Of a stretch of 64,000 nucleotides of DNA, positions 1 through 64,000 are shown piece by piece. The translations under genes and the position numbers were made by a program. The DNA comes from Candidatus Avilachnospira sp. (GTDB lineage: Bacteria; Bacillota; Clostridia; Oscillospirales; Oscillospiraceae), in contig JAZNFJ010000083.1 in NCBI GenBank assembly GCA_045589035.1, forward strand, positions 6,551 to 70,550. Direction: 5' to 3'. A model generated the notes under the pieces. The model saw only the letters and a list, made by a program, of their open reading frames with translations. It made no database searches and had not been told where the DNA came from. The first letter of the stretch is position 1; each line of letters starts with the position of its first letter.

Positions 1-679
1 GATTAATAATCAATTTATCGCAGGCTTTTTGATGGAGAAAAATGTTCATTTTTGCTTCCACATATTCATCCATGTCCTTGTGCACATCCAGATGATTAGG
101 TGCGAGATTGGTTACAACGGCAATGTGCGGTGACTGTTTCATGTGCATCAGCTGGAAGGAACTCAGTTCTACCACTGCAATATCATCTGGTTTCATCTGA
201 TCTGCCAGAGGCAGTAACGGCTGACCGATATTGCCGCCGACCCAGATAGTCTTCCCTGCCTGCTCCAAAATCTCCGCGATCAATGTGGTGGTAGTTGTTT
301 TTCCGTCAGAACCAGTCACAGCAATGATCTGACAGGGGCAGACCGCAAAGAAAGCCTCCATTTCAGAAGTAACGACCGCACCGCTATCACGCAGCTGACA
401 AAGAGCTGGAATATTGGGGTGCATGCCGGGGGTGCGGAATACAATATCACCCTGCAGATTTTCCAGATATCCGCTGCCAAGGTGCAGTTCCGCTCCTGCC
501 TGTTCCAGTTCCAGAACTTCTGCATCCAAATCAGCCCGCTCGCTCTTATCGCAGGCCACTACATGCAGCTTTCGATCCAACAGCATTCGGATCAGCGGAC
601 GGTTACTGACACCGATGCCAAGGACGATGATCCGCTTGCCATTCAGCATCGCAAAATATTGATCAACCAATTGGTTCAT
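1..679 (-). CDS. murD: UDP-N-acetylmuramoylalanine--D-glutamate ligase MurD, N-terminal ~226 aa (3' end runs off the window)
   Basis: Own translation of the minus strand from ATG at 679 (GAGG RBS upstream): MNQLVDQYFAMLNGKRIIVLGIGVSNRPLI...QIIAVTGSDGKTTTTTLIAEIL...VVTNLAPNHLDVH. Has the Mur-ligase P-loop GSDGKTT. Absent from the ORF track because it is open at the window edge. Confidence 0.85.
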   Translation of the reverse strand, partial: MNQLVDQYFAMLNGKRIIVLGIGVSNRPLIRMLLDRKLHVVACDKSERADLDAEVLELEQAGAELHLGSGYLENLQGDIVFRTPGMHPNIPALCQLRDSGAVVTSEMEAFFAVCPCQIIAVTGSDGKTTTTTLIAEILEQAGKTIWVGGNIGQPLLPLADQMKPDDIAVVELSSFQLMHMKQSPHIAVVTNLAPNHLDVHKDMDEYVEAKMNIFLHQKACDKLIIN

Positions 680-775
680 GATGATACCTCATTTCTGTTT
701 CTCTCACTATTATAGCCACAGAAGGCGTCTTTTGCAATTCATTTGACAAGAAGATAGAAATAAAGTAAAATATAG

Positions 776-1122
776 CAGCGACCGGGTCGGACAGTCGCGT
801 GTGCAGTGCCGAAAGGCCGTACATGAGGAAAGTCCGGGCTCCGCAGGGCAAGGATAACGGGTAACGCCCGCCGAAGGCAACTTCAGGAAAAGTGCAACAG
901 AGATATACCGCCATCAGCAGATGGTAAGGGTGGAAAGGTGCGGTAAGAGCGCACCCGATGGTGTGGAAGCATCCATCGCTGCAAACTCTATCCGGAGCAA
1001 CACCGCAAAGGAAACAAGGCTTGCCCGGCTGTTTCCAATCAGGTGGCTGGATCGCAGAGGCAACTCTGCGGCTAGATAGATGACTGTCGAACACAGAACC
1101 CGGCTTATAGACCCGATCGTGC
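776..1122 (+). ncRNA. rnpB: RNase P RNA (bacterial type A)
   Basis: Universal motif GAGGAAAGTCCGGGCTCC at about 825-842. Also GGTAAGGGTGGAAAGGTGCGGTAAGAGCGCACC (type-A P10-P12 region) and 3' ACAGAACCCGGCTTAT at 1092-1107. 5' CGACCGGGTC can pair with 3' GACCCGATCG as P1. Ends are approximate (+/-10 nt). Confidence 0.92.
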
Positions 1123-1224
1123 AATGGTGCGTCAAGGATCTTTTCCTTGGCGTATTTTTGCTGATTGCACAATTTTTCCTGCATTCGCTTATAGGATATC
1201 GGTATTTTGCTATGCAAAATCCTC

Positions 1225-1253
1225 TTGATTTTATTTCGATAAAGTGGTAAAAT
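1225..1253 (+). promoter_or_regulatory. Putative sigma-A promoter of the his operon
   Basis: TTGATT (1225-1230), 17-nt spacer, TAAAAT (1248-1253) preceded by TGg (extended -10). About 30 nt upstream of the hisZ start. Confidence 0.45.
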
Positions 1254-1285
1254 ATTAAAGACTACCAACGGAAAGGATTTTGGCT

Positions 1286-2383
1286 ATGAACACGCTGCTC
1301 AAACCGGAAGAAAAGGTTGTATACAAGCTGCGGGAACTCTACCGCAGCAGAGGCTATGCACCCTTCAAGATGAGTAAATTCGAAACCTATGAACTGTATA
1401 TGCAGAATAAGGATTTTCTTGTTTCTGACAGTGTGATTACTTTTACGGAAACCGACGGCACTTTGATGGCATTGAAGCCTGATGTGACGCTGTCCATTGT
1501 CAAGAATTTCAAGAAAGAATCCACTCCGCTGCAGAAGGTCCATTACAGCGAAAATGTCTATCGCCGCGAGGGTGCCGGACATACCTTCCGTGAAATCATG
1601 CAGGCAGGTCTGGAATGTCTTGGTGATGTAGGCTGTTATGAGCTTTGCGAAGTGATTGTTCTCGCTGCCAACAGTCTGCAGGCTATCTCCGATCGGTTCG
1701 TTCTGGATATTTCTCATATGCAGATCGTTAAGGATGTACTCGATTCTCTCGGTTTGACCTTTGAGCAGGAGACCAAAATCCTGCAGGCAATTGCCGATAA
1801 GAACGAAGATGCCCTGGATCTGGCAGAAATGGACACTTCCCTTCTGCGCACCCTTCTGCATACTTGCGGCCCTATCAGCGATGTACTTCCCCGACTTTCT
1901 GATCTGTGCTGCACAGACGCATCCAAGTTGGCCTTCCATCAGCTTTGCACCATTGCCGAGGTTCTGCAGCAAAATGGTCTGGATCAGTTCGTGCATCTGG
2001 ATTTCTCTATTGTGAACGATATGAATTACTATAACGGTATTGTTTTCCGCGGTTATGTGGAAGGCATTCCTTCCGGTGTTCTGTCCGGCGGTCAGTACGA
2101 TAAGCTGATGGCTAAGATGGATAAGAACGCCGGTGGTATTGGTTTTGCAGTCTATCTGGATCAACTGGAACGACTGAGTACAGAAGACAAAAAATATGAT
2201 GTTGATATTGTTCTTTTGTACAGCAAAGATAGCTGCATTTCCAACCTTGCGGAGGAAGCAAACCGTCTTTCCGCCAACGGTGAAAGTGTTCTGCTTCTGA
2301 AGAAAAAGCCGGCGGATATGCGTTGCCGCAAGCTGATGCAATATGCAGACGGGAGGGTGGAACTGCTTGAAGACAATGGTTAA
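1286..2383 (+). CDS. hisZ: ATP phosphoribosyltransferase regulatory subunit HisZ
   Basis: HisRS-like paralog (LLKPEEKVVYKLRELYRSRGYAPFKMSKFE...) directly ahead of a short-form hisG. ATG 1286 sits 8 nt after GAAAGGA. The ORF track starts at TTG 1280. Confidence 0.85.
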   Translation: MNTLLKPEEKVVYKLRELYRSRGYAPFKMSKFETYELYMQNKDFLVSDSVITFTETDGTLMALKPDVTLSIVKNFKKESTPLQKVHYSENVYRREGAGHTFREIMQAGLECLGDVGCYELCEVIVLAANSLQAISDRFVLDISHMQIVKDVLDSLGLTFEQETKILQAIADKNEDALDLAEMDTSLLRTLLHTCGPISDVLPRLSDLCCTDASKLAFHQLCTIAEVLQQNGLDQFVHLDFSIVNDMNYYNGIVFRGYVEGIPSGVLSGGQYDKLMAKMDKNAGGIGFAVYLDQLERLSTEDKKYDVDIVLLYSKDSCISNLAEEANRLSANGESVLLLKKKPADMRCRKLMQYADGRVELLEDNG

Positions 2384-3002
2384 TGTGGCTCTGCCCAAGG
2401 GCCGTCTGGGAGAAAAGGTCTATGCAATGTTTGATCAGGCCGGCTTTGATTGTCCCAGCATCAAAGAAAACAACAGAAAACTGATTTTTGAAAACCCCGA
2501 AGCAGGTGTCCGTTTCTTCTGGGTCAAGCCCTCTGATGTGGCCATTTATGTCGAGCGCGGTGCTGCTGACATTGGTGTTGCTGGCAAAGATATCCTGCTG
2601 GAGTACAAACCGGACGTATATGAACTGGTGGATCTTCACATGGGAAAATGCTGTATGGCAGTGGCTGCAAAGAGCGATTTCCGCGACAACAAGGAAAAGA
2701 CTTTGCGCGTGGCTACCAAGTTTACCAATATCGCAAGAAATTATTACAGCGCACAATGCCGCGATATCGATATCATTAAACTCAACGGCTCTATTGAATT
2801 AGCACCGATTTTGGGGCTGTCCGACGTTATTGTGGACATTGTGGAAACCGGAACCACACTGAAGGAAAATGATCTGGTCCCCTTTGAAACCATCGTTCCC
2901 ATCAGTGCCAGACTGATCAGCAACAAGGTCAGTTACAAGTTTAAAAATGAACAAATCTCTGCCATTGTAGCAGGTTTGAAGGGACAGGTGAAGCCGGAAT
3001 GA
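2376..3002 (+). CDS. hisG: ATP phosphoribosyltransferase, short form HisG
   Basis: MVNVALPKGRLGEKVYAMFDQAGF...; about 208 aa. ATG 2376 overlaps the hisZ stop (ATGGTTAA). Confidence 0.92.
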   Translation: MVNVALPKGRLGEKVYAMFDQAGFDCPSIKENNRKLIFENPEAGVRFFWVKPSDVAIYVERGAADIGVAGKDILLEYKPDVYELVDLHMGKCCMAVAAKSDFRDNKEKTLRVATKFTNIARNYYSAQCRDIDIIKLNGSIELAPILGLSDVIVDIVETGTTLKENDLVPFETIVPISARLISNKVSYKFKNEQISAIVAGLKGQVKPE

Positions 3003-4276
3003 TTCAGATTTTAAAAGACAGTGAAGTGACACTGGAGGAAATTTTGGCCCGTTCTGTTCCCACCGAACAGGTCACCGATGTGGTTGCGGACATTCTGGCA
3101 GACGTAAAGCAAAACGGCGATGCAGCATTACTCCGCTACGCAGAGAAGTTTGACCATGTCGCACTTTCCTCACTGGAAGTCACAAAAGAAGAAATCGAAA
3201 CTGCAATGACTTCGATTGAACCGGATTTTCTGGCAGTACTGGAAGAAGCAGCAGGCAACATCCGCCGTTTTCACAGCCAGCAGGTTCGAAGCAGTTTCAT
3301 TTTGAACGAAAAGTCCGGTGTGGTCATGGGTCAGAAAATCATGGCCATTGAGAATGTAGGCATCTATGTTCCCGGCGGTACTGCCGCATATCCCTCTACT
3401 GTTTTAATGGATTCGATTCCTGCCAAACTGGCCGGCTGCAAGCAGATCGTCATGGTCACACCGCCCGGCAAAGATGGATCTATCCCCGCCGCCATTCTGG
3501 CAGCAGCCAAGATCGCCGGTGTGGATCGAATCTTTAAGATGGGCGGTGCGCAGGCAGTTGCAGCGCTTGCTTTTGGTACTGAATCCGTGCCCAAAGTGGA
3601 TAAAATTGTCGGTCCCGGCAATGCCTATGTGGCAGAAGCCAAGCGACAGGTCTTTGGTATGGTGTCCATCGATATGATCGCCGGCCCCAGTGAGATTTTG
3701 GTCATTGCGGACGGTACTTGTGATGCAAAAATTGTGGCTGCAGATCTGCTTTCTCAGGCAGAGCACGACAGAATGGCAAGTGCTGTTCTGGTCACCGACA
3801 GTCTGACTTTGGCAGAAGCCGTGCAGCAGGAACTGGAGCGGCAGCTCCCCTTGTTGCCCCGTGAAGAAATTGCCAGAACTTCTATTGACCGTAACGGCAA
3901 GATTATTGTTACGGATACGATTACAAGAGCCATCGAAATTTCCAATGCCCTTGCACCGGAACATCTGGAAGTCTGTGTGGACAATCCCTTCGACTATTTG
4001 GATGCTATCACCCACGCAGGCTCCATCTTCCTTGGCAAAAACTGCCCGGAAGCACTTGGAGACTACATGGCTGGTCCCAATCATACCTTGCCAACCAGCG
4101 GCACAGCCCGGTTCTCCAGTCCGCTGTCCGTGGATGATTTTGTCAAGAAATCTCAATATACATACTTCACCCGTGATGCCCTTGGTCAGGTAGCAAACAA
4201 GGTAGCTGCCTTTGCCGAGAAGGAAGGCCTGCAGGCACATGCACGCAGTGCCACCATTCGTTTTGAGGAACAATGA
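2999..4276 (+). CDS. hisD: Histidinol dehydrogenase
   Basis: 425 aa, with ...SQAEHD..., PEHLE and GDYMAGPNHTLPT motifs. ATGA overlap with hisG. Confidence 0.95.
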   Translation: MIQILKDSEVTLEEILARSVPTEQVTDVVADILADVKQNGDAALLRYAEKFDHVALSSLEVTKEEIETAMTSIEPDFLAVLEEAAGNIRRFHSQQVRSSFILNEKSGVVMGQKIMAIENVGIYVPGGTAAYPSTVLMDSIPAKLAGCKQIVMVTPPGKDGSIPAAILAAAKIAGVDRIFKMGGAQAVAALAFGTESVPKVDKIVGPGNAYVAEAKRQVFGMVSIDMIAGPSEILVIADGTCDAKIVAADLLSQAEHDRMASAVLVTDSLTLAEAVQQELERQLPLLPREEIARTSIDRNGKIIVTDTITRAIEISNALAPEHLEVCVDNPFDYLDAITHAGSIFLGKNCPEALGDYMAGPNHTLPTSGTARFSSPLSVDDFVKKSQYTYFTRDALGQVANKVAAFAEKEGLQAHARSATIRFEEQ

Positions 4277-4277
4277 T

Positions 4278-5339
4278 ATGAGCAAATTTCTGAACCCCAG
4301 ATTTGAAACACTTGAAGCATATACTCCAGGCGAACAGCCGCAGGATATGGTCTATACGAAACTGAACACCAACGAATCCCCATACCCTGCCGCTCCGGAA
4401 GTGGTCGCCGCCATCGACAAGACACAGGTTGAAAATTTGCGGCTTTACTCCGATCCGGACAGTAAGCCTCTTGTCAAAAAGCTGGCTGAAACATACGGTG
4501 TACAGCCGGAAAATATCTTTGTTTCCAATGGTTCTGATGATATTCTGAACTTTGCGTTTATGGCATTTTCCGGTCAGCCCGGTAAAGCTATCTTCCCAGA
4601 TGTGACCTATGGTTTCTATCAGGTTTTTGCGGATCTGCATCAGGTGGACGCGAAACTGATCCCGTTGGAAGAAGATTTTTCTATTGATTATACAAAGTAC
4701 CTCAATCAGGACTGCTTGATTGTTCTTGCCAATCCCAATGCACAGGTCGGCAGAGCACTACCCGTGTCCGTTATGGAGCAGATCATTGCGTCCAATCCCA
4801 ATCATGTGGTAGTGGTGGATGAAGCCTATGTGGATTTCGGTGCTGAAAGCTGCGTTCCTCTGGTTGAAAAGTATGATAACCTTCTGGTTGTGCAGACATT
4901 CTCCAAATCCAGAAGTCTGGCAGGAGCAAGACTTGGTTTTGCTGTCGGCAGCAAGGAAATCATTGAAGACCTTAATCGAATCAAGTACTCCACCAATCCC
5001 TACAACGTCAATCGTCTGACTATGGCTGCCGGTGTGGCTGCGCTGGAAGCTGCAGATTATTATGCCGAAAACTGCAAGAAGATCATGGCAGCCAGAGATT
5101 ATACCCATAAAGCACTGGAAGATCTTGGTTTTACAGTTATCCCCTCTGAGGCAAACTTCCTATTTGCATCCCATCCGCAGCTGGATGGCGGCACACTGTA
5201 TCAGGATCTGAAGCGTCGCGGTATTCTGATCCGCCACTTTAACAGTGATCGTATGCGCCAGTTCAACCGCATTACCATCGGTACACAGGAACAAATGGAA
5301 CTTCTGGTAAATACCATCAAAGAAATTCTGGAGGCTTGA
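4278..5339 (+). CDS. hisC: Histidinol-phosphate aminotransferase
   Basis: MSKFLNPRFETLEAYTPGEQP... and PLP-lysine context QTFSKSRSLAGARLG. ATG 4278 lies just after the hisD stop. The longer ORF-track start overlaps hisD. Confidence 0.93.
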   Translation: MSKFLNPRFETLEAYTPGEQPQDMVYTKLNTNESPYPAAPEVVAAIDKTQVENLRLYSDPDSKPLVKKLAETYGVQPENIFVSNGSDDILNFAFMAFSGQPGKAIFPDVTYGFYQVFADLHQVDAKLIPLEEDFSIDYTKYLNQDCLIVLANPNAQVGRALPVSVMEQIIASNPNHVVVVDEAYVDFGAESCVPLVEKYDNLLVVQTFSKSRSLAGARLGFAVGSKEIIEDLNRIKYSTNPYNVNRLTMAAGVAALEAADYYAENCKKIMAARDYTHKALEDLGFTVIPSEANFLFASHPQLDGGTLYQDLKRRGILIRHFNSDRMRQFNRITIGTQEQMELLVNTIKEILEA

Positions 5340-5342
5340 TTT

Positions 5343-5930
5343 ATGAGAACATACGAACTGCAGAGAAAGACAGCAGAAACCGATATTTCTCTTTCCTTAA
5401 ATCTGGACGGAACCGGCAAGTCAGCCATTGACAGCGGCTGCGGTTTTCTGGATCACATGCTGACCCTTTTTGCCCGTCATGGTCGATTTGATTTGTCTGT
5501 AAAGTGCAACGGCGATACACAGGTGGATGACCACCACACCGTCGAGGACATCGGCATCTGTCTTGGTGAGGCATTCTTCCATGCCATTGGAGATAAGCGC
5601 GGTATCAATCGCTACGGCAGTATGATGCTGCCCATGGATGAAGCATTGATCCTCAGCACTGTGGATCTCAGCGGTCGTTCTCTGCTTGCCTACGACATGG
5701 ATATTCCCACCGAAAAGGTCGGTACATTTGATACGCAGCTGAATGAGGAGTTTTGGCTTGCGTTCACCCGCTGCGCTGCCTGCACCCTTCACATCCGCCA
5801 GCTGGCAGGAACAAACAGCCACCATATCATCGAGGGTACTTTTAAATCTGTTGCACGAAGCCTGCGTCAGGCTGTTGCAGCCGATCCTGACTGCCCCAAC
5901 GAAATTCCCTCCACCAAAGGAGTCCTGTAA
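5343..5930 (+). CDS. hisB: Imidazoleglycerol-phosphate dehydratase
   Basis: ...TAETDISLSLNLDGTG...GFLDHML...DDHHTVEDIGI...NSHHIIE... Confidence 0.95.
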   Translation: MRTYELQRKTAETDISLSLNLDGTGKSAIDSGCGFLDHMLTLFARHGRFDLSVKCNGDTQVDDHHTVEDIGICLGEAFFHAIGDKRGINRYGSMMLPMDEALILSTVDLSGRSLLAYDMDIPTEKVGTFDTQLNEEFWLAFTRCAACTLHIRQLAGTNSHHIIEGTFKSVARSLRQAVAADPDCPNEIPSTKGVL

Positions 5931-6542
5931 ATGCTTGCTGTTGTAGATTACGGAGTCGGAAATCTTTTTTCCCTTCGTTGTTCTTTGGAAAAAATTGGTG
6001 CTGATGTGGTCGTTACCAGTGACCTGACTGTTATTAAAAAGGCGGATCATGTGATCCTGCCCGGTGTCGGAGCTTTTGCGGATGCTGCAGCCAAACTCCG
6101 GGAAAGCGGATTGGCTGAGGTCGTCATCAAAGAGGCCAAAGCAGGTAAGCCATTGCTTGGCATCTGCCTTGGTATGCAGCTTCTCTTTGAAAAGAGTCTG
6201 GAATATGGAGAGCACGCAGGACTGGGATTACTGCAAGGCAGTGTGGTTCCCATGGAAGGTGTCATTCCCAGTCAGCTTGCCGTTCCCCACATTGGCTGGA
6301 ATGGGCTGCATATTCAGCAGAAGGACTCTCCCCTGTTCCGCTACACCAAAGATGGGGACTGCGTATATTTTGTCCACTCTTACTATGCTGTTGGATGTGA
6401 CGACAGTCTGGCTGCCTCAACGGAATATGGCGCTGAACTCACTGCCGCTGTCGCAAAGGGTAATATTTTCGGCTGCCAGTTCCATCCCGAAAAAAGTGGT
6501 GATGTGGGTTTGGGCATTTTGAAAGCATTTCTGGAGGTCTGA
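5931..6542 (+). CDS. hisH: Imidazole glycerol phosphate synthase, glutaminase subunit HisH
   Basis: MLAVVDYGVGNLFSL..., LLGICLGMQLL and FHPEKS, a class-I amidotransferase triad context. Confidence 0.95.
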   Translation: MLAVVDYGVGNLFSLRCSLEKIGADVVVTSDLTVIKKADHVILPGVGAFADAAAKLRESGLAEVVIKEAKAGKPLLGICLGMQLLFEKSLEYGEHAGLGLLQGSVVPMEGVIPSQLAVPHIGWNGLHIQQKDSPLFRYTKDGDCVYFVHSYYAVGCDDSLAASTEYGAELTAAVAKGNIFGCQFHPEKSGDVGLGILKAFLEV

Positions 6543-6545
6543 TCC

Positions 6546-7259
6546 GTGAATATTTTTCCAGCAATTGACTTATTTGAAGGCAAGGCCGTCCGACTGTTTA
6601 AAGGCGACTATGCCCAGATGACCGTTTATCACGAAAATCCCGTAGAGGTCGCCAAGGAATTTGAACGACAGGGTGCTTCCTATCTCCATTTGGTGGATCT
6701 GGAAGGCGCAAAGAACGGTGACACCCCCAATCTGGATACGATCTCGAAAATTGTTTCTGAAACAAATCTGTTCACAGAAGTTGGCGGCGGTATTCGCTCT
6801 ATGGATACCATCCGTGCTTATCTGAACATTGGTGTCAATCGTGTGATTCTCGGCACCGCTGCCGTGAATGATCCCCAGTTTTTGCAGCAAGCCGTTACTG
6901 AGTTTGGTGCGCATGTGGCAGTAGGTGTAGATATTCGTGATGGGTATGTCGCCATCAAGGGTTGGACAGAACAATCCCAGTATACTTGCGATGAATTCTT
7001 TGCAATGATGCAAAGACTGGGGGTTTCCACCATTATCTGTACCGATATATCCAGAGATGGCGCCATGAAGGGTGCAAACCTGGAACTGTATCGCCGCCTT
7101 TCCGAAACCTATCAAATGGACATTATTGCATCAGGCGGCGTATCTTCTATGGAAGATATTGAGGCTTTGCATAAAATGGACCTCTACGGTGCAATTATCG
7201 GCAAAGCTTACTACACCGGCGCAATCGACCTGCGTCAGGCCATTGAGGTGGCAAAATGA
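6546..7259 (+). CDS. hisA: ProFAR isomerase HisA
   Basis: GTG start; (M)NIFPAIDLFEGKAVRLFKGDY..., TDISRDGAMKG. Confidence 0.93.
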   Translation: MNIFPAIDLFEGKAVRLFKGDYAQMTVYHENPVEVAKEFERQGASYLHLVDLEGAKNGDTPNLDTISKIVSETNLFTEVGGGIRSMDTIRAYLNIGVNRVILGTAAVNDPQFLQQAVTEFGAHVAVGVDIRDGYVAIKGWTEQSQYTCDEFFAMMQRLGVSTIICTDISRDGAMKGANLELYRRLSETYQMDIIASGGVSSMEDIEALHKMDLYGAIIGKAYYTGAIDLRQAIEVAK

Positions 7260-8014
7260 TTACAAAAAGAATTATTCCCTGTCTGGATGTGAAAGACGGA
7301 CGCGTTGTAAAAGGCGTCAATTTCCTGGGTCTAGCGGATGTATCCTCCCCTGTCAAGCTGGCACAGTATTACAGCGACTGCGGTGCGGATGAGTTGGTTT
7401 TTTATGATATCACTGCTTCTGCAGAAGGTCGTGCATTGTTCACCGATATTCTCCGGGAAGTGGCATCTCAGATTTTTATTCCCCTGACCGTTGGCGGTGG
7501 TATTAACACCATCGAAGATTTCGACAGAGTGCTGAAATGTGGTGCTGACAAAGTCAGCGTTAACTCCGGTGCCATCCGAAATCCCGATCTTATCCGACAG
7601 GGTGCTGAAAAATACGGCAATCAGTGCGTGGTAATCTCCTGTGATATCAAGCGTGTGAATGGAGAATTCCGTGTCTTTGCCAAAGGCGGCCGCGAGGACA
7701 CCGGTATGGAGGCAATTTCCTGGATTAAGCGCTGCGTTGATATGGGCGCCGGCGAAGTCGTTGTGAACTCTATCGACACAGACGGTGTCAAGAAAGGTTT
7801 TGACCTGCCAATGCTGAAGGCCGTCTGCGAGGCTGTTCATGTGCCTGTCATTGCATCCGGTGGTGCCGGCAATATGCAGGATTTTGTTACCCTGTTCCAT
7901 GAAATTCCAGACATGAGCGCCGGACTTGCCGCCTCCATCTTCCATTTTGGAGAGGTAGAAATCTGCGACTTGAAAAAAGTGCTGCAGGATAATTCCATTC
8001 ATGTGAGGTTATAA
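7256..8014 (+). CDS. hisF: Imidazole glycerol phosphate synthase, cyclase subunit HisF
   Basis: MITKRIIPCLDVKDGRVVKGVNF..., TVGGGI, NSIDTDGVKKGFD. ATGA overlap with hisA. Confidence 0.96.
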   Translation: MITKRIIPCLDVKDGRVVKGVNFLGLADVSSPVKLAQYYSDCGADELVFYDITASAEGRALFTDILREVASQIFIPLTVGGGINTIEDFDRVLKCGADKVSVNSGAIRNPDLIRQGAEKYGNQCVVISCDIKRVNGEFRVFAKGGREDTGMEAISWIKRCVDMGAGEVVVNSIDTDGVKKGFDLPMLKAVCEAVHVPVIASGGAGNMQDFVTLFHEIPDMSAGLAASIFHFGEVEICDLKKVLQDNSIHVRL

Positions 8015-8016
8015 GT

Positions 8017-8664
8017 ATGATTGATGTAAGTACTTTGAAATTTGACGAAAAAGGTCTGATTCCCGCAATCGTTGTGGATGCAGACACCAAGAAAGTTCTC
8101 ACCCTGGCATACATGAACCGGGAGAGTCTGGAGATTTCCATGGCAGAGAAACGCACCTGTTTCTGGAGCCGTTCCCGTCAGGAACTCTGGCGAAAGGGTG
8201 AAACCAGCGGCAATGTTCAGCATATCGTTTCCATCACTGCCGACTGTGACCGGGATGCGCTGGTTGTCCTGGTAAAGAAAGAAGGTCCCGCATGCCATCT
8301 GGGTACAGATTCTTGTTTCAGTAATCCGCTTTGGGAGAATGAAGATCTGCATGCCTTCTCTCTGGAAGGTCTTATGGACATGCTGGTCGGAAGAAAAGTG
8401 GAGAAGAAGGAAGGTTCCTATACCACCTATTTGTTTGAAAAAGGCTTGGACAAAATCTTAAAGAAAGTCGGCGAGGAATGCACCGAAGTCATCATCGGCG
8501 CAAAATCCAACGACAAGAAAGAAACTGTCTATGAGATTGCAGACCTCTGCTACCATGTGATGGTGCTGATGATTGAAATGGGCATTTCTCTTGACGACAT
8601 CCGAGAGGAACTGGCTTCCCGCCATGTGATTGACCACAAAGTCAAGCAGGAAAAAATGGTATAA
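8017..8664 (+). CDS. hisI: Bifunctional phosphoribosyl-AMP cyclohydrolase / phosphoribosyl-ATP pyrophosphatase HisIE
   Basis: N-terminal HisI (LIPAIVVDADTKKVLTLAYMNRESL...WSRSRQELWRKGETSGN...CHLG..SCF) fused to a C-terminal HisE (SYTTYLFEKGLDKILKKVGEE..E). Confidence 0.93.
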   Translation: MIDVSTLKFDEKGLIPAIVVDADTKKVLTLAYMNRESLEISMAEKRTCFWSRSRQELWRKGETSGNVQHIVSITADCDRDALVVLVKKEGPACHLGTDSCFSNPLWENEDLHAFSLEGLMDMLVGRKVEKKEGSYTTYLFEKGLDKILKKVGEECTEVIIGAKSNDKKETVYEIADLCYHVMVLMIEMGISLDDIREELASRHVIDHKVKQEKMV

Positions 8665-8671
8665 AACGCAG

Positions 8672-8701
8672 AAAAAAACCACCACATAAGTGGTGGGTTT
8701 T
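8672..8701. terminator. Bidirectional intrinsic terminator between hisIE and the zinc-ribbon gene
   Basis: A-run, stem CCACCAC / GTGGTGG with loop ATAA, then T-run. Lies between convergent genes. Confidence 0.8.
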
Positions 8702-8712
8702 AAAATTTCTAA

Positions 8713-8985
8713 TTAGCCCTTCATGCGAGCGAAGCAATCGCTGCAGTACACAGGACGGTCAGTCTTGGGCTCAAAGGGAACCTTAGCTTCGCCGCCGCAG
8801 GCAGCGCAAGTTGCGGTGAAATACTCTCTGGGACCACGGGCTGCATTCTTGCGAGCATCGCGGCAGGTCTTGCAGCGCTGAGGCTCATTCTGGAAGCCAC
8901 GCTCAGCATAGAATTCCTGCTCACCGGCAGTGAACACGAACTCGGAGCCGCATTCCTTGCAAACTAAAGTCTTGTCTTCGTACAT
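8713..8985 (-). CDS. CxxC-x17-CxxC zinc-ribbon domain protein
   Basis: MYEDKTLVCKECGSEFVFTAGEQEFYAERGFQNEPQRCKTCRDARK...CAACGGEAKVPF...PVYCSDCF: two CxxC...CxxC units. Codon usage looks strongly biased. Confidence 0.85.
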   Translation of the reverse strand: MYEDKTLVCKECGSEFVFTAGEQEFYAERGFQNEPQRCKTCRDARKNAARGPREYFTATCAACGGEAKVPFEPKTDRPVYCSDCFARMKG

Positions 8986-9224
8986 TGATCTTACCTCTCT
9001 TTGACATAGTTCTTCCCTGAAGTATTCCCATCAAAAACTTGTAGGTCAGGGGAAATTATTGCGGACAGCATATTGCTGTGAACGCCATTACGGTCGACGT
9101 TTTTCGCGCTATGAGCCAAGGCTTCAGTCAGAACTCTAAACAGAAACTATTAAGAGGCGAATGAATTGGTTCGTGACGGACAAACAATCGAAACACCCAA
9201 ACGGGCATAGGTGTGACTATCGGT

Positions 9225-9252
9225 ATTATAACACAACAGTTTTGTTTGTCAA
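9225..9252 (-). promoter_or_regulatory. Putative strong sigma-A promoter for the zinc-ribbon gene (implies a ~235-nt leader)
   Basis: Minus strand reads TTGACA (9252-9247), 16-nt spacer, TGt-TATAAT (9230-9225). Confidence 0.5.
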
Positions 9253-9338
9253 TAATATTCAATAAATTTTAAGCAAAAAATTCATTTTTGTGTAAATTCT
9301 ACAAGAAATTTACATAAGAAAATCGTTACATCACTAAC

Positions 9339-10382
9339 TCAGAACGACAGCTGCTCGCCTTCCTGCTTAGGCGCCTCCAAATGAAGATGATCGTATGCCA
9401 GTTTGGTCACGCATCTACCTCTGGGCGTGCGTGTCAGAAAGCCAATCTGCATCAGGTAAGGCTCATAGACATCCTCCAATGTCACAGCCTCTTCTCCAAT
9501 GGTGGCAGCCAGAGTTTCCAGACCAACCGGACCTCCCCGATAGTTCTGAATGATTGAAGTCAGCATTCTGCGATCCGTAGCATCCAGACCCAGATAGTCA
9601 ACTTCCAGGCAACTCAGCGCATGGTCAGCAGCTTCACGGGTAATGACACCGTCATGGTACACCTGTGCAAAATCGCGCACCCGTCGCAGCATACGGTTGG
9701 CAATACGAGGCGTTCCTCTGGAACGGGATGCAATTTCCAGTGCACCTTCCGGTGCAATCTCAATACCGAGCAGTGCGGCAGATCTTGTAACAATGGCAGC
9801 CAGCTCTTCTTTTGTATAGAGTTCCAAACGAAGAGATACACCGAATCGATCCCGTAAGGGGCTGGACAGCTGTCCGGCACGAGTAGTGGCACCAATGAGC
9901 GTAAACTTTGGCAGATCCAGGCGGATGGAGTTAGCGGAAGGTCCTTTGCCGACAATAATATCGATGGCATAGTCTTCCATTGCGGGATACAAAATCTCTT
10001 CCACCGCCCGATTCAAACGATGAATCTCATCAATGAACAGGACATCCCCGGCATTGAGATTGGTCAACAGTGCTGCTAAATCCCCCGCTTTTTCAATGGC
10101 AGGACCGGAAGTGATACGAATATTGACCCCCATTTCGTTGGCAATGACACCTGCGAGGGTAGTTTTGCCCAGACCGGGAGGGCCGTAGAGCAGCACATGA
10201 TCCAGTGACTCATTTCTTCTCTTTGCTGCCTCAATATAGACGGATAAGTTACCCTTCGCCTTTTCCTGACCGGTATAATCCGCCAGCACTTTAGGGCGCA
10301 GAGAAATCTCACCGTCATCCATGGTCGTCAGGGATGTCGTTACAAAAGGAGCATCGAACTCCTGAGAAAAATCAAGACTCAT
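9339..10382 (-). CDS. ruvB: Holliday junction branch migration helicase RuvB
   Basis: ...[14 protein letters not shown]...[14 protein letters not shown]...DEIHRL... Confidence 0.97.
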
Positions 10383-10391
10383 ACTTCCTCC

Positions 10392-11003
10392 TTATTGCAT
10401 CACCATGGCACGCAGACCGTGACGGACGATATCCTCTACAGACATATTTTCTGTATCCAAACCCTTCAGTGCGCGACTGATCTCACTCTGGGAATAGCCC
10501 AGGGATGCCAGCGCAGCAGATGCCTCAGACACCTTGTTTCCTGCTGCGACAGGAACAGCTGCAGCCATCCCCTCACCTGCACTTTGCTGCAAATCACCGG
10601 AATGCTTATCTTTCAGCTCCAGAATGATCCGCTGCGCCATCTTTTTACCAACACCCTGAGCCATAGTCAGAGATTTTTCATCTCCTGTCATAACCGCAAG
10701 GGTAAACTGAGACGGCGTCAGCACCGACAGGATTGCAAGTCCGGCTTTGGGACCCACCCCGGAAACACCAATCAATTTCTCGAAACAGTCCAACTCTTCT
10801 TTCGTGGAAAAGCCGAAAATATCAAACGCGTCTTCGCGGACATTGCAGTAAGTAAACAATTTATGCTGCTTTCCGATCTGCAGCTGAGAAAGGGTATATC
10901 CCGTGGTGTTGCAGGCAAAGCCGACACCACCGCAGTCTACAACAGCCAGATTGGCTTCTATAACAGTTACAATTCCATTGAGATAATAAAACATCAAACT
11001 CAC
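10392..11003 (-). CDS. ruvA: Holliday junction DNA-binding protein RuvA
   Basis: MFYYLNGIVTVIEANLAVVDCGGVGF..., LIGVSGVGPKAGLAILS (HhH). Confidence 0.95.
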   Translation of the reverse strand: MSLMFYYLNGIVTVIEANLAVVDCGGVGFACNTTGYTLSQLQIGKQHKLFTYCNVREDAFDIFGFSTKEELDCFEKLIGVSGVGPKAGLAILSVLTPSQFTLAVMTGDEKSLTMAQGVGKKMAQRIILELKDKHSGDLQQSAGEGMAAAVPVAAGNKVSEASAALASLGYSQSEISRALKGLDTENMSVEDIVRHGLRAMVMQ

Positions 11004-11500
11004 TCTTTCTTATCCAAGCCATACAGAAGGCTTGTAGCAGATCTTGCATGACAAAGGGCAACTGCAATGGCATCAGCCGCATCATCAGGACGGGGTATTT
11101 TCTCCAGATGCAAAAGCCGTTTGGTCATATCCATCACCTGCAGCTTGGTTGCATTGCCATAGCCGACCACAGACTGTTTGATCTGCATAGGGGTATATTC
11201 AGCGATGGGAATGCCATGGCGGACAGCAGAAAGCAAGATCACTCCCCTGCCGTGAGAAACACCAATGCCCGTTGTCACATTATGCCCCCAGAACAGTTCC
11301 TCCACTGCCATCACATCCGGCTTCATAGCATCAAAAAGCCGTGTCATATCCTCAAAAATCACATTTAAGCGTTCCGGAAACGACAGATCCGGAGGTGTGG
11401 AGATCACGCCATATTGCAGCAGGCGAAGACTACCACGCTGTGCATCCACCACACCAAAGCCGATGGTGGCATACCCGGGATCAATACCTAAAATTCGCAT
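11000..11500 (-). CDS. ruvC: Crossover junction endodeoxyribonuclease RuvC
   Basis: MRILGIDPGYATIGFGVV..., VEELF, and DAADAIAVALCH near the C-terminus. Confidence 0.95.
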   Translation of the reverse strand: MRILGIDPGYATIGFGVVDAQRGSLRLLQYGVISTPPDLSFPERLNVIFEDMTRLFDAMKPDVMAVEELFWGHNVTTGIGVSHGRGVILLSAVRHGIPIAEYTPMQIKQSVVGYGNATKLQVMDMTKRLLHLEKIPRPDDAADAIAVALCHARSATSLLYGLDKKE

Positions 11501-11507
11501 AAAAACC

Positions 11508-12071
11508 TCAGAGTTTCAATACAATTCCAAAAACGGCACCGATGGCAAGAAATACCACAGGATGCAGCTTCTTCAACTTAAAACAGCCAAAGAGCAAAAC
11601 AGCAAACAGAATGACACTGACAGGTTGTATCATTCCGATCCAATTCAACGCTCTGACTGCATCCATATCCAACAAAACCGACTGCAGAACACCGACAACA
11701 GCTGCCGCAACCATACCGACGGATGCAGGGCGAATGGTATCCATTGCCCCCTGTACATACCGATTTTCACGGAAGCGGGACATGATCTTGCTTACTGCCA
11801 AAATTACCAGATAAGACGGCAGAATCAATGCAAATGTCGCGGCAATTCCACCGAGAATTCCGGCTGTATTATTGCCCGCATAGGTAGCCATATTGACACC
11901 GATTGGACCGGGGGTGGACTCAGAGACCGCCAGCATATTCGCCAGTTCTTCCTGGGTAAACCAACCGTATTTTTCACCCATTTGGCTCAGAAACGGCAGC
12001 GTTGCCAGACCGCCTCCAATGGAAAACAAACCAGTCTTCAAAAATTCATAGACCAAAAGCAGGTATTTCAT
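11508..12071 (-). CDS. chrA: Chromate transporter family protein (second half-size subunit)
   Basis: Multi-TM; FLKTGLFSIGGGLATLPFL and GPIGVNMATYAG, typical of CHR half-proteins. ATGA overlap with the upstream half. Confidence 0.85.
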   Translation of the reverse strand: MKYLLLVYEFLKTGLFSIGGGLATLPFLSQMGEKYGWFTQEELANMLAVSESTPGPIGVNMATYAGNNTAGILGGIAATFALILPSYLVILAVSKIMSRFRENRYVQGAMDTIRPASVGMVAAAVVGVLQSVLLDMDAVRALNWIGMIQPVSVILFAVLLFGCFKLKKLHPVVFLAIGAVFGIVLKL

Positions 12072-12610
12072 TTCTTACCTGCCCCCTTCCATGTGCGGAG
12101 GATGCCCAACAGCAGAGCCCCCAGAACGACCCACACCGGCGACAAATCCAGCAGCACAACCAACAGCAGCGAAGCAGCAAAGATGCCGTTTCCAAGTGCA
12201 CCTTTCACGCCTTTACGATATAGCTTCCAGACAGAGGAAACAATCAGAGCAGCCACAGCAATACGTATACCCGCAAAGGCATTCTGGACAATGGTATACT
12301 CCGAAAAACTGCGGAGCACTGTGCTGATCAGCGTAATGATGATCAGGGAAGGCAGGACCACCGCAACCGTTGCTGCAGCACCGCCAAGGGCACCGGCCAG
12401 CTTCGTACCGACAAAGGTTGCCGTATTGACAGCAATGACTCCGGGGGTACACTGCCCTATGGCATAGTAATCCAGAATTTCCTCTTCCGAGACCCAACCG
12501 TGGTGTTCCTGCACTTCCCGCTGCAGCATCGGCAGCATGGCATAACCACCGCCAAAGGTAAACAGTCCAATTTTAAAGAAAGCTGAGAATAATTGAAGGA
12601 AAACCCGCAT
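12068..12610 (-). CDS. chrA: Chromate transporter family protein (first half-size subunit)
   Basis: MRVFLQLFSAFFKIGLFTFGGGYAMLPML..., TPGVIAVNTATFVG. ATG 12610 follows the stop of the small upstream ORF (TAATATG). Confidence 0.85.
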   Translation of the reverse strand: MRVFLQLFSAFFKIGLFTFGGGYAMLPMLQREVQEHHGWVSEEEILDYYAIGQCTPGVIAVNTATFVGTKLAGALGGAAATVAVVLPSLIIITLISTVLRSFSEYTIVQNAFAGIRIAVAALIVSSVWKLYRKGVKGALGNGIFAASLLLVVLLDLSPVWVVLGALLLGILRTWKGAGKK

Positions 12611-12611
12611 A

Positions 12612-12791
12612 TTACGCCCTTCCATAATTGATCATCCAATAGCAGGTACCAAGAAACGCAAAGAGCACAATCGCAATCAGAGCCCAGGCCAGTACTAAAT
12701 GGCCCTTGGGTCTGGGGGTATACTTCGGCTTTTCTTCCATCTGCTGATTTTCTGCACTGAGATGCTCCAAATTCTCCGGTGAATGTTCCAT
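12612..12791 (-). CDS. Small (59 aa) single-TM membrane protein, unknown function
   Basis: Own translation: MEHSPENLEHLSAENQQMEEKPKYTPRPKGHLVLAWALIAIVLFAFLGTCYWMINYGRA. Below the ORF-track length cutoff. Its stop abuts the chrA start. Confidence 0.5.
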   Translation of the reverse strand: MEHSPENLEHLSAENQQMEEKPKYTPRPKGHLVLAWALIAIVLFAFLGTCYWMINYGRA

Positions 12792-12918
12792 AATTTCAAC
12801 CCTTTCAAATGATTGAAGATATTATATCATAAATCTCCCTGCTTTTACAGTTCAATTTTCCTGCGTATGTTCACATTTAATTGGGGAATACTGTAAAGAA
12901 AGAACGGAGGTATGGACT

Positions 12919-13596
12919 TTGCTGGTAGGATTAATCCGCTCATTTTTCCTGTATTTGATTTTGATTATTGTGATCCGGCTGATGGGAAAACGGCAGCTGG
13001 GACAAATGGAAGCTTCTGAATTCGTCGTAACCATGCTTGTAGCTGATCTGGCGGCTGTGCCAATGCAGGATCTGGGCATTCCCCTGCTTTCCGGTCTGCT
13101 TCCTATTTTGACTGTGTTATTCATGGAGCTGACATTGTCAGCTATGTCATACTACTCCATTACCGTCCGAAAATTGTTCTGCGGCAGACCTGTGATCCTG
13201 ATGGAAAACGGAAAAATACTACAGGAAAATCTGAAAAAGACCAGAATTAACCCAGACGAATTAACCGAACTGCTCCGAGAACAGAATATTCTGGATCTGA
13301 CTACGGTGAAATATGCAATTCTGGAAGCCAACGGCCAGCTAAGTGCATTGTTGAATGCCGAAGACCAGCCCTTATCACCCAAAGATATGGGAATCCAAAT
13401 GCAGGAAATTGTACTGCCCATCACCATTATCAGCGGCGGAAAGCTTCTTCGGGAAAACCTTAAAATTTCCGGCAGAGATGAAGCATGGCTGCAGAAGACC
13501 TTGGCAAAACACAGCTGTGCTCTAGAAAATGTATATCTTTTAACCGTTGAACCGTCAGGCAAAATCTACATTTCGATTAAATCGGAGGCGCAATGA
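12919..13596 (+). CDS. DUF421 (YetF-like) membrane protein
   Basis: LIRSFFLYLILIIVIRLMGKRQLGQMEASEFVVTMLVADLAA... TTG start 8 nt after GGAGG. Confidence 0.85.
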   Translation: MLVGLIRSFFLYLILIIVIRLMGKRQLGQMEASEFVVTMLVADLAAVPMQDLGIPLLSGLLPILTVLFMELTLSAMSYYSITVRKLFCGRPVILMENGKILQENLKKTRINPDELTELLREQNILDLTTVKYAILEANGQLSALLNAEDQPLSPKDMGIQMQEIVLPITIISGGKLLRENLKISGRDEAWLQKTLAKHSCALENVYLLTVEPSGKIYISIKSEAQ

Positions 13597-13973
13597 AATA
13601 TATTATCGTAAGTCTTGTATCCCTTGTCCTCATCGTTGGCCTATGCATCTTATCCTCTTATTGCATTATAAAGGCAGTTGATGAAACATCACAAATGTTG
13701 GAAGAAGCCGTACTTGCCGGGATTGACGGCCGGAAGGATGAATCGCTGCAGATCATAAAGAATGCATCACAGTCATGGAAAAGACACGAAACATTCTTCG
13801 GCACAGTCCTCCGCCATGACGAAATTGACAATGTCATCGAGGAATTTGCACGGTTGGAATCCTATGCATCCACAGAAGACCGCGATGATTTTCTCAGCAA
13901 TTGCAGCGCTCTGATTGCTCGGTTAGAACATATCAAGAGCATGGAAAAGCCATCTTTTGAAAACATTATGTAA
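13593..13973 (+). CDS. DUF4363 family protein
   Basis: N-terminal TM, then ...SWKRHETFFGTVLRHDEIDNV...; usual partner of DUF421 in Clostridia. ATGA overlap. Confidence 0.75.
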   Translation: MKYIIVSLVSLVLIVGLCILSSYCIIKAVDETSQMLEEAVLAGIDGRKDESLQIIKNASQSWKRHETFFGTVLRHDEIDNVIEEFARLESYASTEDRDDFLSNCSALIARLEHIKSMEKPSFENIM

Positions 13974-13978
13974 ACAAG

Positions 13979-14002
13979 AAGGTGCTGCGTAAGCAGCACC
14001 TT
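13979..14002. terminator. Hairpin between convergent DUF4363 and nrdR genes
   Basis: AAGGTGCTGC gtaa GCAGCACCTT; flanking T-tracts are modest. Confidence 0.5.
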
Positions 14003-14007
14003 GGTCA

Positions 14008-14463
14008 TTATTTTTCCTTCAGGATTTTATTGAGTTCATTCATAAAGCTATTGATGTCCTTAAATTGACGGTAGACAGATGCGAAACGGACATACGCAAC
14101 TTCATCCAGAGGCTTCAGCCGCTCCATAACCAATTCGCCAATGGAATTGGTGGAAACTTCGCGGTCCAGAGAATTCTGAACAATCTGCTCGATCTCATCA
14201 GCAGCAGCTTCCAGTGCAGCCATAGGCACAGGCCGCTTTTCACAAGCACGAACCATGCCGTTAAGAACCTTGTTCCGATCAAAAGACTGACGGCTCTCGT
14301 CTTTCTTGACGACAATCATCGGCAGACTTTCCACTGTTTCGTAAGTAGTAAGACGCTTCTGGCAGGAAAGACACTCGCGTCTGCGGCGAATGGAGGTGTT
14401 GTCATCGGAATGGCGGGAATCCACAACCTTACTTTCCTGAAATCCACAATATGGACACTTCAT
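14008..14463 (-). CDS. nrdR: Transcriptional repressor NrdR
   Basis: [17 protein letters not shown]...[17 protein letters not shown] (zinc ribbon) plus an ATP-cone. Confidence 0.96.
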
Positions 14464-14522
14464 AGCTATACTCCTCTCTTTCAGCTAATGCTTGTATACA
14501 CTATATCATAAATTGGGGGCTT

Positions 14523-15401
14523 TTGTCTATATATAGTATGAAAAGGAATTTACAAAAAAGATGGAACCTTCTGAAAAAGCTTTGGCAGCCATTTGTTGAA
14601 AGTAGAGTATCCGGACACGCTGCAGCTGCCAGTTACTACATCCTGCTTTCTCTCCTTCCTGCTTCTGTACTTGGTTTTGCGTTTCTTTCGCTGCAGCCGA
14701 GCCTTGCAGCTGTTTGGACGCGTCTGCTGGATGCGCTTATACCTTCCAGGCTGAAGCCTGTTACCACATACTTTCTTTCGGCTATTCAGCCCAAACGCCC
14801 TGCATCTTTACTCTCATTCGGTGCTGTGGTTACGCTTTGGTCAGCTTCAAAAGGTATTATGGCTCTGTCAGACGGTTTCGGTGAAATTTTCAGTCAGACC
14901 AGGGCGGATGGCTTTATCACCAGAAGACTGCGGGCAATGATAGTATTTTTAATTCTGTTTTTCGTACTGTCCGCAACAGTGGTACTGATCATATTCAGCA
15001 CATGGATCTATGAGCAGCTGAATATTCTGTTGCCCCAAAGCGCCGGGCTGTTAAAGATCCTTTTTAAGATGCGGTACGGCCTGACCTTTTTACTGCTTGC
15101 ACTGATATTTACCGTCTTCTATAAATTACTGCTGAGAAATTCACTGACCATAAATTTCTGCATAAAATGCGGTCTGATTACCGTAGCGGGATGGCTTATC
15201 TCGTCAATTCTGTTCTCGATTTATGTAAACTATTCGCAATCCTACAAAAGCATGTATGGCGGTATTGGGCTTATATTTCTTGGCTGTATTTGGTTGCGGC
15301 TGATGATGTGCTTACTTTTATATAGTGCCATCTATGTAAAATTGCGGCAGGATGAAGCTTATCATCCTGTCGCAATCATAAAAAGTGCATTCTATCATTG
15401 A
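14523..15401 (+). CDS. YihY/BrkB family membrane protein
   Basis: ...SGHAAAASYYILLSLLPA... and six predicted TM segments. Start is uncertain (TTG 14523 or ATG 14538). Confidence 0.8.
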   Translation: MSIYSMKRNLQKRWNLLKKLWQPFVESRVSGHAAAASYYILLSLLPASVLGFAFLSLQPSLAAVWTRLLDALIPSRLKPVTTYFLSAIQPKRPASLLSFGAVVTLWSASKGIMALSDGFGEIFSQTRADGFITRRLRAMIVFLILFFVLSATVVLIIFSTWIYEQLNILLPQSAGLLKILFKMRYGLTFLLLALIFTVFYKLLLRNSLTINFCIKCGLITVAGWLISSILFSIYVNYSQSYKSMYGGIGLIFLGCIWLRLMMCLLLYSAIYVKLRQDEAYHPVAIIKSAFYH

Positions 15402-15413
15402 TGTACGATCCTC

Positions 15414-15440
15414 GTCCTCTCCGGTCTTGCCGGAGAGGAC
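15414..15440. terminator. GC-rich hairpin between convergent genes (no clear U-tract)
   Basis: GTCCTCTCCGG tcttg CCGGAGAGGAC. Confidence 0.35.
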
Positions 15441-15452
15441 CTCTGAACCGCA

Positions 15453-15617
15453 TTACTTGCGGGCAAAAGAAAGGCAATCGGTACACTGGTCCACTGTGGG
15501 ATTGCACTCATGAGTGCCAACCTTGATCTTGTTCAGAGAGCAGTAGTTCTCCAGATCGCAGTGATGTGCACACTGGCTGACAGTGCATTCGATTGCTTTA
15601 TTGGCATTGCTGTTCAT
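15453..15617 (-). CDS. DUF1540 domain protein (54 aa, Cys-rich)
   Basis: Own translation: MNSNANKAIECTVSQCAHHCDLENYCSLNKIKVGTHECNPTVDQCTDCLSFARK. GGGAGG RBS upstream. Below the ORF-track cutoff. Confidence 0.75.
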   Translation of the reverse strand: MNSNANKAIECTVSQCAHHCDLENYCSLNKIKVGTHECNPTVDQCTDCLSFARK

Positions 15618-15697
15618 ACCTTCAACCTCCCTTATTGAGTTACAGCTTTAGTATTGCCGTAATCGAAGGAAACAGTCATGAATCTTATTCCAAAGAA

Positions 15698-15727
15698 AAC
15701 AAAAAGAAGGCGAAAATTCGCCTTCTT
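15698..15727 (-). terminator. Intrinsic terminator after the IclR-family gene
   Basis: GAAGGCG loop CGCCTTC, followed on the minus strand by TTTTTGTTTT. Confidence 0.75.
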
Positions 15728-16480
15728 TTATAATGCTTTGGAAATTTTTTCAGCTGTTTCACGAACAATCTGAACAGCATCGATAAAGCGTTTGGTTTCG
15801 ATCTGACGGAACATTCCTATGATGCCGATGGCATAGCGAACATTTCCATCCGGATCAAAAATCGGGGCAGCAACAGACCGAAGGCCGACTTTATATTCAC
15901 CGTTTTCAATGGCATAGCCCTGTTCTTTAATCTTATCAAACTCTGCCCGCAGCTGAGCCTTTGTCGTGATCGTATGCTGGGTGTAAGGACAAAGCTCTGT
16001 ACGACTCAGCAGTTGCTCCCGGTCATGTTCAGACATATAGGCAAGGAATAATTTACCTTGCGAGGTGCAGTGAACAGGCAGCCGGCATCCCATCTCTGCA
16101 GACATGGGCAAACCGATTCTATTTTCAGCCCGATCCAGTGTAATAACCTCTCCCCTGTCCAGAATGGACAGAAATACAGCTTCACCGGTGTGATAAGACA
16201 CATGCTGAATAAAAGGTTTTGCCGTTTCAATAATGGTCCAGGAATTACTGAGCGTACAACCATACTCAAACAGACGAATGCCCAGCATATATCGCCCTTC
16301 TTCATCCTGCGCCACAACAGACGAATCGCGCATGGTAGACAGCAATCCATGAATGGTGCTCTTTGGCCATCCCGTTTGCGAACTCAATTCCGCAAGACTC
16401 AACGGCACGGAAGTCGCGGCCAGAATATCAAGCAGTTTCATTGCTTTGGCAACGGATTGAATAATCTTACCTTCCTGCAT
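15728..16480 (-). CDS. IclR family transcriptional regulator
   Basis: N-terminal wHTH (SVAKAMKLLDILA...SLAELSSQTGWPKSTIHGLLSTM) plus an IclR effector domain. Confidence 0.9.
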   Translation of the reverse strand: MQEGKIIQSVAKAMKLLDILAATSVPLSLAELSSQTGWPKSTIHGLLSTMRDSSVVAQDEEGRYMLGIRLFEYGCTLSNSWTIIETAKPFIQHVSYHTGEAVFLSILDRGEVITLDRAENRIGLPMSAEMGCRLPVHCTSQGKLFLAYMSEHDREQLLSRTELCPYTQHTITTKAQLRAEFDKIKEQGYAIENGEYKVGLRSVAAPIFDPDGNVRYAIGIIGMFRQIETKRFIDAVQIVRETAEKISKAL

Positions 16481-16562
16481 CGGTCTACCCCCTTTTTCTG
16501 TATTTTATCATCACAAACTACAAAATTCAACAACGAACAGCAACTTTTTAAGTTTTTTCGAA

Positions 16563-18362
16563 TCAGAATATACAACAAACCAATCGACAAAGCAGAATGC
16601 CAATCACAGTCGGCAGTAGCATGGCAGTCAAAGTCCATTTCCATGAGCCGCATTCTTTTCTGATTGTCATACATGTCGTTCCGCACGGCCAATGAAACAG
16701 CAAGAATATCATAACACAGACAGCTGTCTTTGCCGTCCAGCCGCCAGCTGTCAGTATATCCCCGGTGGCCGCTGAAGTGAGTTCCTGCATACCACCGCCC
16801 TGCATAATCATGATTGTCAGAGGCAACAGCAATTCATTGGCAGGAAAGGCCAGTACAAAAGCCAGCAGTACCGCTCCATTCATTCCAAGAAAACTTCCAA
16901 AAGGCGTCAGCTTTTCAGCAAGAAAATACAATAACGGAGTACCACATATCTCAACTTTCTGTAAGATCCAGATAACCACACCAGCCGGTGCTGCAACAGC
17001 AACCGCTCTGCCAAGTACGAAAATCGTCCGATCCAGAATCGACCGAATAATGATCTTCCCAATTCTTGGCTTTCTGTAGGGAGGCAGTTCCAATATAAAA
17101 TGACTTTCCTGTCCGGACAACAGCGTTCTTTGCAGGATTGATGAAGAAACGAAAGTCATTCCCACAGCCAGACTTAAAAAACCCAGTAAGATTACAGCAC
17201 CAATGACAGAATGCTTACACAGAAACAGACTGATCAAGGTAATCATAGCCGGGAATCTGCCGTTACAAGGTATCATCGCATTAGTTAAAATCGCAAGAAG
17301 CCGCTCTTTGGGAGAAGAGATAATCCTGCAGCCTGCAACACCTACGGCATTACAGCCCAGTCCCATGGCCATGGTAAGCACCTGTTTTCCACACCCGCCG
17401 CATTTTTGAAAACTGTGGTCCATCAAAAATGCCGCTCGCGGCAGATAGCCGAAATCCTCCAGAATGGTAAACAAAGGAAAGAATATTGCCATAGGCGGCA
17501 GCATCACTGCAACGACCCTTGTGACAGTGGCATAAATACCGTCAATTATCAGACTGCCCAGCCAGGTCGGAAGTGCTCTGCACAGACGCTGCAAAACAAC
17601 TGCCAGATTGTCAAATAAAGACTGAAGCAACTGTGACGGATAGTTCGCCCCCTGAATGGTGAGCCAAAAGATCAGAAACAGCAGCAAAAACAGCGATAGA
17701 TAGCCGGAGAATTTGCCCAGAGCAAAGTGATCTAACTTCTGACTGTGTGGCTGATTGCCGCCACATACCACCAGCGAAGCGATCTCCTCCACACTTTTGA
17801 TCGAACTATCATCTCCATTTGATCTGCGGTGTGTAAATCCGGATACTACATTTCGCACTTTCTCGCGAAGCTGATCAATCCCCTGCCCCAAGCCTGCGGA
17901 AATTCCCACCACCGGGATGCCCAAAAGACATTCCAACTTGGAAAGATCTACAGAAATATTTCTGCGGTCAGCTTCATCTAACAGGTTCACACAGAGCACA
18001 ACACGGTCTGTAATCTCCATAACCTGCAGAGCCAAATTCAAATTTCGTTCCAGACAGGTCGCATCTGCCAATACAAGCGTGCAGTCTGCCTGCCCTGTAG
18101 TTATATAGTCCACAGCAATACGTTCATCTTCCGACTGAGAATACAGGGAATATGTACCGGGAAGATCTACAAGGATATATCCTTTGCCTTTATAGCTGTA
18201 TCTGCCCTGAGCAACAGAAACTGTCTTTCCGGGCCAATTTCCCGTATGCTGATTAAGACCCGTCAGCAAATTAAACAGTGTGCTCTTTCCCACATTAGGA
18301 TTTCCAACCAAGGCAATAATCACATCCTCCGGCTCTTTCTTGTGTACGATATACTCAGCCAC
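16563..18362 (-). CDS. feoB: Ferrous iron transporter FeoB
   Basis: G-domain IALVGNPNVGKSTLFN..DLPGTYSL followed by a polytopic membrane domain. Confidence 0.95.
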   Translation of the reverse strand: MAEYIVHKKEPEDVIIALVGNPNVGKSTLFNLLTGLNQHTGNWPGKTVSVAQGRYSYKGKGYILVDLPGTYSLYSQSEDERIAVDYITTGQADCTLVLADATCLERNLNLALQVMEITDRVVLCVNLLDEADRRNISVDLSKLECLLGIPVVGISAGLGQGIDQLREKVRNVVSGFTHRRSNGDDSSIKSVEEIASLVVCGGNQPHSQKLDHFALGKFSGYLSLFLLLFLIFWLTIQGANYPSQLLQSLFDNLAVVLQRLCRALPTWLGSLIIDGIYATVTRVVAVMLPPMAIFFPLFTILEDFGYLPRAAFLMDHSFQKCGGCGKQVLTMAMGLGCNAVGVAGCRIISSPKERLLAILTNAMIPCNGRFPAMITLISLFLCKHSVIGAVILLGFLSLAVGMTFVSSSILQRTLLSGQESHFILELPPYRKPRIGKIIIRSILDRTIFVLGRAVAVAAPAGVVIWILQKVEICGTPLLYFLAEKLTPFGSFLGMNGAVLLAFVLAFPANELLLPLTIMIMQGGGMQELTSAATGDILTAGGWTAKTAVCVMIFLLFHWPCGTTCMTIRKECGSWKWTLTAMLLPTVIGILLCRLVCCIF

Positions 18363-18597
18363 AGCAGTATATGCCTCTTATCTGCGCACAATCTTCACGG
18401 CGAAGCGCAATTAATGCACCTTTCACCCAGAAAGCAATGGGAGATCCGGATGGTGCGATGTAGGCACAAACAACATCGTTCCCGGGACACAGACCAAGAT
18501 CCCGCAGCCGCTGTCTGAGCCCTGCCTGCAAAGTGACCGACTGCACAACGCAGGTTTCTCCCTGCTTTAATTCAGAAAGTTTCGTTATATTATTCAT
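18355..18597 (-). CDS. feoA: FeoA family protein
   Basis: 80 aa; LSELKQGETCVVQSV..., RLRDLGLCPG. 8-nt overlap with feoB. Confidence 0.85.
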   Translation of the reverse strand: MNNITKLSELKQGETCVVQSVTLQAGLRQRLRDLGLCPGNDVVCAYIAPSGSPIAFWVKGALIALRREDCAQIRGIYCCG

Positions 18598-18654
18598 GAA
18601 GCAGACTCCTTTCGCAGCATTCTGTCTATCCTATGAAAGAAGTCCGGAATATGA

Positions 18655-18687
18655 TAAAAAATCGCCGCCTTTCGGCAGCGATTTTTG
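18655..18687 (-). terminator. Intrinsic terminator after yajC
   Basis: ATCGCCGCC tttc GGCAGCGAT with flanking A/T runs. Confidence 0.7.
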
Positions 18688-18691
18688 AGTT

Positions 18692-19054
18692 TTATTTCTT
18701 TGCCTTCTTGGCAGCTTTTCTGGCAGCCAGAGCCTCTTCCTTAGCCTTGGCAGCAGCCTTAGCAGCGGTGTTGTTGGTGGAAATAGCCCACTTGGCAAAT
18801 TCCACACGAACCTTGTCAGCGCTGGTTTCAATGACCAGATTGTCTTCCTTGATGCTCACGATATCGCCAACGATACCGCCGATGGTGGTGATATTATCGC
18901 CGACCTTCAGGGCGTTGCGCATTTCAGCAGCTTCCTTCTTCTTCTTGTTTTCGGGGCGAATGAGGAAGAAGTAGAACACAACGATCATGATAAGCATCAT
19001 GGGGAGAATGCTCATTGCGCCGCCTTCAGCACCAGTAGTTGCAGTTAAAAACAT
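18692..19054 (-). CDS. yajC: Preprotein translocase subunit YajC (with Lys/Ala-rich C-terminal tail)
   Basis: ...ILPMMLIMIVVFYFFLIRPENKKKKE..ALKVGDNITTIGGIVGDIVSI... Confidence 0.9.
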   Translation of the reverse strand: MFLTATTGAEGGAMSILPMMLIMIVVFYFFLIRPENKKKKEAAEMRNALKVGDNITTIGGIVGDIVSIKEDNLVIETSADKVRVEFAKWAISTNNTAAKAAAKAKEEALAARKAAKKAKK

Positions 19055-19119
19055 AGCATAGCCTCCATAAGTATAGTATTGATATTATAGCCACATCGTC
19101 ACATAAATGCAAGCAAAAA

Positions 19120-20262
<1,143 letters not shown>

Positions 20263-21288
20263 TCAGGAAATAAACATAGCATCGCCAAAGGAGAAGAAAC
20301 GATACCGCTCCCGAACTGCCTCCTCATAGGCATGCAGTACAGGCTCTCTGCCTGCAAAGGCAGAAACCAACATGACCAAGGTGCTTTCCGGCAAGTGGAA
20401 ATTGGTGATCAGCGCATCCATAGCCTTGAAACGATAACCGGGATAGATAAAAATTTCCGTCCATGCAGACTTCTCTTCAAATCTTCCATCCTCTTCCGCC
20501 AAGGATTCCAGGGTTCTGCAGGAGGTCGTTCCCACGCAGACCACACGGCCGCCATTGGCCTTTGTTTCGTTGATCATATTGGCAGTTTCCTTGGAAATCA
20601 TGCAAAACTCTGCATGCATATGATGGTCCGTGATCTCATCGGCCTTCACAGGACGGAACGTGCCAAGGCCCACATGCAGTGTCACATAAGCCAGTTTGAC
20701 GCCCTTGGCTTCAATCCGCTCCAGCAGTTCCTGCGTAAAATGCAGGCCGGCAGTCGGCGCAGCTGCAGAGCCATTGACCTTGGAATAGACAGTCTGGTAC
20801 CGTTCCCCGTCTTCCAGTTCTTCCTTAATGTAAGGCGGCAAGGGCATCTTACCAAGCCGTTCCAAAACCTCCAGAAAAATACCTTCATAGTGGAACTTTA
20901 CTAACTTATTTCCCGTATCCAACGCATCCACAACTGTTGCGGTCAGACTGCCGTCACCGAAGGACAGTTCTGTTCCGGGCTGGGTTTTCCGGCCGGGTTT
21001 GGTCAGACATTCCCAAACACCATCTCCTTTATCCTTCAGGAGCAGAACCTCTACTGCGCCCATGGTCGGCACACGGTGTCCCAAAAGACGGGCAGGCAGA
21101 ACACGGGAATTATTCAATACCAGACAATCACCGGGCTGCAGCATATCCACAATATCATAGAAATGCTTATGTCCGACAGCGCCGGTATTTCTGTCCAAAG
21201 TCATAAGGCGGGATGTATCCCGCTGTGCCAAAGGTGTCTGAGCAATCAGCTCCTCCGGCAGATCATAATAGAAATCATGTGTTTTCAA
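20263..21288 (-). CDS. queA: S-adenosylmethionine:tRNA ribosyltransferase-isomerase
   Basis: (L)[19 protein letters not shown]... The ORF is open to TTG 21303. TTG 21288 sits 8 nt after GAGGG and gives a 341-aa product. Confidence 0.92.
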
Positions 21289-21333
21289 CAATAAAGCCCT
21301 CAATTTACAGTCAGGATTTTACATTCATATCGA

Positions 21334-21362
21334 TTGACATACTATGTCATCTGTGATATCAT
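21334..21362 (+). promoter_or_regulatory. Putative sigma-A promoter upstream of asd (about 125-nt leader)
   Basis: TTGACA (21334-21339), 17-nt spacer, TGa-TATCAT (21357-21362). Confidence 0.4.
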
Positions 21363-21494
21363 TGTCGCATTGGCGGACAGATGACCACCAGAGAAATACA
21401 TTTTCACTTCATGGCCATCGCTGTCTATTATAGTACATTCCCGCATTTCCCGCAACTAAAACTTGCGGAAAGCGAGCAGATTGGAGCGATTTAT

Positions 21495-22574
21495 ATGAAA
21501 AAGTACAAAGTTGGTATTGTGGGTGCAACCGGTATGGTCGGTCAGCGTTTTGTGATGCTGAATTCCAACCACCCCTGGTTTGAGCTGACTGCCCTCGCCG
21601 CCAGTTCCAGAAGCGCCGGCAAGACCTACAAAGAAGCCGTCGGTGCCCGTTGGGCAATGGAAGATCCCATGCCCGAAAGCGCTGCTTCCATGGTCGTCAT
21701 GGATGCTGAGGCTGATGCAGAAAAGATCGCGGCTATGGTCGATTTCGTCTTCTGCGCAGTTGATATGAAGAAAGACGAGATCAAGGCTCTGGAAGAGCGT
21801 TATGCCAAGCTGGAGTGCCCGGTGGTTTCCAACAACTCTGCTCATCGCTGGACCGAAGATGTTCCCATGGTTGTTCCCGAGATCAATGCAGACCACATCA
21901 AGGTCATTGAGGCACAGAGAAAGCGCCTTGGCACCAAGCGCGGTTTTATTGCAGTCAAGTCCAACTGCAGCCTGCAGAGCTATATTCCCGCCCTGCATCC
22001 TCTGAAAAAGTACGGTCTGGGCAATTCTCTGGTCTGCACCTATCAGGCCATCTCCGGCGCCGGTAAGACCTTTGAAACCTGGCCTGAAATGATCGACAAT
22101 GTCATTCCCTACATTGGCGGCGAAGAAGAAAAGTCTGAGCGCGAGCCCATGAAGCTGTGGGGTCACATCGAGGACGGCAAAATCGTCAATGCCGAAGGTC
22201 CCTCCATCACCGCACAGTGCATCCGTGTTCCCGCCAGCAACGGTCATATGGCCGCTGTGTTCATGAAGTTCGATGGCGAAAAGCCCACAATCGAACAGAT
22301 CAAGGCCGACTGGGCCGCTTATGCCGGTCGTGCACAGGAACTGGAACTCCCCTCTGCTCCCAAGCAGTTCCTGCATTACTTCGAAGAGGACAACCGCCCT
22401 CAGACCAATCTGGACCGCATGACTGAGAACGGCATGGCCGTCTGCATCGGTCGTCTGCGTCCCGACAGCCAGTATGACTACAAGTTCGTCTGCCTGTCCC
22501 ACAACACCCTTCGCGGTGCTGCCGGCGGTGCCGTTCTGCTGGCCGAACTGCTGTGTGCAGAGGGTTACATCTAA
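21495..22574 (+). CDS. asd: Aspartate-semialdehyde dehydrogenase
   Basis: MKKYKVGIVGATGMVGQRF..., active-site context SNCS, and LRGAAGGAVL near the C-terminus. The upstream part of the ORF-track call lacks homology-like sequence. Confidence 0.93.
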   Translation: MKKYKVGIVGATGMVGQRFVMLNSNHPWFELTALAASSRSAGKTYKEAVGARWAMEDPMPESAASMVVMDAEADAEKIAAMVDFVFCAVDMKKDEIKALEERYAKLECPVVSNNSAHRWTEDVPMVVPEINADHIKVIEAQRKRLGTKRGFIAVKSNCSLQSYIPALHPLKKYGLGNSLVCTYQAISGAGKTFETWPEMIDNVIPYIGGEEEKSEREPMKLWGHIEDGKIVNAEGPSITAQCIRVPASNGHMAAVFMKFDGEKPTIEQIKADWAAYAGRAQELELPSAPKQFLHYFEEDNRPQTNLDRMTENGMAVCIGRLRPDSQYDYKFVCLSHNTLRGAAGGAVLLAELLCAEGYI

Positions 22575-22585
22575 TCAAACACGTT

Positions 22586-22619
22586 AAAAGACCGGATGGC
22601 TCAGCCATCCGGTCTTTTT
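22586..22619. terminator. Bidirectional intrinsic terminator (asd / tyrS)
   Basis: AAAAGACCGGATGGC tca GCCATCCGGTCTTTTT. Confidence 0.85.
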
Positions 22620-22625
22620 GAAACA

Positions 22626-23849
22626 TTAACCGAGAATTGCCTTGTGGTAAACCTTCTTGCCTTTGCGGATCTTCAGACCTTCCTGGAGCTGCTCGGCGGT
22701 AAAGGCAGCATCAACAGCTGCGACCTTTTCTTCGTTGACGGTCACGCCACCCTGCTGCACCAAGCGGCGACCTTCGGACTTGGTGGGAATCAGCTTACAA
22801 GCCATCATCAGATCCAGAATGGCGATCTTTCCATCGGTCAGCTGATCGGCAGTAATCTCGGTGGTGGGCATATTGGCATCGTCGCTGCCGCCTGCGAACA
22901 GAGCCTTAGCTGCTGCACGTGCCTTTTCAGCCTCTTCCTCGCCGTGAACCAGCTTCGTCAGCTCGTAGGCCAGAATATCCTTGGCCTGGTTCAGCTGGCT
23001 GCCTTCCCAGGAATCCATAGCTTCAATTTCTTCCAGAGGCAGGAAGGTCAGCATGCGGATGCACTTCATAACATCGGCATCATCCACATTGCGCCAGTAC
23101 TGATAGAAATCGTAAGGAGCAGTCTTGTTGGGATCCAGCCACACAGCACCCTTTGCAGTTTTACCCATCTTCTTGCCTTCGGAGTTCAGCAACAGCGTGA
23201 TGGTCATAGCATGGGCATCCTTGCCCAGCTTGCGGCGAATCAGCTCCGTGCCGCCCAGCATGTTGGACCACTGGTCATTACCACCAAACTGCAGATTGCA
23301 GCCCAGGGACTGATACAGATGATAGAAGTCGTAGGACTGCATGATCATGTAGTTAAACTCCAGGAAGCTCAGACCCTTTTCCATACGCTGCTTGTAGCAC
23401 TCAGCACGAAGCATGTTGTTAACGGAGAAACAGGCACCCACTTCACGGAGGACATCCACATAGTTCAGATCCAGCAGCCATTCAGCATTGTTGACCATCA
23501 GAGCCTTGCCTTCACCAAAGTCAATAAACCGCTCCATCTGCTTCTTAAAGCAGTCGCAGTTATGCTGGATGGTTTCAGGGGTCATCATGGAACGCATGTC
23601 TGTACGGCCGGAGGGGTCACCGATCATAGCAGTACCGCCGCCGATCAGCGCAATAGGACGGTTGCCAGCCATCTGCAGACGCTTCATCAGGCACAGCGCC
23701 ATGAAGTGGCCGACATGGAGAGAATCAGCAGTGGGGTCAAAGCCAATATAGAAGGTAGCCTTACCGGCATTGATCAGTTCGCTGACTTCCTTTTCGTCGG
23801 TGACCTGTGCAATGAGGCCTCTGGCCACCAGTTCTTCGTAGAGTGTCAT
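22626..23849 (-). CDS. tyrS: Tyrosine--tRNA ligase
   Basis: ...GFDPTADSLHVGH (HIGH), KMGKT (KMSKS) and a C-terminal S4-like domain. Confidence 0.97.
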   Translation of the reverse strand: MTLYEELVARGLIAQVTDEKEVSELINAGKATFYIGFDPTADSLHVGHFMALCLMKRLQMAGNRPIALIGGGTAMIGDPSGRTDMRSMMTPETIQHNCDCFKKQMERFIDFGEGKALMVNNAEWLLDLNYVDVLREVGACFSVNNMLRAECYKQRMEKGLSFLEFNYMIMQSYDFYHLYQSLGCNLQFGGNDQWSNMLGGTELIRRKLGKDAHAMTITLLLNSEGKKMGKTAKGAVWLDPNKTAPYDFYQYWRNVDDADVMKCIRMLTFLPLEEIEAMDSWEGSQLNQAKDILAYELTKLVHGEEEAEKARAAAKALFAGGSDDANMPTTEITADQLTDGKIAILDLMMACKLIPTKSEGRRLVQQGGVTVNEEKVAAVDAAFTAEQLQEGLKIRKGKKVYHKAILG

Positions 23850-23878
23850 AAGTATAAATTCCTTTCTTGGATATTATT

Positions 23879-25531
23879 TCATTGCCGCAGCATTTCTTCT
23901 GCGCTTTTCAGTGTCGTATCTGTGATTTCCGCACCGCCAATGATGCGGGCGATCTCATGGGTACGACCTTCTTTATCAAGCGGCGTCACATGGGTATATG
24001 TTCGGCCGTCTTTTTCTGTTTTTTCAATCAGCAGGTGCACGTCTGCAGCTGCCGCAATCTGCGGAAGATGGGTAACACAAAGCACTTGCTTGCATCCGGA
24101 AACCGCATGCAGCTTTTCAGCCACCTTCTGAGCAGCTCGTCCGCTGACTCCGGCATCGACCTCGTCAAAGATCAAAGTGCTGACCATATCCTGTTCCGCC
24201 ATAACGTTCTTGATAGCAAGCATAATTCGTGCCAACTCACCGCCGGAGGCAACTTTGTTCATCGGTTTCAGCGCCTCGCCGACATTGGCAGTCATGAGAA
24301 AACGCATATGATCCAACCCATTGGGCGACATTTGCTGTTCTTCGAATTGACAGACAAACTGTGCCTTTGGCATATCCAAAGCAGCCAGTTCCTCCCCAAG
24401 TCGCTTCTGTAGTTCTTTTGCTGCCTTCATTCTGGCTTCCCGCAGAAGCAGGCCGGACTTCATCGCGTCAATCTCCAGGACAGAAAGCTTCTTCTTCAGC
24501 TTCTCTATCCGATCATCAGCAAATTCAATTTCGTCCAATTCCGCCTGTGCCATTTCAAGATAATCCAGAATATCATCTACCGTATTGCCATATTTACGGC
24601 GCAGCCGATGAATGACATCCAAGCGGCTTTCGATTTGCTCCAATTCTTCACCGGAATATGCAAATGCATCCAAACGATCACGCAGTTCCTCGGCTGCATC
24701 TTGAACAGAATACATCAAATCAGAAATACGGTTTTGGATCTCTGCCAGCCCATCATCATATCGACTGATTTTGGCAAGGGCTTGTGCTGCTTCAGAAATC
24801 AGCCCGGAGGCCCCATCCCGATCATCATCACCGTACAAAGCAGAAACCGCCCTAACAAGACCATCGGTCAGCTTTTCCGCATTCTGAAGCACTTTTCGGC
24901 GGCTTTCCAGTTCTTCGTCTTCGCCGCTGTGCAGGTCTGCACGCTGGATTTCGTCAATCTGGAAACGGAGCGCTTCCACTCTGCGGAGTTTCTCGCTCTC
25001 GTCCATGGAAAGCCGCTGGATTTCCTGACGGACATCCATAACCGTCCGGTACTTATCCGTATAATCTATCAGAAGTTCCTGATCTTTTGCATAAAGATCG
25101 AGATATAACAGATGATTGGCTTCATCAAAAAGCTGCTGGGAATCGTGCTGACCATGAATGCTGACCAGCTGCACACCCAACTTTTTTAAAAGTGCAACCG
25201 TTACCGGTCTTCCGTTTACACGACAGATATTCTTACCGTCGGCATAAACTTCTCTCTGAAGGATCAGTTCACTTTCATCGTAGTCAACACCATTTTCAGA
25301 AAACCAGTCAAGTTTCGGAACATCCGAAAACACGGCACTGACATACGCACGGTCCGTTCCGGTACGAATGACATCCCGGTAGGCTCGTTCACCCAAAATG
25401 GCGGAAATCGCATCGATTACGATAGACTTACCCGCACCGGTCTCACCGGTCAGCACATTAAAGCCCCGATCAAAATGAATGTCCGCCTGTTCAATCACAG
25501 CTATATTCTCGATATGCAGCAAATTCAGCAT
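23879..25531 (-). CDS. recN: DNA repair protein RecN
   Basis: MLNLLHIENIAVIEQADIHFDRGFNVLTGETGAGKSI..., C-terminal ASGGELARIMLA...FDEVDAG. ATG 25531 avoids overlap with argR. Confidence 0.95.
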   Translation of the reverse strand: MLNLLHIENIAVIEQADIHFDRGFNVLTGETGAGKSIVIDAISAILGERAYRDVIRTGTDRAYVSAVFSDVPKLDWFSENGVDYDESELILQREVYADGKNICRVNGRPVTVALLKKLGVQLVSIHGQHDSQQLFDEANHLLYLDLYAKDQELLIDYTDKYRTVMDVRQEIQRLSMDESEKLRRVEALRFQIDEIQRADLHSGEDEELESRRKVLQNAEKLTDGLVRAVSALYGDDDRDGASGLISEAAQALAKISRYDDGLAEIQNRISDLMYSVQDAAEELRDRLDAFAYSGEELEQIESRLDVIHRLRRKYGNTVDDILDYLEMAQAELDEIEFADDRIEKLKKKLSVLEIDAMKSGLLLREARMKAAKELQKRLGEELAALDMPKAQFVCQFEEQQMSPNGLDHMRFLMTANVGEALKPMNKVASGGELARIMLAIKNVMAEQDMVSTLIFDEVDAGVSGRAAQKVAEKLHAVSGCKQVLCVTHLPQIAAAADVHLLIEKTEKDGRTYTHVTPLDKEGRTHEIARIIGGAEITDTTLKSAEEMLRQ

Positions 25532-25550
25532 ACCATCGATCCTCTCAAAT

Positions 25551-26003
25551 TCAGTTGAGATGCCGCTTAAAATCTGCGCAAAGCGCAACAGCAGCGGATG
25601 TATCACGCATCAGAAGGAAGGCTGTGTCATCGCCTGCCAATGTACCGACAATCATATCCAGATTCATAGCATCTATGGCAGAACAGGCAGCAGAAGCCAG
25701 ACCGGGCATGGTCTTAATGACAACGATGTTCTGTGCGTGGTCGCAGGCAACAATGCTCTGCTTGAAGATATTATTCAGTTTGGAAGTCAGTGTCGGCTCC
25801 AGCTGTTTCGGTGTCGTGCTGTAACGGTAGGCACCGCTGGGACTCTGCTCTTTGATAATCCGAAGTTCTTTAATATCACGGGAAATGGTTGCCTGTGTTG
25901 TGGTAAAACCGAATTGATTCAGTTCCGCAAGCAGCTGCTCCTGTGTTTCAATATCCTTACTTTCAATCAACTCAAGGATCTTTGCCTGACGGTTCATTTT
26001 CAT
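25551..26003 (-). CDS. argR: Arginine repressor
   Basis: ...RQAKILELIESKDIETQEQLLAELNQFGFTTTQATISRDIKEL..., GTLAGDDT. Confidence 0.93.
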   Translation of the reverse strand: MKMNRQAKILELIESKDIETQEQLLAELNQFGFTTTQATISRDIKELRIIKEQSPSGAYRYSTTPKQLEPTLTSKLNNIFKQSIVACDHAQNIVVIKTMPGLASAACSAIDAMNLDMIVGTLAGDDTAFLLMRDTSAAVALCADFKRHLN

Positions 26004-26015
26004 AGAAAAGACTCC

Positions 26016-26882
26016 TTATCGGGCGTAAAATTTGTTGTTAAAAATCTCGTAAAAACTGGTCTGCTTCAGACGGACCAGACAGGTTTCCTGTTCTGCTTTC
26101 CGAACAGTCACCACATCTCCAACATTCAGACGGAATGCTCTGCCGCCATCTACGGACAAGAAAGCGCTCTTCCTGCCAAGCTTGCCCAACCGGATGGAAA
26201 TGGTGCGCCAAGGAGCAGTTACAATGCCTCTTGCGTGGAAACCATGGGCGCAGATGGGTGTGATAATGATATTATGTGCAGAAGGCTCTACAATCGGTCC
26301 GCCAGCAGACATGGAGTAGGCCGTAGAACCAGTCGGCGTGGAAATCAGCACACCATCACCGGAGAATGTGCTGGCTTCCACACCATCACACTCCACTGCC
26401 ACTTGAATCACGCGGGCAATGGCACCCTTTGTGATGGCAGCATCATTGAGCGCCACCTCATCAAACAGCACACGGCCTTCGTTTTCCACCGTCACATGGA
26501 GCATCATTCTCTTTTCAATGGTGTACTCCCCTTTTGCCAGTTTTGACAACAGCGGGAGTTCCGATCCTTCCAGTTCAGCCATGAAACCCATGGTGCCGAT
26601 ATTCACACCAAGGATCGGTACATGATGCTTGGTTGCAACTTTGGAGGAATGGAGGATGGTTCCATCGCCGCCGAAACAAATCAGAACATCCGCCTTTTTG
26701 ATCTCCCGATGCAGATCCTGGAACTTCATGTCTGTCGGCATTTCAAAGTTCTTATCCACATCAAAGGGCAGGCAGACTCTTGTTTCAATTCCCGACTGGT
26801 TGAGAATGGAAACTGCCTGTTCCACTAATTTGAAGTTACGATCCCGATAGGGATTGGGGGTCAGTACTGCTCTCATAATCAT
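26016..26882 (-). CDS. nadK: NAD kinase
   Basis: ...GGDGT(I)L..., NxGxxGFm, and STPTGSTAYSMSAGGP. Confidence 0.93.
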   Translation of the reverse strand: MIMRAVLTPNPYRDRNFKLVEQAVSILNQSGIETRVCLPFDVDKNFEMPTDMKFQDLHREIKKADVLICFGGDGTILHSSKVATKHHVPILGVNIGTMGFMAELEGSELPLLSKLAKGEYTIEKRMMLHVTVENEGRVLFDEVALNDAAITKGAIARVIQVAVECDGVEASTFSGDGVLISTPTGSTAYSMSAGGPIVEPSAHNIIITPICAHGFHARGIVTAPWRTISIRLGKLGRKSAFLSVDGGRAFRLNVGDVVTVRKAEQETCLVRLKQTSFYEIFNNKFYAR

Positions 26883-27685
26883 CCTTTCAAGGACTCATGG
26901 GCATTACGCACCAGTTCGTCCAATGCCGGAATATTCCCCTCTCCGGCAGCCAGGGACAAATGTCCCAAAAATTCAATATTGCCCTCCGGACCTTTCACAG
27001 GAGAAAAAGTCAGATCCCGAATGGTAAACTCTAAAGATTTGGCCAGATCTACAAAAGCTTCCAGCACTTCCAGATGCACCGCAGGATCGCGGACGACACC
27101 TTTCTTACCAACCTTATCCTTCCCTGCTTCAAACTGAGGCTTGATCAGGCAAAGAACCTGACCGGTTTCCCGCTTCAGCAGGCTCTTAATGACCGGCAGA
27201 ACCAGTTTCAGGGAAATGAAGGAAACATCCACGACTGACAAATCCAGCGGTTCTCCAAGCTGTTCCGGCGTCACATGGCGAATGTTTGTCCGCTCCATGA
27301 CCACTACCCGCTCATCGCTGCGGATTTTCCAGGCAAGCTGGCCATAGCCGACATCAATGGCGAAAACCTTCTTTGCGCCTTGCTGCAGTAGGCAATCTGT
27401 GAAACCACCGGTGGATGCACCGGAATCGCTGCATACATAACCGGTCGGATCAACACCAAAGTCACGAAGTGCCTTTTCCAGTTTCAATCCGCCACGACTG
27501 ACATAGGGGCACACACTGCCGCGAACTTCAATAGCAGCCTTGGTATCATAGCTGGCACCGGCCTTGTCTGCCTTCTGTCCGTCTACATAGACATCACCGC
27601 TCATAATGACTGCCTGTGCCTTTGCGCGGCTGTCAAAACAGCCTCGCTCTACCAAAAGAACATCAAGACGTTCTTTATTTTTCAT
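26879..27685 (-). CDS. tlyA: TlyA family rRNA (cytidine-2'-O)-methyltransferase
   Basis: MKNKERLDVLLVERG (S4 domain)...VSRGGLKLEKAL...DSGASTGGFTDCLLQ. ATG 27685 overlaps the dxs end by 11 nt. Confidence 0.9.
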   Translation of the reverse strand: MKNKERLDVLLVERGCFDSRAKAQAVIMSGDVYVDGQKADKAGASYDTKAAIEVRGSVCPYVSRGGLKLEKALRDFGVDPTGYVCSDSGASTGGFTDCLLQQGAKKVFAIDVGYGQLAWKIRSDERVVVMERTNIRHVTPEQLGEPLDLSVVDVSFISLKLVLPVIKSLLKRETGQVLCLIKPQFEAGKDKVGKKGVVRDPAVHLEVLEAFVDLAKSLEFTIRDLTFSPVKGPEGNIEFLGHLSLAAGEGNIPALDELVRNAHESLKG

Positions 27686-29501
27686 TTTGCAACAACTCCC
27701 TTGCTGCTTGATAAATACCGTCGGCATCAATTCCCAGCAGCTTACGCAGAGAAGCCGTATCGCCATGGGCCACAATGCCGTTTTTCGTATTTAACAGACG
27801 GCTTTGGCAGGAAATGCCATTCTGACTGAGCGCAGCCAGAATTTCCAAACCGACTCCGCAAACCTCGGCAGCTTCTTCCACTACCAAAAGTCTGCCTGTT
27901 TTTCGGACAGATGTCATAACGTCATCCAGTTTTAAGGGTGCGATCTGATCCAGCTTGATCACATCTGCTGACAATTTTTCCGCAGCCTCTAAAACAGAGT
28001 TAATGGTCGTTCCATAAGATACGATCGTAAGATCGCTGTTGTCAGACAGTCGATTCGCCCAATGCGCATCCGTATAATTTCCTTCAGCGCCTCTGGGATA
28101 GCGAATCGCTACCGGACCTGTGCAATTCAAAGCAGCCTCACGAAGCATTCTTCTCAGTTCGCCATGGCTGGAAGGACAAAACACCTGCATACCGGGAATC
28201 TGCCGCAAGAAGCCCACATCAAACAAACCATGATGGGTCTCTCCGTCCTCGCCGACAAGACCTGCACGGTCGACGGCAAAGACCGCATGCAAATTCTGCA
28301 GAGCAACATCCTCTATGAGCATATCATAAGCTCTCTGCAGGAATGTGGAGTAGACCGCAAACACGGGGATCAGCCCTTGTTTTGCGGCACCTGCAGCCAT
28401 TGCGGCTGCATGACCTTCTGCAATGCCCACATCAAAGAAACGGTTGGGAAATTTTTTTCCAAATCCATCCAAACCAGTCCCGTGCTCCATTGCAGCGGTA
28501 ATGCCACAAATTCGCATATCCTCAGCAGCCATGGCAGAAAGTTCCTCGCCAAAAACCTGTGAGAAATTCTGAGCGCCCTTGGCTGATACCATACCGGTAT
28601 TGGGATCAAAAGTGCCAACACCATGGAAATCAGAAGGCTGCCCTTCCGCAGGTGCGTAACCCTTTCCCTTTTTGGTAATGACATGCAAAAGGACAGGCAC
28701 GCCCATCTCTTTTGCTTGTTGCAGCAGGAATACCAACTGTTCTGTATCATGACCGTCCACAGGTCCCAGGTACTCAAATCCCATCTCCTCAAAAATGGTC
28801 ACACCAAGGAGTTTTTTGCGGAGCCAGGCCTTGCAGCGATGAATGATCGCATACAGCCTTCTTCCACCGGGAACCCTCTGGGCAAAACGGCGATATGCCC
28901 TTTTAAAGCCGAAATACCCCGGTTTCAGACGAACTTTGGAGAGATGACGGGCAATGGCACCAACATTCGGAGTGATGGACATGCCATTGTCGTTAAGAAC
29001 AACAACCAGCGGCTCACCGCTTTCACCGGCGTCGTTGAGGCCTTCATAAGCAAGGCCGCCAGTCAGCGCACCATCACCCAATACAGCAACGATATCGTAA
29101 TCTGCGTTCTGCAGGGTTCTGGCTCTGGCCATACCCAAAGCAACCGAAACAGAATCAGAGGCATGACCCGCAACGAACGCATCATGCTCACTTTCAGCAG
29201 GCTTGGGAAATCCTGCAAGACCGTCCAGCTTGCGAAGGGTCGAAAACTCGCCTTGCCGTCCGGTCAGAATTTTATGAACATAGGACTGATGTCCCACATC
29301 AAACAGCAGTCGATCTTTCTTGGTGTCATAGACCTTGTGCAGTGCAACCGTCAGTTCAACTACGCCCAGATTGGATGCCAGATGTCCTCCTGTCTGCGCG
29401 ATATGATGCACAAGAAACGCCCGGATTTCTTCGCACAAAACGCGATCCTGAGCAGAATCCAACGCAAGAAGATCTTTTCTATCTCTAATGTTTTCCAGCA
29501 T
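27675..29501 (-). CDS. dxs: 1-deoxy-D-xylulose-5-phosphate synthase
   Basis: ...GGHLASNLGVVELTVALH...FDVGHQSY.HK..TGR..., GDGALTGG (TPP motif). Confidence 0.97.
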   Translation of the reverse strand: MLENIRDRKDLLALDSAQDRVLCEEIRAFLVHHIAQTGGHLASNLGVVELTVALHKVYDTKKDRLLFDVGHQSYVHKILTGRQGEFSTLRKLDGLAGFPKPAESEHDAFVAGHASDSVSVALGMARARTLQNADYDIVAVLGDGALTGGLAYEGLNDAGESGEPLVVVLNDNGMSITPNVGAIARHLSKVRLKPGYFGFKRAYRRFAQRVPGGRRLYAIIHRCKAWLRKKLLGVTIFEEMGFEYLGPVDGHDTEQLVFLLQQAKEMGVPVLLHVITKKGKGYAPAEGQPSDFHGVGTFDPNTGMVSAKGAQNFSQVFGEELSAMAAEDMRICGITAAMEHGTGLDGFGKKFPNRFFDVGIAEGHAAAMAAGAAKQGLIPVFAVYSTFLQRAYDMLIEDVALQNLHAVFAVDRAGLVGEDGETHHGLFDVGFLRQIPGMQVFCPSSHGELRRMLREAALNCTGPVAIRYPRGAEGNYTDAHWANRLSDNSDLTIVSYGTTINSVLEAAEKLSADVIKLDQIAPLKLDDVMTSVRKTGRLLVVEEAAEVCGVGLEILAALSQNGISCQSRLLNTKNGIVAHGDTASLRKLLGIDADGIYQAARELLQNEK

Positions 29502-29510
29502 AGCTTCCTC

Positions 29511-30107
29511 TTATTTCCGGCCAAACAGCCGAGCAAAAGCCTTCGGAGCAGATTTCAGACCATAAATCAGTCTGGAAGCTGCCAATATGATCGTCGTAGC
29601 ATTATTCATGGCAATGGATTTGCCGAATGCCTTGCCGCCAACTGTAAGGCCGGCTACAAATGCAGACATCAACAGTTGTATCATGCTGGCCAAGGTCGGC
29701 TTCATATCCATAACAGCTCTGGCAGCAATGACCGCCGCTGCAGAACCGGATACAACGCCACAAATATCGCCAACGACATCGTTACAAAAAGAAGAAACAC
29801 GTTCTGCACGGCGAACCAAACGGATAGCGATTACCGCCTCAGGCATCTTCTTCGCTGCCATGGAATGAAAAGGCTTCTCCTCAGCTGCGGTAACTGACAT
29901 ACCAATGATGTCAAAGACAATACCCAGCAAAACAATTGCCAATAGCACCACAAAAGACAATGCCATACCGCCGGCAGTCAGAACCTCATTTGACAAAAAG
30001 GACATGGCCGCAGAAATGCCAATGGTAATGCCAAATATTGTAGAGATCCATTTCCAGTCCGGCTTGATCCGAATGGATTTAGACTTTTTCTTTCTGGTCT
30101 TTTTCAC
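29511..30107 (-). CDS. oapA: OLE-associated membrane protein OapA (4-TM), assigned by position and topology
   Basis: 198 aa from GTG 30107 (GGAGG 6 nt upstream). Basic N-terminus KKTRKKKSKSIRIK followed by four hydrophobic segments. Sits directly between the OLE-like RNA and dxs, as oapA does in described OLE loci. Confidence 0.65.
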   Translation of the reverse strand: MKKTRKKKSKSIRIKPDWKWISTIFGITIGISAAMSFLSNEVLTAGGMALSFVVLLAIVLLGIVFDIIGMSVTAAEEKPFHSMAAKKMPEAVIAIRLVRRAERVSSFCNDVVGDICGVVSGSAAAVIAARAVMDMKPTLASMIQLLMSAFVAGLTVGGKAFGKSIAMNNATTIILAASRLIYGLKSAPKAFARLFGRK

Positions 30108-30139
30108 GGGTTTCCTCCAATAATTACAAAGAAATAATG

Positions 30140-30775
30140 GCAACAGATGAGATTAATCTTACGGCTTAGGTCGGGTAGGTTTTCCCCGGAAGCTGCTCCC
30201 CGTCGCCGGTTGAGTGGTTTCCCATTAAAGCCTCCGTCTTTCCGTTGCCGAAAAAGCAACCCGATTGCCACTTAGTCCGTACTGCAGTCCCTCATCTGTT
30301 CCGTAATAAGACGGTCTAGGTGATTTCCACCACAGCGCCCTCCGACTCTTATCCTCTTTTGCAAACAGGCTTTCAAGAGGCAATATCACGCTTCGCCCCT
30401 GGCCAGGGGTCTGCGTGCTTCGCTCCTCTATCCCGAACTGTCCACGCAAGGCAGGCTACTCTGCACACAGCGGAAAACCGAATGTCCATTCCACCGCAAT
30501 GCAGGTTCACATCCTGAGTCGTACAAAAGTCGTTTACCGCAAGGGAGTGCGCTTTTGCACAAGATCAGGTCTCCGCAGAAAGAGGGTCGAAATCTCCATG
30601 CCATTGGAGGTCGCCCTTTTTCCGCAGGCGTAGCAACTACGCCTCCCCACAGCACCCACCCCAAACTGGGCGTAAGAAGCAGGCACCACGGGTTTCACAG
30701 TTATGCCCTTTAAAGGATTTTTAGGCCCTTCCTGGGAGCCGGCAGCGCTGACTAGAATACCGCGCCATTAAATCA
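30140..30775 (-). ncRNA. ole: OLE (ornate, large, extremophilic) RNA, candidate
   Basis: About 630 nt with no credible ORF on either strand. Much more GC-rich than other intergenic DNA here and full of GC hairpins (e.g. GGCGTAGttgCTACGCC, CCCCTGG/CCAGGGG, GTTGC..GCAAC). Exact known synteny: xseA-xseB-[RNA]-oapA-dxs-tlyA-nadK-argR-recN. Ends estimated from the promoter and the oapA RBS. Confidence 0.75.
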
Positions 30776-30781
30776 CAGATT

Positions 30782-30810
30782 ATTGTATCACAATATTCAT
30801 GAATATACAA
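30782..30810 (-). promoter_or_regulatory. Putative sigma-A promoter driving OLE-oapA-dxs...
   Basis: Minus strand reads TTGTAT (30810-30805), 17-nt spacer, TGa-TACAAT (30787-30782). Confidence 0.45.
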
Positions 30811-30823
30811 GAGATATTCGTCC

Positions 30824-30862
30824 AAAAAAGCACACACTTCAATGGTTGAAGTGTGTGCTTTT
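30824..30862 (-). terminator. Intrinsic terminator directly after xseB
   Basis: Minus strand: AAAAGCACACACTTCAA cca TTGAAGTGTGTGCTTTTTT, beginning 4 nt after the xseB stop. Confidence 0.8.
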
Positions 30863-30865
30863 CAA

Positions 30866-31096
30866 TCAGTTTTCTGCATCAAATGGAAGTTCGACAGGCG
30901 CTCCATCCGCGCCCTTCATCAGACGCACGACTTTCTGCTCCGCCTCATCCAACAGTCTGGTACAAGCAGCAGCCAGGGCAGTACCTTCTTCAAACATCTT
31001 CATGGATTCTTCCAAAGAAGCACTTCCCTCTTCCATTTTTCTGACAATTTCTTCCAACCGTCCAATGGACTTTTCAAAGCTTTCACTCTTCGCCAT
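30866..31096 (-). CDS. xseB: Exodeoxyribonuclease VII small subunit
   Basis: 76 aa; SFEKSIGRLEEIVRKMEEGSASLEESMKMFEEG. Confidence 0.93.
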   Translation of the reverse strand: MAKSESFEKSIGRLEEIVRKMEEGSASLEESMKMFEEGTALAAACTRLLDEAEQKVVRLMKGADGAPVELPFDAEN

Positions 31097-32303
31097 AACG
31101 CTCTCCTTCTACAGTGTCCACAACAGCCTGCAGCTGACCGTTTCTAAGAACCACCGAAATCCGATCACCGGTATGCACCTCAGCTGCATCGGCAAGCACG
31201 CATCCAGCTTCATTTTTAACCACAGAATAGCCGCGGGAAAGTACTTTCAGAGGACTCATTGCATCCATAGCAGCCGCAAGCCTGATCAAATCCTGCTTCT
31301 TACAGGACAGTTGCTGCCGTGCGGCAGCAAAAAGCTGCTTCTGCTGATGGTCTGCAAGAAGTCTTAAATCCTGAATATAATTCAGTGGACTCTGCAGCAC
31401 ACGGCTGTTCTTCAGCCGCTGCAGTTTGCCCTTCTCAAATTCAAATTTCCCATGCAAAGCTCGCTGCATGCGAACCTCCATAGACTGGAGCTTCTGCCGC
31501 AGTTCCATTTGGTCCGGCACCGCAAGTTCCGCTGCATTGGATGGCGTTGCAGCACGCAGGTCAGCCACATAGTCAGAAATGGTCACATCCGGTTCGTGAC
31601 CAACGGCAGAAATGACAGGGATCTCAGACTGATAAATGGCATAGGCTACACGTTCATCGTTAAAAGCCCATAAGTCTTCCATCGATCCGCCGCCGCGACC
31701 GGTAATAATCAGATCCGCAAGGCCAAATCGGTTTACATAACGAATAGCACCACTGATTTCCGCAGGTGCTTCCATACCCTGCACCCGGACAGGCAGCAGA
31801 ATAATCTTGGAAACAGGATACCGTTTTCCCAGTATCCGCAGCATATCGTGAATTGCCGCACCGGCAGCGGAGGTAATAATGGCAATTCTCTGGGGATACA
31901 CAGGCAGCGGTTTTTTATGCGCAGGATCAAACAGTCCTTCCGCCTGAAGTTTTGCTTTCAGCTGTTCAAATGCCACATGCAGATCGCCTGCGCCTTCCGG
32001 CATCATAGATTCGCAGTAAAGCTGATAGGCGCCATCTCTTGGGAACACTGTTATGCGACCGGCAACCAGCACTTTCATTCCGTTCTCCGGTCGAAACCGC
32101 AGGCGCATAGCACTCCCTTTGAACATGACGCATCGCATAGCACCTTCCGCATCTTTCAAGGTGAAGTAGTGATGCCCCGATGGATAGACCTTATAATTAC
32201 TCAGTTCACCGCTGACACAAACATTGGTCAACCGTGTATCCCGATCCAGCAGCGACTTGATGTATTGATTGATCTGAGAAACCGTATATACAGCAGCTTC
32301 CAT
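31083..32303 (-). CDS. xseA: Exodeoxyribonuclease VII large subunit
   Basis: MEAAVYTVSQINQYIKSLLD...VSGELSN (OB fold)...IITGRGGGSMEDLWAFN. ATG 32303 overlaps the upstream stop (TAATG). The longer ORF-track N-terminus is rejected. Confidence 0.93.
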   Translation of the reverse strand: MEAAVYTVSQINQYIKSLLDRDTRLTNVCVSGELSNYKVYPSGHHYFTLKDAEGAMRCVMFKGSAMRLRFRPENGMKVLVAGRITVFPRDGAYQLYCESMMPEGAGDLHVAFEQLKAKLQAEGLFDPAHKKPLPVYPQRIAIITSAAGAAIHDMLRILGKRYPVSKIILLPVRVQGMEAPAEISGAIRYVNRFGLADLIITGRGGGSMEDLWAFNDERVAYAIYQSEIPVISAVGHEPDVTISDYVADLRAATPSNAAELAVPDQMELRQKLQSMEVRMQRALHGKFEFEKGKLQRLKNSRVLQSPLNYIQDLRLLADHQQKQLFAAARQQLSCKKQDLIRLAAAMDAMSPLKVLSRGYSVVKNEAGCVLADAAEVHTGDRISVVLRNGQLQAVVDTVEGERYGEE

Positions 32304-33226
32304 TAAATCGATGCCTCCTGCAGCCAGGTAAGTACAGCGATTCCTGCAGCATTGTCTGTTGACAGCGCTGGCTGTGCAAAGACGCAGTTCATTCCTTCGC
32401 ACCGTTTCCGCAACATGGAGTTCGATGCCACACCACCGGAGAATACCACCGGTAAGCCGGGATATTTTCGTTCCGCATCGGCAGTGGCGCGGATAATCAC
32501 ATCGCAAACGGAAGCCATTGAATAAGCAGCAGTTTCCTCCGGACTGTGATCGCCAGAGAACTCGCGCACCTTGTTTTCCAGGCCAGATAGAGAAAAGTAA
32601 CAGTCGCTTGTCTTCACTTTAAAGAACTTCGGCTTCTCCACCTGAGAAGAAAGTGCATCCAGGGCCTTTCCTGCAGGAAACTGCAATTCCAGCAGTTTTC
32701 CGGTTCGATCTACGATCTGCCCGGCAGAAATATCGCTGCTGCCGCCGATTACAGTCGCCTTGACATTCTTCCCCTCCGGCTCAACCAAAAGCAGTTCTGT
32801 TGTACCGCCCGACAAGTGCCATGCCAGATGGGGCTGCTCCATCAGATCCATGCGATTGGCTGACCACAATGCAGCAGCAATATGGCCCTGTTGATGCGAG
32901 AACGCATAACAGGGCACACCAAGAGCCGCTGCCATGGTTTCAGCAGCGGAAACACCTGCCAAAAAGCAGGGCATATACGATCCTTCCACCGCACGGGGTC
33001 TGGTACTGACACCGATAGCGCGGATTTCGGAGCGATTTTGAGAATTGAACAACTGATGGGCCAACTCCGGCAATCTTTTGACATGGGCAAACACTGCATC
33101 ACTCTGACGCAGCCCCAGTTCACCCTGCTTCACATCCAGAAGTCGGGATCTGTTTTCTACAGTTACACCATCAAAAGAAGCGATGGAGGTGGTGTAATTA
33201 CTGGTATCAAAGCCAAGAACAATCAT
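32303..33226 (-). CDS. Kae1/TsaD-like (peptidase M22 / ASKHA fold) family protein, divergent paralog
   Basis: MIVLGFDTSNYTTSIA..., HQQGH (HxxxH metal motif position), LSGGT, FSGGVASN, DNAAGIA. 307 aa, shorter than canonical TsaD. Confidence 0.7.
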   Translation of the reverse strand: MIVLGFDTSNYTTSIASFDGVTVENRSRLLDVKQGELGLRQSDAVFAHVKRLPELAHQLFNSQNRSEIRAIGVSTRPRAVEGSYMPCFLAGVSAAETMAAALGVPCYAFSHQQGHIAAALWSANRMDLMEQPHLAWHLSGGTTELLLVEPEGKNVKATVIGGSSDISAGQIVDRTGKLLELQFPAGKALDALSSQVEKPKFFKVKTSDCYFSLSGLENKVREFSGDHSPEETAAYSMASVCDVIIRATADAERKYPGLPVVFSGGVASNSMLRKRCEGMNCVFAQPALSTDNAAGIAVLTWLQEASI

Positions 33227-33672
33227 GCCTGTTCCATCTCGCGGGCAAAGGAGCCGAGAATGCCATTCACAAAGGAAACAACCTCTTCATCCTCATACTT
33301 ACGGGTCAATTCTACAGCCTCATTGATTGCAGAACTGACAGGAACGTCCTCTACATACAAAGCTTCATACATTGCCACATGAAGAATAGCGCGGGCAACC
33401 TTGGAAATGCGGGAAACACTCCAGTTGATGGCATACTTGGAGATGTAGCCATCCAGCTCTTCCTGCTTTTCCTGAATACCCCGCACGACCTGACGGATGT
33501 ACTCCATCTGCTTTTCATTGGGCCGTTCTGCATAGATATCCGTTTCCTGGGCCAAGCTGTCATAGTACACCGGCTCCATGGTTGCTTCCACCAGCTGTTC
33601 AGCGGAATCCTCGGTAAAATTCATTTCAAAAATCAGATGTGCCACGATCTCTCTGGCATTGGTTCTTGTCAT
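33223..33672 (-). CDS. nusB: Transcription antitermination factor NusB
   Basis: MTRTNAREIVAHLIFEM..., RISKVARAILHVAMYE, INEAVELTRKY. Confidence 0.93.
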   Translation of the reverse strand: MTRTNAREIVAHLIFEMNFTEDSAEQLVEATMEPVYYDSLAQETDIYAERPNEKQMEYIRQVVRGIQEKQEELDGYISKYAINWSVSRISKVARAILHVAMYEALYVEDVPVSSAINEAVELTRKYEDEEVVSFVNGILGSFAREMEQA

Positions 33673-33721
33673 ATTGGTTCTCCTTGGAATTTACTATGGC
33701 TTTATTATAACGGCTGCAACG

Positions 33722-33761
33722 AAAAAAATAAACCCTTTGTTTCTACAAAGGGTTTATTTTT
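33722..33761 (-). terminator. Intrinsic terminator after the asp23 gene
   Basis: ATAAACCCTTTGT ttct ACAAAGGGTTTAT with flanking A/T runs. Confidence 0.75.
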
Positions 33762-33762
33762 C

Positions 33763-34140
33763 TTATTTTTTACCGGTTTTCGGCACAGAGATACCGCCGA
33801 CACTGACATTGACATCCTTCACAGGACGACCGGTGGTGGATTCAACGGCAGAAACTACAGCTTCCTGCACCGCCTTGGCCACATCCACGACAGAATGACC
33901 GTACAGGACGATAATATAGCAGTCAATGGAGATCTCGTCGTCCTCAGTAATCTCCACGCGAACATCGCGGTTCACAGCCTTCTTTGCCAGCTTGGTCAGT
34001 TCGGTACCGGAACTGCCCAATCCATACACACCTTCCACATCCAAAGCTGCCATGGAAGCAATGGAAACAATGACATCCTCAGAGATCTGAATGGAACCAT
34101 TCTCCAACTGCTGAGAGATATATTCTTTATTTTCACTCAT
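33763..34140 (-). CDS. Asp23/Gls24 family envelope stress protein
   Basis: MSENKEYISQQLENGSIQISEDVIVSIASMAALDVEGV... ATG 34140 has a GGAGG RBS. Confidence 0.88.
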   Translation of the reverse strand: MSENKEYISQQLENGSIQISEDVIVSIASMAALDVEGVYGLGSSGTELTKLAKKAVNRDVRVEITEDDEISIDCYIIVLYGHSVVDVAKAVQEAVVSAVESTTGRPVKDVNVSVGGISVPKTGKK

Positions 34141-34201
34141 AACGAATTCCTCCGAATACAATGACTTTTCATCATTGTACCACAAATTGAGAAAAACGCA
34201 A

Positions 34202-34741
34202 CTATTTTACCTCAATGATCCGAATTTCGTCCAGAGAATAGTCCGTCTGCGTCGTTACTAGATCAGAAATCAGAGCAACATCTGCCTCTGCAAGTCCCTC
34301 AGCCGGGGCAGAAACCGCAATATGAATATTATCCTCACTCATATAGACCACGCAATCCTCATAGCCCTTTGCAATCACAAGGCTTTCCACCTGAGATTCC
34401 GCCAGAGCATCTCCTACGATGGCATCCAGAGAGGTAGCAGCAGCCGCTGTGGCAGTGGTGTCATCTTCATACGTCAGGGTCTGCTGGAGCAATTCCACCG
34501 CACTATCCCTGGACTCCTGGCGAGTTAGGCGGATCTGTGCAAAATTGTCTGTGGGCATATTGGATACCGTGTTTGCTTCCTCCATTAGTGCGATTTCCGC
34601 TGTATTCATCACCTGTTCGGCATCCAGCGTGTCCAGAAGATCCACGGGCTGATTCTGCGCAGCGCTCCAGTTGAGATACACACCGGCACAGATCAGTACC
34701 AGTACAGTTGCCACAATGGCATTTCGTTTCCAAGTTTTCAT
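34202..34741 (-). CDS. spoIIIAH: Stage III sporulation protein AH
   Basis: N-terminal TM, then ...FAQIRLTRQESRDSAVELLQ... and a YscJ-like C-terminus. Last gene of the spoIIIA operon. Confidence 0.8.
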   Translation of the reverse strand: MKTWKRNAIVATVLVLICAGVYLNWSAAQNQPVDLLDTLDAEQVMNTAEIALMEEANTVSNMPTDNFAQIRLTRQESRDSAVELLQQTLTYEDDTTATAAAATSLDAIVGDALAESQVESLVIAKGYEDCVVYMSEDNIHIAVSAPAEGLAEADVALISDLVTTQTDYSLDEIRIIEVK

Positions 34742-34753
34742 GTTGCGTTCCTC

Positions 34754-35275
34754 CTAATTATCTTTCATTTTGATCACACTAATTTTATCGCTGCCAAGGC
34801 CTGTCAGATCCGCAACTGCCTGTGTAATCTGCAGTCTGACCGATGCGCTGTCTGCACCCTGGCATATAATCAAAGCACCCTGATAAGTTGGATACCGGGT
34901 ATAAACCGTAATCGGCTTCTCCCCTTTTGTGTCATCTGTCACCAAGACAGTTTCCGTTTCTGTTTCCTCGCTGTTATCCTGCTGCCGGAAGCGGCTGTCA
35001 GTCTGATATTGATAGGATGGACCTGTTTCCAACGATAGCAGTACATCCACCTTACCGACGCCATCCATTTTTTCAAGGATAGACGCTATTTTTTCCTCCA
35101 ACGGCAGTTCCCGCTGCTCACTTTCAGACGGTTCTGATACAACAGCAGGTTCGCTCTTCTTTTCATTCTTCTGAGGAATCAGCATCAGAATGACTCCCAA
35201 AAGCAGCACCAATCCGGTGTATTTGTACTTGTTCAGTTTTTTCAGCAACCCGCTTATACGATCATTGCCTGTCAT
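34754..35275 (-). CDS. spoIIIAG: Stage III sporulation protein AG
   Basis: MTGNDRISGLLKKLNKYKYTGLVLLLGVILMLIP... and C-terminal YPTYQGALIICQGADSASVRLQI. ATGA-type overlap with AF. Confidence 0.8.
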   Translation of the reverse strand: MTGNDRISGLLKKLNKYKYTGLVLLLGVILMLIPQKNEKKSEPAVVSEPSESEQRELPLEEKIASILEKMDGVGKVDVLLSLETGPSYQYQTDSRFRQQDNSEETETETVLVTDDTKGEKPITVYTRYPTYQGALIICQGADSASVRLQITQAVADLTGLGSDKISVIKMKDN

Positions 35276-35754
35276 CGAAGCCGCCACTCCTGTCTTTGGG
35301 ATGGGATCCCCATATCTGCCCGTATGCAGTCCATCAGAGCCGTTCGCTGCTGCAGAGAAGCCCTGCCTGTCAGCACAACTGATACCGGACATGGATTATC
35401 TTCATCTTCACTGAGTGTAATATCCACCTCCAGATCAGCACCCAGTTCATTGGCTTTGTCCCATATATATTCCTCGCAGTTCTGCTTTATGATATCTGCC
35501 AACAGATCGTTTTCTGGCTGAAAAGTCTGAACTTCGGTCTGCAAGGTTTCGTTGGCAACCCGCATAAAGGAGCGTGCCAAACCATCGAAGTCTATATCAA
35601 CTACCGGGGATAAAACAACAATGACAATCAGCAAGCCCCCCACAAATGTGCAAATTCGATTGACTGCTCCCTTTGGCAGAAGCGTCTGCACCACGCTCAA
35701 CAGCATTGCCACTGCAGAAACGGACAGTAAGTATCTACCAATTACATTTGTCAT
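35272..35754 (-). CDS. spoIIIAF: Stage III sporulation protein AF
   Basis: MTNVIGRYLLSVSAVAMLLSVVQTLLPKG... ATGA overlap with AE. The 307-aa ORF-track version is an in-frame upstream extension inside AE. Confidence 0.78.
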   Translation of the reverse strand: MTNVIGRYLLSVSAVAMLLSVVQTLLPKGAVNRICTFVGGLLIVIVVLSPVVDIDFDGLARSFMRVANETLQTEVQTFQPENDLLADIIKQNCEEYIWDKANELGADLEVDITLSEDEDNPCPVSVVLTGRASLQQRTALMDCIRADMGIPSQRQEWRLR

Positions 35755-36839
35755 AGACCTGTCAACCTCATAAAACAACAGCAGGACAGCAAACACATCA
35801 ATACGCAGCTGCCCAGCATCGCCAGCAAAAAGCCCATTGCCGCCGCAATACATTCCATATAATTGCAGAGATAACTGCCCAGTATGCCGCCCAAAGCGGT
35901 CGTCAGTTTCAGCGCAAGATAATGCAGCCCCATCCGCAGGAACGGAGATGCAAACACCGCCAGAAAAGCCAGCATACCATAGGTCCCAACGGCACTTTTC
36001 AGTATACCCGCGCCAAAAAGTACAGCTTCCGCAGCATCTGAAATAATGCCGCCTACAATTGGTACTGTTCCTGACAAAGTGAATTTTGCAGCCTTCAATG
36101 CCGCTGCATCCACACTGCCTGCCAGCACACCGCTGGCTGCCAAAAAGCCTGTAAACGCATACAAGACAGTTTTCAACGACCATTTGATCAACCAAGAGAG
36201 AAACTCCCGCAGCTTCGTCAATCTAGCATCACCCAAAGAAGCATCTGTGACCCCAAGGGCAAGAAATGCATAGATCAGCGGCATCAAAACCTTACTGCTA
36301 AAACCAATCAGAATTTTAGAAAAAATCGCGGCTACCCCGTAGAGGATCCCGGCACTTGTCACCGATCCCGAAGCCGCTGCTGCAGAAGCCATTACCGGAA
36401 GCAGGAGTGTGGAAAATCCCGTCAGTTCATCCATGGTTTTCCTGCCCAGACCGATCATGGTTTTCAGATCACCTGCGCAGCACAAGGTCAGCGCCAGAAC
36501 TCCGGCTAAAGATACCGCATGGGCGACTGCAGGCTGCTTGTCCGTTTCGACCAGTCTGCACAGTATCAATATCAGCAGTATTCTCAGCAGCAAGGATACA
36601 GATGCTTTCAAGTACCCGCCGCTTTGGGATATCGTTCCGGAGATAATGTTTGTTGCTTCGCCCAAAAAGTCCAGATTGGGTGATATTTCATCTTCCAGAT
36701 AGGACTTTGCACTTTCCGGCGCGTTGTCAACAATTGTATCAAACCCAAACTGTTCCGCCTGCTGCTCCATAATATCCGTTGCTCTCACCTGAACAGAAAA
36801 CAATATCAGAAACACAAGGAGAATAAAGACTTTCCTCAA
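35751..36839 (-). CDS. spoIIIAE: Stage III sporulation protein AE
   Basis: Signal peptide plus a polytopic membrane protein of 362 aa, in the conserved operon position. Confidence 0.85.
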   Translation of the reverse strand: MRKVFILLVFLILFSVQVRATDIMEQQAEQFGFDTIVDNAPESAKSYLEDEISPNLDFLGEATNIISGTISQSGGYLKASVSLLLRILLILILCRLVETDKQPAVAHAVSLAGVLALTLCCAGDLKTMIGLGRKTMDELTGFSTLLLPVMASAAAASGSVTSAGILYGVAAIFSKILIGFSSKVLMPLIYAFLALGVTDASLGDARLTKLREFLSWLIKWSLKTVLYAFTGFLAASGVLAGSVDAAALKAAKFTLSGTVPIVGGIISDAAEAVLFGAGILKSAVGTYGMLAFLAVFASPFLRMGLHYLALKLTTALGGILGSYLCNYMECIAAAMGFLLAMLGSCVLMCLLSCCCFMRLTGL

Positions 36840-37234
36840 ACCTTACCTCCGATCAGTTTCTCAACCAGTGAAAGTACCGCTGCCAAAAGCGGCAAGGATG
36901 CATAGACAGACAGCAGTGTTCCGGAAATTTCCACTGCCTTAGCCAGAGAGGCCTCTCCTGCCTCTGTACAGACACTGCCGGCTATTTGCGTCAGTAGACC
37001 AATCCCCACCACTTTGAAAAGTGGTGCAGTCAGACCGTTACTTAAGCCGGATAATTCACGAAGTCTTTCGACAATGGACCAGACCGGCTGCATAAATTGA
37101 AAACCTAAAATCAAAACACTTACACAGGCCAGCACGGAAAGCGCCAAGGCAGAAACTTTTTCATTCTGCCGCAGCAGTACGCAAAGAACAGCCGCCAATA
37201 CCGCCAGTGCAGATATTTTCAACATCACATCCAT
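36836..37234 (-). CDS. spoIIIAD: Stage III sporulation protein AD
   Basis: 132 aa, 4 TM; ...LFKVVGIGLLTQIAGSVCTEAGE... Confidence 0.85.
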   Translation of the reverse strand: MDVMLKISALAVLAAVLCVLLRQNEKVSALALSVLACVSVLILGFQFMQPVWSIVERLRELSGLSNGLTAPLFKVVGIGLLTQIAGSVCTEAGEASLAKAVEISGTLLSVYASLPLLAAVLSLVEKLIGGKV

Positions 37235-37428
37235 CAGAACTGAAAGAGGTTCTCTACCAGCTGAAACAGATCCGCAATTTTCTGTACAACCAACATCAGA
37301 ACCACGACCAATGCCGCCAAAGTTGTCATAGTGGCCTGTTCTTCCCGGCCGGATCGAACCAACACCTGATTGAGAATGGACACAATAATCCCCACCGCCG
37401 CAATTTTAAATACCAAATCTATTTCCAT
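37234..37428 (-). CDS. spoIIIAC: Stage III sporulation protein AC
   Basis: 64 aa; MEIDLVFKIAAVGIIVSILNQVLVRSGREEQA... Confidence 0.88.
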   Translation of the reverse strand: MEIDLVFKIAAVGIIVSILNQVLVRSGREEQATMTTLAALVVVLMLVVQKIADLFQLVENLFQF

Positions 37429-37435
37429 ACAGCAC

Positions 37436-37948
37436 CTATATCAACAAAATCGCCAAAGATATTCCGGTACAAATCCCAAGCACTTCATAGGTCTTACTGC
37501 GCATGCTGCACTCCTTCTCAGCCGAAGCTAAAATCTCCTCCAAGCGCACTTTTGTTCGATCCAATATCTGCAGCTGACTTTCCTTATCGTATTTTCCAAG
37601 GCCTGCCGCCAATGCCAGCAACACCTCAGAAAGTTCCTTATCTTCGCCCAATTCTCTTTCATTCTGCAAAGCCTGTTCCATAGCTTTGATCGGCGGCATC
37701 CATCGGTTTTTATCCATCAATCTTGCCGTCACGGAAAAAACACGCGCTGCAGACCCATTGACTGCAACCGCCATAAGCGCGAATGTCTGCGGCAGTGGTG
37801 TACAGCAGCAGCCGATTTCACTATTCATTACCTGCACGGCAGAAAGAAGCTGTCGGATCAATCGGCAGCGCTTCCGCAAAGATGCAGAAATACGAATACC
37901 TACCGATCCGGCAGAGAGAACAATAAATATCAGACCTGCCAGTTTCAT
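37436..37948 (-). CDS. spoIIIAB: Stage III sporulation protein AB
   Basis: MKLAGLIFIVLSAGSVGIRISASLRKR... ATGA overlap with AA. Confidence 0.8.
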   Translation of the reverse strand: MKLAGLIFIVLSAGSVGIRISASLRKRCRLIRQLLSAVQVMNSEIGCCCTPLPQTFALMAVAVNGSAARVFSVTARLMDKNRWMPPIKAMEQALQNERELGEDKELSEVLLALAAGLGKYDKESQLQILDRTKVRLEEILASAEKECSMRSKTYEVLGICTGISLAILLI

Positions 37949-38796
37949 ACCAACACCTCTTTGATTGTGTAGGACTTGTCCCTGTTCAAAACAACTACCT
38001 GCTGGAAAACAGCAGTTTCCATGAGTTTTCGATACAGCGGGCGTCTCTCCAAATCCGACAAGTCTGCACCATGGGCTGTCGCTAATAGCTTCACGCCGCA
38101 ATAAGCTGCCTGTTCAATGGCAAGCATGTCCTCTTCTGCGGTGATCTCATCCAGCGCAATCCACGCTGGATTCATAGTGCGAAGCAGCATCATAACCGCC
38201 TGTGCCTTAGGAACATTGACCAAGACATCTGTTCTGCTGCCAACATTCAGTTGGCTTGTTCCACGAACAGCTGCAGATAGTTCCCCACGCTCGTCAGCAA
38301 GTCCTACAACTACTTTTTCCCGATCCGACAGCAACCGGATGGCATCCCTCAATAAAGTCGTCTTACCGCTGCCTGGGGGGCCTAAAAGCAAGGTGGATTG
38401 TTTCAGATAGGGATGCAGCTTCTGCGCACATCCAGGAACCTCATGCGCCACACGTATATTCAGCGACGACGGCGCAACCAATGTTTGAATCCCATCACCG
38501 GCAGGCACGCCATAACCGCATATTCCGATCCGATGTCCCCCTTCAACTGTCACAAAGCCCCTGCCAATGCTTTTCGCATGCGCGTAGATAGAGTGTCCGC
38601 AAGCCCTCTGCAGCACTGTATCCATATCGCTTTCCTTAGATACAGGCCATATTTCCCGTTCGCCACAGTGATACTGCAGCCGCAGGGGTCTGTCACTTCC
38701 CATACGAATCTCTTCCAGACCATACCAGTCAATTCCCTTGATCTGCTGGCTGTAAACATCCGGCAGCAAGGCGCATATCACGTCCCTTTGTTCCAT
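37945..38796 (-). CDS. spoIIIAA: Stage III sporulation protein AA (ATPase)
   Basis: Walker A LLGPPGSGKTTLLRD and Walker B-like WIALDEI. Start is uncertain (ATG 38796 preferred; the ORF is open to 38880). Confidence 0.85.
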   Translation of the reverse strand: MEQRDVICALLPDVYSQQIKGIDWYGLEEIRMGSDRPLRLQYHCGEREIWPVSKESDMDTVLQRACGHSIYAHAKSIGRGFVTVEGGHRIGICGYGVPAGDGIQTLVAPSSLNIRVAHEVPGCAQKLHPYLKQSTLLLGPPGSGKTTLLRDAIRLLSDREKVVVGLADERGELSAAVRGTSQLNVGSRTDVLVNVPKAQAVMMLLRTMNPAWIALDEITAEEDMLAIEQAAYCGVKLLATAHGADLSDLERRPLYRKLMETAVFQQVVVLNRDKSYTIKEVLV

Positions 38797-38843
38797 TTCA
38801 TCACTTCCCCTATACCTTATGACGGACATGCTTCTGACAGAAC

Positions 38844-38877
38844 AAAAGATCGGCATGACTTTCATCATGCCGATCTT
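38844..38877 (-). terminator. Intrinsic terminator after the YbaK-like gene, upstream of spoIIIAA
   Basis: AAGATCGGCATGA loop TCATGCCGATCTT, then TTTG on the minus strand. Confidence 0.7.
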
Positions 38878-38889
38878 CAAATCAAAAGT

Positions 38890-39360
38890 TTATTCCCAGT
38901 CCTTGCAGACATCTACCCATCCGGTATATCCGGAATACTGTTCCAGTTCCGGAATGGTCAGTTCAATGGCACTGTTGCTGCTGCCGCAGGCAGGAAAAAC
39001 AGTATCAAACCGTTTCAGAGATTCATCCAGATAGACAGCCACGCCATCTTTTACCGCAAAGGGGCAAACTCCGCCAACCGCATGTCCGATATATTCCGGC
39101 ACAGAATCGTGGGGAAGCATTTTTGCTTTGGTGTGAAAGGTTACTTTATACTTACTGTTATCAATCCGCGCATCGCCCGCTGCAACCACCAACACACAAT
39201 TCTCTCCAACCAGGAAAGAGAGTGTTTTGGCAATTCGCTTGCCCTCTACCCCAACTGCCAGTGCAGCCAGTTCCACCGTGGCACTGGATACTTCAAATTC
39301 CTGTATTCTGGATGCAATGCCCAGTGTTTCAAAGTAGGCTCTTACCTTTTCAATAGACAT
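38890..39360 (-). CDS. YbaK/ProX-type aminoacyl-tRNA trans-editing domain protein
   Basis: MSIEKVRAYFETLG...KTLSFLVGENCVLVVAAGDARID..., HAVGGVCPF. ATG 39360 sits 6 nt after AAGGAG. Confidence 0.8.
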   Translation of the reverse strand: MSIEKVRAYFETLGIASRIQEFEVSSATVELAALAVGVEGKRIAKTLSFLVGENCVLVVAAGDARIDNSKYKVTFHTKAKMLPHDSVPEYIGHAVGGVCPFAVKDGVAVYLDESLKRFDTVFPACGSSNSAIELTIPELEQYSGYTGWVDVCKDWE

Positions 39361-39410
39361 ACTATGCTCCTTCACGTCTTTTTCCTTATACTACCACAAG
39401 CGACTGGTAC

Positions 39411-39439
39411 TTGCAAGGATTGACAACTTGATATATAAT
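39411..39439 (+). promoter_or_regulatory. Putative sigma-A promoter for ybaK
   Basis: TTGCAA (39411-39416), 17-nt spacer, TATAAT (39434-39439). Confidence 0.5.
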
Positions 39440-39457
39440 CTCCACGGAGGAATTGCT

Positions 39458-39928
39458 ATGACAAAAACAAATGCCATGCGCCTGATTGAACAGGCCAAGA
39501 TCCCTTTCCGCGCTTCTGAATATGCCTACGATGAAAACGACCTCAACGGCATGCATGCCGCTGAAGCCATTGGGATGCCTCCGGAGCAGGTTTTCAAAAC
39601 ATTGGTCGCACGCGGAGATAAAAACGGCATTCTCGTTTTCTGTATTCCCGTATGCTGTTCTTTGGATCTAAAAAAGGCAGCAAAAGCCGCAGCCGACAAA
39701 AAGGTAGAAATGATCGCCATGAAGGATCTTCTGTCTTTGACCGGCTATATCCGCGGTGGATGCAGCCCCATCGGCATGAAAAAAGCGTATCCCACCTTTA
39801 TCGACGAAACGGCCGAACTCTTTGAAGAGATTGCCGTATCTGCCGGTGTCCGTGGTCAGCAAATCATACTCTCCCCGCGGGATTTGATCGGTTATGTGAA
39901 TATGACCGTCAGCGATCTGACAGAATAG
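39458..39928 (+). CDS. ybaK: Cys-tRNA(Pro)/Cys-tRNA(Cys) deacylase YbaK
   Basis: MTKTNAMRLIEQAKIPF...VFKTLVARGDKNGILVFCIP..., TGYIRGGCSPIGMKK. Confidence 0.88.
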   Translation: MTKTNAMRLIEQAKIPFRASEYAYDENDLNGMHAAEAIGMPPEQVFKTLVARGDKNGILVFCIPVCCSLDLKKAAKAAADKKVEMIAMKDLLSLTGYIRGGCSPIGMKKAYPTFIDETAELFEEIAVSAGVRGQQIILSPRDLIGYVNMTVSDLTE

Positions 39929-39941
39929 AAAGGAATTAATT

Positions 39942-40193
39942 ATGGTTTACAGGTTCAGACCCAGAGGTGTATGTTCCAACGAGATGCACATTGACATTGA
40001 AAATGGTATCATCCGGAAACTGACCGTCATTGGCGGCTGCAACGGCAATTTGCAGGGCATCTCTTCTCTGGTGGAAGGCATGGAAGTGGACGAAGTGATC
40101 CGTCGTCTGAAAGGCATCCGCTGCGGTATGAAGGATACTTCCTGCCCTGACCAGTTGGCAAGAGCCCTGGAAAAAGCAAAAGGTGAAGAATAA
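39942..40193 (+). CDS. TIGR03905-type TSCPD (4-Cys) domain protein
   Basis: MVYRFRPRGVCSNEMHIDIENGIIRKLTVIGGCNGNLQGISSLVEGMEVDEVIRRLKGIRCG.K.TSCPDQLA. Confidence 0.85.
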   Translation: MVYRFRPRGVCSNEMHIDIENGIIRKLTVIGGCNGNLQGISSLVEGMEVDEVIRRLKGIRCGMKDTSCPDQLARALEKAKGEE

Positions 40194-40201
40194 GGGCAAA
40201 C

Positions 40202-40232
40202 AAAAAACGACATCCAAACGGATGTCGTTTTT
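40202..40232. terminator. Bidirectional intrinsic terminator (TSCPD gene / tRNA-Leu)
   Basis: AAAAAACGACATCC aaac GGATGTCGTTTTT. Confidence 0.8.
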
Positions 40233-40235
40233 GTT

Positions 40236-40323
40236 TGGTGCGCGAGGCGGGACTTGAACCCGCACGTCCGGAGTGGACACTAGAACCTGAATCTAGCGAG
40301 TCTGCCAATTCCACCACTCGCGC
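40236..40323 (-). tRNA. tRNA-Leu (anticodon CAG), class II, CCA encoded
   Basis: Minus strand: GCGCGAG-TG-GTGGAATTGGCAGACTCGC-CTAGA TTCAGGT TCTAG-long variable arm-TGCGGGTTCAAGTCCCGC-CTCGCGC-A-CCA. Confidence 0.93.
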
Positions 40324-40349
40324 ATGATGCCGTGCTTAACAGCCACAAC

Positions 40350-40378
40350 ATCATAACACTTCAAAGTGAAATTGTCAA
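40350..40378 (-). promoter_or_regulatory. Putative sigma-A promoter for tRNA-Leu
   Basis: Minus strand: TTGACA (40378-40373), 17-nt spacer, TGt-TATGAT (40355-40350). Confidence 0.5.
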
Positions 40379-40389
40379 TCCTAAATTGC

Positions 40390-43300
40390 TTAAAGCCAGA
40401 TTGCCTCATCTGTCGCAAAGAAGTAGAGAATTTTCGCCTTGACGGGCATCTCGTAAATCCGGGACAGCGCGTCTGCATAGGCATTCAGCTGCGGTTCGTA
40501 ATACTCTGGTCTGGGTGTCCTGTCTGTCTTAAAATCAAGAATCGTCAAACCATCATCTTCCACCGCAAAGCAGTCCACAACACCCTGCAGCATCACCTGT
40601 TCATCTGTTACACCCAAGCCATAATCCTTTGCGTTCACCAACAAAGAGAATTTGAATTCCCGCCTTACCTCTTTTGTGAGAAGCCACTGACCCAAATCAG
40701 AACGGAAGAAATGGAGAATGTGATGCCGCTCCACAGATTTTGCTTGATCCGGTGCCAGATATTTCTGATCCACCATTCGTTCCAATTCCCGGTCCAGCGT
40801 CATCTCATCGGCACAGGCAGAATAGTCCGCAAACTGCAGGAACAAGTGGGTCGCGGTACCTCTCTCCGCCGCTGTCATAGAAGGATCAAGGAAAACCGGC
40901 TGACGGAAAGAGAATGCAGATTTTCTGCTGATCGTATCTGCGGCTCCCTCAGAAACCTCCCGGTCCTGCACTCTTCCTTTCAGCTGCGTTGCGGTAATCT
41001 TACCGGGAATATTACAGCAGTCCTCGTATGGATATACGAATTGCAGAAGTTCCAATCCTTCGGGATCAGCGGAATGCATCACTGCAGGAGCAGAAGTAAT
41101 TGTATCTGTTTCAACCCCCACCGTTTCTGACAGATCTCGGAAACAGATTTTCCACGTGCGATCCCAGACCCTGGACACACCATTATATCCAGCCTCTGCA
41201 AACAGTTCACCGGCCTCTGTACGGCAAAGTGCTGCCATCAAAATCCACTTACCAAGGCTTCTTGAAGATCCGCACAGTTCATCAGACAGCGGCCATGTCA
41301 GCATACCATTGATATTCTTCAGCTCCGTGCGAAGATGCTTGCTGTAGTAGGTCATGATCAGACGATCTTTTGCACGAGTCATAGCCACATAGAGAATACG
41401 CAGTTCCTCTGAAACCGTTTCTCTGGTCTTCTTATGGATGATCGCCTTCTTCGCAATGGTCGGATACCGCACAAATCGCTGATGGTCCACGCGATTACAG
41501 CCAACCGCCAGATCATTATCCACCAAAATTAGATCGTTCATATCCTGCAGATTGATAGCGTGGGACAAATCGCTGAGAAATACCACGGGAAACTCTAATC
41601 CCTTGGAGCTGTGAATGGTCATAATGGTCACAGCATCCTCCGCTGCAGATTTGGGAATCGGAATCTGACCTCCTGTTTCGTGCAAATCCGAAAGATACCA
41701 CAAGAGCTGCGGCAATGCACGGCTGCCGGTTGCCTCAAAGGACACGGTAAAGCCGCGGAAGGCCATCAAATTACGTTCCCTTCGAAGACCATCTTCCATA
41801 GATGCAAAGACAGCCAGCAGTCCCGTACGGCGGAAAATGTCATCCACCAACTCGTGAAGGTTCATCCATTGGGCATCTTCCCGCAATTCATTGAGAAGGG
41901 TTATGGCTTCGGTGAACACTTCACAACCGCAAATGGCCTCATAGTAGTCTCCCTTCCGGTTTTTCGTTCTGGGTAGTGCCAGCTGCTCCGGGTTGAAGCC
42001 AAACACCGGGCTTCCCAACGCCGTCAAAAGCGGAATGTCCTGATGGGGATTATCCACAATCTGCAAAATTGCGACCAGAATCTGCACTTCTGTGGTCTCC
42101 AGCAAACTGCCTCCGCGATCACAGACCGCAGGAATTCCGTACCTTCCAAGCGCCTCCAGATAATGGGACGCTGTAGACGAGAGAGATCGCATCAGTATGG
42201 CAATATCTCCCGGCTGCACGGGCCGCATGGTGTCGCCATCAGAAATGCAGACCTTTTGATCCAGCATCTCCCTTATTCTTGCGGCAACATATTCTGCCTC
42301 CAAAGCATATTTATCCTGTCCCTGATCCCTATGGGTCAGACAATGAAGTTCCACAGCAGGTTCTTCCAAAGGCGAAAAATCCCGTCCCTGTTTCAGAGCC
42401 TCATTTTCCGTGTAATCCAGATCGCCTACGGTTTGCCGCATAACAAGGCGAAATACATCGTTACAGGCAGCCAATATCTCTCCTCTGGAGCGGAAATTCT
42501 CTGAAAGCAGAATCTTTCTTCCCCTCCCCGGTTCCGCTTCGGTCCACATGGCATATTCCAGATATTTCCGCAAAAACAGGGATGGATCCGCCAGACGGAA
42601 TCGATAGATAGACTGCTTGACATCGCCTACCATAAAGCGGTTTTTTCCATCTTTGGATACAGCTTCAAAAATCGTATCCTGCACTTCGTTGGAATCCTGG
42701 TATTCATCCACCATGATCTCCACAAAGCGATCAGAAACTTCCCTTGCCACCCTGGACGGTTTCCCGGTGTATTTATCTGTCAGCAGTCGGATCGCCAAAT
42801 GCTCCAGATCAGAAAAGTCCATCAGTTTACGACGTTTCTTTTCTTCACTGTAGGCTTCATCATAGGTTTTGGCAAATCGCAGCAATGCCCGCATACCCGG
42901 CGCAGTTGCCTTCAGATCTTCCAGAACCTTCTCAGACGATGCAAAGAAACACTCCTGCCACTTCTTCAGTTCACTCCATGCGACCTGACGGATATTTGCA
43001 AGCCGTTCTTTTACCAACAGATCCTCCGGCTCCCGTATGCCACCAACCCGACCAAAGCTGGTTACTCGGTTTGCAACGATCTCATCCCATGTATCGCAGG
43101 CATACAATGCTTTCAGTTGCTCCAAATTTTCCCGGAAGCATTTTTCAAGCCCTTTCTGGATCTTCGGATAGAACTGCATCTCAGCAAGTCCGTTCTCCAG
43201 GTTCCTGATCTGCTGCTCCAAAAACAGCCGGAAGTTTTCAATTAAATACTTTCCCCACGGAGTATGAGAAGCATCTGCATAGCAATCCATATCCAGAGCA

Positions 43301-43902
43301 GCCAGCATCGTCTGCAGCCAACCGTCCATATCTGCACGGCAGCGCATTTCCTTATGGGCCATTTTAACCGCTTCCGGAAGGCGGCGGTCATCACGGCCGT
43401 AGCCAAAGGTCTCCACCATTGCGCAGAAATCTGCATCAGACTGGGCATAGCCATCTTCCAGCAAGGCTTCAAGTGTCTTATCCTGCAGCATCCTGCTTTC
43501 CGCTTCCTCTGCAACACGAAAATCTGCAGGAATGTCCAGTATATGTGCGTATGTACGCAGCAGATCTGAACAGAACGCATGAACAGTAGAGATCGACGCC
43601 AGATAGATCCGGCTCATCTGCCGCTGCAGATGACGATCATCTGGCTTTTCTGCCAGCCGCTGACTGAGTGCCTGTGCTATCTTTACGCGAAGCTCCGATG
43701 CAGCGGCTTTGGTGTAGGTTATAACCAGAAAATCATCCAGATTACAAGGGTTGTCCGGATCGCAAATTCTGGAAAGAAGGCGGTCGACCAGAACCTTGGT
43801 CTTGCCGGAACCGGCGGCTGCCGATACCAACAGTGCACCACCGCGATTATCCACCACAGCCTGCTGAGAAGGTGTCAATTTTATTTCAGCCACGTTCCGC
43901 AT
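40390..43902 (-). CDS. addA: Helicase-exonuclease AddAB, subunit AddA
   Basis: MRNVAEIKLTPSQQAVVDNRGGALLVSAAAGSGKTKVL (UvrD Walker A)... and a C-terminal RecB-type nuclease (...VVDCFAVEDDGLTILDFKTD). ATG 43902 sits 6 nt after GGAGG and overlaps addB by 17 nt. Confidence 0.93.
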   Translation of the reverse strand: MRNVAEIKLTPSQQAVVDNRGGALLVSAAAGSGKTKVLVDRLLSRICDPDNPCNLDDFLVITYTKAAASELRVKIAQALSQRLAEKPDDRHLQRQMSRIYLASISTVHAFCSDLLRTYAHILDIPADFRVAEEAESRMLQDKTLEALLEDGYAQSDADFCAMVETFGYGRDDRRLPEAVKMAHKEMRCRADMDGWLQTMLAALDMDCYADASHTPWGKYLIENFRLFLEQQIRNLENGLAEMQFYPKIQKGLEKCFRENLEQLKALYACDTWDEIVANRVTSFGRVGGIREPEDLLVKERLANIRQVAWSELKKWQECFFASSEKVLEDLKATAPGMRALLRFAKTYDEAYSEEKKRRKLMDFSDLEHLAIRLLTDKYTGKPSRVAREVSDRFVEIMVDEYQDSNEVQDTIFEAVSKDGKNRFMVGDVKQSIYRFRLADPSLFLRKYLEYAMWTEAEPGRGRKILLSENFRSRGEILAACNDVFRLVMRQTVGDLDYTENEALKQGRDFSPLEEPAVELHCLTHRDQGQDKYALEAEYVAARIREMLDQKVCISDGDTMRPVQPGDIAILMRSLSSTASHYLEALGRYGIPAVCDRGGSLLETTEVQILVAILQIVDNPHQDIPLLTALGSPVFGFNPEQLALPRTKNRKGDYYEAICGCEVFTEAITLLNELREDAQWMNLHELVDDIFRRTGLLAVFASMEDGLRRERNLMAFRGFTVSFEATGSRALPQLLWYLSDLHETGGQIPIPKSAAEDAVTIMTIHSSKGLEFPVVFLSDLSHAINLQDMNDLILVDNDLAVGCNRVDHQRFVRYPTIAKKAIIHKKTRETVSEELRILYVAMTRAKDRLIMTYYSKHLRTELKNINGMLTWPLSDELCGSSRSLGKWILMAALCRTEAGELFAEAGYNGVSRVWDRTWKICFRDLSETVGVETDTITSAPAVMHSADPEGLELLQFVYPYEDCCNIPGKITATQLKGRVQDREVSEGAADTISRKSAFSFRQPVFLDPSMTAAERGTATHLFLQFADYSACADEMTLDRELERMVDQKYLAPDQAKSVERHHILHFFRSDLGQWLLTKEVRREFKFSLLVNAKDYGLGVTDEQVMLQGVVDCFAVEDDGLTILDFKTDRTPRPEYYEPQLNAYADALSRIYEMPVKAKILYFFATDEAIWL

Positions 43903-46900
43903 CTCCTTCCTCCAGTTTTTCCCAGAACTTTTCAGCACTGGTAGAAGCCATGATCCGCTCTTCATGCTGGCAAAGATCCATATGGCATACATTCTTGTAA
44001 TCACAGTACCGGCAGGAAGAGTTGCTGCCGCGAATGACCGGATTGGGTCTTACATCGCCGGAAGCAATGGCATCTGCCATACCGGAAAGTGTCCGCAGCA
44101 CATGTCGCTCCAGCAGTTCCATTTGTCTGCTGTCTGCCAGATTACCCTCTGGTCCGTTCTTTCCCACCTTATAGGGCATATACCGGGGATGTTCCGGATC
44201 TGATTCCATGGCTTGCAGCAAATGCGCATCCTCACGGATCAGACCTCTTCGACGCCTTTCTTCCTGATGAATATCTTCCACTTCTCCATCTCCCGGCTGG
44301 GGTCTGGTCAGGGAATATTCCTTCCTGGCAGGCAGATACAGCACACCGGCGGGTATCAGGTTCTCAACACCATAATGTGCGCCGCCAAACTCTTTCAAGG
44401 CAAACAGGTAAATCAGCATCTGCAGACCGGCGCCGTTGAGAATATCGGTATAGTCAAAATCCTTATGGCCGGTCTTGTAGTCCACAACACGAACATAAGC
44501 CTTGCCGTTCGCCTCGTACAAATCCACACGATCCACAAAACCCGAAACCCGGCAAACCACATGCTCTCCCTGTACCTCAAAGGCAGGAAGCTGACCGCCT
44601 GCAGAAAATTCCAGTTCACAGTCAGCCGGCTGGAACAGACTGTCTTTCAATTCCTTCCCGAGATCGAGCACAATATCCAGAATTTCTTCTCTGGAGCGAT
44701 TGAACAGATACGCAGCCCGCTGAGCCTGCTGCGGGAAGTGTTCCGAAGCATAGCGCTCAATCTCCTCCAGTGCAATTTCCATTAACCGCTCCTGCGTGAT
44801 ATTCCGGAAACCGCCTTCTTCCCTGACACGCAGAACTGTCTGCTCCAAGACAGCATGAACGAAGGTACCAAATGCCGAGGGATCCAGCTTTGCCTGCTTT
44901 CTGGGCTCAGCCTTCAAGCCGTAAGCGAGAAAGAACGCAAACCTGCAAGCCGCGAACTTATCAATACGGGATGCTGAGAGATACAGCTGCTTGCCATACA
45001 ACCCCTGCACCGTTTCCTTTGAGAGGGCTTTGAAATCATACGCTCTCAATATCCTCAGGTTTCGCTCCCAGACTTCCAGCTGCGGCACAGACACGGGCCG
45101 GTCGTCTTCATGTCGAAGACGCCATGCTGCAAAAGAAGGAACATCCAAAAACACTTCCTTATTTTCAGTGATAACGGATTGAGGGAACACGGCTGCAGCA
45201 CGACGGTACAGCCACGCAGGCTGATCACCGGCATAAGACAGCCAGATACTATCTGTTGTTGCAGAAATCGCACTATAAATCCGGCACATCTCGTGATCCA
45301 TCTGATCTGCTCGCGGTGGAGAAAGCGAAATCCCTTGAGAAACCAACTTCTTTCGCTCCCCTTCTGTCAGCAAGCCTTCCCCAGTCTTATAAGCAGGGAA
45401 ACAGCCGTCCGCAGTACCTAACACAATCAAATGCTTCGTACGTTTCTGTCGCATATCCTGCAGGGAACCCACATAAATCTGATCAATTCCTGCCGGAATC
45501 GTGCCAACATGATACTGGGTCAGGACAGATCGGTACAAACGGGCAAAATCCTCAGGCGTTCTGATAGTTGATCCGACCATCAGCCACATCTGCTCCAAAG
45601 ACTGGCGGATAATATCATAAAGCTGGAACAGCTCCTGACCGACTTGCCCACCAACTTCGTTGGCCTGGGCTTCCAACCGCTGGCGCAGCTGCACTTCCTC
45701 TAAAAACGCATACAGTGCCATGACCATTTCACCGGTATCCTTTGCCTGCAGAAGACTATTCCGCAAGCGAAACAGCGGCGTAAGCGCAATCCCCTTATCC
45801 CGGTTCAGTTGCTCGAGGGTTATCCGATCTTCGTCAGACAAAATTTCGCCAAATCCTCTGGGATGCAACTCCCAGATTCGCTCCCACTGACCACCGCGGA
45901 GATTCCATAAATAAGCATAGCAGTCCAATCGGTCGCATTTTTCCTGTTCCAGCATTGGAAGTCCAGACTTGAGATACAGCGCTACATCCTCATAATCCAT
46001 TGGACCAACCGCCGCCAAAAGTGCAGACATTACTGCATTCATAATGGGTTTGCTTAAAATATCGTCCCTGCCTGCTATGTAATAGGACATACCTGCATCC
46101 CGAAGCGCAGAGCGAAGAGGTGCTTCATAACCCTGCAGATCCGTACAAGCCAGCGCAATATCGCGGCATCTAGCACCGGCAGCCAACAACTTCTTTGCTT
46201 CCAGCACAGCACTGCGGCATTCTTCTTCCACGGACGAAAAGGCGCGCAATGTTACATGACCCGATATCTTTTCAGAAACCGAGCCGGAAGAAAACAGTTC
46301 GTGGAGCAGATCTGATACGCCCTGTTCCCTGTATGTCTTTTCTGCAATATTGATACAATCAACAGGAATATCCCATTTTTCAGCCAATCTCTGCAGACTT
46401 CTTGCTGTATCCTGTGCAGGTCTTGTAACGGGATATTTGTTGTCTGCCATCAACGCAATCCAAACGTGATTGCTTTGACGGATCAGCATCTCCAGCACTT
46501 CCAATTCTGCACCGGTAAAATCGGAAAATCCGTCAATATAGAAGTCGCGGTTTTCCGCCCAGTCGGTTTCTGCAAGTGCCTCACGCAGCCAAAGTAGTTT
46601 CTCTGTAGGATCTGCCTTGCCATTGTCGCAAACAGCAAGATAGGCTTCATAGAGAAGACCCAGTTCCTCCAATTTCTGCGCAAACTGACCTTCTGTTTGG
46701 GATGCAGCTTCCATCAACGCAGCCGGCTGAAGACAGTAACTGCGGAATTCATCCACCATAGTCACCATTTCTGACAGAAATTCCGGTTTTCGGATCACTG
46801 CAGCAAAATATTTGATACGGGAGGATATCTGTTCCGCTGCCAAGGCCATAGCCAAAAGCCGTCCGCCATGATCCAGATAGTTTCCGGCAACACCGCCATG

Positions 46901-47125
46901 AATGGATGCTACGCGATCTGCAACTTGAGAAAGCGCCAGTACTTCCGCATACCGGCTGATGGTATCGCCGCCCAAGGTACACAGTCGACGCTGCGCCTCA
47001 TAAGTGAACTGTTCCGGCACAATCAGAATTCGTCCGTTCTCTCTTTGATCTTTTGCTGCACAAAGCTGTTCAAGCAGCCGATCCGACAGGGCAATTCTGT
47101 CCTCACTCATCCACAAATGCAGCAT
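43886..47125 (-). CDS. addB: Helicase-exonuclease AddAB, subunit AddB
   Basis: MLHLWMSEDR... and a C-terminal nuclease/Fe-S domain (VVDYKTG..., CRYCDYKNVC). ATG 47125 sits 6 nt after GGGAGGG. Confidence 0.9.
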   Translation of the reverse strand: MLHLWMSEDRIALSDRLLEQLCAAKDQRENGRILIVPEQFTYEAQRRLCTLGGDTISRYAEVLALSQVADRVASIHGGVAGNYLDHGGRLLAMALAAEQISSRIKYFAAVIRKPEFLSEMVTMVDEFRSYCLQPAALMEAASQTEGQFAQKLEELGLLYEAYLAVCDNGKADPTEKLLWLREALAETDWAENRDFYIDGFSDFTGAELEVLEMLIRQSNHVWIALMADNKYPVTRPAQDTARSLQRLAEKWDIPVDCINIAEKTYREQGVSDLLHELFSSGSVSEKISGHVTLRAFSSVEEECRSAVLEAKKLLAAGARCRDIALACTDLQGYEAPLRSALRDAGMSYYIAGRDDILSKPIMNAVMSALLAAVGPMDYEDVALYLKSGLPMLEQEKCDRLDCYAYLWNLRGGQWERIWELHPRGFGEILSDEDRITLEQLNRDKGIALTPLFRLRNSLLQAKDTGEMVMALYAFLEEVQLRQRLEAQANEVGGQVGQELFQLYDIIRQSLEQMWLMVGSTIRTPEDFARLYRSVLTQYHVGTIPAGIDQIYVGSLQDMRQKRTKHLIVLGTADGCFPAYKTGEGLLTEGERKKLVSQGISLSPPRADQMDHEMCRIYSAISATTDSIWLSYAGDQPAWLYRRAAAVFPQSVITENKEVFLDVPSFAAWRLRHEDDRPVSVPQLEVWERNLRILRAYDFKALSKETVQGLYGKQLYLSASRIDKFAACRFAFFLAYGLKAEPRKQAKLDPSAFGTFVHAVLEQTVLRVREEGGFRNITQERLMEIALEEIERYASEHFPQQAQRAAYLFNRSREEILDIVLDLGKELKDSLFQPADCELEFSAGGQLPAFEVQGEHVVCRVSGFVDRVDLYEANGKAYVRVVDYKTGHKDFDYTDILNGAGLQMLIYLFALKEFGGAHYGVENLIPAGVLYLPARKEYSLTRPQPGDGEVEDIHQEERRRRGLIREDAHLLQAMESDPEHPRYMPYKVGKNGPEGNLADSRQMELLERHVLRTLSGMADAIASGDVRPNPVIRGSNSSCRYCDYKNVCHMDLCQHEERIMASTSAEKFWEKLEEGDAERG

Positions 47126-47198
47126 GTCTATCCCTCCCATGGCTCTTTTTTATATTTTATCACAACCCATGTCCAAAAGATAGTACACCAAGTACACA

Positions 47199-47227
47199 TT
47201 GACAGAAATTTGATTTTGTTATAATAT
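47199..47227 (+). promoter_or_regulatory. Putative sigma-A promoter upstream of the rpe leader
   Basis: TTGACA (47199-47204), then TATAAT at 15 nt or TAATAT at 17 nt (47220-47227). Confidence 0.45.
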
Positions 47228-47234
47228 ACACAGT

Positions 47235-47336
47235 GAGGGTCGCATACCGGCTGTATGCAACCCTCTATCGAAAACAGCGGTTTGGATCCGTGTGGGCAGA
47301 GGAGCCTTTTCCCCACACCGCTGTATATTCTTTTTT
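47235..47336 (+). promoter_or_regulatory. Structured leader with intrinsic terminator upstream of rpe (unclassified attenuator, riboswitch or small RNA)
   Basis: Hairpin 1: GAGGGTcGCATAC cggct GTATGCaACCCTC (47235-47265). Hairpin 2: ACAGCG..GTGTGGG (47274-47296) pairs with CCCACAC-CGCTGT (47312-47324), followed by ATATTCTTTTTT. This lies 60 nt before the rpe ATG. Confidence 0.45.
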
Positions 47337-47397
47337 ATGTTCGATTGCCTGTCTTTGATACAGGAAACCGCAAATTACGACCAGGAGGTCTACTGTT

Positions 47398-48051
47398 ATG
47401 GTGAAACTCTCTCCCTCTATTCTTGCCGCTGATTTTGTCAATCTGGAACGGGATATCCGTGCTTTGGAACCCGCCGGTGCTGATTATGTTCACATCGATG
47501 TGATGGACGGTATTTTTGTTCCCAATATCTCCATTGGTTTGCCCGTCCTGTCTGCTATTCGGAAGATTTCCAATCTGGTGCTGGACGTACATCTGATGAT
47601 CGACCGCCCCATCCGGTATGTGGAACGTTTCTGTAAGGCCGGCGCCGATCTGGTCACCATCCATGTGGAAGCCGATACAGAAGAAAACACCCTGGAGGCT
47701 TTGAAGATTATCAAGGGCTGCGGTGTTAAAGCCGGTGTGGTCGTCAAGCCCAAAACTCCCGCAGAGGCAGTTCTCCCCTTTATTGATCTTTGTGATTTAA
47801 TTCTGGTTATGACCGTAGAGCCCGGTTTTGGCGGTCAGAGCTTCATGGCTGATATGATGCCCAAGGTCACCAGGCTCCGCGAAATCATCAACGAACGCAA
47901 GCCTGAATGCGAACTGGAAGTTGACGGCGGTGTCAACATCGAAACCGGTAAGATTTGTGTGGAAGCCGGCGCTGATGTTCTCGTCGCAGGCTCTGCCTTC
48001 TTCGGTGCTCCCGACCACAAGGCATTCACCGATGCCATTCACGCCATGTAA
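47398..48051 (+). CDS. rpe: Ribulose-phosphate 3-epimerase
   Basis: MVKLSPSILAADF..., HIDVMDG.FVPN, HLM, MTVEPGFGGQ.F, VDGG. Confidence 0.96.
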   Translation: MVKLSPSILAADFVNLERDIRALEPAGADYVHIDVMDGIFVPNISIGLPVLSAIRKISNLVLDVHLMIDRPIRYVERFCKAGADLVTIHVEADTEENTLEALKIIKGCGVKAGVVVKPKTPAEAVLPFIDLCDLILVMTVEPGFGGQSFMADMMPKVTRLREIINERKPECELEVDGGVNIETGKICVEAGADVLVAGSAFFGAPDHKAFTDAIHAM

Positions 48052-48060
48052 CGAACTTAT

Positions 48061-48096
48061 AAAAAAATCCTGTCTGCATAAGCAGACAGGATTTTT
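48061..48096. terminator. Bidirectional intrinsic terminator (rpe / Dlt-like operon)
   Basis: AAAAAAATCCTGTCTGC ataa GCAGACAGGATTTTT. Confidence 0.85.
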
Positions 48097-48103
48097 CTTT
48101 TCC

Positions 48104-48247
48104 TTAAAATGCTTCATAGATAAACACACCGTTACCGGTGAAATAGATCAGTGCCAGAATCAGCATGACCGCATAAATCAGCAGCTCCAGGATACGACCC
48201 GGAGTTGTCTTCTGAAAAGCTTTCCACTTTTTTACGAAACCAGCCAC
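48104..48247 (-). CDS. dltX: DltX-like micro-protein (47 aa, single TM, C-terminal FIYEAF motif)
   Basis: Own translation from GTG 48247 (GGAGGTGA RBS 7 nt upstream): (M)AGFVKKWKAFQKTTPGRILELLIYAVMLILALIYFTGNGVFIYEAF. Overlaps the DltD-like stop by 16 nt. Not in the ORF track. Confidence 0.7.
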   Translation of the reverse strand: MAGFVKKWKAFQKTTPGRILELLIYAVMLILALIYFTGNGVFIYEAF

Positions 48248-49101
48248 GGATCGATCACCTCCATAAAGCGGTAAGCGCCATACTCATAGTTGAGATGTCC
48301 AATATCATAGAAACAGGGCACGTCCAAAGCTCGCTCCAGATTCAGCAGTTCAATGCCTTTATCGGCACAGATCTCTGCAGCCTGATTGTAAACTGCTCTG
48401 GTTTCCGGAGATATCTCCACCTCCGGATTGACGGGCATCCACACACACCGCAGACGAATTCCGTTCTTTTCGCAGTAATCTGCCACCTTTTCCAGACAGG
48501 ACATATTCTCTTGGAAATCTTCGATCGGCAAGTTTACATAACGCGACGTTTCTATCTTGGCAGCAAGTTCTTCCGAGGACATGGATCCGGTGTAATGGAT
48601 CTTCTGCCGGTCAGAGTGATCCTCCGGCTCCTTGCCTGCCAGTTCTCTTACAGAGTTTTCCAAACACAGGCGAAGCTTGTCCCGCTGAAAATAGGCATAG
48701 GGTTCATACCAGTCCTGATGCCAAGGATAGGTTGGATGGGTCTCAAACTTATCGTAGAGTGTCAAATCGCTAAGTCCAATCACCAGTTCAGACCCAATCT
48801 TAATGTTCCCCTTTTGGATCATCTGCCACAGATCCCTCACAACACCGTAGTCCAGCCCAAGGTTAACATAACCACTCTCGCTAACTTCTTCCCGATAAGC
48901 GGAAATGACCACAGAATTACCAAAGAAAACTTTATCCCAGACCTCTTCCGGATGATCTCTGCGGGTCAGTTCAAAATCGTTGAGCACAAACCGTCCGGAT
49001 TGGATCATGTAGGGTGTAAAAACCGCAGAAAGGAGCAGGTCCAGCGCAATAAATACCGCAACCAAGGCAATCAGCCAGCCGTTCTTCTTCCAAAAAGTCA
49101 T
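48232..49101 (-). CDS. Membrane-anchored SGNH/DltD-like acyl-transfer protein (short form, 289 aa)
   Basis: N-terminal TM (WLIALVAVFIALDLLL), a nucleophile-type block FFGNSVV, and a C-terminal DIGHLN (DxxH). Directly downstream of the MBOAT with a 4-nt overlap. Confidence 0.7.
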   Translation of the reverse strand: MTFWKKNGWLIALVAVFIALDLLLSAVFTPYMIQSGRFVLNDFELTRRDHPEEVWDKVFFGNSVVISAYREEVSESGYVNLGLDYGVVRDLWQMIQKGNIKIGSELVIGLSDLTLYDKFETHPTYPWHQDWYEPYAYFQRDKLRLCLENSVRELAGKEPEDHSDRQKIHYTGSMSSEELAAKIETSRYVNLPIEDFQENMSCLEKVADYCEKNGIRLRCVWMPVNPEVEISPETRAVYNQAAEICADKGIELLNLERALDVPCFYDIGHLNYEYGAYRFMEVIDPWLVS

Positions 49102-50246
49102 AACTTGAAGAACCCCCTAACCGCCTGCAGAATCTGCGTTCCGTTCATAGTGAAGAACATGGCATTAATAGCAAACAGTCCGTTCACAACAACACAGCGC
49201 AGCCAATAAATGTACTTGTTGGTTTTCCGTTTGTCAACCGTGGTCAAACCAAAGATGTTCTCCACAGCCAGGAAGATACCCATGTACACACCGGTTGCCA
49301 GTGCCATCAAATCAAACTCATGCCAAAGGCTCATAACCAGCATGGTGCAAAGACCAATGACTGCAGACAAATATTTGTTCAGCCGCTTTCCGCCGACCAC
49401 AACAAAAATATGTTCCCGGATCCAGTCGCTGAGGGTCACATGCCATTTACGCCAAAACTGGGTAAAGCTGGCAGCCGTCCAGGGTTCCTTGAAGTTTTCC
49501 GGAGCGGGAATCCCCATCAGTGTGCTGACTGCAATGGCCATATCCGCATAGCCCGCCATGTCAAAAAACAGAATCAGGTAACTCAAAACCGCCAGAGCAC
49601 CGCTGACATAGAAATGTGGATACATCTGCAGCACACGGTTCAGCAGCTGCTGTGCAACGGCTGCCAATACCAGTTTTTTGAACATGCCGCGGATAAAACG
49701 CTTGACGCAATCCTGCGCCACAGGTGCAGTCAGAGGCTTAGGGCTGCGATACAGCTTAATGTAATCCCGATAACGATACAAAGGACCGCCGGTTACCACA
49801 GGAAAGAACAGCAGGAAATTGCTGTATGCCAGAAACGGAATATATTCTTCCGTGTAGTAGACATAGAAGACCGCATCCACAGCCTTGAGCATGTTATAAG
49901 AAAAACCAACGAGAACAAACAGCGACGGCAGCCACGCAAAGAATCCAGCAGCACGCACATAGAAGAATGGTGCGACCTGCAGCAGGCACAATGCTACAAA
50001 CCAGAATTTTCTCGCTTTTTTGATTTGTCCCATCAGCTGAACAATCAGCCAGCTGAACACCGCATAAAAGGCATAGAAAACCGCCAACTTCCAATCCACA
50101 TAGATCAGAAGTCCAAGATCAAACACCAAGAGCCAAGGAGTCAGCCGCTTTTCCGGCGCAAATCTCCGCAGCAACGCATTTCCAACAGCAAAGGCCACCG
50201 CCGCTGCCAGCATCAGCAGCAGAGTGTCCGCTTTTAAATACCACAT
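49098..50246 (-). CDS. dltB: MBOAT family O-acyltransferase, DltB-like
   Basis: 382 aa, polytopic. FWRKWHVTLSDW and SLWHEF histidine motifs typical of DltB/AlgI MBOATs. Confidence 0.88.
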   Translation of the reverse strand: MWYLKADTLLLMLAAAVAFAVGNALLRRFAPEKRLTPWLLVFDLGLLIYVDWKLAVFYAFYAVFSWLIVQLMGQIKKARKFWFVALCLLQVAPFFYVRAAGFFAWLPSLFVLVGFSYNMLKAVDAVFYVYYTEEYIPFLAYSNFLLFFPVVTGGPLYRYRDYIKLYRSPKPLTAPVAQDCVKRFIRGMFKKLVLAAVAQQLLNRVLQMYPHFYVSGALAVLSYLILFFDMAGYADMAIAVSTLMGIPAPENFKEPWTAASFTQFWRKWHVTLSDWIREHIFVVVGGKRLNKYLSAVIGLCTMLVMSLWHEFDLMALATGVYMGIFLAVENIFGLTTVDKRKTNKYIYWLRCVVVNGLFAINAMFFTMNGTQILQAVRGFFKL

Positions 50247-50249
50247 CGC

Positions 50250-50498
50250 TTATGCCAGCTTGCGTTCCACCACTTCGGCAATCTCCTCAATGGTGTTCAT
50301 GGAGTAGAGGGTAATATCCTTCTGAGTGATCTGAATGTTGAAGTGGTCCTCCAGGAACAGAACGATCTCTGTCGCACCCAGAGAGTCCACAAAACCGTAA
50401 TCAAACAGATGGACATCGTCGGAAAAATCCGGATCATCGGCTTCAATTTCAAAATGCTCCAGAATATAGTTCCGCAGAACTTCCTTAATGTTTTCCAT
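50250..50498 (-). CDS. dltC: D-alanyl carrier protein-like acyl carrier (DltC-like)
   Basis: 82 aa; phosphopantetheine site FVDSLGATEIVLFLE. Confidence 0.88.
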   Translation of the reverse strand: MENIKEVLRNYILEHFEIEADDPDFSDDVHLFDYGFVDSLGATEIVLFLEDHFNIQITQKDITLYSMNTIEEIAEVVERKLA

Positions 50499-50513
50499 AG
50501 TTTATTCCTCTTT

Positions 50514-50987
50514 TCAAAGATATTTACAGCACAGCGTGCCAATAGGCTCCATGCCCTGTTTTTTCCAAAATTCCTGAGCATTGGCATTCTTGCCCAGCAC
50601 CTGCAGTTCCATGGTGCTGATTCCCTGCTCTTTCAGCCAGTCTTCTGCATAGGTCGTCAGCTTCTGCGCCAGACCCTGATGACGGGCTTCCGGTGCAACA
50701 TAGAGATCGTTTAGATAACCAACACTACTTTCGCCTTTACACAGATACTCCGGTGCAAGACGCAAAATGGAACAAAACACAAATCCGCGAAGCGCACCGG
50801 TTTCGTCTTCCGCAACAGCCGTCAAAATGAGTCTGGAGCGAATACGGGTTTCCATCACACGAGGCAAGACATCTTCATTGAGATCATAGTTCATGCCCAC
50901 GTCCAGAAGTCCCCGGTGATAGTCACGATAAAGGTAAAGCAGGGCTTCCAGATCCTCAGCCCTTCCCTGCCGGATGGACAAATTCAT
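50514..50987 (-). CDS. GNAT family N-acetyltransferase
   Basis: MNLSIRQGRAEDLEAL..., acetyl-CoA motif LYVAPEARHQGLAQKL. ATG 50987 sits 5 nt after GAGGTGG. The ORF track starts at GTG 50996. Confidence 0.85.
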   Translation of the reverse strand: MNLSIRQGRAEDLEALLYLYRDYHRGLLDVGMNYDLNEDVLPRVMETRIRSRLILTAVAEDETGALRGFVFCSILRLAPEYLCKGESSVGYLNDLYVAPEARHQGLAQKLTTYAEDWLKEQGISTMELQVLGKNANAQEFWKKQGMEPIGTLCCKYL

Positions 50988-50997
50988 AACCGCCACC

Positions 50998-52509
50998 TCA
51001 CAGTGTTGCCTTCAATGCCACACGGTCAATCTTGCGGTTGGCATTGAGTGGGAATTCTTCCATGCAGACCACCTTACCGGGCAGCATGTACTTGGGAATC
51101 TGCTTGCCCAGTTCCAGGTTTACCATGCGCTTATTCAGTTTCTCTTTCGTTTCCACAAAGAGAACAATCTGCTCATTGGGCGCATCAAACACAGCGCAGG
51201 CGTTGGTCAGACCGGCAATGGTACGGGCAGCATTTTCAATGTCCCCCATTTCAATACGGTTGCCCCGCAGCTTGATCTGGCTGTCCTTACGGCCCACATA
51301 TTGGATCAAGCCGTCTGCTTCCTTGTAAGCCAGATCACCTGTATGATACAGTTCCTCATAAAATGCCTTGTTAAGGGGATTGGCAGTAAATGCCTTTGCC
51401 GTTTCCTCCGGTGCATTCCAATAACCAAGCGCCAGCTGGCTTCCAATGACGCACAATTCGCCGGTTTCACCAACGCTGGCTTCGGTACCGTCATCCCGCA
51501 GGATCAGCACACGCATATTGTGCCGCTCATAACCGATGGGCAACGGATCGTTATCCGCAAACTCCCGATCCACCATATAACAAGTGCAATCCACAGTTAT
51601 CTCCGTAGGACCGTAGAGATTGGAGTACAAGCAATCCGGCAGTGCCTTTCGCCACATATTCAGCTGCCTGTTGGGCATGACCTCACCGGCAAAAACAACC
51701 GTTTTCAAATCCGGAAGTTCCATGGTTTCCAGTACACCGCAGTTGGCAACACTGTTCATGACTGTCGGCACCCAGAATACGCAGGTCACCTGCTTCTCCT
51801 TCACAAACTCCATGAGCTTGATGGGGTACATAAACAGAATCTCCGGAATAATCAGCACCTTTGCACCCTTCAACACAGAAGCATACAGGTCAAAGACGGA
51901 ATTATCAAAATGGAAACCGGACTGCAGACCCATAACCGTTTCATTCGTAATGGAATAGGTGTCGGCAATGTATTCTGCATAGTCCAGAACGCCGCGGTGA
52001 GGAATAACGACACCCTTGGGTACACCAGTAGAGCCAGAGGTATACATAATATATGCAGGATCGGTATCGATGGTATCGATCATTGCGGTATTGACAGCGG
52101 TTTCATCTTCTGCTTCTACGGCTAAGTTTACATAATCAACAACTACGCAGCTTTCCAAGGAAAGATCTGCCAGTTTGCTTCTCCCCTCTTCATCGGTAAT
52201 CAGAACGGGAGGCTGCAAATTGTCCAGTGTACGGCGAATGCGCTCAGCAGGCGCGGTAAAATCCAGCGGAGAATACGGAACACCACAATAGAGAGCCGCA
52301 TAAAAACTCACAACGGAAGCATTGCTCTTGGGCAGATAAACTGCCACAGGCTGTCCCCGCTTCACACCCATGCGAAGCAGAGCAGTTGCCACAGATCGTG
52401 CCTCTGCACGAAGCTGTGTATAGGTCAATTCACCGTTATTGTCTTCCAAGGCAATATGATCGGGAAACTTTCTGGCAGCAGCTTCCAGCATACAAGCTAC
52501 AGAATTCAT
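50998..52509 (-). CDS. DltA-family amino-acid adenylating enzyme, paralog 2 (AMP-binding)
   Basis: YIMYTSGSTGVPKG, FHFDNSVFD, NLYGPTE, GELCVIG, YHTGDLA, GRKDSQIKLRGNRIEMGDIE, NANRKIDR. Confidence 0.88.
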   Translation of the reverse strand: MNSVACMLEAAARKFPDHIALEDNNGELTYTQLRAEARSVATALLRMGVKRGQPVAVYLPKSNASVVSFYAALYCGVPYSPLDFTAPAERIRRTLDNLQPPVLITDEEGRSKLADLSLESCVVVDYVNLAVEAEDETAVNTAMIDTIDTDPAYIMYTSGSTGVPKGVVIPHRGVLDYAEYIADTYSITNETVMGLQSGFHFDNSVFDLYASVLKGAKVLIIPEILFMYPIKLMEFVKEKQVTCVFWVPTVMNSVANCGVLETMELPDLKTVVFAGEVMPNRQLNMWRKALPDCLYSNLYGPTEITVDCTCYMVDREFADNDPLPIGYERHNMRVLILRDDGTEASVGETGELCVIGSQLALGYWNAPEETAKAFTANPLNKAFYEELYHTGDLAYKEADGLIQYVGRKDSQIKLRGNRIEMGDIENAARTIAGLTNACAVFDAPNEQIVLFVETKEKLNKRMVNLELGKQIPKYMLPGKVVCMEEFPLNANRKIDRVALKATL

Positions 52510-54038
52510 CAGAGTTCTCCTTTCAGCTGCTTTTTCAGCCGTACACGGTCGATCTTGTCATTGGCCGTGTGGGGCAGTTTTTCCATGGGGAAGAGTTTGC
52601 CCGGCAGCATATACTGAGGGATGTGCTTTTTTAGTTCCAGATTAAAACGGCGCAGAGGCAATGTCCCCTGGGTTTCCACAAACAGCGCAATCAGTTCATT
52701 TTCCTCATCAAAAATCGCGGCTGCATTTTCCACGCCTTCCACGGTCATGGCTGCCGTTTCGATCTCACCCAGTTCGATACGGTTACCCTTCAGTTTAATC
52801 TGATTGTCTTTACGGCCACAGAACTGGATCAGGCCATCCTGATCCCAATAGGCCAGATCACCGGTGCGGTACATACGCTCTTTATAAGCACCTGCAAGAG
52901 GATTCTGCACAAAGACCTTGGCAGTAATTTCCGGATTGTTCCAGTAGCCCAGAGCCACACCGCTGCCAATGACACACAGTTCGCCCTGCTCGCCGACCTT
53001 TGCGGCTTTGTTGTCTTCCGTCAGGATAACCACACGCATGTTTTCGCATGCCTTTCCAATGGGCAGAGGATCTGCATCGGCATAGGGACGATCCACGATG
53101 TAATAGCAGCAAACATCTGTAATTTCCGTTGGGCCGTAGAGGTTGGCATAGGTACAATGGGGCAGATACTTCCGCCAGACATTCAGCTGCTTATTGGGCA
53201 TGACCTCACCGCAGAAAGCCACATTTTTCAGCTTCGGCAGCTGTACCGTTTCCAGAATACCGGAATTGGCAACATTGATCATAACAGTCGGCACCCAGAA
53301 GATGGATGTAACCTCTTTCTCTGCCAGAAATTCCGGCAAACGCACAGGGAACATCATCAGCACATCCGGGATCAAGATCAACTTACCACCGCACAAAAGG
53401 CTGCCGTAAATATCAAAAGTAGAGTTATCAAAATAGAATGGCGCCTGATTGGCCATAACCGTTTCTTCGTCAAACCGGAAGGTATCCACCACCCAATGGG
53501 CATAGTCGATAATGCCTCTGTGAGGGATGGTCACACCCTTCGGCGTACCGGTAGAACCGGAGGTGTACATGATATAAATAGGATCGCTGTCTACCACTTT
53601 AGCCAGAGCGGTATCCACAAGAAGATCATCAGCCGTTGCTGTCAGAAGTTCTTCTATCAGTACCACACGGGCATTCCCAATAACACAATTCTCCAGATTT
53701 GCAGTCAACTCTCCGTTGGTAACAATCAAGGAAGGCTCCAGACTCTCCACGATCTTTTCCAGACGGTTCATGGGAATATGGCTGTCTACCGGCGCATAAG
53801 GAGAACCGGCATACATGGCGCCCATAAAGCCGCAAAGCATATCCACACTTTTGGGAAGATAAAAGATGATCGGCTTTCTGTTGGAGCCGCAGCGCAGCAA
53901 TTCCGAGGCAACAGCTCTGGAAATTGCACGATATGCGCCATAGTTCAACAGCTTTGCTTCATCTTCCACTGCCGGACGGTTTACAAACAGTTTTGCAGCC
54001 CGTTCCAGTAGACAAACAGCAGAATTCATAGGATTCAC
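52509..54038 (-). CDS. DltA-family amino-acid adenylating enzyme, paralog 1 (AMP-binding)
   Basis: YIMYTSGSTGTPKG, FYFDNSTFD, NLYGPTE, GELCVIG, YRTGDLA, GRKDNQIKLKGNRIELGEIE, TANDKIDR. 1-nt overlap with paralog 2 and 4-nt overlap with the lipoprotein gene. Confidence 0.88.
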   Translation of the reverse strand: MNPMNSAVCLLERAAKLFVNRPAVEDEAKLLNYGAYRAISRAVASELLRCGSNRKPIIFYLPKSVDMLCGFMGAMYAGSPYAPVDSHIPMNRLEKIVESLEPSLIVTNGELTANLENCVIGNARVVLIEELLTATADDLLVDTALAKVVDSDPIYIMYTSGSTGTPKGVTIPHRGIIDYAHWVVDTFRFDEETVMANQAPFYFDNSTFDIYGSLLCGGKLILIPDVLMMFPVRLPEFLAEKEVTSIFWVPTVMINVANSGILETVQLPKLKNVAFCGEVMPNKQLNVWRKYLPHCTYANLYGPTEITDVCCYYIVDRPYADADPLPIGKACENMRVVILTEDNKAAKVGEQGELCVIGSGVALGYWNNPEITAKVFVQNPLAGAYKERMYRTGDLAYWDQDGLIQFCGRKDNQIKLKGNRIELGEIETAAMTVEGVENAAAIFDEENELIALFVETQGTLPLRRFNLELKKHIPQYMLPGKLFPMEKLPHTANDKIDRVRLKKQLKGEL

Positions 54039-57000
54039 TCCTCAATCTTTCTAAGTTGCAATGTGACAGCTTCACCATAATGGGTAAATACTGTATAAGT
54101 TTCTCGTTCTGTGATGATCCAGTCAGCACTGTCCGTAGTGTAACCGGGTTCGGTCATCACCTGCTGCATACCTGTGTCCAGAAATGCAATTTCGGCCGCA
54201 CCTTCCGACACGGTAATATCCGCCGGCAGATTGACCTGCCGCAGAGGAGAGGCATCAGCCTCCATCTGAGAAACGGTCACACCGTCATCCAGGCTAAAGA
54301 ACAGGCTGTTGTCCTCCCGGTGCCAGACCTTTGCATTGACAGAATAGGAATTTGTATCCACATTCTCTGCAAATTCCATCTCGATGCCAAGAGCATTCTG
54401 CACATCGTCATTGTACAGAACTCCGTCCTGGGAGAGAGTTGCAGGTGTTAATGTCAGAACGCCATTCTGGTTCTCCACAAACACATCCAAATTTCTAGAG
54501 GCAGCAGATGCCTTCATCATCTGGTCTTCCCGCAAAAAGTTATACCCGTTTTGATGCTGGAAATTAAAAGCTTTTTGGACAAAATCCCTTGCACCGGCAT
54601 CATTCTCATAGCAGAAATCGCAATGGTAATACAGACAGATGGGCATATCGTATTTTGCAGAAATATCACTCCACACAGTATCCGCATAAAGGAAAACGGA
54701 ATTGTTTTGCACCAAAAGGGTATCCTTCCCTTCTCTTTGAAGGAAGAACGGAAGTGCAATCACATTCTCCGCAGCGTACTGGGGTGCGGCACCGGGATCA
54801 CCGGGAGAAGAGAATCCGGAGTTCCAAAGAAGTCCTGCGTCAAACTCTGCATCAAATGTTAGAGTATCACCCAGTGTGCTGGTATACCATGTATGCATAT
54901 TGGCGCCGATACCCTCTGTCTTCACACCGAAGTCAGCAAAGGCTTCCTTATGGCGCCGCAGTTCGTAATCTTCTCTCTCCCGAGAGGCATAGGCATTGCT
55001 ATAATGATGAATACCCAAATACTGGTAATTCTCCCGGGCATAGTCAAACTGCGCCTGCAGTTCCCCCCGATAAGGGAAATACTCCGAATCAATGGGATAA
55101 GCCAGACCATATTCCAGAGAGCCGCAAACCAGATCTTCCGCATCATCTCCATCTACATCAAAGAAGGCTGGAACACAATAATTGCCAAATTTATCACGGG
55201 CGTTACCCTTGTAGTTCATTTCATTTAACTCAATATAGCCATGGTGGATCATCTCACCATTGACACTATTGAGAAGCAGTGCAATGTAGCCATCAAATGT
55301 GCCGACAGCCAGATCCAAAAGACCATCCTTGTTCCAGTCAACCACAGCAGGTGCCAGGAATTTTCCATAGCCCTCATTGGTGCAAAGTTTGGAATAACTT
55401 TCCATGGATCTCCAGTTAAAGGCAATACCGGCATTGGTCTGCTGTCCGTAATACACAAGCAGAACCCCCTGATCGCTGCCAACAGCCAGATCGGTAATTC
55501 CATCACCGTTGAGATCACCAACTGCAGGCAGACTTTGGCCGGGAATATCCGTATATAGCAGAACTCCTTGGTTTACATAACCATTATCGCTACTGACGAA
55601 CCAATATATATTTCCGTCTGCAGAACCTGTCAGCAAATCCAATCTTCCGTCGCCGTTCAGATCCATCATCTGCGGAGCAGAGAAGCCGGAAACCTGTACA
55701 CCGTCCAATTTCTGAGCAGCAGAAACATGAAGGCGGTCTGAATAATTCAAATCATCATAGACATAGATGCAGCCGTCATAAGAGCCGCTGAGCAGCTCCA
55801 CTTCCCCATCACCGTCCACATCCGCAAAACAGGGATAGGCGCGGTAATTATATTCGGGATATTCCCGGAAGTAACTGCCGGCATCTTCGATTTTGCCAAG
55901 GCTCAGCCACTGTCCGTCGCTGACGATATGAGTACCGGAAGAATAAGCACTTTCCTCAAAATCCATGCTGAAATCAAAACCGTCAGCAGATTGGTTTTTC
56001 AGATAATTGATACTTTCTGCACGCAAAAACCACCAATAACTATTGCGAATAATGGTATAGGATGGGATCTGCTGATACGCCCGGCAGATGTCATCAAAGA
56101 CCTTCATGGCATTGTTTGCGTAAGCAGTAATTTCCTCATAGTGCAGTTCCCAAGCCATGGAGGGACTGCCATAGTAACCGTAGACACGATTGAGTGCATA
56201 GCCATATTTTTGCTTTGCCGCATAGGCTGCAAAACGGCTGAGCAAAAGTTGGTTGCAGGAAGCGGTTGTGGATGCAAATGCCGTTTCCCCTTCTTCACGG
56301 TGGGTCATGGCATAATTGCCAAGAGAAAAAATATTAGGCAAAAGCGGATTTGTTAACATAACTCCGCCATTTCCGTACTTATGGAAAGTATAAATTGCCA
56401 ATCCGTTCCAATCCGCCATGGATACGGCTGTGTCAGATACAAAACCGCAGCCATAATCCTGCTTTAACAGGATTTCAGCTTCGTAATATTCCGGATAAAG
56501 GGCTGCAAAATCTGCCACAACCTGCTGGATCTGACCAAGATCTGCCCCAACTTCCGGATAGGTCATGTCCAGAGGACAGCCAGCCAGCTTTTTAACCTCA
56601 GAGATACCAAGATAGTCCATGGGCATAATCTGAGCAAACGAATTGTCCAGCAAGACAAAACCACCCTGCTCGGTATATGCCACCAGATCCGCAGACAGCA
56701 TATCCATATAAGCGGACTGTGTCAATTCCGCATCAGGGATAACCACATCAAAACCGGAAAGATCATACTCCCCGGATACATCAATCGCTTCGGCTCTGAT
56801 ACCCAGCAAAATAGATTGTTCCAAAAGATCCATTGTATCCTGCCAGCGAATGCTGTCGATTGTGCTATCATAAATAACCGCCACAGAAATTCCATAATCA
56901 GAAGAAACTTCCGGTAAAGCTTCTACCGCAGTAGGACGGGAAATAACTTCTACCGGCTTCTCCTCAACCTTGGCGCAACCGACAAACAGGCTCACAAACA

Positions 57001-57046
57001 GGCTGACAGAAACCATCAACCAGAGTAATCTTTTCACCAAATTCAT
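54035..57046 (-). CDS. Large (1003 aa) lipoprotein with a central block of FG-GAP/VCBS-type repeats
   Basis: Lipobox LFVG-C at residue 24. Five repeats: DVDGDGEVELLSGSYDGCIYVY, DLNGDGRLDLLTGSADGNIYWF, DLNGDGITDLAVGSDQGVLLVYY, DWNKDGLLDLAVGTFDGYIALL, DVDGDDAEDLVCGS (about nt 55097-55834). Confidence 0.8.
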   Translation of the reverse strand: MNLVKRLLWLMVSVSLFVSLFVGCAKVEEKPVEVISRPTAVEALPEVSSDYGISVAVIYDSTIDSIRWQDTMDLLEQSILLGIRAEAIDVSGEYDLSGFDVVIPDAELTQSAYMDMLSADLVAYTEQGGFVLLDNSFAQIMPMDYLGISEVKKLAGCPLDMTYPEVGADLGQIQQVVADFAALYPEYYEAEILLKQDYGCGFVSDTAVSMADWNGLAIYTFHKYGNGGVMLTNPLLPNIFSLGNYAMTHREEGETAFASTTASCNQLLLSRFAAYAAKQKYGYALNRVYGYYGSPSMAWELHYEEITAYANNAMKVFDDICRAYQQIPSYTIIRNSYWWFLRAESINYLKNQSADGFDFSMDFEESAYSSGTHIVSDGQWLSLGKIEDAGSYFREYPEYNYRAYPCFADVDGDGEVELLSGSYDGCIYVYDDLNYSDRLHVSAAQKLDGVQVSGFSAPQMMDLNGDGRLDLLTGSADGNIYWFVSSDNGYVNQGVLLYTDIPGQSLPAVGDLNGDGITDLAVGSDQGVLLVYYGQQTNAGIAFNWRSMESYSKLCTNEGYGKFLAPAVVDWNKDGLLDLAVGTFDGYIALLLNSVNGEMIHHGYIELNEMNYKGNARDKFGNYCVPAFFDVDGDDAEDLVCGSLEYGLAYPIDSEYFPYRGELQAQFDYARENYQYLGIHHYSNAYASREREDYELRRHKEAFADFGVKTEGIGANMHTWYTSTLGDTLTFDAEFDAGLLWNSGFSSPGDPGAAPQYAAENVIALPFFLQREGKDTLLVQNNSVFLYADTVWSDISAKYDMPICLYYHCDFCYENDAGARDFVQKAFNFQHQNGYNFLREDQMMKASAASRNLDVFVENQNGVLTLTPATLSQDGVLYNDDVQNALGIEMEFAENVDTNSYSVNAKVWHREDNSLFFSLDDGVTVSQMEADASPLRQVNLPADITVSEGAAEIAFLDTGMQQVMTEPGYTTDSADWIITERETYTVFTHYGEAVTLQLRKIEE

Positions 57047-57089
57047 ACCTCCAATGGGTACACTTGGACATAATAACCCAATATGTAGT

Positions 57090-57118
57090 ATTATACCAAT
57101 TATCTATTGCATTTGCAA
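57090..57118 (-). promoter_or_regulatory. Putative sigma-A promoter of the Dlt-like operon
   Basis: Minus strand: TTGCAA (57118-57113), 17-nt spacer, TATAAT (57095-57090). About 40 nt upstream of the lipoprotein ATG. Confidence 0.5.
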
Positions 57119-57126
57119 GCCTTTAC

Positions 57127-57160
57127 AAAAAAACGCAGGAGATCAAATCTCCTGCGTTTT
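57127..57160 (-). terminator. Intrinsic terminator after the LtaS-family gene
   Basis: ACGCAGGAGAT caa ATCTCCTGCGT, followed by TTTTTTT on the minus strand. Confidence 0.8.
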
Positions 57161-57166
57161 GATAGA

Positions 57167-59716
57167 TTAACCAAGGGGGTCCGGTGGTGGAATCCAAGGA
57201 ACTTCCTCTTCAACCTCAACTTCCGGTTCAGGCGCAGGTTCGGGTTCCGGCTGCGGCTGGGGTGTCCAGACAGGCTTTGGAGGTTCAGGTGCAAAGGTCA
57301 GAGGATCCAGAGCATCCCGATCCATCAGCATGGCAACCAACCATGCGGCAGCACCACGGGACAATGTATTCCGTTTACCGGTATATCCATCCTCTTTCTG
57401 TTTCTTCAAAGCATCATTGACAGCAGATTCGATCCACTCTTCCTCACAAGCGCGGGTCAGAATGGTCTTCGCTTCTTCCACCGTGATATGATCCATCGGA
57501 CGGAACTTGGTGTTCTTTGCAATCAAGCCAGCCTCGATTGCTGCGTTGAGAATGTCATGATACCAGATGTCCTCATCTACATCCTCGAAGATATGACTGC
57601 CGCCGCTTCCTATCAAACCCTTGGCTCTGGTGACCATCGCAACAAAGTCTGCACGGGTGGCAGGATGCTTACCATTGAACAGACCGGAGGAAACACCACT
57701 GAGTGCACCGTAAGACGTCAGAAGCTCCACAGCCTGCTCATACCATGTACCCGGAATGTCCGCATAGCTGGCAACCGTTTCCAGTTCCTCACGGCCATGT
57801 GACAACGCAAGAGATTGGAAAGCGAAGTCGTAGTAGTCTGTATCCAGTATCGCGGCAGATACTGCAAATTGATCCGAGGCATACTGCAGCAGCTTTTCAG
57901 CCAGAGCGGGATCTTCCTCCCCTGTCCATGTAAACCGGTCAGTATTGGCATCATAGACCACTTCCTCAGTCAGGAAACTTCCATCTTTCAGCAGAGCCAT
58001 GTGAGTCGTATCTGCCAGCACATCCCGACCGGTCAAGAGTCTGGAATCATACGCAAAACCCATCAGGTTTAAAATCGTCGGCAGGATATCCATGGTGCAG
58101 CAGTAATCATCAACGATGATGGGCTCATCCAGACTGCCTGTCCAACAAAGGAAGCTGTTCTTATACTGCCAGAACGGCTTTTTAATCTCCTCATCTCCAG
58201 CCAGTTCTTTGTAAGCAGCCTCCGGAAGACCGTATGGCAGATGGTCCCCTGTCAGAACAACAAGCGTACGATCAGCAAGTCCCTCTTTTTCAAGACGCTC
58301 CAACAGATGTGCCATGGCCTGTTCCAGTTCAAACTGGCAGGCTATGTAAGCCTTAACCGTTTTGGAATAGGGCAGCTTCTCCACCAAAGACTTATTCTTT
58401 GCAGACATATCATTGGTTTCAAAGTCATAATCTGAATGACCGGAATAGGTCATATAATAGGCATGAAATGGCTCATTTGTCAGATAATCATCCATGGTCT
58501 CTTCGATCATTTCCAGATCAGAAGTGGGGGTACCCGGCTCCATCTCCAAGCCAAAATCCACAGCACGGAAATCATAACCCATATTGCTGTGAGTGTTAAC
58601 GCGGTTGTAGAAAGTACCCGTGTTGTTGTGATAAGCCAAAGCTACCATGCCATTATCAGAACAAATATTGCCCAGAGCATAGGGCAAGTAGTTCTCAGTA
58701 GAGACCGCGAAACTCATACGGCTCAGATCCGGCATCAAGCCCATGCACAGGCTGTATTCGCCGTTTGTGGTCAAATTCGGAAAACTGTTGTAGAAGTTAT
58801 TAAAAACAATCCCCTCATTGGACATCCGGTAAAGGGTTGGTGTCAGCTGTGGATCAATCAGATAGTTAGAAAATGCCTCTGCACAGACCACGATCAGATT
58901 GTAGCCCTCAAACATCCCAGTATACGAATTCTTTGCGGTCGGAGACAGGGATGCAAAATAACGGTTCAGGTTATCCAATGCAGGATCATCCGTTTTGCTG
59001 TTCAGCACATCGAAATCCATTTCCGGAAGAATATTCCACCAGTCCGGATCGTCAATGTGCAGTTCATCGCCACTGCCAAGGACAGCAACAGCCCCTCCTC
59101 CCTGCCGTTTCAAATCCAAAACTTCAGAAGTGATAAAGCCAAAATGCTCCGCCCATCGATCAATTGTTGTTGCAGGATTTCGCAGCAAAGCAGCTGGCTG
59201 ATTAGGCGCACTGCCGTAGGCCGGCAAACACATCATCACACCAAAGAAAATGTACATAGCAGAAACGAGCAACGCAATAAGTATCTTCCAATGATACTCT
59301 CCTCGGGGCAAAATGCGTTTATACCGAAGGATGTAAAACAGAATCAAAGGAACAAAAATCAGCAGCAGCTGAGGCAGCCTGCGCCACATTGCGGCGAACA
59401 TAATATTTGAGAATGTTGCAACCGCATCTCCACCGGCAGACACAAAAGCCAACGATAAGAATGAACCAAAGATTTCATAATAGACCAGCTGCACTGCATA
59501 TACCAATGCTAAAACCGACGGAACAATCCAACCAAAGATGCGTCCGGCCCACCCGGGCAAATGCACCAAAACGGTCAGAACCGCAGCATACGCCAGCGTG
59601 AAGCCCAAACCGGGCAAAAATCGAACGATGTCGGAACAAGCAGTCCAATACAAATTCAATTCCCAGATCAGAAGAACCGCAAACCAATACAGCGGGACAA
59701 AAAATGATCGTTTCAA
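57167..59716 (-). CDS. LTA synthase (LtaS) family sulfatase-like transferase with C-terminal SLH domains and a Pro/Glu-rich tail
   Basis: Five N-terminal TM segments. Sulfatase-fold core (NLIVVCAEAFS, NLTTNGEY, TYSGHSDY, VLTGDHLPYG). Last ~200 aa carry SLH-like repeats (YADIPGTWYEQAVELLTSYGALSG..., FEDVDEDIWYHDILNAAIEAGLI...). Tail is PQPQPEPEPAPEPEVEVEEE. TTG start 8 nt after GGGAGG. Confidence 0.82.
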   Translation of the reverse strand: MKRSFFVPLYWFAVLLIWELNLYWTACSDIVRFLPGLGFTLAYAAVLTVLVHLPGWAGRIFGWIVPSVLALVYAVQLVYYEIFGSFLSLAFVSAGGDAVATFSNIMFAAMWRRLPQLLLIFVPLILFYILRYKRILPRGEYHWKILIALLVSAMYIFFGVMMCLPAYGSAPNQPAALLRNPATTIDRWAEHFGFITSEVLDLKRQGGGAVAVLGSGDELHIDDPDWWNILPEMDFDVLNSKTDDPALDNLNRYFASLSPTAKNSYTGMFEGYNLIVVCAEAFSNYLIDPQLTPTLYRMSNEGIVFNNFYNSFPNLTTNGEYSLCMGLMPDLSRMSFAVSTENYLPYALGNICSDNGMVALAYHNNTGTFYNRVNTHSNMGYDFRAVDFGLEMEPGTPTSDLEMIEETMDDYLTNEPFHAYYMTYSGHSDYDFETNDMSAKNKSLVEKLPYSKTVKAYIACQFELEQAMAHLLERLEKEGLADRTLVVLTGDHLPYGLPEAAYKELAGDEEIKKPFWQYKNSFLCWTGSLDEPIIVDDYCCTMDILPTILNLMGFAYDSRLLTGRDVLADTTHMALLKDGSFLTEEVVYDANTDRFTWTGEEDPALAEKLLQYASDQFAVSAAILDTDYYDFAFQSLALSHGREELETVASYADIPGTWYEQAVELLTSYGALSGVSSGLFNGKHPATRADFVAMVTRAKGLIGSGGSHIFEDVDEDIWYHDILNAAIEAGLIAKNTKFRPMDHITVEEAKTILTRACEEEWIESAVNDALKKQKEDGYTGKRNTLSRGAAAWLVAMLMDRDALDPLTFAPEPPKPVWTPQPQPEPEPAPEPEVEVEEEVPWIPPPDPLG

Positions 59717-59815
59717 AGAAACAACCTCCCAAATGGAGTAAAAAATCCATAGTACGACACAATATCTTGTTATCCAACATTATCATATCATCTTTTCTGA
59801 AAAATACAAGATGTA

Positions 59816-59849
59816 AAATGCGGCATCCGCGAAAACGGATGCCGCATTT
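59816..59849 (-). terminator. Intrinsic terminator after the HAD gene
   Basis: AAATGCGGCATCCG cgaaaa CGGATGCCGCATTT. Confidence 0.75.
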
Positions 59850-59857
59850 AAATTGTG

Positions 59858-60520
59858 TTACAATCCCAAATGGGATTCCAGCTCTTCAAAACTGTCACTG
59901 AGGAAATCAGCACCGGCTGCAAGAAGCTGCTCCCGGCTGCGATAACCCCATGTGACACCGGCTGCCACAAAGCCCATTTTGGATGCAAATTCCATATCTG
60001 TATCTCCATCACCGACGAAGAGAATCTCTTCTGGCTTCAGACCGAGCGTTTCACAGGCCAGATATCCAGCCTCCAATGCCGGTTTCAAGGGACGCTGACC
60101 GTTATTGCCCCAAATAAATTTCCAATCGTAACCAGAAAAATAGTGGGACATGATTTTATTGCTGGTTTTCTCCGTTTTATTAGAGATCACAGCCAATGCC
60201 ATGCCCTTCCCTGTCAGCTTATCCAAAAAATGCTGTACACCGGGGAAATAGGATGTGTGAACGCAGCAATTTTCCGGATAATAACCCTGATACACACTGT
60301 TGACCTTAACCACTTCTTCGTCCGTCACACCTTCCGGCATGGCAGAACGCAGCAGATTCTTTACGCCGTGACCAACTTTTGCACGGTACTTCTCAATCGG
60401 ATACTCCGGATAGCCAAATTGGCACAGGGCGAAATTCGCACCTGTGCCAATATCGGCTATGGTATCCAAAAGAGTGCCGTCCAGATCAAAGATCACGGCT
60501 TTGATCTTTTGGAAATCCAT
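59858..60520 (-). CDS. HAD-IA family hydrolase (phosphoglycolate phosphatase-like)
   Basis: MDFQKIKAVIFDLDGTLLDT (DxDGT)..., ISNK, GDGDTD. Confidence 0.88.
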   Translation of the reverse strand: MDFQKIKAVIFDLDGTLLDTIADIGTGANFALCQFGYPEYPIEKYRAKVGHGVKNLLRSAMPEGVTDEEVVKVNSVYQGYYPENCCVHTSYFPGVQHFLDKLTGKGMALAVISNKTEKTSNKIMSHYFSGYDWKFIWGNNGQRPLKPALEAGYLACETLGLKPEEILFVGDGDTDMEFASKMGFVAAGVTWGYRSREQLLAAGADFLSDSFEELESHLGL

Positions 60521-60526
60521 CAGAGA

Positions 60527-63001
60527 TTACACACCAGCCTTTGCGGTACGGATGATCTCAGCCTCGGAAGCAGTATACTTGGTGACATAGCCTTCCAGAG
60601 GAACGATACGGGTGGAAACGGCATCGACGATCCAGGAAGCCTGGGGGAAGAAGTACTCGTCGAACTCGAAGGGAGGCGTGATCCAGTTCTTGGCGCCAAC
60701 CACGACGGGAGGAGCATCCAGATAGTCGAAGCACAGGGTGGTGATGTTCTGTGCGATATCGTTCAGGAAGCTGCCGCGAGCGCAGGCATCGGATGCCAGC
60801 AGGACACGACCGGTCTTCTTGACGGACTCGATGATCTCGGTGTAATCCAGAGGAACCAGAGAAGGCAGATTGATCAGATCAGCTTCCATGCCGTACTTCT
60901 CGGACAGTTCCTTAGCAGCATCAACAGCACGGTACAGAGTAGCACCGATGGTCAGGATGGTCAGATCCTTACCGTCGCGAACCTTGTTGACAGCGCCGGG
61001 AGCCCACTCGTACTCTTCGGCAGGCACGCCTTCCTTGCGGAACTCTTCGCCCTTGTCGTAGATTCTCTGGGATTCCAGAATGATGCAGGGATCGGTGCCG
61101 TTCAGAGCAGCCTGCATGATACCCTTTGCTTCGTAGGGAGTTGCGGGGAAGTAAACCTTCAGGCCGGGAATATGAGCAACCAGAGCTGCCCAGTCCTGAG
61201 AGTGCTGTGCACCATACTTCGCACCGACAGACATACGCAGAATCATGGGCATCTTCAGGATGCCAGCGGACATGGACTGCCACTTGGACATCTGGTTGAA
61301 GACTTCGTCGCCTGCACGGCCCAGGAAGTCCATGTACATCAGCTCAACCACAGCACGGCCGCCGCACATGCAGTAACCAACAGCGGTACCAACAATGGCT
61401 GCCTCGGAGATGGGAGAGTTGAACAGACGGCTGTAAGGAATGACATCAGTCAGACCACGGTAGACAGCGAATGCACCGCCCCAGTCACGGACATCTTCGC
61501 CGTAAGAGACCAGAGTGGGATCTTCGTAGTACTTGTTGAACAGAGGCTCGAAGATAGCATCGCGGATGTTGTACAGCTTCATCTTGGAGACGGGCTTGCC
61601 GCTGGCATCGAATGCGAAACGCTCTTTCTTGGCCAGATCGGTGTAGCGCTTGCAGTCTTCCTTAGGACCGGTGGTACGAGCTTCCACACCGGGCTCCATG
61701 GAGCGGACGGTCTCGTTGGAGAACATCAGCTTTTCGACATAGTCAGGCTGTGCGTCGAAATCAACATAGGGGCTGATCTCCACGTCGGAAGCAGCGCGGC
61801 AGATCATGGTCATACGCTCGGAAGTTTCCTTCAGAATTTCTTCGAACTTGCTGTCGGGGGCGACACCGGCATCCACCAGAGCCTTGCGGTAGGTGATGAT
61901 GGGATCGTACTCACGCCATGCTTCGATTTCTTCCTTGGTACGGTATGCGTTCTGGTCGGAAGTGGAGTGGCCCAGCAGACGGTAGGTCACGACGTCCAGC
62001 AGGACGGGGCCTTCGCCCTTCTCCAGGATTTCCTTCTTGCGACGGTATGCATCGATAACAGCCAGAGGATTCCAGCCGTCGATACGCTCAGCATGCATCT
62101 GGCTGGGAGTAATACCAGCGCCGATACGAGCCAGCATGTCATAAGCCATGGTTTCGCCACGGGTCTGACCGCCCATGCCATAGGAGTTATTGAACACGTT
62201 GAAGATGACAGGCAGACCACCCTTGCGGCCTTCTTCCCACAGGGTGCGCATCTGATCCATAGCGGAGAAGTTGAATGCTTCCCAGACAGGACCGCAGCCC
62301 AGGGATGCGTCGCCGATGTTACAAACGACCATGCCCTTCTTATCATTGTTCTTCTTATACAGAGCTGCACCTGCAGCGATAGTGCCGGAACCGCCAACCA
62401 GAGCGTTGTTGGGGTAAACACCGAAAGGCAGGAAGAATGCGTGCATGGAGCCGCCCATACCATGATGGAAGCCGTTCTCACGGGCAAAGATTTCAGCCAG
62501 TGCGCCGTACAGAACGAAACGGATAGCCAGTTCCTTCACATTGTCGGTCTTGCCGAACTTCTCAACAGCGCGCAGAGTCTTGCCGCCCAGGAAGTTTTCC
62601 ATGACGTCCATCAGTTCAGCATCGGACATCTTCTCGATGCAGCTCAGGGACTTAGCCAGGATTTCGGAGTGAGAACGGTGAGAACCGAAGATGATATCAT
62701 CCTTGTCCATCAGATAAGCTTCGCCAACGCAGGAAGCTTCCTGACCCAGGGACAGGTGAGCAGGACCGGGATAGGTGGTGTCGATACCATTGTAGCTGGC
62801 CTGGGTCTTGATCAGGTTCAGCATGTATTCGAACTCACGCAGGATGGTGATGTCGCGATAGATGCGGATCAGGTCTTCATCAGAGTAGTTCTTGCGCTCT
62901 TCCTCGATGGTCTTGTTGTAAGCACAAACGGGGATGTCTTCAAAGTGGATCGCGCCGGCAGCACGGGTTTCTACGGGATCCACATACAGGGACTTAGGCA
63001 T
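60527..63001 (-). CDS. 2-oxoacid dehydrogenase E1 component, fused alpha/beta subunits (TPP-dependent)
   Basis: 824 aa. The N-half is E1-alpha-like (GSHRSH, GDASLGCGPVWEAFN..., LLGHSTSD phosphorylation-loop-like). The C-half is E1-beta/transketolase-like (FNSPISEAAIVGTAVG...). Confidence 0.88.
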   Translation of the reverse strand: MPKSLYVDPVETRAAGAIHFEDIPVCAYNKTIEEERKNYSDEDLIRIYRDITILREFEYMLNLIKTQASYNGIDTTYPGPAHLSLGQEASCVGEAYLMDKDDIIFGSHRSHSEILAKSLSCIEKMSDAELMDVMENFLGGKTLRAVEKFGKTDNVKELAIRFVLYGALAEIFARENGFHHGMGGSMHAFFLPFGVYPNNALVGGSGTIAAGAALYKKNNDKKGMVVCNIGDASLGCGPVWEAFNFSAMDQMRTLWEEGRKGGLPVIFNVFNNSYGMGGQTRGETMAYDMLARIGAGITPSQMHAERIDGWNPLAVIDAYRRKKEILEKGEGPVLLDVVTYRLLGHSTSDQNAYRTKEEIEAWREYDPIITYRKALVDAGVAPDSKFEEILKETSERMTMICRAASDVEISPYVDFDAQPDYVEKLMFSNETVRSMEPGVEARTTGPKEDCKRYTDLAKKERFAFDASGKPVSKMKLYNIRDAIFEPLFNKYYEDPTLVSYGEDVRDWGGAFAVYRGLTDVIPYSRLFNSPISEAAIVGTAVGYCMCGGRAVVELMYMDFLGRAGDEVFNQMSKWQSMSAGILKMPMILRMSVGAKYGAQHSQDWAALVAHIPGLKVYFPATPYEAKGIMQAALNGTDPCIILESQRIYDKGEEFRKEGVPAEEYEWAPGAVNKVRDGKDLTILTIGATLYRAVDAAKELSEKYGMEADLINLPSLVPLDYTEIIESVKKTGRVLLASDACARGSFLNDIAQNITTLCFDYLDAPPVVVGAKNWITPPFEFDEYFFPQASWIVDAVSTRIVPLEGYVTKYTASEAEIIRTAKAGV

Positions 63002-63038
63002 AGTGTTTGACTTCCTTTCTTTATGTTGATTTAATTTT

Positions 63039-64000
63039 TTAGATCATAAAAAGGCCTTCACGAATGACCTCACAAACAGAGGGATGCGGGAACACCAGCT
63101 TCTTCAGCTGGCTCAGGGGCAGCTCGGTCTCCAGCATGAGGGCAGCGCCATAGATGATTTCAGAAGCATAGCTGCCGATCATCTGAACACCAACCAGACA
63201 GTTGCGGTCCAGATCATAGACCAGCTTGCAGAAACCGTCACCACGCAGGTTTTCTGCCACATAGCGACCGGAAACCATCATGGGAGTCTTGACGACCTTG
63301 ACGTTCATGCCCTTCTTTTCAGCAGATTCCTTGGTCTCGCCTATTGCAGCCACTTCGGGAGTGGTGTAGATAACAGAAGGAATCGCCTCATAGCGCATTT
63401 CGTCTTTAATGCCCAGCATGTGATTGACAGCAACTTCAGCTTCACGGTAGGCAGTGTGCGCCAGCATCAGCTTGCCGTTGCAGTCACCCACAGCATAGAC
63501 GCCGGGAACGTTGGTGCACATGTGACGGTCAGTCACAACTGCGCCACGCTCGGTCTGCACACCCAGAACCTCCAGGTTCAGACCCTGCACATTGGCACGA
63601 CGGCCGGCAGACAGGAGCACCTTATCGCAAGCCAGTGTGTGAACACCCTGTGCATCTTCATAAGTGACAGAGTCCTTGCCGACTTCCAGAACCTTGGCCG
63701 AGAGTTTAAACTCCATACCTTCCTTCTGGTAGGTCTTCATCAGGCTGTCGCAGATCTCCTGATCCGTAGGACCGGCGATCTTGGGCATCATTTCCACAAC
63801 AGTGACCTTGACACCAACAGTTGCGAAATAACAGGCCATTTCCAGACCGATGACACCGCCGCCCATGCAGACGATGGACTTGGGCAGTTCCTTCAGGTCC
63901 AGAATTTCACGGTTGGTGGCCACAAAACCGGCTTCCAGACCTTCCTTCAGACCGGGAACAGGAGGCACAGCTGCCACAGAACCGGTAGCAATAACCAGAC
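63039..64000 (-). CDS. lpdA: Dihydrolipoyl dehydrogenase (E3), C-terminal part; 5' end beyond the window
   Basis: NAD-binding GGGVIGLEMA, ...VYAVGDC..., LAHTA, and C-terminal HPS..E dimerisation motif (FPHPSVCEVIRE). The reading frame stays open to nt 64000. Confidence 0.9.
   Translation of the reverse strand, partial: LVIATGSVAAVPPVPGLKEGLEAGFVATNREILDLKELPKSIVCMGGGVIGLEMACYFATVGVKVTVVEMMPKIAGPTDQEICDSLMKTYQKEGMEFKLSAKVLEVGKDSVTYEDAQGVHTLACDKVLLSAGRRANVQGLNLEVLGVQTERGAVVTDRHMCTNVPGVYAVGDCNGKLMLAHTAYREAEVAVNHMLGIKDEMRYEAIPSVIYTTPEVAAIGETKESAEKKGMNVKVVKTPMMVSGRYVAENLRGDGFCKLVYDLDRNCLVGVQMIGSYASEIIYGAALMLETELPLSQLKKLVFPHPSVCEVIREGLFMI

What the first reader, a model, noticed from the sequence alone, without database searches (positions are those of the whole stretch)
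48104..57118. Non-canonical eight-gene Dlt-like cell-envelope aminoacylation operon (lipoprotein-A1-A2-GNAT-C-B-SGNH-X)
Seen: eight co-directional ORFs lie between a TTGCAA-17-TATAAT promoter (57090-57118) and a strong terminator (48061-48096). Junctions are 1-, 4- or 16-nt overlaps or gaps of 16 nt or less, so they are almost certainly co-translated. The core Dlt machinery is all present. It includes a carrier protein with a DSLG serine and an MBOAT with WHxxLS and LWHE histidines. There is also a TM-anchored SGNH-like protein and a DltX-like micro-protein ending in FIYEAF. Known: the canonical operon is dltX-A-B-C-D with a single D-Ala ligase. This locus differs in four ways. The gene order is scrambled with dltX last. 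There are two diverged adenylating enzymes. A GNAT acetyltransferase sits between them and the carrier. A 1003-aa FG-GAP lipoprotein is the translationally coupled first cistron. Inference: this may be an uncharacterised variant that installs two different aminoacyl esters, an N-acetyl-aminoacyl ester or a dipeptidyl ester on a wall or teichoic-type polymer. That polymer could be the product of the adjacent LtaS-SLH enzyme.
Basis: partly seen in the sequence, partly recalled or inferred. Interest (0 to 1): 0.8.

Follow-up and report, generated by a model that had tools for sequence, protein, structure and literature searches.

The report
Dlt-like cell-envelope aminoacylation operon variant
An eight-gene operon in an uncultured gut Clostridium is a relative of the machinery that puts D-alanine on Gram-positive cell walls, but it carries two different amino-acid-activating enzymes, an acetyltransferase and a giant surface lipoprotein; related forms of it occur in 74 uncultured gut species, and I found no study of it.

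Summary
Eight tightly packed minus-strand genes lie between a promoter-like site and a strong terminator. They encode an FG-GAP lipoprotein, two adenylating enzymes (55% identical), a GNAT, a carrier protein, a DltB-like MBOAT, a TM-anchored SGNH-fold protein and a 47-aa microprotein ending in FIYEAF (the FxYxxF acyl-shuttle motif).

It works like Dlt but is not canonical Dlt:
- Every Dlt-specific HMM is missed or falls below its cutoff.
- Both adenylation pockets differ from the conserved DltA D-Ala pocket at 7 of 8 variable positions.

Related loci in 74 uncultured gut Clostridia species show three things:
- The lipoprotein is a core partner. It is present in 25 of 32 complete loci and co-varies with the microprotein.
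- The GNAT is accessory (12 of 32).
- The A-enzymes (1-3 copies) fall into old paralog clades, each with its own fixed pocket code.

An LtaS-like/SLH gene is adjacent here and sits inside the operon in two distant species.

Most likely this is a carrier-protein to MBOAT to Tyr-microprotein to SGNH relay that esterifies an envelope glycopolymer with two different amino acids, probably not D-Ala. The substrates, the acceptor and the roles of the GNAT and lipoprotein are inferred, not shown. I rate it a new variant of a known kind; I found no literature on it.

The parts
57090..57118 (-). Promoter-like site TTGCAA-17-TATAAT with an extended-10 TG, 44 nt upstream of the first ORF
   Evidence: 10/12 match, TG present. 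This is a consensus match only. It sits just after the upstream gene's terminator.
54035..57046 (-). Lipoprotein of 1003 aa (likely start GTG 57037, 1000 aa). It has a signal peptide and lipobox Cys24, a flexible tether, an N-terminal alpha/beta domain (~50-290), and an FG-GAP beta-propeller (~404-651). The propeller is inserted in an alpha/beta region (~283-400 plus 655-860) that carries an invariant His/Glu/Cys/Asp cluster. The C-terminus is beta-sandwich.
   Evidence: Present in 25 of 32 complete related loci and co-varies with X.
52509..54038 (-). A1, a stand-alone amino-acid adenylating enzyme of the alpha clade (likely start ATG 54029). Pocket code DNFFACLDVK. Asp204 is the alpha-amino anchor and Lys495 is the A10 lysine.
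50998..52509 (-). A2, a paralogous adenylating enzyme of the beta clade, 55% identical to A1. Pocket code DNFFVALVDK is invariant in all 15 full-length beta orthologs that carry it (one beta-clade member reads DNLFLALVDK). All core motifs are intact.
50514..50996 (-). GNAT acetyltransferase (likely start ATG 50987, 157 aa). It has no signal peptide or TM helix and carries the acetyl-CoA motif R-H-Q-G-L-A at residue 105.
   Evidence: Present in 12 of 32 complete related loci.
50250..50498 (-). Carrier protein of 82 aa, with phosphopantetheine attachment at Ser39 in DSLG. It is the only carrier in the operon.
49098..50246 (-). DltB-like MBOAT of 382 aa, with His269 (WHVTLS) and His309 (LWHE). 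It has no fused C-terminal shuttle motif.
   Evidence: (TIGR04091: 157 bits, cutoff 375).
48232..49101 (-). TM-anchored SGNH-fold acyltransferase-like protein of 289 aa (a 'mini-DltD'). Invariant residues are Ser63 (FFGNS), Asn225, Asp266 and His269 (DxxH).
   Evidence: An MBOAT-SGNH fusion exists (P0270).
48104..48247 (-). DltX-like membrane microprotein of 47 aa. It has one TM helix and a C-terminal FIYEAF (FxYxxF) with Tyr44.
   Evidence: No DltX HMM hit.
48063..48096 (.). Intrinsic terminator: a perfect 17-bp hairpin with U-runs on both sides. It is shared with the convergent rpe gene.
   Evidence: -25.7 kcal/mol, z -7.1.
57167..59716 (-). Neighbouring LtaS-like sulfatase-family enzyme with multiple N-terminal TM helices, an SLH domain and a Pro/Glu-rich tail. 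It is a separate transcript here, but a candidate maker or modifier of the acceptor polymer.
   Evidence: Adjacent in L007-L010 and the ninth cistron after X in L013/L015.
57131..57158 (-). Terminator of the LtaS-SLH gene. It separates that gene from the operon promoter.
   Evidence: -20.6 kcal/mol, z -5.2.

Best explanation
This is a lineage-specific, uncharacterised variant of the Dlt pathway. It is a carrier-protein-dependent acyl relay that esterifies an extracytoplasmic envelope polymer with amino acids.

Proposed steps:
1. In the cytoplasm, A1 and A2 each adenylate an alpha-amino acid and thioesterify it to Ser39-phosphopantetheine of the single carrier protein. That they are amino-acid adenylating enzymes is shown by family membership. 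That they use different, probably non-D-Ala, substrates is inferred from the pocket codes.
2. The GNAT uses acetyl-CoA, most likely to N-acetylate the tethered aminoacyl unit. This is inferred and is the weakest step.
3. The DltB-like MBOAT takes the acyl group from the carrier through its His funnel and passes it to Tyr44 of the FIYEAF tail of the 47-aa microprotein on the outer face. This is inferred by analogy with DltB/DltX; the motifs are present.
4. The microprotein hands the acyl group to Ser63 of the TM-anchored SGNH protein, which esterifies a hydroxyl of the acceptor (inferred).
5. The FG-GAP lipoprotein, tethered to the outer leaflet, acts as an obligate extracellular partner. It may bind or position the acceptor glycopolymer, or act as a second enzyme (esterase/transferase), much as DltE joins DltD and DltX in Lactiplantibacillus plantarum (inferred).
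6. The acceptor is most likely a glycopolymer made or modified by the LtaS-like/SLH enzyme (inferred from gene linkage).
For: All relay parts are present and tightly coupled.

Evidence for the relay:
- The MBOAT matches only DltB among solved structures, with both histidines aligned.
- The SGNH fold and an invariant Ser/Asn/Asp/His set are present.
- The FxYxxF tail is conserved as F[IL]YE[AG]F in orthologs.
- An MBOAT-SGNH fusion protein exists.

Evidence that the module is a functional unit:
- It keeps its composition while its flanks change. In one case it sits between a relaxase and a recombinase.
- It is found in 74 species loci.

Evidence that the two A-enzymes differ in substrate:
- A1 and A2 keep Asp235, Lys517 and motifs A3-A10.
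- Their codes are DNFFACLDVK and DNFFVALVDK. Each is fixed within its clade across orthologs down to ~59-64% identity.
- The clades are old.
- The real DltA code, read from structures 3e7w, 3dhv and 7vhv, is DLMT[M/L/F]CTVAK. It shares only Cys301 with A1 and only Val330 with A2 among the 8 variable positions.

Evidence for the partners:
- The lipoprotein is in 25 of 32 complete loci. It is present whenever X is, apart from one locus that has X alone.
- The LtaS-like/SLH gene is operonic in L013/L015 and adjacent in the Avilachnospira loci.
- DltE gives a precedent for an extra extracellular partner (PMC13653941).
Against: - No biochemical data exist. The organism is uncultured, and every relative found is a MAG or a metagenome contig.
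- Specificity codes do not name the substrates. A1 keeps the Cys301 that DltA also has, so D-Ala is not excluded.
- The GNAT is missing from 20 of 32 complete loci, so it is not needed for the relay.
- The LtaS-like gene is linked in only 5 of 32 complete loci and is a separate transcript in this window.
- Eighteen related loci lack both the microprotein and the lipoprotein within 10 kb. The model does not explain this.
- The lipoprotein's non-propeller domains match no known family by sequence.
Confidence: 0.6

Rival explanations
1. This is simply the lineage's ordinary D-alanylation (Dlt) system, much diverged in sequence. A1 and A2 both activate D-Ala and are redundant or differentially regulated. 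The GNAT and lipoprotein are lineage-specific add-ons that do not change the chemistry.
For: - All five Dlt roles are filled.
- DltA, DltB and DltC models are among the best-named hits.
- A1 keeps Cys at code position 301, as DltA does.
- I could not search these genomes for a second, canonical dlt operon, so this could be their only one.
Against: - DltA equivalog scores are 310 and 296 bits against a cutoff of 560. DltB scores 157 against 375. DltC scores 25-32 against 52-68. There is no DltD or DltX hit.
- The pockets differ from the conserved DltA pocket at 7 of 8 variable positions. An Asp sits where DltA has Val330 (A1) or Ala331 (A2).
- Paralog clades hold different fixed codes over long divergence, which redundancy does not predict.
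- Other loci carry further codes, including DSTKLGLDVK, which I recall as an Asp/Asn-like signature.
Confidence: 0.2
2. The relay is real, but the acceptor is not a teichoic-type polymer. It is instead the FG-GAP lipoprotein itself, another surface protein, or a membrane lipid.
For: - The lipoprotein is the most tightly co-inherited non-core part and co-varies with the acyl-shuttle microprotein.
- The LtaS-like gene is linked in only a minority of loci.
- From my own knowledge, not checked here: the Bordetella dra (dlt-like) locus was reported to modify a protease-susceptible outer-membrane component.
Against: - Known MBOAT-SGNH pairs acylate glycopolymers (PMC12148441).
- The lipoprotein has an invariant His/Glu/Cys/Asp cluster typical of an active or binding site rather than of a passive substrate.
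- The LtaS-like/SLH gene is translationally coupled after X in two distant species.
Confidence: 0.12
3. Rival for the GNAT step only. Either the GNAT is a regulator that acetylates the catalytic A10 lysine of A1/A2, as Pat/AcuA do for AMP-forming synthetases. Or it loads acetyl from acetyl-CoA onto the carrier protein, as GNAT loading domains of polyketide synthases do, so that the relay delivers O-acetyl as well as aminoacyl groups.
For: - It is a small cytoplasmic acetyl-CoA-type GNAT (RxxGxA motif). It lies directly between the A genes and the carrier gene.
- Its accessory distribution fits a modulator.
- The A10 region reads PHTANDK/PLNANRK, a PxxxxxK context.
- The precedents are from my own knowledge and were not checked here.
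Against: - It has no specific similarity to Pat/AcuA or to loading-module GNATs. The best named hits are weak and generic: AAC(6'), RimI and diamine acetyltransferases.
- It evolves faster than the A-enzymes (46-83% against 64-92% identity in the same loci).
Confidence: 0.3
4. The cluster makes a secreted or cell-bound small molecule (an NRPS-independent aminoacyl natural product) rather than modifying the envelope.
For: It has stand-alone A-enzymes, a carrier and a tailoring GNAT. NRPS adenylation domains are the closest solved structures by sequence.
Against: - There is no condensation, thioesterase or reductase domain.
- The DltB-like MBOAT, the FxYxxF microprotein and the membrane-anchored SGNH protein form a trans-membrane acyl relay.
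- The operon sits in a housekeeping chromosomal context with matching GC content.
Confidence: 0.03

Closest known systems
DltXABCD D-alanylation pathway of Bacillota (DltA ligase, DltC carrier, DltB MBOAT, DltX microprotein, DltD SGNH transferase)
   Same: - The same five roles are present: a stand-alone adenylating enzyme, a small carrier with a DSxx serine, an MBOAT of DltB size with both histidines, a separate microprotein with C-terminal FxYxxF, and a TM-anchored SGNH protein.
- The MBOAT lacks the fused shuttle helices, as DltB does.
   Different: - The gene order is lipoprotein-A-A-GNAT-C-B-D-X rather than X-A-B-C-D.
- There are two paralogous A-enzymes whose pocket codes are unlike DltA.
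- The SGNH protein is about 100 aa shorter than DltD and is missed by DltD models. The microprotein is missed by DltX models.
- All Dlt equivalog scores are below cutoff.
- A GNAT and a 1000-aa FG-GAP lipoprotein are added.
Lactiplantibacillus plantarum dlt operon with DltE (PMC13653941)
   Same: An extra extracellular protein encoded with the dlt genes joins a DltD-DltX interaction network. This is a precedent for a lineage-specific outer partner such as the lipoprotein.
   Different: DltE is described as an LTA D-Ala esterase. The lipoprotein here is an FG-GAP propeller protein with unassigned flanking domains and no detectable homology to a known esterase.
Acyl-CoA-dependent MBOAT-SGNH polymer O-acetyltransferases (PatA/PatB and related systems; PMC12148441)
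   Same: An MBOAT plus SGNH pair, and a Tyr in FxYxxF as the acyl shuttle. PatB is among the structural matches of the SGNH protein.
   Different: Those systems use acetyl-CoA, have no carrier protein or adenylating enzyme, and carry the shuttle motif fused to the MBOAT C-terminus. Here the donor is a carrier protein and the shuttle is a separate microprotein.
Vibrio cholerae AlmEFG glycine/diglycine modification of lipid A (my own knowledge, not checked here)
   Same: A DltA-like ligase and a DltC-like carrier are used to attach an amino acid other than D-Ala to an envelope molecule.
   Different: As I recall it, the transferase AlmG is a cytoplasmic-face lipid A acyltransferase homolog, not an MBOAT/SGNH/microprotein relay. 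There is a single A-enzyme and no GNAT or lipoprotein.

Membership tests
Dlt pathway: DltA (D-alanine--D-alanyl carrier protein ligase) | Scores above the DltA equivalog model cutoff (TIGR01734, 559.85 bits; NF003417, 476 bits) | tested here: not met
   A1 scores 309.9 and 322.4 bits. A2 scores 295.7 and 301.6 bits.
Dlt pathway: DltA | D-Ala binding pocket as in solved DltA structures (code D L M T [M/L/F] C T V A K) | tested here: not met
   A1 is DNFFACLDVK and A2 is DNFFVALVDK. Each has one match among the 8 variable positions. Positions were mapped by motif anchoring, not by structure.
Dlt pathway: DltA | Activates D-alanine | not testable with these tools
   Needs ATP-PPi exchange or carrier-loading assays.
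Amino-acid adenylation domain (TIGR01733) | Scores above cutoff (317.4 bits) and keeps the Asp235 alpha-amino anchor, the A10 Lys and core motifs A3-A8 | tested here: met
   352.4 bits (A1) and 358.0 bits (A2). Motifs are intact in all four clades.
Dlt pathway: DltC | Small carrier protein with a phosphopantetheinyl serine that scores above the DltC models (52-68 bits) | tested here: not met
   PP-binding is met (39.9 bits, cutoff 20.8) and Ser39 lies in DSLG. The DltC models score only 25.1 and 32.3 bits. It is a carrier protein, but not a recognisable DltC.
Dlt pathway: DltB | MBOAT with the two conserved histidines and no fused shuttle motif; scores above TIGR04091 (375 bits) | tested here: inconclusive
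   The MBOAT Pfam model is met (83.3 bits). DltB is the only solved homolog, and both histidines align with it. TIGR04091 scores 156.7 bits, below cutoff.
Dlt pathway: DltD | N-terminally anchored extracellular SGNH-fold protein with a Ser-His-Asp triad; matched by DltD family models | tested here: inconclusive
   The fold and anchor are met: AF2 pLDDT 94.5, and DltD structures 3bma, 7dxm and 6o93 are hit at E 4e-4 to 1e-3, TM 0.32-0.45. Ser63, Asp266 and His269 are invariant. No DltD model hit appears even at E <= 10. The protein is 289 aa, against ~390 aa for DltD.
Dlt pathway: DltX | Single-pass membrane microprotein ending in the FxYxxF acyl-shuttle motif | tested here: met
   It is 47 aa with a hydrophobic helix and a C-terminal FIYEAF. 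The motif definition comes from PMC12148441. It is conserved in orthologs. No family model hit was found.
Dlt pathway: operon organisation | dltX-A-B-C-D order with a single ligase | tested here: not met
   The order here is lipoprotein-A-A-GNAT-C-B-D-X.
Bacterial MBOAT-SGNH polymer acyltransferases (general class) | MBOAT plus SGNH partner plus a Tyr shuttle motif | tested here: met
   An MBOAT-SGNH fusion also exists in the family.
GNAT acetyltransferases (PF00583) | Scores above the Pfam cutoff and carries the acetyl-CoA binding motif R/Q-x-x-G-x-G/A | tested here: met
   56.5 bits against a cutoff of 20.7. RHQGLA lies at residue 105. No specific subfamily reached its cutoff.
LtaS lipoteichoic acid synthase (neighbouring gene) | Scores above NF053595 (970 bits) | tested here: not met
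   95.7 bits. Only the Sulfatase-family and SLH Pfam domains are met.
Bacterial lipoproteins | Signal peptide with a lipobox cysteine | tested here: met
   The sequence reads LFVGC with Cys24, which is >=90% conserved in 26 homologs. The residue at -3 is Phe rather than Leu.

The most novel reading that the evidence does not exclude
This would be a modular, 'programmable' envelope aminoacylation platform. Interchangeable A-enzyme paralogs, with at least six distinct pocket codes across the family, would load different non-D-Ala amino acids onto one carrier. Here two different residues would be loaded, one perhaps N-acetylated by the GNAT. A DltB/DltX/SGNH relay would install them on a glycopolymer made by the LtaS-like/SLH enzyme. 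The FG-GAP lipoprotein would be a new extracellular enzyme that completes or edits the transfer. This would be the first enzymology for non-alanine aminoacyl esters on Gram-positive wall polymers.
Probability: 0.25. Interest if true: 0.8.

Novelty: new variant of a known kind. Interest (0 to 1): 0.62.

Why it matters
D-alanylation by Dlt is the textbook way Gram-positive bacteria tune surface charge, resistance to antimicrobial peptides and host signalling. Its outer steps (the DltX tyrosine shuttle) were worked out only recently.

This locus shows the same relay logic reused with different adenylating enzymes, in one to three copies, each copy type with its own conserved pocket. A large conserved surface lipoprotein is added. 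The systems occur in abundant but uncultured gut Clostridia.

If the substrates differ from D-Ala, this family would explain how other ester-linked amino acids reach wall polymers. It would also give a compact operon (about 9 kb) to express heterologously and test.

In one relative the module lies between a relaxase gene and a serine-recombinase gene, which suggests it can move between genomes as a fitness cassette.

Tried and rejected
- **Exact-protein look-ups.** Look-ups of the window's MBOAT and SGNH proteins found no contig on record. The source organism was therefore inferred only from the closest GTDB loci (Ca. Avilachnospira, 78-87% identity).
- **Carrier protein as an ornithine-lipid ACP.** Its best NCBIfam hit, 'ACP for OlsHI ornithine lipid', scores 49 bits against a cutoff of 130. 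It belongs to a planctomycete GH3-like pathway (PMC12493201). I rejected it as generic carrier similarity.
- **Lipoprotein non-propeller domains.** Pfam on three segments at E <= 10 gave nothing. phmmer and a 13-sequence profile against PDB sequences gave nothing credible; the multicopper-oxidase match at E 0.015 covers only a short 'yyHC' stretch. Foldseek on the whole model is dominated by propellers and by GH42-domain-B/STM3548-like hits to the N-terminal domain. I had no structure jobs left to search the split alpha/beta region alone.
- **PADLOC defence models.** No hits.
- **Conserved flanking genes such as racemases or aminotransferases.** Clustering of the flanks gave only local synteny. 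One 'aminotransferase cluster' turned out to be a clustering artefact.
- **GNAT homolog search.** It returned only operon orthologs (>=52% identity), so it says nothing about where the GNAT came from.
- **Naming the substrates from the codes.** The resemblances are partial: the tail of A2's code is like Ser/Orn codes, and A1 has an Asp at position 330. They rest on codes recalled from memory, so I make no call.
- **Dipeptidyl-ester reading.** Rejected for lack of any condensation domain.

Full report

Yes. Eight minus-strand ORFs occupy 48104-57046. Recomputed junctions are overlaps of 4, 1, 4 and 16 nt and gaps of 1, 15 and 3 nt.

Ribosome-binding-site spacing and the NCBI versions of the proteins suggest slightly later starts for three genes:
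- lipoprotein at GTG 57037
- A1 at ATG 54029
- GNAT at ATG 50987

These leave only short gaps.

The promoter-like site TTGCAA-17-TATAAT with an extended-10 TG is present, but it is only a consensus match. The downstream hairpin folds at -25.7 kcal/mol (z -7.1) and is shared with the convergent rpe gene. The upstream LtaS-like gene ends in its own terminator (-20.6 kcal/mol, z -5.2) just before the promoter, so in this genome it is a separate transcript.

Operon GC (48.2%) equals window GC (49.0%). The surroundings are housekeeping and sporulation genes (his, ruvB, feoB, tgt, dxs, spoIIIA, addAB, rpe), so this is a resident chromosomal operon.

**2. What the parts are**

*Lipoprotein.* It has a signal peptide with Cys24, which is >=90% conserved, and FG-GAP repeats. 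Its AF2 model (pLDDT 88.8, pTM 0.85) shows a tether, an N-terminal alpha/beta domain and a beta-propeller at about residues 404-651. The propeller is inserted in an alpha/beta region, and the C-terminus is beta-sandwich.

Foldseek returns integrin-type propellers, plus GH42-domain-B/STM3548-like hits for the N-terminal domain. Outside the propeller there is an invariant cluster: H302, E304, H373, H680, R691, E692, E695, N716, H718, H808, C809 and D810. It looks like an active or binding site, but it matches no family by sequence.

*A1 and A2.* They are 55% identical. Both exceed the amino-acid-adenylation cutoff and fall far short of the DltA cutoffs. NRPS A-domains and DltA are about equally distant from them.

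*Other parts.*
- The GNAT is a plain acetyl-CoA-type enzyme with no specific subfamily.
- The carrier has Ser39 in DSLG.
- The MBOAT matches only DltB among solved proteins, and both catalytic-funnel histidines align with it. It scores 157 bits against the DltB cutoff of 375.
- The 289-aa protein has no hit in the local Pfam copy; in the database's precomputed annotations some of its homologs carry PF27429 (named LB_356), a weak hit. AF2 (pLDDT 94.5) gives an N-terminal TM helix and an SGNH fold. It matches GDSL esterases, DltD (3bma, 7dxm, 6o93) and PatB. G61, S63, N225, D266 and H269 are invariant.
- The 47-aa protein ends in FIYEAF. That is the FxYxxF acyl-shuttle motif defined for DltX and for the C-termini of other MBOATs (PMC12148441). 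No DltX model detects it.

**3. Comparative evidence**

The SGNH-like protein is a good marker for the family. In 1.84 billion representative proteins only 43 clusters match at E <= 1e-30 and 72 at E <= 1e-10, followed by a sharp drop. One member is a 717-aa MBOAT-SGNH fusion.

A scan of one genome per GTDB species found 74 loci. All are uncultured gut Clostridia: Ca. Avilachnospira (78-87% identity, the closest), Avoscillospira, Scatomorpha, Ornithomonoglobus, Hominilimicola and Oscillospiraceae. The identical eight-gene module also occurs in metagenome contigs with quite different flanks. A seven-gene form lies between relaxase/MobC genes and a serine-recombinase gene.

A census finds five architectures:
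- lipoprotein-A-A-GNAT-C-B-SGNH-X (this window)
- the same with one A
- the same without the GNAT, or with a GNAT after X
- A-A-C-B-SGNH-X-lipoprotein
- forms with three A genes

Counts in the 32 species loci with complete flanks:

| Part | Loci with it |
|---|---|
| Carrier | 32 |
| MBOAT | 32 |
| Microprotein X | 26 |
| Lipoprotein | 25 |
| GNAT | 12 |
| Two or more A genes | 19 |
| LtaS-like gene | 5 |

The lipoprotein and X occur together in 25 loci, are both absent in 6, and X occurs alone in 1. The six loci lacking both resemble the X-less A-A-PCP-MBOAT-SGNH group and may be a single lineage (not checked), so this is not an independent-events statistic.

So the lipoprotein is a core partner that keeps its linkage even when the operon is rearranged. 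The GNAT is accessory.

**4. The A-enzymes**

I mapped the ten specificity-code positions by motif anchoring. A1-type enzymes (alpha clade, present in nearly every complete locus) read DNFF[A/S/V/L]CLDVK. Window A2 (beta clade) reads DNFFVALVDK, identical in 15 of the 16 full-length beta-clade enzymes recovered, down to 59% overall identity; the exception, L071, reads DNLFLALVDK.

Further clades have their own codes:
- DNFFLAMDIK (gamma)
- DAFFT[VI]LVAK (delta)
- DVMYAALDVK (Scatomorpha)
- singletons such as DSTKLGLDVK

A neighbour-joining tree places beta, gamma and delta as old paralog lineages, not recent tandem copies of alpha. All clades keep motifs A3-A10, including the A10 lysine. A1 and A2 orthologs diverge at similar rates.

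The true DltA code, read from solved structures of three species, is DLMT[M/L/F]CTVAK. A1 shares only Cys301 with it among the 8 variable positions, and A2 shares only Val330. An Asp replaces DltA's Val330 in A1 and Ala331 in A2.

This pattern is what two enzymes with different, conserved substrates would show. It is not what redundancy would show. It does not tell us which amino acids are used.

**5. The LtaS-like/SLH neighbour**

It is a sulfatase-family membrane enzyme with an SLH domain. It scores far below the LtaS equivalog cutoff. A homolog lies upstream in four Avilachnospira loci.

More tellingly, a homolog starts 1 nt after the X stop codon in L015 (SLH domain present). In L013 its longest ORF overlaps the end of X (no SLH detected). 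No terminator was detected between X and this gene in L013; L015 was not scanned.

Linkage in two different arrangements supports a functional tie in the two-A-plus-GNAT subgroup. It holds for a minority of loci.

**6. Mechanism**

The best-supported model is a Dlt-type relay:
1. A1 and A2 load two amino acids on the single carrier.
2. The MBOAT passes the acyl group to Tyr44 of the microprotein.
3. The microprotein passes it to Ser63 of the SGNH protein.
4. The SGNH protein esterifies an envelope glycopolymer.

The lipoprotein would be an obligate outer partner. A precedent is DltE, which joins DltD and DltX in L. plantarum (PMC13653941).

What is shown: the presence, conservation and coupling of all parts, their catalytic residues and motifs, and the distinct conserved pocket codes.

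What is inferred: every chemical step, the substrates, the acceptor, and the roles of the GNAT and lipoprotein. For the GNAT I rank the options as follows, none tested:
1. N-acetylation of the tethered aminoacyl unit
2. regulatory acetylation of the A10 lysine
3. acetyl loading of the carrier

**7. Membership and novelty**

It works like Dlt, but strict membership fails. The DltA, DltB and DltC models score below cutoff, there is no DltD or DltX model hit, and the pocket and gene order both differ.

It does meet the broader definition of an MBOAT-SGNH acyl-shuttle system, uniquely combined with a carrier-protein donor, as in Dlt.

Seven literature searches found no description of the architecture. 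Source annotations give only 'VCBS/FG-GAP repeat protein' or nothing.

I rate it a new variant of a known kind, with interest about 0.6. It is specific, conserved, experimentally tractable and relevant to gut commensal envelopes. However, its distinguishing chemistry is still an inference.

**8. Unexplained**

Eighteen related loci (A-A-C-B-SGNH) have neither the microprotein nor the lipoprotein within 10 kb. In 11 of these, a DUF805 membrane protein follows the SGNH gene.

Noticed in passing
L022, L033, L047 (4557-4982), L060, L075, L079 and others: Eighteen related loci (A-A-PCP-MBOAT-SGNH, mostly Ca. Ornithomonoglobus-type) lack both the FxYxxF microprotein and the FG-GAP lipoprotein within 10 kb. 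In 11 of them a ~140-aa DUF805 membrane protein follows the SGNH gene; in L047 it starts at the SGNH stop codon. It might replace the shuttle.
   Followed up: partly
L004 924-13128; L005: The seven-gene form of the module (one A-enzyme) lies between HTH/MobC/relaxase genes and a serine-recombinase gene. That suggests carriage on a mobilisable integrative element.
   Followed up: no
P0270 (717 aa, representative library): A single protein fuses an MBOAT domain (residues ~134-340) to the SGNH-like domain (418-708). This gives Rosetta-stone support for their partnership, unless it is a gene-calling artefact.
   Followed up: partly
L006 11086-13049: In one relative the module is followed directly by a BlaI/BlaR1-type pair (Penicillinase_R, Peptidase_M56). 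This could be an envelope-stress or antibiotic-sensing regulator.
   Followed up: no
L069 second A gene; L029 A gene: Some relatives carry outlier pocket codes. L069 reads DSTKLGLDVK, which I recall as an Asp/Asn-like 'TK' signature. L029 reads EMLFMSIFIK, with Glu instead of the usual Asp235. Both hint at wider substrate diversity in the family.
   Followed up: no
window 48063-48096: The operon terminator is a perfect palindrome flanked by A- and T-runs. It lies 11 nt after the stop of the convergent ribulose-phosphate 3-epimerase gene (47398-48051), so it probably terminates both transcripts.
   Followed up: yes
window 48205-49209, 49320-50237, 50974-52125, 53157-54011 (+); 59855-63010 (+): Long antisense ORFs of 284-1051 aa shadow the real minus-strand genes. 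The 1051-aa ORF has no Pfam hit and lies opposite the E1 dehydrogenase gene. These are very likely non-coding frame artefacts.
   Followed up: partly
window 60527-63001 (-): An 824-aa protein fuses the E1_dh domain with Transket_pyr and Transketolase_C, that is the alpha and beta subunits of a 2-oxoacid dehydrogenase E1 in one chain. A dihydrolipoamide-dehydrogenase-like gene is next to it at 63039-63977.
   Followed up: no
window 57167-57420 (C-terminus of the LtaS-SLH protein): The LtaS-like/SLH protein ends in a Pro/Glu-rich low-complexity tail (PEPPKPVWTPQPQPEPEPAPEPEVEVEEE...). This looks like a wall-spanning spacer.
   Followed up: no
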